64,000 bases of DNA, from assembly GCA_002269645.1 (NCBI GenBank), contig NIVC01001645.1, positions 124,001 through 188,000 of the forward strand, in the 5' to 3' direction. The notes beneath the pieces were generated by a model. That model did no database searches. It saw only the letters and a program-made list of their open reading frames with translations, and had not been told where the DNA came from. The translations under genes and the position numbers were made by a program. The DNA comes from Macrostomum lignano. Its lineage: Eukaryota. Of the stretch, positions 1 to 64,000 are shown in pieces. Within the stretch, counting starts at the first letter, position 1, and each line of letters starts with the position of its first letter.

Positions 1-517
1 AGACTGTCAGCCACTAGCTCACAGCAGACTGTCAGACACTAGCTCACAGCAAACTGTCAGACACTAGCTCACAGCAAACTGTCAGACACTAGCTCACAGC
101 AAACTATCAGCCACTAGCTCACAGCAAACTGTCAGACACTAGATCACAGCAAACTGTCAGACACTAGCTCACAGCAAACTGTCAGCCACTAGCTCACAGC
201 AAACTATCAGACACTAGATCACAGCAAACTGTCAGACACTAGCTCACAGCAAACTATCAGCCACTAGCTCACAGCAAACTGTCAGACACTAGATCACAGC
301 AAACTGTCAGCTACTAGCTTACAGCAAACTGTCAGACACTAGCTCACAGCAGACTGTCAGCTACTAGCTCACAGCAAACTGTCAGACACTAGCTCACAGC
401 AGACTGTCAGCTACTAGCTTACAGCAAACTGTCAGACACTAGCTCACAGCAGACTGTCAGACACTAGCTCACAGAAAACTGTCAGACACCATCTCACAGC
501 AGACTGTCAGACACCAT
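1..517. repeat. 25-bp minisatellite (AAACTGTCAGACACTAGCTCACAGC)n, runs off the window start
   Basis: About 20 near-identical units read directly. Confidence 0.95.
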
Positions 518-1693
518 GCTACTCAGAATAATTCCGAAAAATCCAAAATTTCAGGCGACTACTCACAGTTCTTGGCAGCGGGCCAGAGTCCAGTACTAAA
601 TATCGGATCCGACTTAATAAAACAATTATGTATGTTGTTTCTTTGCGCCACAACTTTGCTAGTATTGTTGCGTTAGCTTTACAGTGTACATGTTCCTTTT
701 TTAATGATGCTTTTACAGACTAAAACAGCAAACATCGAATTTTGAGTGCACAGTCTCTGCTGCCATTCGTACAATCTGTACTGCAATCTTAACACATTTA
801 AAAATACACATCATTCTGATTCGCATGCAATTCTTCAAAACGATTACGGTATTGCTGTATATGTACGCTTAAGTATCAGTAAGTCAGTCGAATGTTACCG
901 CAGATCAATTGATTTAAAAAAACAACGGATGTCATACTTTTACAATCAAATCGGGTGTAGCTGTGGTATACTTACAGCTTCAGATAATTGCAGTAGATTA
1001 TATCACTGCAGTTAAATGCATATGCATGTCTATATACATGTATTGTAGTTGTGCTTAAGCTCATCAGTAAATCAAATACATGGATTTAGTTAACTAGTTC
1101 CCTGTTTACGCCGTCTACATGCAGCTAATCAGTGAACATATACTCGTAGCTACAGATAAGGTCTTCGTGTCAGAGCTGACATGTGAGTTGACACATGCTA
1201 CACATTTTGGTAGAGACAGTTTAAATCTAACCGGCGTAAAACACACGAGACAATAACATGTATTGGCTGAAATTTATAGCTATAACTAATACACAGTCAA
1301 TGCAATCCCAAAACCTAAAACCCAGTTGAGACAAACTCAGACAAGGAACCACTGAAGTAACGCTGTCGCTAAGTGTACATGTATCATCGAACGAGAGTTT
1401 GAATGAATCAAAGTCATGCCCTTGACCTGAAGAAGAGAGAAAGGACGCAAAACGAAGGGGCAGCCAGTCAGTTTATTAGCAGAGGAGAGGTTAAAGAATA
1501 ATGATAAGTGCCAAAAAGAGCAAAGTGTAGTGTGAGCATCTTTTGCGATAGCCTTGTATTCTATTAGTTAGGTTTTGCATTATTGTTATTGAATTATTAT
1601 TTTGCTTTAGTTTAGTCATACGTTTTTGGTGTACTTTTTCCTTGTTAGTTAGAATCAATTTTGCGTAAACAGGTTAGAGTTAGACGCCAATTT

Positions 1694-2731
1694 TGTGACT
1701 CAGCGGAGGGTTGAGTTTTTGTCTGCGAACCCCAGCTTTGCGCGGCCAGCCAACCAGAACCGGCCTGGACCCTGGCACGCGGCAAGTTTCAATTCTACCC
1801 GGCGCCGCGGGCACAATACAATTCGGCTTAAGCAAGCGGCCGGCCAGACGACCACCACCCGGCTTGAGGGGGTTTTGAGTGGTTGTGACTCTGACTATAT
1901 ATGAAAGTGTGTTTGGCAATCGGATCTCGCCCTTCTCTCCTCGCCTTCAATTCTCTTTCCTGCTCCGTCCCCGGTTTTGATTGTGTTCCAGCTTCCCGGC
2001 CGGTGGCCTGTTTCCCTTTGGTTCGCGCTGTGAGGCGTTTTGATTTCGTCACCCCGGTCCATACTTTGTTCCCCGCCCAACCGCTTCAGTCTTGTAGCGT
2101 AACGTCTACGGCAAATTTCTGTCTGAAGTCGTCGCTATCAAGCGCGGTTAGATAGAGACTGTCGGATCTGATCAAGTACGCGGCCTCGACCCCGAGGGCC
2201 TCAGTGTCACACTGAAGGGCAGTGCCGATAGAATTTAGTCGGTACTCCGTTGAACGGTCGGTTCGGCAGGGCTCTCGTTTGAGAGTAGGTTCTGGTTTAG
2301 GCCAGGGGTTAGGAGTTTTCTCCGTGGTCGTGTCCGGTTTTCTTCTTCTTCTCAGCTGAGATCTGCTTGCCAGTTGCGTAATCTAATTATTATTATTAAC
2401 CGTTATTGTCGTTTTGTCAACTCTAGTTATCTGCGCCGCTTGAATTTGAATCTTGTAACTTGAAGTAACCAAATTAAATCGTCTAGCCAATTATCAGTTT
2501 GTATCATAGGATCATCACTCTCTAAATCTTTCGGTTCGTGTTCCCTCTTGTTCTTTCTTTTCTTGTACTGTACCTGCGGCTATTGGAGAAAGACTGGTAG
2601 GACTCGCCGACCGGCTATAGGCGATTAGGATTAATAGCTTTAAAATCTCCAAACGCTCCAAGTAGGTTTGTCTAGGGCCTAAATAATTGCTCACCGTGCA
2701 TGCTATTTATCTAATTGCCTTTTTTATCACA
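1694..2731. mobile_element. Possible LTR (about 1.04 kb)
   Basis: Ends TGTGA...TCACA. TATA-like CTATATAT near 1894, AATTAAA near 2472. TGGCG PBS-like motif adjacent on the minus strand (1685-1689). No TSD and no gag/pol found. Confidence 0.3.
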
Positions 2732-3209
2732 AAAGGTAGAGAGAATACGCAATTGACATGAAGTGCGTCTGATTGATGCGACAGTTTGGAAAAGACCTAT
2801 TGGGTACTCAAAATTAATAAAAAAGAATTAACTTCTAATCGGAATCTAATTAATGTCATAGAAAAGCTTTTACTCAAGTAAAAGCACTCGCTTTAAGAGA
2901 CCTCATATAGTTTTGATATATTGCTATTTTCTTTGAAGTTTACTAATTTCAAAGGCATCCCAGCATTTGAATTTTTAGAATTACTACCTCTAAAAATATT
3001 TATAATATAATAAGTTTTTTGTAACTCTGTCATTTGAAAAGAAGAGTTAAAATTTTAATTTCTTTTAGCTTATGATACCATTTCATTTTTTAGTAGTAGA
3101 TTTGAAATTTCGAAAACCAAAAACCAAAACTAAATGTATGCGTATGGCATGCCTAAGCTGAAAATAGTTCTGGACCTAGTCCTGGAAGTCAGATGTCACA
3201 TACACGTGA

Positions 3210-3420
3210 CTCCATGTCAAATTGTCAAACATTAAAGAGCCACCATGTAAAAATTAAAGAGCTATCATGTCAAACACAAAAGAACCACCATGTCAAACAT
3301 ATAAGAGACACCATGTCAAACATAGAAGAGCCACCATGTCAAACATTAAAGAGCCACCATTTCTAACATAAAGAGACACTGTTTCAAACATAAAAAGAAG
3401 TGTTATGCCAAACAAAATGG
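3210..3420. repeat. Degenerate ~29-bp repeat with CCACCATGTCAAACAT core
   Basis: About 6 diverged copies. Confidence 0.7.
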
Positions 3421-3477
3421 AGCCACTATAAAGCTAAGGAAATTTTTGCACTAGCTACTTGTTGTATCTATCAGGTT

Positions 3478-3945
3478 ATGCTTGCTATCTGGGGTTGCTT
3501 GCAGTCTGGGGGATGCTTGCTATCTGGGATGCTTGCTATCTAGGGGATGCTTGCTATCTAAGGGATGCTTGCTATCTAGGGGATGCTTGCTATCTAGGGG
3601 ATGCTTGCTATCTAGGGGATGCTTGCTATCTAGGGGATGCTTGCTATCTAGGGGATGCTTGCTATCTAGGGGATGCTTTCTATCTAGAGTTGCTTGCTAT
3701 TGGTTGGGGGATGCTTGAACTATCTGGGGGATGCTTGCAGTCTTGGGGATGCTTGTAGTCTTGGGGATGCTTGCTATTTGGGGATCAATGCTTGAATGCT
3801 CTCTGGAGATGCTTGCTGTCTTGGGGATGCTTGCTATTTGGGGATCGATGCTTGAATGCTCTCTGGAGATGCTTGCTGTCTTGGGGATGCTTGCTATTTG
3901 GGGATCGATGCTTGAATGCTGTCTGGAGATGCTTGCTGTCTTGGG
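3478..3945. repeat. 18-bp minisatellite (GGGATGCTTGCTATCTAG)n grading into a 60-bp higher-order unit
   Basis: Read directly; three 60-bp units at about 3760-3945. Confidence 0.95.
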
Positions 3946-4070
3946 ATATTTTGTTTTTAGAGGAAATGTCTGTTGTTTTTTATGAAGGCTTTATTTCGCT
4001 GTCTATTTGTTATTTGTTAAGAACAAGGATTCTATCTAGATGTCCCCCATTGGGGGGCAAAGATTGCTAG

Positions 4071-5577
4071 TAGGGGGCGACCGGGACGGCCAAAGTCGGG
4101 CCCGGGTCGGGCCCGGGAATGAGGACTCGGGCCCGGGTCAGGCCTCGGGAATTTGGGACAAGATCTTTAAGACAGCTCAATAATTGGAAAAAAATCATAA
4201 TAAATCTTAATACTTTTAGCATATGCGGATTACTATTAAATATATAATAAATATATTAATATATTAAATCTAATATAATATTAAATGTATAATAAATATA
4301 TGATAAACATTAAATATATTATAATATATAAATATATTAAATATATAATAATATATAAATATAATATATTATATTAAATATATAATAAATATTATTTTTA
4401 TTTAATACATTAGTTAAGACTTCAGAATAGATAAGAGTTACATTAAAAGACTTAATACTCAAATATCAATATACTCAATAGTTCAAATTCAATGTCACTG
4501 TGTGGCACAAGTACTGTGTGTGTGCCAGTGACAGTGACACTAACACTTAACAGGCAGTGAGGTAGGCAAGCAGGCACTGCGGTAGTGCGGCTGGCACTGG
4601 CAGTGGCAGTAAGCAAAAAGAAGAAAAGCTGAAGCATTAAGTGTAAGGCACTTGGCATTGGAAGCAGTAAGGAAGTAAGAACCAAATCAATTGATTGATT
4701 CTTTTATTTGAATTTTTAGTTTCTTTACATAGCTTCAATGTAAAGAGCCATGTACACAGTCAGTATTCAGTAAGACAACAAGACAAGACAACAGAACAGA
4801 ACACAAGTGAAGTGACAACACAACACAACACTCAACTGTCTCAACAGAACAGGCAAACAGACAATGGAAATACAAGTAATTAGCTGATACCTGCCTACCT
4901 GCTCACCTACCTACCTAAACGAATATGATTACGAATACGATACTGAGTCTACAACTACAACTACCTACGAATACAATACAAATATGAACACGATTACAAA
5001 CTCTGATAGATAGCAAACTTCTTGGAAAAATGGTAGCCTTGGCCCTTAATAGGTACTTCTTGGAACGTAAATAGGAAATGTTATTTACAAAAGCTTAAAA
5101 ATGACAAATCAACTTTTTAAAGAATCATATTTTTGCTTTTAGGCTGCAGCCTGCAGCGTGTAAAGTGGAATCAATATTGCATCAACTATGTTTTAATTTT
5201 ATCTTCCTGGAAAAAATCCGATCTTCCTGGAAAGTGGAAACTGGCTGTGGCTGACGCTCACGGTCACAGACACTCACGCTTAGAGCCTACTACGAATCAA
5301 TGATATTGCTACTTCACATCATATCATCTATTACTATTACTGCAGTCGTGCAGTGCTTGAGTCTTGAGTGCTGATGCAATGCTTAACTGAGTGTTGTGCT
5401 GTGCTGTGAATAAAAATAATTTTATTCTTATTTGCACGCGGTTAGTGCCTTTAGGGAAAAAAGACTTGTCCCGATTTCCCGACTTTTTTTGGGTCGGGCC
5501 CGGGCCCGGGTCGGGCCACGATTTTGGTCGGGATTCCCGACTTTTCGGGCCCGGGCCCGGGACTGGGTCGCCCCCTA
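4071..5577. mobile_element. Non-autonomous hAT-type DNA transposon
   Basis: 12-bp TIR TAGGGGGCGACC (4071-4082) / GGTCGCCCCCTA (5566-5577). Perfect 8-bp TSD ATTGCTAG (4063-4070 and 5578-5585). GGGCCCGGG subterminal motifs at both ends. AT-rich interior with no transposase ORF. Confidence 0.92.
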
Positions 5578-6715
5578 ATTGCTAGTAGCCCCCCCCCCCC
5601 TACTAAATAACATTAAATCTATGCAATTAGATAACTTTACTATAAGTCTATGCATTTGTATTAAAAAAAACCAACTAATGAATACATTTAAACAATGATT
5701 GCCAAAAATGTTTCTGCAACTTTAGGTTCAACACCTCAAAGGTCTCAAAGTAACTTTACTTGATATAACTTTCTTTTAATATTTGTTTTACTGCAAAAAT
5801 TAACAATATAATATAAAATATTAAGTTTCTGTTTTTAGTACACTTTTTATTTCAAAAGTTTTTTATATTTGAATTTGTTTAGGTTTCTTGATTTTTTCAT
5901 ATTTAGAAGCATATTTGGAAATATTTAGAAAATAAAATTTCCAAATCTGAAACATTTGTATTTCTAAAAAAACAAAGATATTTTTTGGAATATTCAGATC
6001 TATCACTAATTAGAACTAAAAAAATCTGATTAGATATAAGCTTATTCTGTTATTATATTACAAATATAATATTACAATATAAGTATATTACAAATTATTA
6101 TTGATAAATAAATTTTGTTATACCATTAGATTTGATAGAAATGCCTATTTATTTTAAGATTAGACATAAATAGACCCAATTTTAAATAATCATTTAATTG
6201 AGCTCAAAATATATAAAGGCAATCAATTTTTGCTCTAATTGCATCTTATTTTATTTATTTTGAACTTTCTTTTAATAAAACAAATTTTATTAACCTTTAG
6301 ATCTAAAAACTGTTGATTCTGAAGGCACAGACACTATAACACCAATTTTGATGTAGCCTATAGCTAACTCGGTAATTTCTTAAGTGCTCCAGTTGAGCAG
6401 CTCTCACTATCACATTTATTTATTGTAGCCTTAGAACAAGGCACCGCTCATTCAAGTTGTACTGTAGTGCTAGTGGCGATCATGCCATAGATAAAAGTCT
6501 CTATCAAATTAATACATCTAACAAAAACCATGGTGCATAGTGTATTAAGACCATGGTGCTTCTACTCCATTGACTAGAACAAGATGACTAGCACTAATAA
6601 AACTTTTTTTGCCACAACTGTGTCTCCAGAGGCAGTGACCTAGCAGTATCTAGTGGCACTAGTGCAAGGTGACACTAGTCTAGAACATTGGTGCAGGCCA
6701 TCAGGTCTCTGGATG

Positions 6716-7557
6716 TCAGCCTCTTGGGTAGTGTGCACCCAGGGTATAGTGCAGCAGTGACCTGTAGAGTGCATCTAGGGCTTGCTCTTCTGTGTCAGTC
6801 ATTGGTGCCACTTCCATGTCATACAGGAGGATTGGCTCCATGACCACGCTGAAGAGGCGCACATTCAGGCTGTCCCTCGTAGGCGGGTTGAAGACGTTTC
6901 TGAGCAGGTGCACCGCGTGCCAGGCCTGATTCCTACTGTTGAAGACAAAATGGAGTCTAGCTTTGTTGCTAGCAATCCGAAATAGCGGAAGTCCTCGCAC
7001 ACATGGCGATGGCATCTCCTTTGGGCAGCACAAGTGTTAAACCAGTGTCAGTGCCCACGTCCACGTGAATCACCTCTAGCTTGCGCGCATTGACCACCAG
7101 CCCCACCCATATTCAGGAAAGAGTGGAGCATTTGGCAGTATTTGGGTCACATCAAAGGAGCACGATTTCATCGGCATATGCGAGAGCAGGCAGCAGAACA
7201 GTAGGGTGTGTGTGTGTGTGTGTGTATGTAACTGTCGCTCAGTCTGTTGAGTCGCAGAGATGGAGGAAGCTGGCGGCCTCCACGTGTAGCAGAACAAATG
7301 CGTGGTATTGTGTGGAGCAGCCCCGCAGGCCGGAAAAATGTCCTGGATCGAGGGGTCCAGACAGTGCTGGTAGCTGGCAAGGAGCATCGCCCTCTTCAAG
7401 GGAGCGGCGCAAATGCGCGACCATAATGAAGAGCAGGGGAGCCAGCGTCTCACCCGGCAGGACGCCGGAGGTTGTGCTGAACTCCTCGGTGAGGCCGTCC
7501 CTCGTCTGGACAAGCGCCCTGGCTGGAGTCGCTGTAAAGTCCATCATTAGTATATAG
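6716..7557 (-). pseudogene. Decayed RTE-like non-LTR retrotransposon RT fragment
   Basis: Frame-broken motifs in the expected order: SGVLPGETLAPLLFIM (GVxQGDTLAP-like), AYADEIVLL (YADD-like, ~7160-7185), EDFRYFG, and RNQAWHAVHLL...VRLFSVVMEPILLYD. Confidence 0.8.
7205..7385 (-). mobile_element. 5'-truncated 3' end of a second LINE with (CA)n tail, nested in the RTE-like RT
   Basis: LLASYQHCLDPSIQDIFPACGAAPHNTTHLFC resembles the C-terminal CxxC...HLFxC motif of I-group-like LINEs. It is followed by (CA)n and sits between the GVxxG and YADE motifs. Confidence 0.55.
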
Positions 7558-7758
7558 TTTAGCCATAAACTATCCATGTGCACCAGGAGAGAAAAAATCC
7601 ATGATTCAAGAAACCTATGAAGAGGCAAATGCTTAAAATGATAGAAAAGAGTATCCAGTATTGGCTAAAAAAGAATTTTGATGCCATGTTGGTTGATTTT
7701 ATTAAAAAATATTTGGATCAGCAGATTAAAAATTTTAAAGCTCTAACTAACAGATTAG

Positions 7759-13464
<5,706 letters not shown>

Positions 13465-13606
13465 ACTGAGTGCCGAATAAATTTTGCGACAATACACCGA
13501 TGGTAGCTAATCCACTATACTAAAAATGCTTTGTCTCTTATCCAGTAGTAAATGTCTAGCAGGCTTCTGTTTTATCGTTTTGACTCCCGTAAATTTATTC
13601 ATACAA

Positions 13607-14095
13607 CACGGGCCGGCAAACTCTACGTGCGGCACGCGAAGCCTCTCTATCCGGCCCTCGGGTCCGTTGAAACTTCACAATAGCAATGCGGCCCGCTCAG
13701 GGCTTGCGTCTCTTCTCAACCCTCTCTTCTCTCTCCCCTCTACTCACTTTTTTCTCCTCTCCCCATCTTCTTCCCTCTCTCTTTCCATTTACTCTCATCT
13801 TCTCTCCTTTGACCTCTCAATTCATCTCATCCCATCTTCTCTCATCTCTCTAGCGCCTTCCTCTGCCCCCCTCCTCTCTTCTTTTCTTTCTAGCCTCTCA
13901 TCTCTCCTCTCCTCTGTCTCTGTAGCCTCTTTCTCTCCCCTCCCTTTCCTCTCTCCTCTCTTTTCTCCCAAGCATTCTCCCCTCTCCTCTCCTCTAGCCT
14001 CTCCTCTCTCCGCTCTTCTCTCTCTAGCCTTTCCTCTCTCCGCTCTTCTCTCTCATCTGGCCATTGAGTTAAAAAGTTTGCCAACCTATGATTTA
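13607..14095 (+). mobile_element. Charlie/hAT-like MITE with internal CT-rich microsatellite
   Basis: Imperfect ends CACGGGCCGGCAAAC / GTTTGCCAACCTATG and TGCGGCCC-like motifs. The 5' part and 3' end are shared with a minus-strand copy at ~40940-41340. No TSD found. Confidence 0.6.
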
Positions 14096-14703
14096 CTAGC
14101 GAGAAAAGAATTGTAAGGTTCCGGCCAAGAAATCACAAGTATTAGCGTTTTTTAGATTCTTTAATTTTGACAATTACTATCCAACAGTGTAAGAAAAGTC
14201 ATCTAATCTTCATATGCTCGAGGTGTAGAATTAAAAAACCTGCAAATTAGTTAAAATGAGCCAAATCAGTAAATGTGTATTTCTGTCTATTTAATTTGCA
14301 TGTCTGCTTTTAAGCTGGTACTGCTGCGGCGAAATTTGTTTGAATCATTACTATTTAGTCTCAATATATGGCTTCGTATTTCTCTCCTTAAGAAGGCACT
14401 GAGACTTTTTATTGCATTAAAATGCTTTATATTTGTATCTACAATAAGTTGCATCATTGAATTTGCATTTCACTGCCGTTTGAAAAACACACTGATCTGA
14501 TTTTGTTGCTTTCCAATAGTTTGATATTTTTGTTCTATTCGTCTTTACGAAATCGAGAACTTGTTGCGCAATCTGTCTCTGTGCTTGTTTGATGCTGGAG
14601 GGCTTGGCTAATGATGGAGTATTTGATCTTTTATTTCCTGAAATTCATCTTTCTAGATTGTTTACCTGCTGTGCTTTTCCTTTGCTGTTTCTTCATTCGT
14701 TTG

Positions 14704-15256
14704 AGTCAGTCAGTCAGTCAGTCAGTCAGTCAGTCAGTCAGTCAGGCAGTCAGTCAGTCAGTCACTCAGTCAGTCAGTCAGTCAGTCAGTCAGTCAGTCA
14801 GTCAGTCAGTCAGTCAGTCACTCAGTCAGTCAGTCAGTCAGTCAGTCAGTCAGTCAGTCAGTCAGTCAGTCAGTCAGTCAGTCAGTCAGTCAGTCAGTCA
14901 GTCAGGCAGTCAGTCAGTCAGTCAGTCAGTCAGTCAGCCAGTCAGGCAGTCAGTCAGTCAGTCAGTCAGGCAGTCAGTCAGTCAGTCAGTCAGTCAGTCA
15001 GTCAGGCAGTCAGTCAGTCGGTCAGGCAGGCAGTCAGTCAGTCAGTCAGTCAGTCAGTCAGTCAGGCAGTCAGTCAGTCAGGCAGTCAGTCAGTCAGTCA
15101 GTCAGTCAGTCAGGCAGTCAGTCAGTCAGTCAGTCAGTCAGTCAGGCAGTCAGTCAGTCAGGCAGTCAGTCAGTCAGGCAGTCAGTCAGTCAGTCAGTCA
15201 GTCAGGCAGTCAGTCAGTCAGTCAGTCAGGCAGTCAGTCAGTCAGGCAATCAGTCG
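14704..15256. repeat. (CAGT)n microsatellite with CAGG variants
   Basis: Read directly. Confidence 0.98.
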
Positions 15257-15335
15257 TCACCCTCAGTTCTCAAGCCCATTAATTGGTATTTGAACCGAAA
15301 CTCTGCAGCCAATAGTTGCGACTAAAACGGTCTCC

Positions 15336-17176
15336 ATGGCAACCCAAGCGAACGCCTATCTGAACTACCCGCTGCCGCCTGGCTGGCAGTCCAAGCTGGA
15401 CGCATCCAGCGGTCGTTACTTTTTTGTCGACCACAACAACAAGAGGACGTCCTGGGTTGACCCCAGGCCGGCCTACTATGCTGCGCAGGCATCCGCAATG
15501 CATTACGGTCAGCAGTCTGCTGCTTCTGCGGCTGCGGCCGCATCATCTGCCGCAGCTGCCCCTAAGCCCGCTGCTAAACGAGCTGTCGCTAGCAGCAGCA
15601 GCAGCAGCAGCAGTATTAACGATGCAGCAGACTTCTCATCCGATGACGAGACAGCTAATGCGGCATTGGCTGCTCAGGCTCGCCGAGTTCAGGCCAGCTT
15701 TCCAATGGTTGAGCTGAGTCTTGTCCGCGAGCTGCTGCAGGAGCACGGCAGCGAGGAGTCCGTGCGACAGATGCTCAGGTTGGTGCTCGAGCTACGGCAG
15801 ACATGAGGGCCAATCCCCAAGGCTTGACGATTAGATAGTCAGGGCCGCTTGTACACCCTGTGTGAGCGTGTCTGTAGCTATTACTGTATATTAACTCCCA
15901 GATCCCACCTAATCCATTCGCCGCACTCAGGGAAGTGGTGAGCGACAATCAGCAGCCAGCCTCATCGCGCCAGGGTCGGGCCTCATCGTCCGCTGGCGCC
16001 ACCGCCGCTCCCGCCCTGCCGTCAGCGGAGGAGACCCGCCGATCCAATATTGACACCCTGTGCAGCGATTTCCCCACTCTGGATAGGAAAACTGTTGAAC
16101 AGGAGCTCGCGGCTGCCGGAGATCGCATGTACGATACTAGAATGCGCCTGCGGCACCTGACTGATCAGCAAAGACAGCAGGCCGCTGCCGCAGCCGCTGC
16201 CGCCGCCGCCACTCTCGCCCTGCCGTCAGCGGAGGAGACCCGCCGATCCAATATTGACACCCTGTGCAGCGATTTCCCCACTCTGGATAGGAAAACTGTT
16301 GAACAGGAGCTCGCGGCTGCCGGAGATCGCATGTACGATAATAGAACGCGCCTGCGGCACCTGGCTGATCAGCAAAGACAGCAGGCCGCTGCCGCAGCCG
16401 CTGCCGCCCAGCCTTCGACAAGCGGGCATCCGAAGCCGAAAGCCAAGCCAAAAGTCGCTGAGACGTCCGCCGCTACTCACCAATCCAAGCTGGACTCGCT
16501 GTCTACCGACTTTCCTACTCTGGAGAGAGGCGCCATCGAACGTGAGCTGACAGCCGCAGGCGATCGGCTGTACGACACCCGGACTAAACTGCGACAGTTG
16601 GCCGACCAGCAGAGAGAGGCCGCTTCGGCCGCACTCGCCGACGCTCATTCTGCCGCTGCTCACCCGAAACCGGCAGCTAAAAAGAAGCAACAGTCAGCAA
16701 AGCAGCAGAAGCAGCAGCCGAAGCCGAAGCACTCCAGCCGTGCCTTGTCTCCGTCTGCTGGCACGTCGCTTGGCGCCCAACTGCGACCGTCGCCACCCGA
16801 AGCTGACTCAGTGCAGCCGTCGCTGCAGCATCATGAGAGACGGCAGCCAGTTAAAACAAAATTCAAAGCTAATAATAATAAAAAGAAGTCGGCTGCCAAG
16901 AAGCCCGCCGCCCGCCCAGCCGTCGCCTCTACGCAATGGACCGGGCCAAGCGGCGGGCTGGCCAGCGGCCCGAACCCGGCACTTCTCATTGGCAGCGGCG
17001 CTGGCCGTGAGGATCTGCGCTGCAGCGGACCGGAGCCCGGCCTGGCCAGCGGCCCGAATCGCCAGCTGCTGTCGGGAAGCAGCGGCCTTGCCTGCGGGCC
17101 GCAGTTCGGCCTGGCCGTTGGCTCAGCTGGGGCGGCTTCAACTCGTGTAGGCCGATCAGTGGTCACGGCTATGTAG
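15336..17176 (+). CDS. WW-domain protein with about four CUE-like helical repeats and C-terminal GPxxxL repeats
   Basis: Exons 15336-15778 and 15931-17176 (phase-2 GT-AG). WW: [34 protein letters not shown]-containing CUE-like units: [34 protein letters not shown] x2, [17 protein letters not shown]. Confidence 0.85.
15805..15870 (-). mobile_element. Fragment of the SINE 3' body
   Basis: GCTTGACGATTAGATAGTCAGGGCCGCTTGTACACCCTG matches the reverse complement of 11068-11116. Confidence 0.65.
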
Positions 17177-17314
17177 ACTGGCTGCTCTTTGACTTCACGG
17201 ATGTACTTTAACTATTAATTGCTCCAATTAGCAAGCCAATAATTATAATTTCATTTGTGCCCTAAAGTTTAATTGGATGGTTGAGCTTAGCGGTCAACAA
17301 CTCTTGACTCCTGT

Positions 17315-17430
17315 GCTCATGATCTCCCCAAGACAGAGAGTGTACGTGCCTGACGATTAGAAAGTCAAGGCCGCTGTGAGCATCCGCGCGCTTGGATGTG
17401 CTCAGGAATCAGTGGAATGAGCACAATTGC
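17315..17430 (-). mobile_element. Fragment of the SINE 3' body
   Basis: AGAGTGTACGTGCCTGACGATTAGAAAGTCAAGGCCGCTG...GTGCTCAGGAATCAGTGGAATGAGCACAATTG matches the reverse complement of ~11020-11120. Confidence 0.7.
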
Positions 17431-18147
17431 GGACGATGTCACCGAAGGTACAAAACTGCTTTTATCCTGGTGTTAAGTTACTTTCAATGAAGTACTATCA
17501 ATACTACTTAATTTAGTAGAACTAGTAGTATCTAATGTCCCGATTAAAACTTGAAGATTTAAAAAACCTGTTTTTTATAAGAAACAGTTTTAACTTATTT
17601 AAACTGCAGTAATGTTTTTTATATTTTTAATTAATGTTTTCGCACTGCTATGAGTATCTGATTCGCCTCCTGCGTGTCTTCCTACTGATTGAATATTGAA
17701 ATAAAGTCTTTGGTGCAAGCATCGCTGCCTAACATTGGCACATCAAATTACTTCCTGTATATGCATTATATTATATAACTTTGTTTTATTTGAGTTTCAA
17801 ACTTTTCAGTCATTTTGTTTATGGTATATACTACTACTACTACTATTAGTAAGTAGGCAAGACAAGGGTTGCAAAGATTTTGTTGAATCATTGCTAAAAG
17901 AATAGTAACATTTATTGCTGTCACGCCCGCTCTTTGTATTCATTATGATTATGATTATGATTTAGTAATTAGTAGAAAAATATCGTCATAATAGAGTGAA
18001 TGCTACATGAAAGATTGAACCAGCGGCACCATATGGTTTATGTGCAGAATGCAATTCTCTGTATCGATGCGGGATTATTGCAACACGGATTAGCACGCTG
18101 ATTAACAGAGGCTAAGCTACAGGGATATATTAGAAACCAGATCGACT

Positions 18148-19802
18148 CTAGAGATCTCGGCCGTGCTCAGACATGGCGTGCAGTCGCAGCTCCTTGGCGT
18201 TGGCGCAGGGCCTGTTGCACTGGTCGCAGCGCGGCAGCAGCTGGCAGTGGACGCTGCGAATGTGCAGCCGAAGATTGCACAGCCTATTGAAGCCTTTGTC
18301 GCATGCCGGGCACTGGTGACTCTTAGCCTGCAGGTGGATGGCCTGGTGCCGCTTCAAGTTGGCCGCCTGGCGGAAGGCGCGCCCGCAGGTTGGGCAGGCG
18401 TGCGGCTTCTCACCGCTGTGGATCAGCTGGGGGAAATTGTGGCGGGCGGGAGTGGGCTGAGATTAGAGCTGAGTAAGATTGGAACTGGGTGAGACAAGAG
18501 CCGGGTGAGATTAGAGATGGGTGAGACAAGAGCTGGGTGAGATTAGAAATGTGTGACATCGGAGCTGAGTGAGACGAGAGCTAGCTGGGTGAGATTAGAG
18601 ATGTGTGACATCGGAGCTGAGTGAGACGAGAGCTAGCTGGGTGAGATTAGAGATGGGTGAGATCTGAGACGGCTGAGCTTGTAGCTGAGTAAGATTGGAA
18701 CTGGGTGAGACAAGAGCCGGGTGAGATTAGAGATGGGTGAGACAAGAGCTGGGTGAGATTAGAAATGTGTGACATCGGAGCTGAGTGAGACGAGAGCTAG
18801 CTGGGTGAGATTAGAGATGTGTGACATCGGAGCTGAGTGAGACGAGAGCTAGCTGGGTGAGATTAGAGATGGGTGAGATCTGAGACGGCTGAGCTTGTAG
18901 CTGGGTGAGATTTGAGCTGAGTGAGACAAGAGCTGGGTGAGATTAGAGACGGGTGAGATTGGAGCTGGGTGAGAGTTGAGACGGCTGAGATTGGAGCTGA
19001 GTGAGGCAAGAACTGGGTGATATTAAAGATCTACATTAGAGATCTGTAATTGAGATTTCAGATGTTAGATTGTAGCTGGGTGAGACGTGCATTATCTAAT
19101 AGATGAGACTAGAGATAAGAGTTTGAACGTATGGGAGACAACGATATGCGAGATTAGATATAGGCAAGAGCAACCAGATGTAGGTGAGGTCTGAGGTAAC
19201 CGGGAACAGGGATAAGATTAGAGGGTTGAGTGAGTGAGACTAGAGGATTAGACAACACGAACGATATTGAATCCCGGAAGACAGCTAAGAAACTGTTCAC
19301 AACTCACCCTATGCGTTGCCAAGGTGTTGCTACGCGAGAACGCCATACCGCAGGCCGAGCAGACGTACTTCCGGGCAGTTCGCTGCTGCCGGCCAGCAGC
19401 GCGCCCGCCGCCGCAGCTGCCTTCCTCCCAGGAGGCAGTGGCGGCGGGAAGTCGACAGCCGCGGGAGCCGGCCATCACCTGGGCGACGGACTGCACAACC
19501 TGCTGGCGGTCTTTGCCGCTGCCGCTTCCTGCTGCTGCTGTTGAAGCTGCCGACTGCAGCTCTGGCTGCTTCAACGGTTGCTGCTGTCGCGGCGTTGAGG
19601 GCGACGACAGAATGGCTTCGACAGAGAACTTCAGTTTGGGAGCCGGTGCTGGAGGCGGCGGTGGCGGCGGCGGTGACTGCTGCTGATTCGGCCGCTGCTG
19701 CTGCCACGGCCAGAAAGGGAAGCTGGCCAGATCCAGCAGTTGTTGCTGAGGCAACGGCTGCCGAGGTAACAGGCTGCTCGCGTAGGCGTATTGAAGCTGC
19801 AA
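18148..19802 (-). CDS. C2H2 zinc-finger transcription factor with eh1 (Groucho-binding) motif, Fez/Gfi-like
   Basis: Exons 19802-19308 and 18426-18148. eh1-like FSVEAIL. Fingers CSACGMAFSRSNTLATHRLIH-SGEKP-CPTCGRAFRQAANLKRHQAIH and CPACDKGFNRLCNLRLHIRSVH, plus a degenerate fourth finger. Confidence 0.9.
18462..19085. repeat. GAGCTGGGTGAGATTAGAGAT-type array with an internal ~220-bp duplication, ZF intron
   Basis: Read directly. Confidence 0.9.
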
Positions 19803-20395
19803 TGGGTGGGCAAGGGATGATGAAGATTAACATTTGACCAGCTTCCATAAAAAACCATCGCTGCTTTGGTGATAAAAAAGTTAAAGCCAGGCTTGCTCAT
19901 TTGATGCTTACAGGTATGAAAAACAATTGATAAATGTTTCATCACTTACCGAATAATGCATAATCAGTGTAGGGATCTTCGCGCTAAGTTTGTATGGTGT
20001 TAATAATGTGTTCCTCCTTTGGTTTGGTTCAATAGCGAAGGTGTTAAGAGGCTGAAGAGCTTTACTGGAGGATGGGACCGCAGGCCTTGTGAGGGGGGGC
20101 CTTTCTATTGAGGTTGGGGGCTCGGAGCGGAGGGGTTGAGGGCGACCTCCCCCCACCGCAGACCCCCATCTCCTCCTCCCTTTCACTTTCTGAGCAGCAG
20201 CTAACAGGGCCGGGTCTTCTCATCCCTTCTTTATAAACCGATGACGCAATCGAGTTTAGTCGGAGCCAATCCCGAGGTATTGATGAGCTCTACGAGAAAT
20301 TAGCCTTTGATCTGCCCCTCTCTTGCTGCTCTGCCAGTTTAGTATTTGATCTCACGATTTGGTGCGAAGTGAATCTGTTGAAGTGGTCGCGGGTT

Positions 20396-20637
20396 GCGCG
20401 CGAAGGCGTATTCAGCATGCCAGTGAAGTATGAGACAGACTAGGCCCATGGGCTAAGGTCTGCGATGCTTCACGCCTGCCCCTATCTTCAGCAGGTCAAG
20501 GCTGGTGGGAGGTCTGCACCCTCTATTTGCCTCTGGCAGCCGCAGACCCCCCCCCCAGGCTGTCTCGCAAGTCGACCCAGGGTACTCGTCCCCGCGTGTG
20601 TTCAAGGCAGTCCCTAGGGCTGCTGGACAGACTGGGC
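20396..20637 (+). ncRNA. HDV-like self-cleaving ribozyme (predicted) at the element 5' end
   Basis: P1 GCGCGC 20396-20401 / GCGTGT 20593-20598 with G1-U wobble. P3 GGG/CCC. L3 TACTCGT. P1.1 AC/GT. P4 GGCAGTCC-CTA-GGGCTGCT. J4/2 CAGAC. P2 CCCA/TGGG. Long structured J1/2. Confidence 0.8.
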
Positions 20638-20914
20638 TCCGGCGCTGGCGACCCTATCCAGTGGCTTCGGCCGAATTTGGGTATGCGGGTCTGGCTCGCC
20701 AACCTGCAGGCCGTGGTACTGCTTAACGTACTCTCTAATGCCTAAGGTGTTGACCGTGCCGATGGGCTGGAAGGCCGGGGAGTAGTCCGGTCGCAAGCGG
20801 TCCCCCTCCTGGTGTCGGGCCAGCCTTGAGGGTGCTATTGGCCTACTGCCCGGTCAGGTGGAGCGGCCGGGTGGGTACCGCGCCCCTTTGAGGGTAGCCC
20901 ACCAACCTTTTATC

Positions 20915-22419
20915 ATGGCCTTCGAGCCGACTATGGATAAACAAGCTATTTCTAGGGACGGGGACCCTTCTAAACCCCAACCTCAGTCTGAAGGACCGGC
21001 CGGCCCTGCTGGCAGATCCCAACCGACTGATTCAACTGTGGCAAAGGAAGGACCGGCTGGCTCTGCTGGCAGATCCGACCAGAGCTACCAAACTCAAAAT
21101 ACCCTAAGACCTGCCAGCTCCGCTGGTGGATCTAAGGGAACCGCGAGCTCTGAGCCTAAAGGACCGGCCAAACCTGGCAGATCCGATGAAGCTCAGCGGG
21201 CTCGGCTTGAGCGCAAACGCGCTAAACAACGCGCCAAAAGGCAGGCCAAGAAGGGAGCTGCGGGGGCCAAAGCGGCGGCGTCCACCATGGATGCTGAAGC
21301 GACTGGAGTCCCAAGGCAACCAGGCGGGCCGGCCGGTGGAAGCTCCAGTAGTTCAGCGGCGGCGCTCCCTGGAGCTGCTGCCGCGGCTGCTGAGGCCGAA
21401 ACCACGGCGCAACAAATGGCCACTGCCAACAAGGAGGTTCCTTCGGGAGCTACCTTTGCGGCGAAGGCCAAGGCCAAAATCCCGGGAGTGATCATCCAAG
21501 GTCGCGACCAGGACTGGACCACTGATCAGCTTCAAAAAGTGTGGAGTGCTGTTGACTCCTATCTGATTGAGCTGACTGTCGAGGAGGGAATCTCCATCGG
21601 CGTTGAGCGGATGGTGCTGCGAAGCACATTCGTTCTTATTGCTCCTAGCAGCGAGGAGGACGCTCGGCGGCTGCTCCAGCGGCTACCGACGTTCTCCTTG
21701 GATGCTGACCTTGGCGGAGCTCTTTTTCTTCGCGAGGGCCAGCGTCCAAAGACGATACCCTATGTGGTTTTCGTCCCTGCTAAGAGCACCGCAGCTGGAC
21801 CAGACGTTATTCGCCGGGTCCTACTGCGTCTGAACCCCGACCTCCCTGCTAGTGGACTGGTGTATCACCGTAAAGTCCGCAGGGGGGAGACGGGCAACTC
21901 AATTGTCCTCGGCCTTTCCAGCACTTGGGCGAGTCGGTACCCTAATGGATCCTCTTTCCAGCTGGGTGCCCTCAAGCTCAAGTTGCGCCGAGGAAAGTCT
22001 GCCAAAGGGAAGGCTACTGCCAACCCCGGCATCTCCGGCAAGAGCGGGGCGCAGTCTAAGGCCCAAGGAAAGGCGCAAGCCGATCCCAAAGCCAAAGCTG
22101 CATCTCGCCCCTCTGCTAGCAGCAGTTCGGCGACCGCGGTAACGGCTCCGGCCGAGCCCCGGGAACCAAACCTGCCAGTCGGAGAAGGAGTTGAGGACGA
22201 GGCCGGGTCTTCGGAATCCGAGCTCTCCTCGGCCACCTTGGTGGGGTCTGAAGGTAAAGATGCAGGTGAGGAAGCTTCCTCCATCCTGTCATCGGAGCCT
22301 GAGGACTCTGCTGGGGGGCCGGTGGGGGTGAGGAGGCCATGGACGTCGACCAACTCCCATCTCCCAGTCAAGCCCCAGCGGCCTGGGACGAGGACGATCT
22401 GTTGTCCAAGTCTCCTTGA
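20915..22419 (+). CDS. Retrotransposon ORF1 (basic N-terminus, RRM/DUF4780-like core); one 1-nt frameshift near 22320-22330
   Basis: ATG 20915. In the -1 frame after the G-runs the sequence reads EEAMDVD...DEDDLLSKSP* (TGA 22417-22419). No CCHC knuckles. The DUF4780 assignment is from recalled similarity only. Confidence 0.75.
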
Positions 22420-22458
22420 TGGCCCTGGGCTCTAGCCAGATATTGCATTTAATACAGT

Positions 22459-25400
22459 ATGACTAAGCTCCACGCTGCCAAAGGAGCGACATTCTGTCTG
22501 CAAATAAATTTACAGCATTGCGTATCTGCGTCAGTAAATCTGATGAAGATTGCTGAGCTGTACAGGCCAGGCCTCATCCTGATCCAGGAACCCTGGATGC
22601 GCAACGGTAAGTTGCCCAACATTCCCTCTGGCTACTCTGATTTTTATGTGTGTGGCCCGGGGAACAGCCGCCCTAGAGCGGCTATCCTCGCTGCTAGCCA
22701 TCTCCAGGCTTGGCTGAGGACTGATCTCTCTGATGGAGACCTTTGCGTCATCCAATCTAATCATTTCTCTCCGCGTACGTGTCTTGTTGCCTCGGTTTAT
22801 ATCCCAGGCGACAGAGACCCTGCTCCGAGAGTTTACTGCGCCTTGCGCAGTACTGCGAGTCCCAGAACGCTGAGCTGTGCTTAGGGGGCGACCTCAACGC
22901 GCACCACAAGCACTGGGGCAGCAAAGATACCAACACTAGAGGAGAGGAGCTTCTGGCCCTCATCTCTAACACAAACCTCATGCTCTGCAACCGCGGCAGC
23001 ACTCCTACCTTTAATAATGGCAGATGGACCGAGGTCCTCGACGCCACACTCGTTACCCCAAGACTCTTTGACAGAGTCAAGGAGTGGAGAGTCTGGTCTG
23101 AGGAGCCCTCCCTGTCTGACCACTGCTTTATCGCCTTTAATATCGCGGACACTAAAACCCAGTCTCCGATCACTTGGAGACGCAATATCCGCAACACTGA
23201 TTGGGCGGCCTACAAGGCTGCCCTTGATCTGCACCTGCAGGAACTCACGGACTTACGTCCGATTGAGACCTGCGAGGATGTGGATCATATGGCTGAGACG
23301 CTGACAGGTTGCATTATTGCAGCCTACGAAGCGGCTTGTCCTGCTCGCGCCTACAGAGGCAAGACCTCGGCGCCGTGGTGGAACCCGGAGCTGGGGAAAC
23401 TCAGGCGGAAGGCCAAAAGCCTTCATCGCCGTGCCATGAAGACCGGAAACCCGGAGGACATGGAGCTTTTCCGGCAAGCCTCCCGCAATTTCAAATCTGA
23501 AGTGCGCAAGGCCAAGGAATGTAAGTGGCGCCAATTCTGCAATGAATTGGATCAAGACAGACCTACTTCTAGGCTTGTCAAGGCCCTTACAATGGACAAA
23601 ATGTCCAAATTAGCCATGATCAAAAAAGATGATGGCTCTCTTACTAAAGACCCTGAAGAAGTGCTTCAGCATATGCTTAGCACATTCTTCCCGAGGGTAC
23701 CTACTGCTAGACCGGAGCCCAACCATTCGATGGATGGAGCCACCCTAGCGGCGGGCATTGTCACTGAAGACCTAATCGCTCGTGCGGTCAGAACCTTCAA
23801 ACCCTTCAAATCTCCTGGACCTGATGGTATCTACCCTGTTCTCCTTCGTGAAGCAGCCAAGATACCCTCGTTCCTGAGACTCACCCGCAATCTTATGCGG
23901 GCCTCTATCCAGCTGGGATACGTTCCCAAAAGCTGGACTGAAGCTCGAGTAGTCTTTATTCCCAAACCTGGGAAGGGTGACTACCAAAGCGTCAAGGCCT
24001 TCCGGCCAATTAGCTTAACGTCAGCAATGCTTAAGCTCACTGAGAGGCTTATTCTCTGGCGGCTGCTCTCCTGCGAGCTGACAGCGATGCCCCTCAGCAA
24101 TAATCAGCACGCCTTCCGTACCGGGAGGTCGACTGACAGCGCCCTGCATGCGATTGTCGAAAAGATTGAACGGGCGGTACTGGGTGACGGTTACGCCCTG
24201 GCTCTCTTTCTTGACATTGTTGGCGCCTTCGACAACGTTATCTTTGAAGCGTTTCAGAGGGCCCTTCAAAATCGCAAAGCTCATGCTACCCTCATACGGT
24301 GGATCATGTACATGATCTCCAACCGTACGGTCACTGCCCAACTTCTTGGGCAAACTGCCTCCACCAGAGTCTGTAAGGGTGGACCCCAAGGCGGAGTCCT
24401 CACCCCGACGCTCTGGAACCTGGTCATGGACGCTCTTCTGAGTGACTCCCGACCTGACCCCGTCTTCAAAGTCGGGTATGCTGATGACGTCACGGCCATT
24501 GTGGCAGGACCGTCTCCAGCACGCTCAGGGATCTGATGCAGAGCTTTATCCGCAAAGCAGAATCCTGGGCCAATGACAATGGTTTGGAACTCTCTGAGCC
24601 CAAAACCGTTGCCATTATGTTTACCAGCAGACTACGCTGGAACATACGTCCTCTGCAGCTCTACGGCAGAGATATTGCCTTCGCGCACCAGACCAGATGT
24701 CTCGGGGTCACACTTGACCACCGGCTCAACTGGTCCTTCCACGTGAAAGCAAAAGCTAAGCGTGCCTCAGCCATCCTGGCCCAGCTCCGACGAGCACTTG
24801 GCACTTCTTGGGGTCTATCCCCAAAGCGGCTTTGGTGGATCTATACTTCCGTAGTTAGACCTGCCATTACGTACGCCTCTGTTGTCTGGGTTAGCGCTAC
24901 CCAGGTCAAAAGCCATGCAGACCTGCTCAACACGATCCAAGGCAGAGCGTGTAGGCTCATCTGCAACGCCACCAGGTCCACGCCCTTTGCTGGCATGGGG
25001 GCCTTTCTTAATCTTCCGCCTCTTGACCTCTTCATCAGGGGTGAGGCGGCTAGAACGACGCGGCGTCTAATTGATGCCGGCGTCAAATTCATTTACATGA
25101 GAGCACCTGCTAAGCGGAACCTTGTCCCGCATAGCGATCTGTGCCTCAACTTTCTCAACGAGTGTCAGGCCAATCGCGTCTTCACCGATGGCATTGCCTC
25201 AACGCTCAACCTGAGACAGCGCTACTCCGTAGCTATCGACTCGCGCGATAACATCAATGACCATTGGAACCCTGGTGAGCTTCATTGCTACACCGACGGT
25301 TCTAAGCAGTCAGCCAACACCGGCTTTGGTGTTGGAATCTTTCTGAACGGGAGGGTCATCGCTACCCACGCTCAATACACTGGGGTCAACTCCAGTGTTT

Positions 25401-26197
25401 TCCAAAATGAAGTTCTGGCCATCAGCTCCTGCACTGCAGAGCTTCTCGCCACTGGCGTTACTGGTAAGAACATCATTTTCCATTCGGACAGCCAAGCTGC
25501 CTTGCACGCCATCAGTGGCTGCAGCACCAACTCTGCTACAGTCCTTGACTGTATCAAACTCCTCAATATGTTGGGTTCCGCCAACAAAATTACCCTTAAG
25601 TGGGTTCCGGGGCATGTGGGGATCCGAGGAAATGAGTTGGCTGACACCCTTGCAAAAGTTGGTGCCTCCGGCTCCTCTCTCGGCCCCGAACCTCTTGTCC
25701 CGATTCCTGGCTGTGTCATCGACTCGCGCATCAAAGCGTGGATCAGGACTCAGCACCGCTCGACTTGGGCGAACCGCACGAACTGCAGGCAATCCAGAGG
25801 CGCTGTCCCTCAGCCCTCTCACCAGCTCCGGAAGCTCCTCTTGCGCCTCTCGCGCAGAGACATCCGGGCTGCCACCATGACCCTCTCTGGTCATGGCTGC
25901 TTCTCCAGGCACCAGTACCTGCAGGGCAACGCCACCAACGCCACCTGTAGTTTCTGCAACTCAGGTGACGAAACCGCTGAGCATTTCGTCAGCATCTGTC
26001 CCGCCTTCACGCGGGCCAGACTCACTTACCTCGGGCCACACACATCTATTACTGAAGCGTGCAAACCCGAAAACTTTAATCAGCTCATGCGCTACCTTCG
26101 GGCCACCCGCAGGGCTGAACTCTCCTTTCCAGAGAGCACCATAGCTGCTGGCGACACTGGGGGACCTCCCTGGGCGGCGCCAACCCTCCGTCCATAG
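22459..26197 (+). CDS. Retrotransposon ORF2 (APE endonuclease, RT, RNase H, C-terminal Zn motif); two 1-nt frameshifts near 22830 and 24520
   Basis: APE: QINLQH, LIQEPW, GGDLNAHHKHWG, SDH. RT: PGPDG, FRPISL, FLDIVGAFD, GGPQGGVLTPTLWN, YADD. RNase H: YTDGS, FQNE, SDSQAAL, WVPGH..IRGNELAD. Confidence 0.95.
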
Positions 26198-26411
26198 CGA
26201 CGCGTCGGCCGTTCAGGGACTAGCGGAATGGGCGCCCGCGCCTTCCCGCTGTGTCCCCTCCGGGACAGCCCTGCAGCTAAGTCAAGTAAGTCAAGGTCGC
26301 GGGTTCGGTCTTTACAGGTGCTTGATTATGCTGAGTGACTGGGGCCGGTTGTTAGTTACTGCCAGTTGGGGGACCATATGGCTGGCCCTTGGATTCTTGG
26401 CGCCCTGGAGA

Positions 26412-27432
26412 AAATGAATTGGAGGTTGAGAAGGTAGAGAAGGTAGAGAAGGTAGAGAGGGTTGAGAAGGTAGAGAGGGTAGAGAAGGTAGAGAAGGTAG
26501 AGAAGGTAGAGAAGGTAGAGAAGGTAGAGAAGGTAGAGAAGGTAGAGAGGGTTGAGAAGGTAGAGAGGGTAGAGAAGGTAGAGATGGTAGAGATGGTAGA
26601 GATGGTAGAGAAGGTAGAGAGGGTAGAGAAGGTAGAGAAGGTAGAGAAGGTAGAGTGGATGGAGAGGGTAGAGAAGGTAGAGTGAGTAGAGAGGTTAGAG
26701 AAGGTAGAGAGGTAGAGAGGGTAGAGAGGGTAGAGTGGGTAGAGAAGGTAGAGAAGGTAGAGAGGGTAGAGAAGGTAGAGAAGGTAGAGAGGGTTGAGAA
26801 GGTAGAGAGGGTAGAGAAGGTAGAGATGGTAGAGAGGGTTGAGAAGGTAGAGAGGGTTGAGAAGGTAGAGAGGGTTGAGAAGGTAGAGAGGGTAGAGAAG
26901 GTAGAGATGGTAGAGAAGGTAGAGAAGGTAGAGAGGGTTGAGAAGGTAGAGAGGGTAGAGAAGGTAGAGATGGTAGAGAAGGTAGAGAGGGTAGAGATGG
27001 TAGAGAAGGTAGAGAAGGTAGAGAGGGTTGAGAAGGTAGAGAGGGTAGAGAAGGTAGAGTGAGTAGAGAGGGTAGAGAAGGTAGAGAAGGTAGGGTGGAG
27101 AGGGTAGAGAAGGTAGAGAAGGTAGAGTGAGTAGAGAGGGTAGAGAAGGTAGAGTGGGTAGAGAGGGTAGAGAAGGTGGAGTGGATGGAGAGGGTAGAGA
27201 GGGTAGAGAAGGTAGAGAGGGTAGAGAAGGTAGAGTGGGTGGAGAGGGTAGAGAAGGTAGAGTGAGTAGAGAGGGTAGAGAAGGTAGAGAAGGTAGGGTG
27301 GAGAGGGTAGAGAAGGTAGAGAGGGTAGAGAGGGTGGAGAGGATAGAGAAGGTAGAGACGGTAGAGAAGGTAGAGAGTGTAGAGAAGGTAGAGATGGTAG
27401 AGAAGGTAGAGTGGGTAGAGAGGGTAGAGAGG
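26412..27432. repeat. 9-bp purine-rich array (AGAAGGTAG)n
   Basis: Read directly; lies outside the 3' TSD. Confidence 0.95.
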
Positions 27433-28135
27433 GGGGCAGATAGTCTTACATTCTTGCGACCAATTTTACCTTTGTTGGCGCCAATTTCAGCCACTTCTTG
27501 CGTCAAAACTCCAAATTGACGGTCTTTTCTCTTTGATTTCCTCCCGTTAAGCCTTCATTGCAAAGCCCGCCCCCATCGGCACTCAGCACCGACCCCGAGG
27601 GCCCAGGTTGTCCAACAGCCACCTGCACGGTACGTAACGCACGATTGCACGCAGGCTCCATTAAAGCCCAGTTTTCAACCCCACTGGCCGTACACAACTG
27701 CTATTATCTTCTGAAGTTAAAAAAAGACTCGTGTAAAAGACCACGTCAGCAGAAATATTGCGCAAGAACATCTCTATAAGCCGCCATTGAATTTTTCGAC
27801 AAATCCTCATCGGCCGCAGTGCCTCTGGGAAGCCGGCCAAGCATGGCGCGTCCAGAATCCCTCTCAGCTCAGGGCAGACTCAGTCCTGATTGCGTCACAT
27901 GCGATATGCCTGCTTTTGTATAATGCTTCTTTTAATCTTTTGCACAAGGCTAATTATGAAACTGCAATTCTCGACTTCCTATTGATCACAATACGCATAT
28001 TGAAGTATTGTCAGCACTTATATTCTCAGCACAATTGAATGAATGGTGTTCTTCACGAATTAAAGCTACTTAAAGTTTATCCTCTCATGGCTGGGCATTG
28101 AATTTGAACAGGATCGACTGAGCTTGGACGACTGA

Positions 28136-28427
<292 letters not shown>

Positions 28428-30149
28428 AAGAAGCCCACGATCACCATTCACCGGACAATGCAGGCCGGTGCCGGACACACGCGTGACCCACACGGGCAGT
28501 TGGCGGATAAATCTCTGGAGAGCTCCTGAGTTGCCCAGCGTCATCAAATTTCTCGCCTATAGCTACTCAACAAGGCAGCTGTGACCGCTCGCGTGCAAAG
28601 ATTTTCTAAGAAATCTCACAAAGTGGTGGTTGGGTGGGGCGCTCAATCCCCCTTGGGGAATAAGAGGGCTTTGAGTACACAGACTGAGCACACGAGGTCA
28701 GAGGATCTATGAGAAAGTGTGTGAGCACCGGCTTAACTCGATTTGCCCGTTGAACAATCACTCAACCCGGCTTGAATTGGCTACTCAACACTCATTATTA
28801 TCCTGTAATAAAATCCCTAACTACCTTGCTAAACTGGCACCTTGACAACGACCGAGTCAACAAATAAAACTCGACCGGCTCCCCGCCTTCTCCATACCAC
28901 CCCCACTGAGAAGGGCTTTTTTGAATGGTAACTAACTATACGCGCTCTCTGCCTTGTGACCCCACAGTTGCGCCACAGATTGGGAGCTAATTGCACCGGA
29001 GGGCAGCGGTAGCGCACAGGCACACAAACACACACAACACGCATTCTCTCTGCCTGGTTGACTCAGCGGTCGCCACAGCAACAGCGAGAGAAAACTCGCG
29101 CACCTTGGGGAATGGGAGTATTATTATTAAACGGACTGGCTTCTCAGCCGGATTGCGTCGATTTCTCAGCCGCCGCAATAGCCGCAGGCGCTGGAGTTGA
29201 GTTCTGTTTTCAAGACAAAATAGGCGAAGAGAGAATGCGTTGAAACTACACCTCGGATACCTGCCCCAGGACCTCGCGCAGCTTGAGATCAATTTGAGAT
29301 ATTTAGTCGTCTCGCCTGATCCTGAGGCTACTTTTATCGGATCGCGGCTCGTTGCTATGCCCCGCCGCTTTGTTTATCAGTGTTTGACATCTGTTGATTC
29401 GAGAGTGAGCAGATATCTGTTGTGAGAATCTGGACCCGACGCTAACGCACGGTTAACAGCTGGGAGACACTGAACAGGCTTAAGGTCTTGCGGAAAGAAG
29501 ATCTAGGTCAATAGATATTATTATTATGATAGCTAGCAAAAACAACAACTACTATTTTACAAAACTGTCTCATACTTTCATATAGCAAACGAAGTCTTGT
29601 ACTTCACTTCTCCGTCTGCATTGTACATCAGTTCATGCGATTCAATGCCCGGAATTGTCTGTCCATCTGCCTGATCTACGAGTATAGTGCACTGTTTAAC
29701 CTTCAATACTAATCTCTTTTATCAATAATTCTTTGGGCAAGAGTTCATCTTTCAAGAAGTGGGTCAATCAAACCGAAGTGCAATTCAAAGTTCGCGCACC
29801 GTGCATCCGCTGCAGTGTGTGCTATTTTTAATATTCGCTTGTTTCAAAATAGCTCCCAGCCTGTTGAAGACTACTGCGGAGAAAACCTGCATAGAAATTC
29901 TTCCTTGCGGGCAGCTGGATCAAGATGCAGATGGCATATGCAGAAGATGGCAGAGACAGACTAGGAATGAGTGCAAGTGGATTCTGGAGGGTGTGTCTTT
30001 AAAAGAGATCAAATGAGGCAGCATCGATGGAACAGCGGAGAAACCCAAGTGCTTCAGGGTCAGATAGAGGAGAATGGAAAAAAGGTAGACAGAAAAGGAG
30101 AGGGTACCTAGATACCGACAGACCATTTTTAGCAAATGGATGGGTGGAA

Positions 30150-30658
30150 GGCTGAGAGTCAGAGAGGAGAGAGAGGGAAGGCTGAGAGTCAAAGAGAAGA
30201 GAGAGAGGGAAGGCTGAGAGTCAAAGAGAAGAGAGAGAGGGAAGGCTGAGAGTCAAAGAGAAGAGAGAGAGGGAAGGCTGAGAGTCAAAGAGAAGAGAGA
30301 GAGGGAAGGCTGAGAGTCAGAGAGAAGAGAGAGAGGGAAGGCTGAGAATCAGAGAGGAGAGAGAGGGAAGGCTGAGAGTCAGAGAGAAGAGAGAGGGAAG
30401 GCTGAGAGTCAGAGAGAGGAGAGAGAGGGAAGGCTGAGAGTCAGAGAGAAGAGAGAGGGAAGGCTGAGAGTCAGAGAGGAGAGAGAGGGAAGGCTGAGAG
30501 TCAGAGAGAGGAAAGAGAGGGAAGGCTGAGAGTCAAAGAGAAGAGAGAGAGGGAAGGCTGAGAGTCAGAGAGTAGAGAGAGGGAAGGCTGAGAGTCAGAG
30601 AGAAGAGAGAAAGGGAAGACTGAGAGTCATGAAGAGGTAGGCTGAGAGTCAGAGAGAG
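30150..30658. repeat. ~30-bp purine-rich minisatellite (GGAAGGCTGAGAGTCAGAGAGAAGAGAGAG)n
   Basis: Read directly. Confidence 0.93.
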
Positions 30659-31291
30659 TGGCGAGGCCTGAGACACCTCAGTCTGAAGTGTATGTCTGCA
30701 TTATTAACTGGCGACACCCCCAATTAAAGGATAATTATTTAATTGTCCTCAACTATGATGAAGTTCTCAATTATAAAGCTAATCAAAGCACTGCTTGCTA
30801 CCTGAAATTGTGTTGCACAATACAGAAATACGCATACCGAGTTTAAATGGCAAATTATTGTATTGAAAATGTGAGAAATTCAATTTAGTCAATCAATGCT
30901 ATTTCGATCTGGAATTGAGTTGGTCAATCCGGACCGACAAACAATTAATAACAATGAGCTGGGGGTCAGGCTTGCTCAAACAACGCCAGACAGAGCATCT
31001 GTGAATCTGCGAAAGTGATTGCGTAACCGGGGCATGCGGTGTAGGATTTCAGTGTGTTGTGAAGACCTGAAACTCTCTTGGGAGATGAAGACGCCAGCTT
31101 CCAGTAGAACGGAACGAATCAACGGATGAGTAGAGTCTGATTCGAGTTAGATTGAGTTAAAAAGTATTCAAATACATGAGATCAAATGCTTCCAGTTCCA
31201 TCCAACGAATTTGAGACCAATTCTCAGTGTTTTTTGCTGTTAGTACAGTGTAACTATAATTGTAGAACTCAATGCGGCGGCAGTAGGAACT

Positions 31292-31500
31292 CTCTGAACT
31301 GCCCTGAAGTGATGGTCTGAACTGCCCTGAAGTGGCGGTCTGAACTGCCCTGAAGTGGCGGTCTGAACTGTCCTGAAGTGATGGTCTGAACTGTCCTGAA
31401 GTGACGGTCTGAACTGTCCTGAAGTGACGGTCTGAACTGTCCTGAAACGGCAGTCTAACTGTCCTGAAGTGACGGTCAGAAGTGTCCTGAAACGGCAGTC
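31292..31500. repeat. 23-bp minisatellite (GTCTGAACTGTCCTGAAGTGACG)n
   Basis: About 9 units. Confidence 0.92.
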
Positions 31501-32106
31501 CAACTATTTCAAACTGGGCAGGCGCAAATGCATCATATTGGGCAACAATAATGAATGTGCCTCAATATTTACTCTACTCGTTCATGAATACACATAAATT
31601 ATGAATACCAAAGCATTTAATATATTTGGTTTTGGCACCCCCCCCCAACTCGTCCATCTTCTGTTAAAAGAGATGCACTAAGCAAAAATTCCAAACCAAA
31701 AACTACCCGCCACATCAAAGCATATTTGCGCAATGTGAACACAAAGTCATAAATTTGTAGATGTGGCTCGTAAACACTGACCAGACCTAACCCCAGTGAA
31801 ACCATGCAAGTTGTGCACCTCGCCAAAGGCTCAAACCGACTCAAAACTCAGGTACAGAGACTGCAGTCCATTGTGCCAATTTGTGCCAGACTCAGACGCT
31901 GCAAGGCAAAACTCTGTCTGCACGAAGTCCAATGAAGGCTGAGCCCACAGTCACTGCCATACGATAGGATGGCGGCGTAGAAAAGAATTTTCATCTGATA
32001 AAAACCGTGTCTGCTGTCCAGATAGTGCTAGTTGTAAATCACTGAACTGACCAGTGGCCGACTGTCAATACTCAAGGTAATAATAATTCAACTGTCTAAT
32101 TGGAAT

Positions 32107-35100
32107 ATGAAACCGGCTAGCGAATTGCCTCGCCAGCACTGGGACTCTCAGGTAGAGTTCGTGCTGTCCGCTGTGGGATTCGCCATCGACTTGGCCAACG
32201 TGTGGCGGTTTCCCTACCTGTGCTACAAGTATGGCGGCGGTGAGTTGCTGTGCGGCTGCGGCCAACTGGGGATGGGGTACAGGGGGATGGGGTACAGGGG
32301 AATGGGGGACAGGGGATGGGGGACAGGGGAATGGGGAACAGGGGGATTGAGAACGGGGGATTGAGAACAGGGGATGTGGAACGGGGAACGGGGGATGGGG
32401 AACGGGGAATGGGGAACGGGGAATGGGGAACGGGGAATGGGGAACGGGGAATGGGGAACGGGGAATGGGGAACGGGGAATGGGGAACGGGGAATGGGGAA
32501 CGGGGAATGGGGAACGGGGAATGGGGAACGGGGAATGGGGAACGGGAATGGGGAACGGGGAATGGGGAACGGGGAATGGGGAACGGGGAATGGGTAATAG
32601 GGGAATAGGGAACAGGGGAATGGGTAACAGGGGAATGGGTAACAGGGGAATGGGGAACAGGGGAATGGGGAACAGGGGATGGGTAAAAGGGGAATGGGGA
32701 ACAGGGGAATGGGTAATAGGGGAATGGGGAACAGGGGAATGGGTAACAGGGGATGGGTAAAAGGGGAATGGGGAACAGGGGAATGGAGAACAGGGGAATG
32801 GGTAACAGGGGAATGGGGAACAGGGGAATGGGTAACAGGGGAATGGGGAACAGGGGAATGGGTAACAGGGGAATGGGTAACAGGGGAATGGGTAACAGGG
32901 GAATGGGTAACAGGGGAATGGGTAACAGGGGAATGGGTAACAGGGGAATGGGTAACCGGGGAATGGGTTACAGGGGAATGGGTAACAGGGGAATGGGTAA
33001 CCGGGGAATGGGTTACAGGGGAATGGGTAACAGGGGAATGGGTAACGAGGGAGTGTACGGGAAAAGGAAATTGCAAAAATGTAATCAAACGTGCAAGCAA
33101 TAGCAATAGCGCTAAAAGTACAAACTACCCCTACTCCAACACTCCTCAGGCGCCTTCCTCATCCCTTACATCGTGTGCAACATATTCCAAGCGATGCCCC
33201 TGCTTTACCTGGAGATCAGCCTGGGCCAGACACAGCAGGCTGGCTGCATCCAGGTGTGGGACGTGTCACCGGCTGGCAGGGGCATCGGAGTGGCGCAGTG
33301 CCTGCTTGGCATCGGCATGTTTTATTATAACGTCATGGTTGGCTGGTGCATATTTTTCTTCTTCAACTCGTTCACGGCTGGCGAGCTGCCCTGGATGACC
33401 TGCGGGCACGACTTCAACACGCCATGGTGCCGCACGGTGGACCAGTTCCGCAATCTGTCTGCGCTCAACCAGACTGGTGACTCTGTGCTCTCGTCTGTTG
33501 AGTACTTTGAGTGAGTTGCCTTGGATCTGAACTGACACCTTTAGATCCGAACTGACACCCTCAGCTCCAATCTGACACCCTCAGATCCGATCTGACACAC
33601 TCAGATCCAATCTGACACACTCAGATCCAATCTGACACACTCAGATCCGAACTGACACACTCAGATCCGATCTGACACACTCAGATTTGAACTGACACCC
33701 TCAGATTTGAACTGACACCCTCAGATCCGAACTGACACACTCAGATCCGAACTGACACACTCAGATCCGAACTGACACACTCAGATCCGAACTGACACAC
33801 TCAGATCCGAACTGACACACTCAGATCCAAACAGACACACTCAGCTCCAATCTGACACACTCATATCCAATCTGACACACTCAGATCCAATCTGACACAC
33901 TCAGATCCAATCTGACACACTCATATCCAATCTGACACACTCAGATCCAATCTGACACACTCAGATCCGAACTGACACACTCAGATACGAACTGACACAC
34001 TCAGATCCGAACTGACACACTCAGATCCAAACAGACACACTCAGATCCGAACTGACACACTCAGATCCGAACTGACACACTCAGATCCGAACTGACACAC
34101 TCAGATCCGAACTGACACACTCAGATCCGAACTGACACACTCAGATCCGAACTGACACACTCAGATCCGAACTGACACACTCAGATACGAACTGACGCCC
34201 TCCAGTGCACACCAAAGTCGATAATTTTAGTAACAGAAACTTTTTCATTTAAAGCCCTAACAAATTAATTAATTTGTCATTGACTTTTTCCCACACTTCT
34301 CTAGTTGCCACCCTTTTTGAGTGATGATTACTCCGAAGCCAATTGACAGAAATTAGCAAGTCTTTCCTCTAGAATCCCAGCAATAAAAGCAATAAAAGCA
34401 ACACACAGGCTTCGCTACAAGCAATTATGTCAAGTAATAGTTTTTGAGTATCGTTTTGCACCGCCAGCGCAACCCTCGACGCAACCGGGGCCTGCCCGGA
34501 AAGTTTGACAGCTTTTCGCCTATCGCCTAAGCTCGCATGCTGGGCAAAATTGCTTCGGCACAGCTGGTCTCATCTCGACAAGTTAATTAAGTCTAATTAG
34601 AAGGATAAAAATTATCCGCTCAGAGTGCTGCTGCCGCCACACTGTGGCTTCTTAATTAATTAACAGTCCTCAATTACCCTTGCTAAGTTGAACTTGTGCA
34701 CTGGACAGATTTACTCCGAACTCTGAAGCAATAACTTTTGAAATTCTGTGTCATTTAGGGATAAGAGACAGGAGAGTGCCAGAAGAGACAGGAGAGTGCC
34801 AGAAGAGACAGGAGAGTGCCGGCAGAGAGACATGAGAGTGCCAGAAGAGACAGGAGAGTTCCAGAAGAGACACGAGAGTGCCAGAATAGACAGGAGAGTG
34901 CCGGCAGAGAGACAGGAAAGTGCCAGAAGAGACGGGAGAGTGCCAGAAGAGACACGAGAGTGCCAGAAGAGAGACAGAAGAGTGCCAGAAGAGACAGGAG
35001 AGTGCCAAAAGAGACAGGAGAGTGCCAAAAGAGACAGGAGAGTGCCAGAAGAGACGGGAGAGTGCCGGCAGAGAGACAGGAGAGTGCCAGAAGAGACACG

Positions 35101-38100
35101 AGAGTGCCAAAAGAGACAGGAGAGTGCCAGAAGAGACAGGAGAGTGCCAAAAGAGACAGGAGAGTGCCAGAAGAGACAGGAGAGTGCCAAAAGAGACAGG
35201 AGAGTGCCGGCAGAGAGACATGAGAGTGCCAGAAGAGACACGAGAGTGCCAAAAGAGACAGGAGAGTGCCCGCAGAGAGACATGAGAGTGCCAGAAGAGA
35301 CACGAGAGTGCCAGAAGAGACAGGAGAGTGCCGGCAGAAAGACAGGAGAGTGCCTGAAGAGACAGGAGAGTGCCTGCAGAGAGACAGGAGAGTGCCAGAA
35401 GAGACAGGAGAGTGCCAGAAGAGACGGGAGAGTGCCCGCAGAGAGACATGAGAGTGCCAGAAGAGACACGAGAGTGCCAGAAGAGACAGGAGAGTGCCGG
35501 CAGAAAGACAGGAGAGTGCCTAAAGAGACAGGAGAGTGCCGGCAGAAAGACAGGAGAGTGCCAGAAGAGACAGGAGAGTGCCAGAAGAGACACGAGAGTG
35601 CCAGAAGAGACAGGAGATGTGCCGGCAGAAAGACAGGAGAGTGCCTGAAGAGACAGGAGAGTGCCTGCAGAGAGACAGGAGAGTGCCAGAAGAGACGGGA
35701 GAGTGCCCGCAGAGAGACATGAGAGTGCCAGAAGAGACACGAGAGTGCCAGAAGAGACAGGAGATGTGCCGGCAGAAAGACAGGAGAGTGCCAGAAGAGA
35801 CAGGAGAGTGCCAGAAGAGACAGGAGAGTGCCAGAAGAGACGGGAGAGTGCCCGCAGAGAGACATAAGAGTGCCAGAAGAGACACGAGAGTGCCAGAAGA
35901 GACACGAGAGTGCCTGCAGAAAGACAGGAGAGTGCCTAAAGAGACAGGAGAGTGCCGGCAGAAAGACAGGAGAGTGCCAGAAGAGACAGGAGAGTGCCAG
36001 AAGAGACGAGAGAGTGCCCGCAGAGAGACATGAGAGTGCCAGAAGAGACACGAGAGTGCCAGAAGAGACAGGAGAGTGCCGGCAGAGAGACAGGAGAGTG
36101 CCAGAAGAGACAGGAGAGTGCCAGAAGAGACGAGAGAGTGCCCGCAGAGAGACATGAGAGTGCCAGAAGAGACACGAGAGTGCCAGAAGAGACAGGAGAG
36201 TGCCTGCAGAGAGACAGGAGAGTGCCAGAAGAGACACGAGAGTGCCAGAAGAGACAGGAGAGTGCCAGAAGAGACAGGAGAGTGCCAGAAGAGACACGAG
36301 AGTGCCAGAAGAGACAGGAGAGTGCCAGAAGAGACAGGAGAGTGCCAGAAGAGACAGGAGAGTGCCCGCAGAAAGACATGAGAGTGCCAAAAGAGACAGG
36401 AGAGTGCCAGAAGAGACAGGAGAGTGCCAGAAGAGACAGGAGAGTGCCGGCAGAAAGACAGGAGAGTGCCAGAAGAGACAGGAGAGTGCCGGCAGAAAGA
36501 CAGGAGAGTGCCAGAAGAGACGGGAGAGTGCCGGCAGAAAGACAGGAGAGTGCCAGAAGAGACAGGAGAGTGCCGGCAGAGAGACAGGAGAGTGCCAGAA
36601 GAGACAGGAGAGTGCCAGAAGAGACAGGAGAGTGCCAGAAGAGACAGGAGAGTGCCAAAAGAGAGACAGGAGAGTGCCGGCAGAAAGACAGGAGAGTGCC
36701 AGAAGAGACGAGAGAGTGCCTGCAGAGAGACACGAGAGTGCCAGCAGAGACAGAGTTTCACAATAGCTTTCGTACATCTTTACGCAGCTGTCATTCCGAA
36801 AGACAGAACTTTAATTAGCAGAAGATAAAAAAAAGTTTGACATGCTGGAGGGTTTAAAGGCGCAGAGTAATCACTGAGTTGCAGGCCTTCTCCAGCGCTA
36901 AATGCGCACTGAAGTGACCTTAACGGTTGGTTCGCCCCCCGCTACTCATCAAGTGCGCACAGTGAGCTATATGCTCTCACAGTGGAAGACCCAATTAGCC
37001 TGAGCAGGCTGCGAATTGAGAACCCTAATTAATTTACAACCTGCTGCTATCTTGGCTGCCTGGCGTCACAAAAAGTGAGGCGGGCACCGGCTCAGCTGAG
37101 CATTTTGAGCGGTTGGTTAGATGAAGAGGACTCGAATTTTAGATTTTTTATTGTTCCTTTCATCGCTAACTCAAGCGCCCTCAAAGCAGGTTGTGTGTGT
37201 GCCCCATCGCTCTTATACTCATACTGTCATGATAGCAGCTGCCAGGCAGAAATTAGAGATGGACGGCACCCCCCGCTCTTGGGGCTACTCTGCGTCGCGA
37301 GTAAATTTTGTAAATTGTTCGTTGTTGCTTTATTATCGGAATTTAAACAGGACGAGAGGGTACAGATGGAGGCACATTGTCTTTATGAATCGCAACTTTT
37401 GGCACTGCACTTTTTTGAGTTTGTCCTCTCTGAGTTTCACTTTGAGTCCTCTTCTGAGTTTTACTGCATAACTTAGTTAGTGACAGGTAGAGGGGGGAAT
37501 TAGTGATAGGTAGAGGGGGGAATTAGTGACAAATAGAGGGGGAATTAGTGACAAGGTAGAAGGGGGAATTAGTGACAGGTACAGGATAGATTAATTAGTG
37601 GCAGATATAGAGTGTGAAATTGGAGACAGGTACAGGGGGAAAAGTGACAGGTAGAGGGGGGAAAGGTACACGTAGATGAGGGAAAAAAGGGACAGGTAGA
37701 TGCAGGAACAGGTGACGGGTAGAAATTCGTAGAGTATTTAAAATTCCAATTCACTGCAGATTTAAAAAATACGGATTTTAAAACGGAGCAAAAATATTAA
37801 GCGCTAGCAGACAAACAAAACAACACCGAAAAAACCTCACCTCCCCTGCCAGACGCGGCCTGCTGGCGGTGCACCAGAGCCCGAACATCGAGACCCTGGG
37901 CAGGCCCCGGTTCGTGCTGGTTGCCTGCATCTTCATTGCCTACGCAATCATATTCTTTGCCCTCTGGCGCGGAATCAAGTCATCCGGCAAGGTGGTGTAC
38001 ATCACCGCCACCATGCCCGTGCTGCTGCTCGTCATCCTGCTGATCAACGGAGTACAGCTGCCTGGCGCCACCAAGGGTATCGACTATTACATTCGGCCGG

Positions 38101-41100
38101 ACGTGTCCAAGATTGACCTCTTTGTGAGATCCGGTTGATGAATTTGAAGAAAGAGGCTGGGAATAAATAAATATTAGCAGGAGGATTGTGGGCATCCAGT
38201 GGGGGTATTAAAATTTTAACTTCTTAGGCATATGATCTTAACCAGATTCTATATTTTCTAAAATAATATTCTCTCAAATTCTCTCAAAATCCCATATCCG
38301 AAATCCCATATTCCCTTAGTCCGATATCACCACATTCCATGCCTAAATCCCATATCCCCCAACAAATCCCATATTCGACCAAATATCATATTCTACCAAA
38401 TCTCAGATTCTAGCGAATCCTGTGTCCCAAATCCCACATCCCCAAATGGCCCATATCCCCAAATCCCATATCCCCAAATCCCATGTCCCCAAATCCCATA
38501 TCCCCAAATGGCCCATATCCCCAAATCCCATATCCCCAAATCCCATGTCCCCAAATCCCATGTCCCCAAATCCCATATCCCCAAATGGCCCATATCCCCA
38601 AATCCCATATCCCCAAATCCCATATCCCCAAATCCCATGTCCCCAAATCCCATATCCCCAAATGGCCCATGTCCCCAAATCCCATATCCAAAGACCTCGT
38701 ATCCCCCAACTCCAAAGCTTCCCGAAACCCACATCCCCAACCCGGACAGGCGTGGATCGAGGCCTCAGTGCAGGTGTTCTACTCAACGGCGGCAGGGTTC
38801 GGGGGCCACCTGAGCCTGTCCAGCTACAACAAGCGCAGCAGCAACTGCTACCGGGACACCATCATCACCATCGTGTGCAACGCCTGCTTCAGCTTCCTGT
38901 CCGGCTTTGTGGTGTTCGCCTATCTCGGCTACATGGCCGACCTCACCAACCGCAGCGTGGAGGCTGTGGCTTCTGACGGTGAGTTCAGTGCATGTGCTCA
39001 GTAAAGCTTACAAATAGTATATTACTTAATGTACTCATTAAACTTAGTTTAGTCTTAGTTCTTTGTATAAATGTATAAATTTAGTGTTCGGTATAGTAAT
39101 TTTGTAAAGGTATGTGTGTACCTTTAGGGCTAAGCATATCACTCAGTGTCTTTTTCGAGCTCAATAAAGTATTCAGTGTACTTTTAATGATCATTAAAGT
39201 ATTCAATGTACTTTTAGTGATAAGTAAAGTATTCAGTGTACTTTTAGTGATCAGTAAAGTATTCAGTGTACTTTTAATGATCATTAAAGTATTCAATGTA
39301 CTTTTAGTGATAAGTAAAGTATTCAGTGTACTTTTAGTGATCAGTAAAGTATTCAGTGTACTTTTAATGATCATTAAAGTATTCAATGTACTTTTAGTGA
39401 TAAGTAAAGTATTCAGTGTACTTTTAGTGATCAGTAAAGTATTCAGTGTACTTTTAATGATCATTAAAGTATTCAATGTACTTTTAGTGATAAGTAAAGT
39501 ATTCAGTGTACTTTTAGTAATTAGTAAAGTATTCGGCCATACTCAGTGTAACCGTAGTACTTATTGTGCTCCCAGTGCTCAATGCACAAAAACTATTTAG
39601 TGCAGCACACAGACGCTGCAAGAAAACTTTGACCGCTTCGATACGGAACCGCAGGTCCCGGCCTGGTGTTCCAAGTCTACCCGCTGGCCGTTGGCACCCT
39701 GCCAATTCCGCAGCTCTGGTCCTGCCTGTTCTTCTTCATGCTCATCAATCTCGGAGTGGACAGCTTTGTGAGCAATTATCTCGGCTGATAAATTTTGTAA
39801 ACTTGTGACAAGTAGAAGGGAATTGGTGACAGGTAGAGGGGAATTGGTGACAGGTAGAGGGGAATTGGTGACAGGTAGAGGGGAATTAGTGACAGGTAGA
39901 GGGGAATTGGTGACAGATAGATGGGAATTGGTGACGGGTAGAGGGGAATTGGTGACAGATAGAGGGGAATTAGTGACAGGTAGAGGGGAATTAGTGACAG
40001 ATAGAGGGGAATTAGTGACAGGTAGAGGGGAATTAGTGATAGGTAGAGGGGAAATAGTGACAGGTAGAGGGGAATTAGTGACAGGTAGAAGAGAATTAGT
40101 GACAGGTAGAGGGGAATTAGTGACAGGTAGAGGGGAATTAGTGACAGGTAGAGGGGAATTAGTGACAGGTAGAGGGGAATTAGTGACAGGTAGAGGGGAA
40201 TTAGTGACAGGTAGAGGGGAATTAGTGACAAATACAGGGGGAATTAGTGACAGGTAGAGAGGGAATTGACGGGGCAGGTAGAGAGGACGATTGAAGCCAG
40301 GCTGAGATAGATACCGGTATGAGTGGAAAGTTTAGATTCACTGCTGGGACCTCACATTCCAACAGCTATTCAATTTAAAATGGCTCCAAAATTAAGCGCG
40401 AAGAAACAAGCAAAACACTACTGCAAGTAGCTAATATGTACTAATGCAAAACACTAATTAAGTCATTGTCAGTGTTTTTTTGGGGGAATATGGGATTTGA
40501 GAGTTAGGAGATTTGGGGATACGGGATTTGAGGATATATGTTTTGATGTATTAAAACACTACTGCAAATATCTAATGTGCACTAATAGCTAATATGTAGC
40601 TAAATATTACTGCAAGTAGCTAGCTTAAAAATTAAAAACAACGTTTAATCTTGGCAGATGACTGGCGTGGAGACGGTCCTAACCGGTTTCGGCGAGGTGC
40701 TGCTGAAATTCGACTGTATGAATGGCAAATACTTTCGCGTGACCTTCACCTTCTTGTACCTGTTGCTGCACTTCCTGCTGGCCCTGCTGCTCAGCACTCC
40801 GGTGTGTGACACGAGTTATTGCCAGATTTACAGTAGTTGAAATTGCAGAACAACGTTTAAACTTTTTCAATTGACGAAATCTCTTAGATTGGGTGCGGGC
40901 TAGTCTATAATGAGAAGGCTGTGAGCCAATTCTCAATTTAAATCATGGGTGGGCAGAAGAGAGGAGAGGAGAGGAGAGGAGAGGAGAGGAGAGAGGAGAG
41001 GAGAGGAGAGGAGAGGAGAGGAGAGGAGAGGAGAGAGGAGAGAGGAGAGAGGAGAGAGGAGAGAGGAGAGGAGAGAGGAGAGGAGAGAGGAGAGAGGAGA

Positions 41101-44100
41101 GAGGAGAGAGGAGAAGGAGAGGAGAGAAGAGAGAGGAGAGGAGAGAGGAGAGGAGAGAGAAGAGAGGAGAGAGGAGAGAGGAGAGAGGAGAGAGGAGAGA
41201 GGAGAGAGGAGAGAATGTAGAGAAGGGAACTGAGAAGAGCCGCAAACCTTAATTGCTATGGCCGGATTGCTATTTTGAAGTTTCAAAGGACCCGAGGGCT
41301 GGATGGAGAGGCTCTGTGGGCCGCATGTGGCCTGATTAAAATAGAAAAAAAAGAATTTAATTAGAATTTTATTTAATTTAAAGTAGATAAGAGCGCGCAG
41401 TAGAAAGTCAGAAGGGGGTTGAAAAAGTTGTACACTCTTAGCTTGAGAGGCGATCGATAGCCGATGTACAGCAATTAAATAAGAATTTTTAAAAGGGCAG
41501 AGAGTAGATAAGGCCGCACACGCAAGACTGCGTCTTCTGAACCCCTTCAGGGCGGCATGTACGTCTGGAATCTGCAGAACAACTTCGTCCCCGGCCTGTC
41601 TCTGATCTTCATCGCCTTCTGCGACGCTGTAGCCATCGCCTGGCTGTACGGTGAGATCCGTGATCTTTGTCTGCGTTTCCCAGGCAAAGAAGTGCGAATG
41701 GATTTTAACGGCACAAAATAGTTGTAAAAATGATGCTTTAAAATTATCAAACTGGCGTAAATAAAACAAAAAAGTTGTCCCAAAAGCGCTTAATGAGTTT
41801 TCAAAATGGCGCTTGAATAGTCGTTATCAAAATGGCGCTTGAATAACTATCAAAATGGCGCTTGAATAGCTATCAAAATGGCGCTTGAATAGCTATCAAA
41901 ATGGCGCTTGAATAGCTATTAAAATGGCGCTTGGATAGCTATCAAAATGGCACTTGAATAGCTATCAAAATGGCGCTTGAATAACTATCAAAATGGCGCT
42001 TGAATAGCTATCAAAATGGCACTTGAATAGCTATCAAAATGGCGCTTGAATAGCTATCAAAATGGCACTTGAATAGCTATCAAAATGGCGCTTGAATAGC
42101 TATCAAAATGGCACTTGAATAGCTATCAAAATGGCGCTTGAATAGCTATTAAAATGGCGCTTGAATAGCTATCAAAATAGCACTTGAATAGCTATCAAAA
42201 TGGCGCTTGAATAGCTATCAAAATGGCGCTTGAATAGCTATCAAAATGGCGCTTGAATAGCTATTAAAATGGCGCTTGAATAGCTATCAAAATGGCGCTT
42301 GAATAGCTATTAAAATGGCGCTTGAATAGCTATCAAAATGGCACTTGAATAGCTATCAAAATGGCACTTACGAGTAAATAGCTATCAAAATGGCGCTTGA
42401 ATAGCTATTAAAATGGCGCTTGAATAGCTATCAAAATGGCGCTTGAATAGCTATCAAAATGGCACTTGAATAGCTATCAAAATGGCACTTGAATAGCTAT
42501 CAAAATGGCACTTGAATAGCTATCAAAATGGCACTTGAATAGCTATCAAAATGGCACTTGAATAGCTATCAAAATGGCACTTGAATAGCTATCAAAATGG
42601 CACTTGAATAGCTATCAAAATGGCGCTTGAATAACTATCAAAATGGCGCTTGAATAGCTATCAAAATGGCGCTTGAATAGCTATCAAAATGGCGCTTGAA
42701 TAGCTATTAAAATGGCGCTTGAATAGCTATCAAAATGGCACTTGAATAGCTATCAAAATGGCGCTTGAATAACTATCAAAATGGCGCTTGAATAGCTATC
42801 AAAATGGCACTTGAATAGCTATCAAAATGGCGCTTGAATAGCTATCAAAATGGCACTTGAATAGCTATCAAAATGGCGCTTGAATAGCTATTAAAATGGC
42901 GCTTGAATAGCTATCAAAATAGCACTTGAATAGCTATCAAAATGGCGCTTGAATAGCTATCAAAATGGCGCTTGAATAGCTATCAAAATGGCACTTAAAT
43001 AGCTATCAAAATGGCGCTTGAATAGCTATTAAAATGGCGCTTGAATAGCTATCAAAATGGCACTTGAATAGCTATCAAAATGGCACTTGAATAGCTATCA
43101 AAATGGCACTTGAATAGCTATCAAAATGGCACTTGAATAGCTATCAAAATGGCACTTGAATAGCTATCAAAATGGCACTTGAATAGCTATCAAAATGGCA
43201 CTTGAATAGCTATTAAAATGGCACTTGAATAGCTATCAAAATGGCACTTGAATAGCTATCAAAATGGCACTTGAATAGCTATCAAAATGGCACTTGAATA
43301 GCTATCAAAATGGCACTTGAATAGCTATCAAAATGGCACTTGAATAGCTATCAAAATGGCACTTGAATAGCTATCAAAATGGCGCTTGAATAGCTATCAA
43401 AATGGCGCTAAAATATTGATCAAAATGGCGCTAAAATATTGATCAAAATGGCGCTAAAATAATGATCAAAATGGCGCTAAAAAAGCTGCAAAAATTGGGC
43501 TTAAAATCTTTTTATTAATGCTAAAAAGGTATTTTAAAAAGTGATTTAAAGTATCGACCTAAAAAAGCCAAGGATGGAATAAAATAAAAGATCAATCTCT
43601 AAAATAGTGTATCTAAGTAAAACTAAACATTACTTTTTTACTTTTTCAGCCGCAATAGCAAACTACAGTAGAATTTAAAAAGTTGTGCAGCATTTAATTG
43701 AATCCATTCACGCTATGGTTTATTGAAGGAGATCTGCTGTCTGCTGTCTTCAGCCTCCAGTGCATGACCTCCCGCTGCGCCCGCTATTAAAGTGAGCAAT
43801 TAAAATCCAATTAACCTCCCACCACAGGTCTGGACGAGTTCTGCTCCGACATCAAGAATGCGATCGGCATCTCGCCTGGCATCTTCTGGCGCATCACCTG
43901 GAAGATCATATCGCCCGCGTTCATTCTGGTGCGTCTGGTGGCGCAAATTCTAATAATACCTAACCGCCTCAATTGTTTTCATATTGCAACGGTGCCATTA
44001 TATTACTGCTTTGCGTACTCGTAGTAGTCTAGCAGGAATTTTAGAATCTGGACAGGTTTCGTAGGGAAAGAAAGAAATTAAGAAATTATGAAACCTATGA

Positions 44101-45553
44101 GTAAGCTCTTAGAAACCATAGAAATCAAATTGACTCCCTTAAAAATCTATTAGTCACCTTATAAAAACTATTTTTGAAGCCTTATAAACCAGTTTTGCCT
44201 GGTTGGAAACCAACCAATTAGGCGTCCTTAGTAACCGGTTTATCCCCATGGAAAGCACACTACACACTAATCTAAGATTTTGGCATAAAGCTTTAGACTG
44301 GCGGATCCGGGGGTCTAGGAGGTTGGCCCTCAGAAAATTAGGGGGGGTCACAACCCCCCCGGTAAAAATTCTGAATCCGCCACTAAAGCTGAAAATGCCG
44401 CGACCCCATCTGCAGTGCATCATCGTGGCCACGATCTACACTTCGTTCGACACGACCAGCTATTTGTACTTTTACGCCTACTCGATGTACCACCCGGAGC
44501 TGTTTCCCAATCGCACGTCGGACGGCGTCTATTTGTACTTTTATTCGGATTCGGCCAAAGCGATCGGCTGGACGCTGACCCTGGTGCAGATTGCGGCCAT
44601 CTTCCTGTTCGCCATCATCGCTATCGTTCAGTACAGGGTGAGGGGCTGGGGACCGCGTCAATATGTAGTCAGTAAACTGTTGAATGATAGCAGACCAAAA
44701 ATAATATATATTTGAATCTATTAATCAATCATTCAAGGAACTAGTGTACTATTGCATCAATAAGCCAATCAATCAATTTACCAGTCAATTTAACCGACAA
44801 GTTAACCAATCAACAAATCAATAAATCAATAAATCAATAAATCAATCAATCAATCAATCAATCAACAAGTCAACCAATCAATCAATAAATCCATCAATCA
44901 ACAAATCAACAAATCCATCAATCAATCAATCAATCAACAAATCAACAAATCCATCGATCAATCAATCAATCAATCAATCAACAAATCAACAAATCCATCT
45001 ATCAATCAATCAATCAACAAATAAACAAATCCATCAATCAATCAGTCAACAAATCAACAAATCCATCAATCAATCAATCAATCAACAAATCCATCAATAA
45101 ATCCATCAATCAACAAATTCATCAATCAATCAATCAATCAACAAATCCATCAATAAATCCATCAATCAATCAATCAATCAGTCAACAAATCCATCAATCA
45201 ATCAACTCAACACCCTGCAGAGCGTGCTGAAGGCGATCTCGCCGGTGTGGCAGCACGCGGCCATCGATTCGGGCGGCAGCAGGACCCGGGCCTCCTGGCG
45301 GCACTGGCTTAGCCTGGGTCCCACAAACGTGTTCCCCCTGCGGCAGCTCTGCCCGGCCAAGCTGCCAGTCACCGACCTGACTGGCCAGCAGTCGGTCGAC
45401 GGCGAAGGCGACGAGTTGCAGTCGCGCCGGCGACGTCAGGATCAGCAGCACGAGAACGGCGGCTACATCGGCAGCGAGGCCTCGGCTGCCAGAGGCGGCA
45501 GATATCAGGCCGACGTTCTTGACGGAGGCGCGATCGAGATCCACTATAAATAA
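32107..45553 (+). CDS. SLC6 Na+-dependent neurotransmitter transporter, monoamine (DAT/NET-like) type, divergent
   Basis: Exons 32107-32239, 33150-33510, 37853-38123, 38750-38978, 39655-39767, 40658-40801, 41551-41650, 43828-43928, 44416-44637, 45221-45553; all GT-AG and phase-consistent. [62 protein letters not shown]. Confidence 0.95.
32268..33050. repeat. G-rich 14-15-bp arrays (GGGGAATGGGGAAC / GGGGAATGGGTAACA)n, SLC6 intron 1
   Basis: Read directly. Confidence 0.95.
33525..34200. repeat. 20-bp minisatellite (TCAGATCCGAACTGACACAC)n, SLC6 intron 2
   Basis: Read directly. Confidence 0.96.
34760..36755. repeat. 20-bp minisatellite (GAGAGTGCCAGAAGAGACAG)n, SLC6 intron 2
   Basis: About 100 variant units. 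Confidence 0.96.
37478..37585. repeat. Short 21-bp array (AGGGGAATTAGTGACAGGTAG)n, SLC6 intron 2
   Basis: Same unit as 39807-40262. Confidence 0.85.
38420..38740. repeat. 15-bp C-rich array (CCCCAAATCCCATAT)n, SLC6 intron 3
   Basis: Runs almost to the acceptor at 38748-38749. Confidence 0.93.
39165..39535. repeat. 30-bp array with 90-bp higher-order period, SLC6 intron 4
   Basis: Three variants cycle; one contains the near-palindrome TACTTTTAATGATCATTAAAGTA. Confidence 0.95.
39807..40262. repeat. 21-bp array (AGGGGAATTAGTGACAGGTAG)n, SLC6 intron 5
   Basis: Read directly. Confidence 0.95.
40940..41340 (-). mobile_element. Second copy of the Charlie-like MITE with an expanded (GAGAG)-type microsatellite, SLC6 intron 6
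   Basis: Reverse complement CCCTCGGGTCCTTTGAAACTTCAAAATAGCAAT matches ~13654-13688. End TGCCCACCCATGATTTA matches ~14079-14095. Confidence 0.65.
41830..43490. repeat. 23-bp minisatellite (CAAAATGGCGCTTGAATAGCTAT)n, SLC6 intron 7
   Basis: About 70 units; period 23. Confidence 0.97.
44289..44390. mobile_element. ~100-bp fold-back, MITE-like element, SLC6 intron 8
   Basis: AGCTTTAG(AC)TGGCGGAT at the left; its inverse ATCCGCCACTAAAGCT at the right; internal G7/C7 runs. Confidence 0.5.
44760..45207. repeat. (TCAA)n-type microsatellite, SLC6 intron 9
   Basis: Read directly. Confidence 0.95.
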
Positions 45554-46547
45554 ATATGTGACGATTCACGCGCAGCGCATTACTGCTGGCTATTATGTGA
45601 GGACTAGTAGCGTAGTGAGAATAGTAAGCCTATTTTACACGACGAAAGTCTGTCTTTTTTTCCGGAATAGAGATTTTGGCGCAAATTTAAATTTGAATCA
45701 ATTTGAACAGTAAAGTTTGCGTACACTGTACAATCACCATTGTCTAACGTTAACCTCAACACGCACCATTGCACATGTTAAATTGGTACTGTGTATTACA
45801 ATTTTTATCAACATTTTCCTAATTATTTCTTTCTCGAATTTATAAATTAACAAAAACACACCTTATTATAGCAGTGTAAGCGTTTTACTTTATAAAAAAA
45901 CAATATACTAGAGCCGCCGCAAATATCTACAAATATAAAAAAACTGTTATAAGAGCGCACGCAATTGTGTATTTGTTTCATTTTAAATCAAAGAATTGCT
46001 ATTATATTGACAGTTGCAAGATACAAGTGGGTAAAGACACAAGCTCGAAATAGAGTTCATCCGCTTACCGATTACCGCATGCAAAAAAATAAATGTCAAT
46101 TTTTTCTAAGCTGCATAAATTTAATAGAAATAAATAGAAGTGCCTCCGACAGGTGACTAAAAATAATTGATATTGCGATATAAACGAATGTATAGAGAGA
46201 TATTAGATTCAGTTGATACAATTGTACGAGCTATAAGGTCACTCCGGTAGGATAATAAATCACTGTTATTAACAGCCTGTATTGCCTGCGCAGAAATATT
46301 AACAAAAACAATAAAACAATATCAAGCAGAATTCCATAATTACTAGAACACGAGAAGCAAGCGAGAGAAGGTCCCAAATAATCTAAGAAGGTAAAGACAT
46401 ATTTGCATATTTGCATATTTGCATATTAGTTAAGACTAAACGTGTTAATGTTTATTGTGTGTTTAACAATTTCAGGGGAAATAAAATTATCTTTCGTTTC
46501 ATTAAAGACAAAATTAATTTCGCCTTTGCCGAGGAGTTGGGTAGCTG

Positions 46548-47396
46548 GGGATCAGATAGGATCAAGACTGCAATCGGGGATTAGATGGGATCAAGACTGC
46601 AATCGGGGATTAGATGGGATCAAGACTGCAATCGGGGATTAGATGGGATCAAGACTGCAATCAGGGATTAGATGGGATCAAGACTGCAATCAGGGATTAG
46701 ATGGGATCAAGACTGCAATCAGGGATTAGATGGGATCAAGACTGCAATCGGGGATTAGATGGGATCAAGACTGCAATCAGGGATTAGATGGGATCAAGAC
46801 TGCAATCGGGGATTAGGTGGGATCAAGACTGCAATCAGGGATTAGATGGGATCAAGACTGCAATCGGGGATTAGGTGGGATCAAGACTGCAATCAGGGAT
46901 TAGATGGGATCAAGACTGCAATCGGGGATTAGATGGGATCAAGACTGCAATCAGGGATTAGGTGGGATCAAGACTGCAATCAGGGATTAGATGGGATCAA
47001 GACTCCCAGTAGGATTAGATGGGATCAAGACTCCCAGTAGGATTCGATGGGATCAAGACTCCCAGTAGGATTCGATGGGATCAAGACTCCCAGTAGGATT
47101 AGATGGGATCAAGACTCCCAGTAGGATTAGATGGGATCAAGACTGCCAGTAGGATTAGATGGGATCAAGACTGCAATCAGGGATTAGGTGGGATCAAGAC
47201 TCCCAGTAGGATTAGATGGGATCAAGACTGCAATCAGGGATTAGGTGGGATCAAGACTCCCAGTAGGATTAGATGGGATCAAGACTGCAATCAGGGATTA
47301 GGTGGGATCAAGACTCCCAGTAGGATTAGATGGGATCAAGACTGCAATCAGGGATTAGGTGGGATCAAGACTCCCAGTAGGATTAGATGGGATTAA
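46548..47396. repeat. 29-bp minisatellite (GGGATTAGATGGGATCAAGACTGCAATCG)n at the SGPP stop codon and 3'UTR
   Basis: Two unit variants; the terminal unit overlaps the CDS end. Confidence 0.95.
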
Positions 47397-50300
47397 GATC
47401 GGTGAAGGCGATAATCCGCTCGATGCCGATGCGCCTGAACAGGATGGGGCAGGTGTAAACAACATTAAATGACACCAAACTGTAGGTGACAAATTTGTAC
47501 GGCAGTTCCACCTGCAGCAGCTGCAGATTGGCGGCTTTTTCCTCCGGGTCCAGGCCGTACAGGAGACACAGGCATCTGTAGGTCAGCGCCTTCATAGCGC
47601 TGCGGGTGGCAATGAGCACAGTGCCGCCCAGGGCCATCCGCATTGCTGTGCTTCCCAAGAACTCGAGGTCTGGGAACTTCACCGCGTAGGGCGGCGGCGC
47701 CGGCGGCCGGTTATAGAATCCCTGCAAGGCCGGGGTGTCAATGAACCTGAAGGAATCTTAATGAACCTGAAGGAATCTTAATGAACCTGAAGGAATCTGA
47801 ATGAACCTGAAGGAATCTGAATGAACCTGAAGGAATCTTAATGAACCTGAAGGAATCTGAATGAACCTGAAGGAATCCTAATGAACCTGAAGGAATCTAA
47901 ATGAACATGAAGAAATCTTAATGAACCTGAAGGAATCTGAATGAACCTGAAGGAATCTGAATGAACCTGAAGGTATCTTAATGAACCTGAAGGAATCTTA
48001 ATGAACCTGAAGGAATCTAATGAACCTGAAGGAATCTTAATGAACCTGAAGGAATCTAATGAACCTGAAGGAATCCTAATGAACCTGAAGGAATCCTAAT
48101 GAACCTGAAGGAATCTTAATGAACCTGAAGGAATCTTAATGAACCTGAAAGAATTTAAATGAACCTGAAGAAATCTTAATGAACCTGAAGGAATCTGAAT
48201 GAGCTGAAGGAATCTGAATGAACCTGAAGGAGTTTTAATGAACCTGAAGGAACCTAAATGAAGAGGAGCTTCTGAATGAAATTGCAGACCAGCTCACCTG
48301 CCGATAGGCCAGCCAGGAGGCCACGGAGACGCCGCACATCACAGCCACAGTCATGCTAGAGTCGCCCCGAGCCGAATTCCACTGATCCAATTTCGGATAA
48401 GAGCAGCAGAGCAGCAGCAACACCAGCGGGATAATCACCGGTGCCCAGGGATGGGTCAGCTGGAAATTGTCCATCGAGTCGAGCAGCGGCGAAATTCCGG
48501 CTAAGAAGGCGACGCCGAACAGCGCGCCACCGGTGACGTCCTGAGTTGTATAAAAAGAGATTAGTGAAATATTCTATTGTTGTCTACTCTGAGTAGGCGA
48601 TTGAAGGCGCTGCCGCTTTTTCTTAAGAACCGGTTTGCGTATCGATAGTTTAAATATATTCTCAAAAACAGCTAAGCAACCCTTGGTTTTCGCTGGCGCA
48701 CAGCAGCGCACTTCCCAAATGAAATGGCGCTCTTCCCAAATAAAATGGCGCCCTTCCCAAATCAAATGGCGCCCTTCCCAAATGAAATGGCGCCCTTCCC
48801 AAATGAAATGGCGCTCTTCCCAAATGAAATGGCGCCCTTCCCAAATGAAATGGCGCTCTTCCCAAATGTAATGGCGCTCTTCCCAAATGAAATGGCGCTC
48901 ATCCCAAATGAAATGGCGCCCTTCCCAAATAAAATGGCGCCCTTCCCAAATCAAATGGCACCCTTCCCAAATGAAATGGCGCCTTTCTTAAATAAAATGG
49001 CGCCTTCCCCAAATGAAATGGCGCCCTTCCCAAATAAAATGGCACCCTTCCCAAATGACATGGCGCCCTGAATTCTATAAAAGCGCAAATCAGAACAATC
49101 CGTCCGTTATAAATGGGAATGCATCGATCAATTTAATTGCATAATTTCGCTACAATTTTATTCAAGTGCATTTTCATCACGCCTACTATACTACTTAAAG
49201 CCGTTCAGTAGTTCACTCCGGATGCCTGACACGACACTAAACAACATACACCAGAGAAAACATACAGACACAACTACTTATAACTTGTAGTTCCATTGAT
49301 TATAAGGTAGCTTTTATTATTTATTACATTGCGCTTTTAGTTAATTATAAATTTCGCTCATGAAAAAAAACTTATGAAAAACTTTAACTTCTCATACCGA
49401 ACTGGCCATGTAATTGAAAAAGTACGCGATGAACTTACCAGAACGCTGTGCATGCCCAGGTAGATTCTGCTCAGGCAGACCAGGACAGACCACATTGAGC
49501 ACAGCAGGAACCCCAGCTCTGTTGAGTACTGGGAAAGCAGAATGGAACAGTGGATAAAAAACTCTTCCATAGAGTGATTAGAGGTGACGCCTAAACCTTC
49601 AACTCAGTGACAAATGGCAGAATGTCACTGCATTCATCTCAAACCTTCAACTCAGTGACAATGGCAGAATGTCACTGCATTCATCTCAGTGACAAATAGC
49701 AGAATGTCACTGCATTCATCTCAGTGACAAATGGCAGAATGTCACTGCATTCATCTCAGTGACAAATGGCAGAATGTCACTGCATTCATCTCAGTGACAA
49801 ATGGCAGAGTGTCACTGCATTCATCTCAGTGACAAATGGCAGAATGTCACTGCATTCATCTCAGTGACAAATGGCAGAATGTCACTGCATTCATCTCAGT
49901 GACAAATAGCAGTACAATTCTGCATCGCAATGTTCTCAAGCATCATAGAGCTGTCAGTTTATAACAAAAAATTGCTAAATTTGCCAAAAATCGACCAAAT
50001 CATTGATATTACTGCCTAAAATGAAGTTCTAGTTCTCTCAGGCGAGCAAACACAATGCCCAGAGCTTTATTGGCTCACACGGCAAAAAAAAGTTCGCCTT
50101 GAGCAAACACTAGCTGTCAAACAAAAAGGCTGTCAATACAGGGGAATACCGCTCAGAACCGTAAGCTGCATCTGAAACGAAGGTAGCTAATTAGTATAAA
50201 AGGTTGGTACTCAATCAGCTTCCCAAAAAATTGAATACACAGATATGCGACGTTGAGATAATAATTTTGGTAGCTTTTTTATAGGCTAAACGTAGATTAG

Positions 50301-51766
50301 AACCGTATTTGTCTGTCCAATCAGTGCTTGCTGACAGGAGAATTTGCTTAATAAATCACCGCTGGTCATTGATAAGGACCACATGATTACAGGATGAAGC
50401 TATCGCTGAATGGTTTAGCGATAATTAAAAACAAATCTATGAGACAGGATTTTGCTGCGCCGAAATTATTCCATGGCTGAATATAGATTCTCGTTGCAAG
50501 GATTTGGGATTACTATGGAATTAGGCTTTAAGTACCATGGATTCGAGATTAGACACCTGGGATTCTGAAATAAAATACCTGGATTATGGAGTAAGACCTG
50601 GAATTTTCAAGTAAAACACCTGAATTCTGGATTAAAACACCTGGGATTCTGAACAAAAACACCTGGGATTAGAAACAAAAACACGTGTGATTCTGAAAAA
50701 AACACCTGGGATTCTGAACAAAAACACCTGTGAATCTGAACAAAAACACCTGGGATTCTGAACAAAGACACCTGTGAATCTGAACAAAAACACCTGTGAA
50801 TCTGAACAAAAACACCTGTGATTCTGAACAAAAACACCTGGGATTAGAAACAAAACACCTGGGATTAGAAACAAAAACACCTGGGATTAGAAACAAAAAC
50901 ACCTGGGATTCTGAAAAAAACACTTGGGATTAGAAACAAAAACACCTGGGATTAGAAACAAAAACACCTGGGATTCTGAACAAAAACACCTGGTCACCAC
51001 TGCAGCCACCCATCACCTCATGCATCACCGCTGCAACCTGATCAAGTGACGATGTTCAACTCACCAAGTAGCGATTCCTGGTGAGCAGGAACAGTGAAAA
51101 CGGCACAACAATCGCTGTAGTCGCGTGAGTAGACGGAAAGCCGTACTCAAGTTCGTATCGCCTCTCCAGTTTAGCCACAGGCGGACTGGCTGGCCTAGGA
51201 CTCCTAATGAGGTCCTTGAGAGCCTGGCCGAACCACATTGAGAAGCCCCAGGCGATGACAACCCGACGACAAACGTAGCCATCAACGTTCCAGAACCAGT
51301 AGGGGAAAAATGTACAGTTGAATTCCTCATTGCCAAGCATTGCACCGAATGTGAACAGATGATAGAGGAATAGATTCTTAATCTTGTAATCAACGTTGTT
51401 TCGCATCGAATAGTCCATTAAAGTGTTTTGTACTCGACATTTTACACTATCTGTCCAAGATTGCGATTTGACGTCCTCGGCTACAGCGCTGTGAATTTTA
51501 TTCTTTTGCTGTTGCTGCTTGCCGCCAGCTGTGCTGCTCTGTGCTCTGCGCCGGACCGCAGCTGCAGTTATCGATGCGTCCTCGGCCCCGGAGTCCGTCA
51601 GATCCGTATCGCAGTTATTATTGGAGTCCTCATCTTCTTCCTCCTCGTCCATAGAGTTCAATCCGCTGTCCTTGTAGCCAATGTCGATGCCGCAGACATC
51701 CTGAAAGCTGGCTACCAGCTTTGGATTATTCAACTGCTCCACCAGGTGCTTGATAGATTCCAGCAT
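47383..51766 (-). CDS. SGPP1: Sphingosine-1-phosphate phosphatase (PAP2 family)
   Basis: Exons 51766-51065, 49528-49439, 48540-48298, 47721-47383. Motifs KDLIRSPRP, EYGFPSTH, SRIYLGMHSVL|DV, WNSARGD, VELPYKFVTY. SGPP1 versus SGPP2 orthology is not resolvable. Confidence 0.93.
47750..48262. repeat. 20-bp minisatellite (AATGAACCTGAAGGAATCTT)n, SGPP intron 3
   Basis: Read directly. Confidence 0.95.
48716..49070. repeat. 21-bp minisatellite (AAATGAAATGGCGCCCTTCCC)n, SGPP intron 2
   Basis: Read directly. Confidence 0.95.
49600..49912. repeat. 35-bp minisatellite (CAGTGACAAATGGCAGAATGTCACTGCATTCATCT)n, SGPP intron 1
   Basis: Each unit has an 8-bp inverted repeat CAGTGACA/TGTCACTG. Confidence 0.95.
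50560..50993. repeat. ~22-bp minisatellite (CTGGGATTCTGAACAAAAACAC)n, SGPP intron 1
   Basis: Read directly. Confidence 0.93.
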
Positions 51767-52912
51767 CGCTTGTCCTGCAGGCTCGTCAGCTACACGGGAA
51801 TTCTATATAAGCCAGCGTCTTATATCCTAGTAGCTTTGCTAACAACGCCCTTTACGCTGACGTCTATTGGATCAGCCAATTGCAGGGCGAACGCCCTGCA
51901 AAAAATATGCGCCAGCCACTGTTAGCGGGTGATACTCGGGGTAGGGTTTTTTGAGGCTGTGAAATTTTTTCAATCATAAAAGTGATGGGGGAAGCTGTAG
52001 AGCAGGATAGGATGTGTACTTTTATGTGACAAGTCAGACAGTGGACTCAGAGGGCCCGGGGGCGACAGAGGTCTGAGAATTCGGGATAAAGGACGACAAG
52101 GCGAGGTAAAATTGATTGAGATTTCTAAAAATAGCACGCACAGGTGCCTCCTGTCTGCTCAAAACCAAAGACACGACGGTAGGTCAAGGTAGGCCCCTCT
52201 GTGTGACCGTAATCAGTTCATAATTTTCAGTGCAATCGATGTTAAGAGAAAATAGGGAGGGAAAGAGATTTGAACCAAATGCTATCCTACTGACGGGCAT
52301 CTGACAGAAGAGCTGCATGCACGGTAGCAGGACTGAGCGCACGAATGCATGGCGTGTTCCTTTCCAGTACGGGCCAACTTTAGTATTCTGATGAGCTGCC
52401 CATGGCGTGACAGAGCAGAGGGGGGAGAGCAGAGCAGGACAAATGAGCAAAGCAAATGGCAAGCATAGGACTGATACAAATCGATCGAACCAGATTAGAG
52501 GCTCACTGCTGTCTCAAAATCGATGAGTTCGACCAACCTACAAGTCTTAATGAGGCTCAAGTTCGTTGCTCGAGTGTGCATTAACCAGAGAAACACGATC
52601 TAATTATTTCTGTTTTCTCTATTTTCCGAATCTAAATAAGGTCGATACGGCCCAGTAAATTCAACTGCAGGTCAGCGAATTTGCCGAACGCACCGCTACA
52701 AAGTTAAGCAGAGCTGATCGCGGTTAGTACGCAGCTAAATAGACTGCTTGCGTCGCCTCTCAACTCAAAGCAGCCGCCGTGAGCGAGATGGGCAAATTAA
52801 TTTGAGCTCTGCAGTTTAACTCCGGCAGTGATCAAGTAGCATAGTAAAATATGATAGCAAAATATGATAGTAAAATATGATTGAAATACTTTTTAACTAT
52901 TGCACTTTGATT

Positions 52913-53035
52913 GGGTTTGTAGCCTAGTGGTTAGAGTGTCGGACTCACGACTGAAAGGTCGGGGGTTCGATTCTCAACTCACTCGCAACCATTTGTGTCC
53001 TTGAGCACGACACTTAACTCTGCATTGCTTCAGTT
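52913..53035 (+). mobile_element. tRNA head plus CORE portion of the same SINE family
   Basis: GTAGCCTAGTGGTTAGAGTGTCGGACTCACGACTGAAAGGTCGGGGGTTCGATTCTC...TGTGTCCTTGAGCACGACACTTAACTCTGCATTGCTT is nearly identical to 10879-10970. Confidence 0.8.
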
Positions 53036-55808
53036 TATTGCTTTAAGAGCCCCCACCCAGTCCTTGGGCTGAACAGCCGTACGCAGCCTTCAGATACGCC
53101 GCGCAATAGCTGCGGCTGAGCTATCGGTTGCACATCTGCCCATTAGGTCAGGTGTAATCAATTATTATTAATTTTTATTACATTAGATTGCAGTTAATCA
53201 AGTGCATTTTGATGGGCAAAATTTTTTTTAAAAGCTTCAATAATTGATGCTTTCATATATACGGGTATCAATATGTACACTTTTTGAAAGCCTAAAAGAT
53301 GGCATAATAATTTAACCTATTAGCAATATAAAGCAGTATAAAAAGTGCAGATATCTCAAGTAGCTAGCCAGATCAATTTGCGAAACATGAGAGATAGCCA
53401 AGAATTTTTTGATAGCTTAGAACTTAGGAATCCATTTCATTACCTTCCCTTTGACGAAATCGATTGATATTGACATCAAAGCAATTTGGTGCACTGCATT
53501 ACAGTAATGACCCAGCCAATAGCTAATTAGCGAATTCAACAAAATCATAGGTATCTCTAATAGGCAGCTGAGTTGCCTTCCCTAATAAAGGGTCTAGGGA
53601 AAGCCAACCACAACAGGACATACCCTTCCCTGTAGCTGGGTGTGAATAATATCATCAAAAAATTCTCATAATAGCCTATTTTCAGTTCCAATATAGTTTA
53701 CTATATAGCTTTAAATACTGAATTCATTGTTTCAAGTATTAAAAACTATATAAATATGAACTAGGGAGGAGAACACTTAGGTAAAAGTCTATTGCTACAT
53801 GATGTATGTATAAATGAAGATCATAGTAAAAATAAATATCATTAAAATAAAAATTTAGTGACCTAGTTCCTATGAGTTATATAGCTTTCTTAGCTTATAT
53901 ACCTTAAAATCCTGAATTTGTTGGTCATATATACTTGTATAATTTTGACAAGTTATGTCTATCTACACGTATCTTTGCAAATAAGCAAGTTATTAGACAA
54001 TTATATTATATGTCTTACTTAAAAACTGCTTTTAATATAATTTATATTATCTCTGTCATAGTTTTATCATATAATATTTACTTGAAATTATATGAGAAAC
54101 ATATCCTAGGCCTAGGGCTAGGGGTAAAAGACCACTAAAGATATGTAGAGATTGGCCTGGCCTATATGATCAGAAATTGTTTTCCATTGTTTCTGATAAT
54201 ATACTTTAGTATAAAGGAAAGGGGAATTAGTACTTACTACTACTAGGTATGAGCAAAATTCCTGAGAATCATATAATATTTGTAAAAAACAACAAACAGC
54301 TACAAATTTTTAAGCATAGTTAAAAAATAAAAAAACTACAACAAAAAATGAAACTAAATATATGGGCTTGATCAAGAGTACAGACATAGCTAATTGACTT
54401 TGTAGTTATATATCGATAATATTCTATACAGTACACTAATATTATAGACGTACACCTTGAGTTTTTTCAAATGCCACTAATGATAGTAGCAAAGTATTGT
54501 AATTTTATTGATTGCTGCATTTAAAAAATCTAATATTGCTGTACAATGCAATGCAACATGCGGGTGAGATTTTGGTTTCAGAATGGAAGCAAACAAGCAT
54601 GTGGCGCATCTTTTCATGGAATATCTTACAAGTAAACGCGATAAATAAATTTTACAAGAAGCACTGTAGAGAAACAAAAGTCCACGTACTAATGACTAGA
54701 AACAAAAAAGTTTTTTTCGAGTTGAAGACAAGTAAGTTAAATATTTCTTGTTTAAGAAAGAGTATGGCTGTATTTTTTATAAAATACTGTGTTGAGTCCA
54801 ATAGATTCAATTTGCTCAATCCTTCGATACGTCGCCGGGCTGGGCTGGATCAACTTTGATCAGGCCCCGCGACGTGTAATTCAGAATATTATTGATAATT
54901 ATTCTGTCGTCGAGGTGTACGTGTACATCGGGTAGATCTGGATCAATATTTTACTAAATTTCTAAGCTTTTGAATCTATTCGAAGATTTTAGCTTCGTTT
55001 ACAATGCATCAGAAAGCATGAATGAAACTATTTTTATTGACTTTGTTCTAGACATTCTAGACATTATTAGTGGCAGTCGCAATGTGGGCAAATTCTTTAT
55101 CTTTTAATTTTTATCTTATCACTTCTTGGACCAGATTTCTCTAGCCTCAAAGCTTTCAATAGCGCGATTTTTTAGGCTCAGTCAAGACTTCTTATGCCAT
55201 GGGCTTAAGTATTTGGCTTGTATTTTCATCATTTTTTTAATATTAATATCATAGATTTATGAATCATAGGACATAGCTTCTTTTTAATTGGCAGTAACAG
55301 TCAGAAAATGCCCTAAATACCATATCCTTTAGTTTGCTATAGCAAATAAGCAGCTTTAGCAAAGCATATATCTCTATTTAACTAAATCTTATTATTCTAA
55401 ATCTTATTTGTCTTATCTTATTATCTTAATTAAAACTGCCTAGCAATATTTTTGGTCGATGGGCCATATTTTATCTAATCTTATAGGAGCATGGAATTCA
55501 AGACTAATCCTAACAGATCATTTTTAAAAAAAAACAATTTTTTGCCTTGTTATGCTATGGAATTTTATCACTAACAACTTCATTTTTTAACTTAAAAATA
55601 TTTTTAGTATAATGAACTTAAGTTATTTATTACCTTTTACTTTACTTTTAAACTACAAATACAAATAGATTTATAGTTTAATTTTTTAATTAAACAATAC
55701 ACACATACAGGATAATATAACTATATTCTCAAATAGTTAAAAAATATACTTGTGTAGCCTTAATTAATTGGTAATTTATCAATAATTTTCAGTAAATCAA
55801 CAGAGGAC

Positions 55809-56925
<1,117 letters not shown>

Positions 56926-57702
56926 TTTATAAGAACTCGGCTTGATTGATGCCCATGACAACTAATTCCAATAGTTTACAATGATTAAAAATATTAATCA
57001 ATGCAGTTCCATAGTTTCAAAACCGTGCTAAATATTTGTTATTATCCTGCAATCCCACTCGCTTTTAATTCTTTGCGAGACAATTTATTCTATTCCAGTT
57101 TTGCAAGTTAGATTTGGCTGAAAGTTTTAGACGTTATTTATTGTCCCTCAATGTTTTTATATAAAGCCTATTTTCGATTGGCAAAGTTGATTATTGGAAT
57201 TTTGAAACCGAGAAGATATATTTTTTGGCTTATTGCAATTTTTACGTTTTAGCTAAGCCTTTGTGATGCATTCATGGACTACTAAAGTAGGACGGGAGGC
57301 AGTTTTTACCGAAAAATATATTACGGAGTAAGAAATTTCTCATTATTTATTTTTTCTTAGCTGATTGCAACAAAATGTGTAACTGAATGATAAAAAAGAT
57401 TCATAAAAATTATGAGTATAGCTGGGCCACCTTTATTGGTTAGAAATTACATTGAAAATACAATTCACATTAGAATCCTAATTTTCTAAACGAAAAGCTC
57501 TATGAATATCAATAGAGCTATGAGAAAGGCAATGCATATCAAAAGATAAACATTGGGTCTGCCTCCTATCAAAAGCAATAACAATTTTTGTGCTGAAAAA
57601 TGAATTTCTTCATTCTTCATAATGTATTTTTCGGTAAAAGCTACCTCCTAAATAATTCTAAGAAAAGTAGTTTACCGCACTACTTGAGTAGTCATTGGAA
57701 GC

Positions 57703-58652
57703 AACCACTGATGCAATCATGAGCTGTTGCTACTGCATAATCAAATCACTGATGCAATCATGAGCTGTTGCTACTGCATAATCAAATCACTGATGCAATC
57801 ATGAGCTGTTGCTACTGCATAATCAAATCACTGATGCAATCATGAGCTGTTGCTACTGCAGAATAAAATCACTGATGCAATCATGAGCTGTTGCTACTGC
57901 AGAATAAAATCACTGATGCAATCATGGGCTGTTGCTACTGCAGAATAAAATCACTGATGCAATCATGAGCTGTCGCTACTGCAGAATAAAATCACTGATG
58001 CAATCATGAGCTGTTGCTACTGCAGAATAAAATCACTGATGCAATCATGAGCTATTGCTACTGTAGAATAAAATCAATGATGCAATCATGAGCTGTTGCT
58101 ACTGTAGAATAAAATCACTGATGCAACCATGAGCTGTTGCTACTGCAGAATCAAACCATTGATGCAATCATGAGCTGTTGCTACTGCAGAATAAAATCAC
58201 TGATGCAATCATGAGCTGTTGCTACTGTAGAATAAAATCACTGATGCAACCATGAGCTGTTGCTACTGTAGAATAAAAACACCGATGCAATCATGAGCTG
58301 TTGCTACTGCAGAATAAAATCACTGATGCAATCATGAGCTGTTGCTACTGCAGAATAAAATCACTGATGCAATCATGAGCTGTTGCTACTGTAGAATAAA
58401 ATCACTGATGCAACCATGAGCTGTTGCTACTGTAGAATAAAAACACCGATGCAATCATGAGCTGTTGCTACTGCAGAATAAAATCACTGATGCAACCATG
58501 AGTTGTTGCTACTGCAGAATAAAATCACTGATGCAACCATGAGTTGTTGCTACTGCAGAATAAAATCACTGATGCAATCATGAGCTGTTGATACTGCAGA
58601 ATAAAATCACTGATGCAATCATGAGCTGTTGCTACTGCAGAATAAAATCAAT
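57703..58652. repeat. 41-bp minisatellite (ATCACTGATGCAATCATGAGCTGTTGCTACTGCAGAATAAA)n
   Basis: About 23 units. Confidence 0.96.
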
Positions 58653-59447
58653 GATAATATCATACTTTTACGTTAATTTCTAAGCACTGTACATGCGCAT
58701 CACTCTACTTTTTAGTAGCAAGAATGGCGAATGCTGATAAAATTGAAACGGGCAAAGTGATCGATAATAAAAATAATAATTGAGAAGCCTTTCCATACTC
58801 TTGTCGGAGAGAATTGATTTCAACAAAATTCAATTGAAATTGAGTAGCAACCAGCGCTGTGTGCATGCAATAAATCTATAATGTTATGGAGGCGATTGAT
58901 GAGCCCGCTCATTCTCATTACCCTTGAGAGCTTAGAAGCCCTTCCTCCGCGCCTCACCTCCACTAGCTACCGGTATAAGTGCATTTCTACAGTTCTGATT
59001 CTGCTGCAAGCTCATTATAGACTGGGTTTTCTCTCATTTTTAGCAAGCAATATGCGGCACACACTTTCCTTCCACTCTCTCTGTCACTCCCGCCTTCACT
59101 GAGTACTGGAGGCCCAGCGTCTGTAAGCTATTCATACATATCTCATTGTCGCACATCTGCAGGCGCTGTTAGCAACAAAATAGAGTAGCTTTTAAGCCAG
59201 GCCCTTTCAAAAAGGGCTATGTAGCCCTGTTCGTGTCTAAAATATAAGCTTATAGTTTAAAAGCAAATAAATTTCTGTGGCTATACATAGCGTGCTTAGC
59301 GCGCTCCTATGGACAGCAATGGAGACGAGTTTGGGTGAGGCCTACAAGTATTTTATTTCCATGTGAATCGAAATGTACATGTATAATTTAATTGATTATA
59401 TAGACTCGATATCAGACTAGAGTCGCCACATGGAATTCGAGATCTTT

Positions 59448-61360
59448 TCTGTGGAAACTGTAGAACCAGTGTTGGAAACTGTGGAATCAGAGTTGGAAAC
59501 TGTGGAATCAGAGTTGGAAACTGTGGAATCAGAGTTGGAAACTGTGGAATCAGAGTTGGAAACTGTGGAACCAGTGTTGGAAACTGTGGAATCAGAGTTG
59601 GAAACTGTGGAATCAGAGTTGGAAACTGTGGAATCAGAGTTGGAAACTGTGGAATCAGAGTTGGAAACTGTGGAATCAGTGCTGGGAACTGTGGAATCAG
59701 TGTTGGAAACTGTGGAATCAGAGTTGGAAACTGTGGAATCAGTGCTGGGAACTGTGGAATCAGTGCTGGGAACTGTGGAATCAGTGCTGGGAACTGTGGA
59801 ATCAGTGCTGGGAACTGTGGAATCAGGGCTGGAAACTGTGGAACCAGTGTTGGAAACTGTGGAACCAGTGTTGGAAACTGTGGAATCAGTGTTGGAAACT
59901 GGAACCAGTGTTGGAAACTGTGGAATCAGAGTTGGAAACTGTGGAACCAGTGTTGGAAACTGTGGAATCAGAGTTGGAAACTGTGGAATCAGTGCTGGGA
60001 ACTGTGGAATCAGTGTTGGAAACTGTGGAACCAGTGTTGGAAACTGTGGAATCAGTGTTGGAAACTGTGGAATCAGAGTTGGAAACTGTGGAATCAGAGT
60101 TGGAAACTGTGGAATCAGTGTTGGAAACTGTGGAATCAGTGTTGGAAACTGTGGAATCAGAGTTGGAAACTGTGGAATCAGAGTTGGAAACTGTGGAATC
60201 AGTGTTGGAAAGTGTGGAACCAGTGTTGGAAACTGTGGAATCAGAGTTGGAAACTGTGGAACCAGTGTTGGAAACTGTGGAATCAGAGTTGGAAACTGTG
60301 GAATCAGTGCTGGGAACTGTGGAATCAGTGTTGGAAACTGTGGAACCAGTGTTGGAAACTGTGGAATCAGTGTTGGAAACTGTGGAATCAGAGTTGGAAA
60401 CTGTGGAATCAGAGTTGGAAACTGTGGAATCAGTGTTGGAAACTGTGGAATCAGTGTTGGAAACTGTGGAATCAGAGTTGGAAACTGTGGAATCAGAGTT
60501 GGAAACTGTGGAATCAGTGTTGGAAACTGTGGAATCAGTGTTGGAAACTGTGGAACCAGTGTTGGAAACTGTGGAATCAGTGTTGGAAACTGTGGAATCA
60601 GTGTTGGAAACTGTGGAATCAGTGTTGGAAACTGTGGAATCAGTGCTGGGAACTGTGGAATCAGTGTTGGAAACTGTGGAATCAGAGTTGGAAACTGTGG
60701 AATCAGAGTTGGAAACTGTGGAACCAGTGTTGGAAACTGTGGAATCAGAGTTGGAAACTGTGGAATCAGTGCTGGGAACTGTGGAATCAGTGCTGGGAAC
60801 TGTGGAATCAGTGCTGGGAACTGTGGAATCAGTGCTGGGAACTGTGGAATCAGGGCTGGAAACTGTGGAACCAGTGTTGGAAACTGTGGAACCAGTGTTG
60901 GAAACTGTGGAATCAGTGTTGGAAACTGGAACCAGTGTTGGAAACTGTGGAATCAGAGTTGGAAACTGTGGAACCAGTGTTGGAAACTGTGGAATCAGAG
61001 TTGGAAACTGTGGAATCAGTGCTGGGAACTGTGGAATCAGTGTTGGAAACTGTGGAATCAGTGCTGGAAACTGTGGAATCAGTGTTGGAAACTGTGGAAT
61101 CAGAGTTGGAAACTGTGGAATCAGAGTTGGCAACTGTGGAATCAGAGTTGGAAACTGTGGAATCAGAGTTGGAAACTGTGGAATCAGTGTTGGAAAGTGT
61201 GGAACCAGTGTTGGAAACTGTGGAATCAGTGTTGGAAACTGTGGAATCAGTGTTGGAAACTGTGGAATCAGAGTTGGAAAGTGTGGAACCAGTGTTGGAA
61301 ACTGTGGAATCAGAGTTGGAAAGTGTGGAACCAGTGTTGGAAAATGTGGAATCAGAGTTG
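59448..61360. repeat. 21-bp minisatellite (GAAACTGTGGAATCAGAGTTG)n with a 1027-bp internal duplication
   Basis: The rare variant CAGGGCTGG at 59824 and 60851 is each followed by the same 19-bp short unit. Confidence 0.96.
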
Positions 61361-61399
61361 GTAAATCCCACTGGCCCCAAAAACCGCGCCCGCCCCGCC

Positions 61400-63077
61400 A
61401 TGTCTGCAGCATCTCTGAGCCATCCCGCCTGCGGCTGCCCGGCCGGCGCGGCGCCACCTCAGATTGCGAGCTGCCTCTGGCCGGCGGTGGCCACCTCTCC
61501 GTTCCATCCGGCGCGCTCAGCAGCGTCGGCGCCAACGGACGGCGTGCTCGATCGTCGCAAAGCGGCGCTAAAAACAACCGACAGCAGCCGGCGTCGGCGC
61601 GGCGTCAGCGGTCTGCGGCAGCAACGCCACGGCAGCGTCGGGTCTCCGCCAGAGCCGACGGGCCGCTGATCACCGCTTGGCCGGTTGACGGCGCCGGCCT
61701 GCCCGACTGCTCGCCGCTGCTGGAGCCGCTCGAGGCGCTCGCTTCGCCGATCTACAGGCTGCGGCTGTCCGGCGGCTGCCCCGACGGAGCAATCAACTCT
61801 GACATCGCCGCTGCTGCAACCGCCGTTGCAGGCGAGTCAGATTTGACGCCACCGAAGCCGGTACCGCTGCTGAGGCTGCCGCTGACGCCGCCGATTCGTC
61901 CGGATTCCGCCTGGCCGACCCTGCTGCGATTGCTGCACCGGCCGGAGCCGCCGCCGCCGCCGCCGCCGCCTCCGCCCCGCCACCGACAGAGAACGGGGAC
62001 TCGGATGCGGGGGCTGCGCCAACAACTCCGCAGGTGCAACAACAACACCAACAGCCGGTGACACCGCGAGCACCGCCCAGGATGCAGTGGCGAGAGCTGA
62101 TCAAAGTGTCCGAGGTGAGAGGAAGGAGTTTGAAAGTCTGTTTTTAGGGAGAGAGTGCAGCTGTTCTTAGAGCGGGAGTGCTGTCCTTGGGGAGGGAGTG
62201 CTGTCCTTAGGGAGGGAGTGCTGTCCTTAGGGAGGGAGTGCTGTCCTTAGGGAGGGAGTGCTGTCCTTAGGGAGCGAGCGCTGTCCTTAGGGAGGGAGTG
62301 CTGTCCTTAGAGAGGGAATGCTGTCCTTAGGAAAGAGTGCTGTCCTTAGGGAGGGAGTGCTGTCCTTAGGGAGGGAGTGCTGTCCTTAGGAAAGAGTGCT
62401 GTCCTTAGGGAGGGAGTGCTGTCCTTAGGGAGGGAGTGCTGTCCTTAGGGAGGGAGTGCTGTCCTTAGGGAGGGAGTGCTGTTCTTAGGGAGGGAGTGCT
62501 GTCCTTAGGGAGCGAGCGCTGTCCTTAGGGAGGGAGTGCTGTCCTTAGGGAGGGAGTGCTGTCCTTAGGGAGGGAGTGCTGTCCTTAGGGAGGGAGTGCT
62601 GTTCTTAGGGAGGGAGTGCTGTCCTTAGGGAGCGAGCGCTGTCCTTAGGGAGGGAGTGCTGTCCTTAGGGAGGGAGTGCTGTCCTTAGGGAGGGAGTGCT
62701 GTCCTTAGGGAGCGAGTGCTGTCCTTAGGGAGCGAGCGCTGTCCTTAGGGAGGGAGTGCTGTCCTTAGGGAGGGAGTGCTGTCCTTAGGGACGCAGTTCT
62801 ACGGGCGCACTTTCAAATGCATTCGAGCCTCTCGTAGCAACAGCCGGGCGTGTTAATTTGCACACAATTTCCATCTGCACGTGGCTGCCCGAAGAACGCG
62901 AGAAGCGTCACCTGTCGGGCGGTGAGCTCCGGCGTCTACCTGCTGACCCAGCGGCCCCAGACTGAATCGTTCCTTGTGTCCTCGCGCGGCGGCCTTCACC
63001 GAGTCCGGATGTGTCCGCACGTGTCCGTCCGCGTGCCGAGGGGCAGCTGCACCGGCGCTGCGGACTGCTGCTTAACG
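61400..63077 (+). other. Unresolved GC-rich spliced locus (putative exons ~61400-62114 and 62797-63077); no continuous frame
   Basis: Good donor GAG|GTGAGA at 62115, acceptor ACGCAG| at 62796 and donor ACG|GTGAGA at 63078, each flanking repeat-filled intervals. Ala/Pro/Gln-rich translations. Frames do not join without indels. Confidence 0.4.
62165..62790. repeat. 20-bp minisatellite (GTGCTGTCCTTAGGGAGGGA)n
   Basis: Read directly. Confidence 0.96.
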
Positions 63078-63159
63078 GTGAGAACACCCGGGGTTCGACT
63101 CCGTGCGCTTCCACACAAAGTTGATTATCGTGCACGAAAATTTTCCTGTGGCTTGTCGT

Positions 63160-63245
63160 GCGATTCACGGCCAAGGCCAAACCCCAAAGGTACAGAGAGT
63201 GTACATGCTTGACGATGGGAGAGTCAGGGGCCGCTGTACACCGCT
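63160..63245 (-). mobile_element. Fragment of the SINE 3' body
   Basis: ATTCACGGCCAAGGCCAAACCCCAAAGGTACAGAGAGTGTACATGCTTGACGATGGGAGAGTCAGGGGCCGCTGTACACC matches the reverse complement of ~11070-11155. Confidence 0.65.
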
Positions 63246-63279
63246 GACTGCTTGCCTTCTCGCTGGCAACGAGTAACAT

Positions 63280-63900
63280 GTGGCTGTAGCTGTGCGGCTG
63301 TGGCTGTGGGGGCTGTGGGGGCTGTGTGGCTGTGGGGGCTGTGTGGCTGTGGCTGTGGCTTTGGTGGCTGTGCGGCTGTGGCTGTGGCTGTGGCTGTGGC
63401 TGTGGCTGTGGTGGCTGTGCGGCTGTGGCTGTGGTGGCTGTGCGGCTGTGGCTGTGGCTGTGGCTGTAGCTGTGGCTGTGGGGGCTGTGTGGCTGTGGCT
63501 GTGGCTGTGGCTGTTGGGCTGTGGCTGTGGCTGTTGGGCTGTATGGCTGTGGCTGTATGGCTATGGCTATGGCTATGGCTGTAGCTGTGGCTGTGGCTGT
63601 GGGGCTGTCTGTCTGTGGCAGTCTGGCTGTGGCTGTGGCTGTGGGGCTGTGTGGCTGTGGGGGCTGTGTGGCTGTGGCTGTGGCTGTGGTGGCTGTGCGG
63701 CTGTGGCTGTGGTGGCTGTGCGGCTGTGGCTGTGGCTGTAGCTGTGGCTGTGGGGCTGTGGGGGCTGTGTGGCTGTGGCTGTGGCTGTTGGGCTGTGGCT
63801 GTGGCTGTTGGGCTGTGGCTGTATGGCTGTGGCTATGGCTGTGGGGCTGTGGGGCTGTGTGGCTGTGGGGCTGTGGCTGTGTGGCTGTGGCTGTGTGCGG
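63280..63900. repeat. (GGCTGT)n microsatellite
   Basis: Read directly. Confidence 0.96.
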
Positions 63901-64000
63901 CTCAATATAGAGCAGCAGAAGACCGTAGTATCAAATTACGTGTATTATAACTCCGAATCAAAGTAAAGCTGCTGATTAAACCAATCGATAAATTGTTGGA

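Follow-up and report, generated by a model that had tools for sequence, protein, structure and literature searches.

This locus raises the question of whether an HDV-like fold, whose predicted cleavage site coincides with the first base of a non-LTR retrotransposon, is a self-cleaving ribozyme that processes the 5' end of its element. The fold lies at positions 20396-20636 of the window, by which we mean the whole 64-kb stretch of DNA that was analysed. We conclude that these positions probably hold a genuine HDV-like ribozyme module of a LOA-like family, located at the element 5' end, with catalysis inferred. That the 20396 copy itself still cleaves is a closer call, on which we lean, if at all, only slightly to the affirmative.

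The boundaries of the element were defined independently of any fold. An exact 11-nt repeat, the target site duplication (TSD), occurs on the plus strand as a 5' copy (GGTCGCGGGTT, 20385-20395) and a 3' copy (GGTCGCGGGTT, 26295-26305), enclosing 5.9 kb of APE-RT-RNaseH type sequence. Because the exact 11-nt TSD ends at 20395, the element starts at G20396, and G1 of the fold is therefore the base after the 5' TSD, precisely as a preliminary description of this DNA had it. A 3' terminal tandem repeat, (TAAGTCAAG) x2, is found at 26278-26295 (plus strand), directly before the 3' TSD copy; G26295 could either close the element or open the TSD. The 11-nt TSD and the simple 3' repeat are hallmarks of target-primed reverse transcription.

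Within these limits the element contains two plus-strand ORFs. ORF1 (20915-22435) encodes 506 aa from its ATG, in a frame that is open from 20858, and matched no family in a Pfam search; pieces of Macrostomum lignano gene models in UniRef match it at 98% identity, which bears out the earlier suspicion that the host, the flatworm M. lignano, is not an insect. ORF2 (22459-26197) encodes an APE endonuclease, a reverse transcriptase and an RNase H (Pfam Exo_endo_phos_2, RVT_1 and RNase_H) and is broken by two frameshifts, near 22812-22818 and 24509-24521, such that tblastn of relatives aligns in three frames. Of the named matches, a 'lian-aa1 retrotransposon protein' (Lian-Aa1) ranks first for the APE-RT ORF (22779-24536), with ~40% identity over 96% of the query. 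The LOA clade includes Lian, and all known LOA elements have RNase H after RT (PMC2790886); the layout seen here, two ORFs with APE, RT and C-terminal RNase H in the second, is of LOA type. Judged by its domains and best named relative, the element thus appears to be a LOA-like non-LTR retrotransposon, in agreement with the assignment first proposed. The insertion is young, since its TSDs are perfect and its ORF1 is 98% identical to other copies, and with two ORF2 frameshifts this copy is best described as a young but defective LOA-like element. A blastn search within the 64-kb window found no second copy, and a protein search with ORF1 minus its low-complexity parts found no further one. Exact-protein look-ups of P0001, P0003, ORF1 counted from its ATG and an ORF of 50 aa spanning the ribozyme core returned nothing, neither a locus search based on ORF1 nor a search of metagenome contigs for a DNA pattern of the core gave any match, and a tRNA scan found no tRNA.

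The predicted ribozyme comprises 241 bases (20396-20636; plus strand, as for all features given below) and was mapped by descriptor scans, shuffles and a pair list, with cleavage predicted between U20395 and G20396, the latter being both the predicted +1 position and the first base of the element. Its P1 joins GCGCGCG (20396-20402) to CGCGUGU (20593-20599), which follows directly after P3', in a strong duplex (~ -10 kcal/mol) that opens with G20396-U20599, has no mispair and matches the published GNNNNN*:NNNNNY. Both strings and the closing G1-U wobble had been recognised before, but as 6 bp instead of the 7 bp present; the additional pair, G20402-C20593, closes any gap between P3' and P1'. 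An alternative 6-bp P1 at 20415-20420 was set aside, being weaker than the 7-bp P1 and off the element boundary. Between P1 and P2 lies J1/2 (20403-20575), a 173-nt peripheral insert with several hairpins (e.g. 20423-31/20465-73 and 20511-17/20542-48). P2 pairs CCCA (20576-20579) with UGGG (20633-20636) in a weak duplex (-4.1 kcal/mol), confirming the 4 contiguous bp that had been singled out as the weak point of the fold; beyond them A20575 and C20637 form a mispair, followed by G20574-U20638, giving 6 bp with one mispair.

P3 (20580-82 with 20590-92) consists of three Watson-Crick G-C pairs, GGG/CCC, enclosing L3 (UACUCGU, 20583-20589), in which the first base, U, and the sixth, G, have the conserved spacing; these elements were present, in order, as originally described. 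L3 matches 6 of the 7 positions of the published TYYHCG*Y, position 2 being A instead of Y, and since this A pairs with U20601, P1.1 retains two pairs, C20585-G20600 and A20584-U20601, the 3' strand of which (GU, 20600-20601) matches the published 'RN'. P4 (20602-20627) is composed of U20602-A20627, C20603-G20626, an AA/G internal loop, 8 bp (20606-13/20617-24) and the CUA loop reported earlier, and it abuts P1.1 on one side and C20628 on the other. J4/2 (CAGAC, 20628-20632) matches the published CNRA*; its first base, C20628, is the candidate catalytic C, the catalytic cytosine of such ribozymes being the first J4/2 position (PMC10879173), and the optional last J4/2 base belongs to the HDV-like motif. 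As predicted here, P4 immediately after P1.1 and then the candidate catalytic C20628 is the canonical arrangement. The nested double-pseudoknot order (P1, J1/2, P2, P3, L3, P3', P1', P1.1, P4, J4/2, P2') is present, with pairs checked by script, and the P2/P3, P3'/P1', P1'/P1.1, P1.1/P4 and P4/C junctions are all of zero length. The preliminary description had named every one of these elements, in the right order, but each of its coordinates 3' of L3 was one too low: the pairing of L3 A,C with G,U stands with the 3' strand of P1.1 at 20600-20601 rather than 20599-600, CAGAC stands with its candidate catalytic C at 20628 rather than 20627, and CCCA/UGGG stands with its 3' strand at 20633-36 rather than 20632-35.

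The short P2 and the A in L3 also bear on a rival reading, a ribozyme relic, in which the ribozyme of the family works or once worked and this copy is dead or very slow through its weak 4-bp P2, its L3 A2 or other private mutations. P2 is below the ~7 bp typical of the family and the at least 5 bp of R2 elements, and the A20575 x C20637 mispair that interrupts it resembles a single-base defect. Natural R2 ribozymes lose cleavage when a single base of L3 or P1 is changed (PMC3774820), and the frameshifted ORF2 means that this copy may carry ribozyme mutations too. Against such decay stand the youth of the insertion, as indicated by perfect TSDs and 98% ORF1 identity, the pairing of the L3 A with U20601, by which P1.1 is kept, and the tolerance of P2 mismatches in a third of R2 ribozymes (PMC3774820). 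We regard a relic as unlikely, and the genuine module named at the outset as the preferred reading.

A second rival is that the resemblance arose by chance in a structured, GC-rich 5' UTR serving as an internal promoter, a protein-binding element or a translation element, the element's 5' end being set by transcription initiation; internal promoters with a start at base 1 do occur in some non-LTR elements (PMC3774820). How often such a fold would arise by chance was estimated from descriptor scans. Our canonical descriptor specified a P1 of 7 bp with G-U as its first pair, a GC-rich P3 of 3 bp, a 7-nt L3 with U1 and G6, a 2-bp P1.1, a P4 of at least 5 bp, a C followed by 3-4 nt, a P2 of at least 4 bp and a J1/2 of at most 700 nt. 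Over both strands of the window (128 kb) it gave a single match, with G1 at 20396. A broader descriptor, which picks up the human CPEB3 ribozyme as well (a sequence that served solely as a code check), matched only the 20396 core. When the 5' UTR was dinucleotide-shuffled and matches were anchored on base 1, 0/3000, 1/20000 or 11/20000 shuffles matched, depending on the descriptor. Very loose descriptors are far more permissive, with matches at 1-6% of positions and in as many as 11% of the anchored shuffles, a point in favour of chance, and significance consequently rests on the stricter canonical features.

The search behind the preliminary description was made after the fact, which also favours a chance resemblance, and our own descriptors were likewise written after the candidate had been seen. 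Because they are post hoc, we also re-implemented the published Luptak-lab RNArobo descriptors (PMC4870747 supplement), in a form that finds a sea-urchin ribozyme known from the literature. Taken as written, the published HDV descriptor does not match the candidate, with three elements failing: J1/2 (173 nt vs a limit of 51), P2 (4 contiguous bp vs 6-7) and L3 position 2 (A vs Y). The J1/2 bound is a limit of the search and not of the family, because in active R2 ribozymes P1 and P1' are separated by 23 to >700 nt (PMC3774820), and the P2 length of 6-7 bp is similarly a search-descriptor limit rather than part of the family definition. When J1/2 was allowed to reach 700 nt and as many as 2 defects were permitted anywhere, the published descriptor gave 6 qualifying +1 positions in the window, 2 of which belong to the 20396 core, and 24 positions in 133 kb of unrelated loci, a background of ~1e-4 per position; 6/5000 anchored shuffles qualified, and 0/5000 did so with at most 1 defect. 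By the canonical or published-descriptor criteria, a fold of this kind would thus fall by chance on the exact, independently defined first base of the element with a probability of roughly 1e-5 to 1e-3, which argues against mere resemblance, as does the fact that the matching features are the conserved ones (the G-U start, the L3 U and G, the P1.1 G, C first in J4/2, and CNRA*).

The covariance-model and descriptor check that the preliminary description had called for did not yield a match to a known family. In addition to the unmatched published descriptor, Rfam at gathering score returned no HDV-family match over the whole window, and at E <= 10 over 20300-20800 no HDV-type match, the output being limited to two noise lncRNA matches on the minus strand. 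The lack of an Rfam match counts toward chance. So does the absence of the canonical HDV-like motif from the sense-strand 5' regions of seven relatives (from metagenomes, Logan, Lasius niger and Drosophila palustris; 30-52% ORF2 identity), a result that is uninformative, or a weak negative at most, because the 5' ends of these relatives are undefined or cut off and their UTRs are unalignable.

Folding energetics are compatible with the candidate. Forcing P1, P3 and P4 on 20396-20636 gave -96.9 kcal/mol, compared with an unconstrained minimum of -99.7 kcal/mol, before any contribution of P2 and P1.1. The pseudoknot-free part of the ribozyme (P1, P3 and P4) therefore costs 2.8 kcal/mol relative to the minimum free energy, and a forced fold within 3 kcal/mol of the nested minimum can compete with alternatives. 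The isolated 3' core folds unaided into P2, P3 and P4. The helices quoted for J1/2 in the preliminary description do appear in the minimum-free-energy fold; in the centroid fold J1/2 is a multi-hairpin region without a clear closing helix. Fold z-scores relative to shuffles are modest overall, -1.2 to -2.0, including -1.97 for P4 (20602-20632, -12.1 kcal/mol) and -1.56 for J1/2 (minimum free energy -67.8 kcal/mol). Weak z-scores might be taken to favour chance, but they weigh neither for nor against the fold, because the method models no pseudoknots. Even if the 5' UTR does contain a promoter, this would be compatible with a ribozyme, since L1Tc has both (PMC3383444). We consider a chance resemblance quite unlikely.

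A third possibility is a real ribozyme in an alternative 3' register, with a P2 of ACCCA (20575-79) and UGGGU (20678-82), C20672 of CGAA as the catalytic C, and a 70-nt, two-hairpin P4. The preliminary description had raised this register, and the sequence CGAAUU (20672-77) plus UGGGU (20678-82) is indeed present, but at 20672-20682, one base further on than described, such that its C is 20672 and not 20671. Although its P2 would be one pair longer, at 5 bp, CPEB3-type and sea-urchin ribozymes use CGAA as their J4/2 (PMC4870747), and P4 varies greatly among R2 ribozymes (PMC3774820), we disfavour it as very unlikely, a less likely variant than the primary register, given the two extra U between CGAA and P2', a 70-nt P4 region that exceeds the published loose limit of 54 nt, the pairing of C20672 and C20671 with G20635 and G20636 in the local fold, and, in the primary register, a C20628 directly after P4 with a CAGAC that fits CNRA*.

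Baggins, a Drosophila non-LTR element, is classed in the LOA clade. Its HDV-like ribozyme (Ruminski et al. 2011, as cited in PMC3774820 and PMC6765202) provides the nearest precedent by element type, and the literature background that had been invoked for 5' ribozymes of R2, L1Tc, RTE and baggins elements was found in the literature. The baggins ribozyme belongs to the same or a closely related element type, sits at the extreme 5' end, is cut at the first nucleotide, and has been proposed to release the element from read-through or intronic co-transcripts. The comparison is one of description, not sequence, and differs in host (insect vs flatworm) and in the 173-nt J1/2 and 4-bp P2 found here. 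Exact cleavage at the element 5' end is a property that baggins shares with the R4, Dong and L1Tc ribozymes (PMC3774820, PMC6765202).

The R2, R4 and Dong ribozymes resemble the M. lignano candidate in their double-pseudoknot fold, with P1' right after P3/L3 and a P1 of 6-7 bp, in their long and variable P1-P1' distance, in the conserved L3 U and G and the conserved J4/2 C, and in their tolerance of P2 mismatches (PMC3774820). R2 itself differs in being site-specific in 28S rDNA, with a single ORF and a restriction-like endonuclease, and many R2 ribozymes cut upstream, in 28S sequence; the M. lignano element, by contrast, is APE-type, has two ORFs and inserts elsewhere. A planarian R2 HDV-like ribozyme has already been predicted (PMC3774820).

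In core sequence the candidate is closest to ribozymes of the CPEB3 and sea-urchin (drz-Spur) type. Their L3 is UUCACGU or UCCACGU where that of M. lignano is UACUCGU (PMC4870747), the P1.1 3' strand is GU, J4/2 fits CNRA*, and P3 is GGG/CCC in one sea-urchin family. These relatives are compact (~70 nt), with a J1/2 of 1-8 nt and a P2 of 7-8 bp, whereas the M. lignano candidate has the L3 A2, an A-U pair in P1.1, a 173-nt J1/2, a 4-bp P2 and no Rfam match. A large structured J1/2 domain between P1 and P2 is found in the Anopheles ribozyme drz-Agam-2, there as one long P1.2 helix with short linkers that, together with a 12-bp P2, serves to 'pinch' P1 and P2 (PMC4908430), and structured J1/2 domains can activate large ribozymes (PMC4908430). 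The M. lignano J1/2 differs in being multi-hairpin without a firm closing helix, next to a short P2. L1Tc of Trypanosoma cruzi offers a further parallel, in that there too a non-LTR element carries a self-cleaving RNA at its 5' end or close to it, which sets the 5' end of the transcript; L1Tc is, however, an ingi-clade element, and its ribozyme, 77 nt long, also acts as a promoter (PMC3383444). Among flatworms, non-LTR elements and SINEs of Schistosoma carry ribozymes and so set a precedent in flatworm retroelements, but these are twister-variant or hammerhead ribozymes and not HDV-like. A literature search for work linking Macrostomum with an HDV-like ribozyme found no paper.

A chance of 1e-5 to 1e-3, together with known ribozymes that cut at element 5' ends, makes a real ribozyme the best reading of this locus. 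By analogy with the family, from which we infer catalysis, co-transcription and any role in translation, it may work as follows. The element, which has no demonstrated promoter, would be transcribed within a longer host or read-through RNA. In this RNA P1 (20396-402/20593-599), P1.1 and P4 would stack on one axis and P2 and P3 on the other. Mg2+ held by the L3 U20583/G20588 pair would then act with C20628 to catalyse the cleavage step, in which the U20395 2'-OH attacks the phosphodiester that links U20395 to G20396. Cleavage would free the element RNA with a 5'-OH on G20396, and the freed RNA could be translated and subsequently copied by target-primed reverse transcription. A full-length insertion would hence start exactly at G20396, adjoining the TSD.

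A more far-reaching version of the preferred reading holds that the ribozyme is active despite its 4-bp P2, the A-U pair in P1.1 and the 173-nt J1/2, with J1/2 holding P1 and P2 together, and that its sharing between baggins of insects and a LOA-like element of a flatworm marks 5' processing as an old, vertically kept LOA trait, one that current descriptors systematically miss outside insects. We put this forward tentatively and consider it somewhat unlikely.

We regard the finding as a probable further case of the known 5'-processing HDV-like ribozymes, in a new host, and not as the start of a new mechanistic class. If active, the ribozyme would carry the range of HDV-like 5' processing in LOA-type elements beyond insects, to a model flatworm among the lophotrochozoans, and as a natural case that combines a short P2 with a large J1/2 it would help to define the tolerance of the fold and to widen search descriptors. 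In the very repeat-rich genome of M. lignano, an active ribozyme of this kind would also explain how elements seemingly without a promoter of their own come to have defined 5' ends.

The N-terminal part of ORF1 (20915-22435, + strand) of the LOA-like element contains imperfect direct repeats at 20982-21186, with spacings of 57 nt and 168 nt (GAAGGACCGGC...CTGGCAGATCC), that encode repeated EGPAGPAGRS-like peptides. When compared with Pfam, ORF1 matched no family, and in this it differs from the ORF1 of Lian-like relatives (L005), which carries DUF4780. Related elements with the same APE-RT-RNaseH arrangement occur on environmental contigs, three from metagenomes (L001, L002, L006) and one from a Logan assembly (L007), and the RT portion of these is 39-52% identical to that of the element; the ORF1 of L001, at approximately 290 aa, is far shorter than the element's own. 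Within J1/2, the insert of the predicted HDV-like ribozyme, a run of ten C residues (20547-20556) lies immediately 3' of the GCAGACC stem, and could be subject to replication slippage or pair with G-rich segments.

Long minisatellite arrays crowd the window (1-64000), accounting for 61 Tandem Repeats Finder rows, with examples at 26423-27430, 34763-36753, 41786-43478 and 59452-61361; one of these arrays, 113 copies of a 9-mer (AGGTAGAGA), begins approximately 120 bp beyond the 3' target site duplication of the element. Many of the long 'ORFs' in the window are simply in-frame readings of such repeats. Scanning the window with relaxed HDV descriptors returned a cluster of hits at 62797-63535 (+ strand), which we rejected as low-complexity false positives, located in or beside a (TGTGGC)n / (TGTGGCTGTGGCTG)n array (63279-63897) and an adjacent 20-mer array (62160-62791).

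Two ORFs are candidates for host sequence. The first (15336-15806, + strand) has a clear Pfam match to the WW domain (E = 9.5e-12), is accompanied by neighbouring ORFs at 13526-17176 (+), and shares the strand of the element, which starts ~4.6 kb further downstream; it may be a host gene, and read-through from it could be a source of element co-transcript. The second (51056-51766, - strand) has a sub-threshold match to PAP2 (phosphatidic acid phosphatase; 26.0 bits, cut-off 27.2) and may be a host exon.

Four M. lignano protein entries in UniRef (P0001, P0002, P0003, P0026) are chimeric gene models bearing names such as UBC9 and GPCR, whose starts or ends are fragments 86-100% identical to ORF1 or ORF2 of the element. 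The element family is therefore multi-copy, and it contaminates the annotation of this species.
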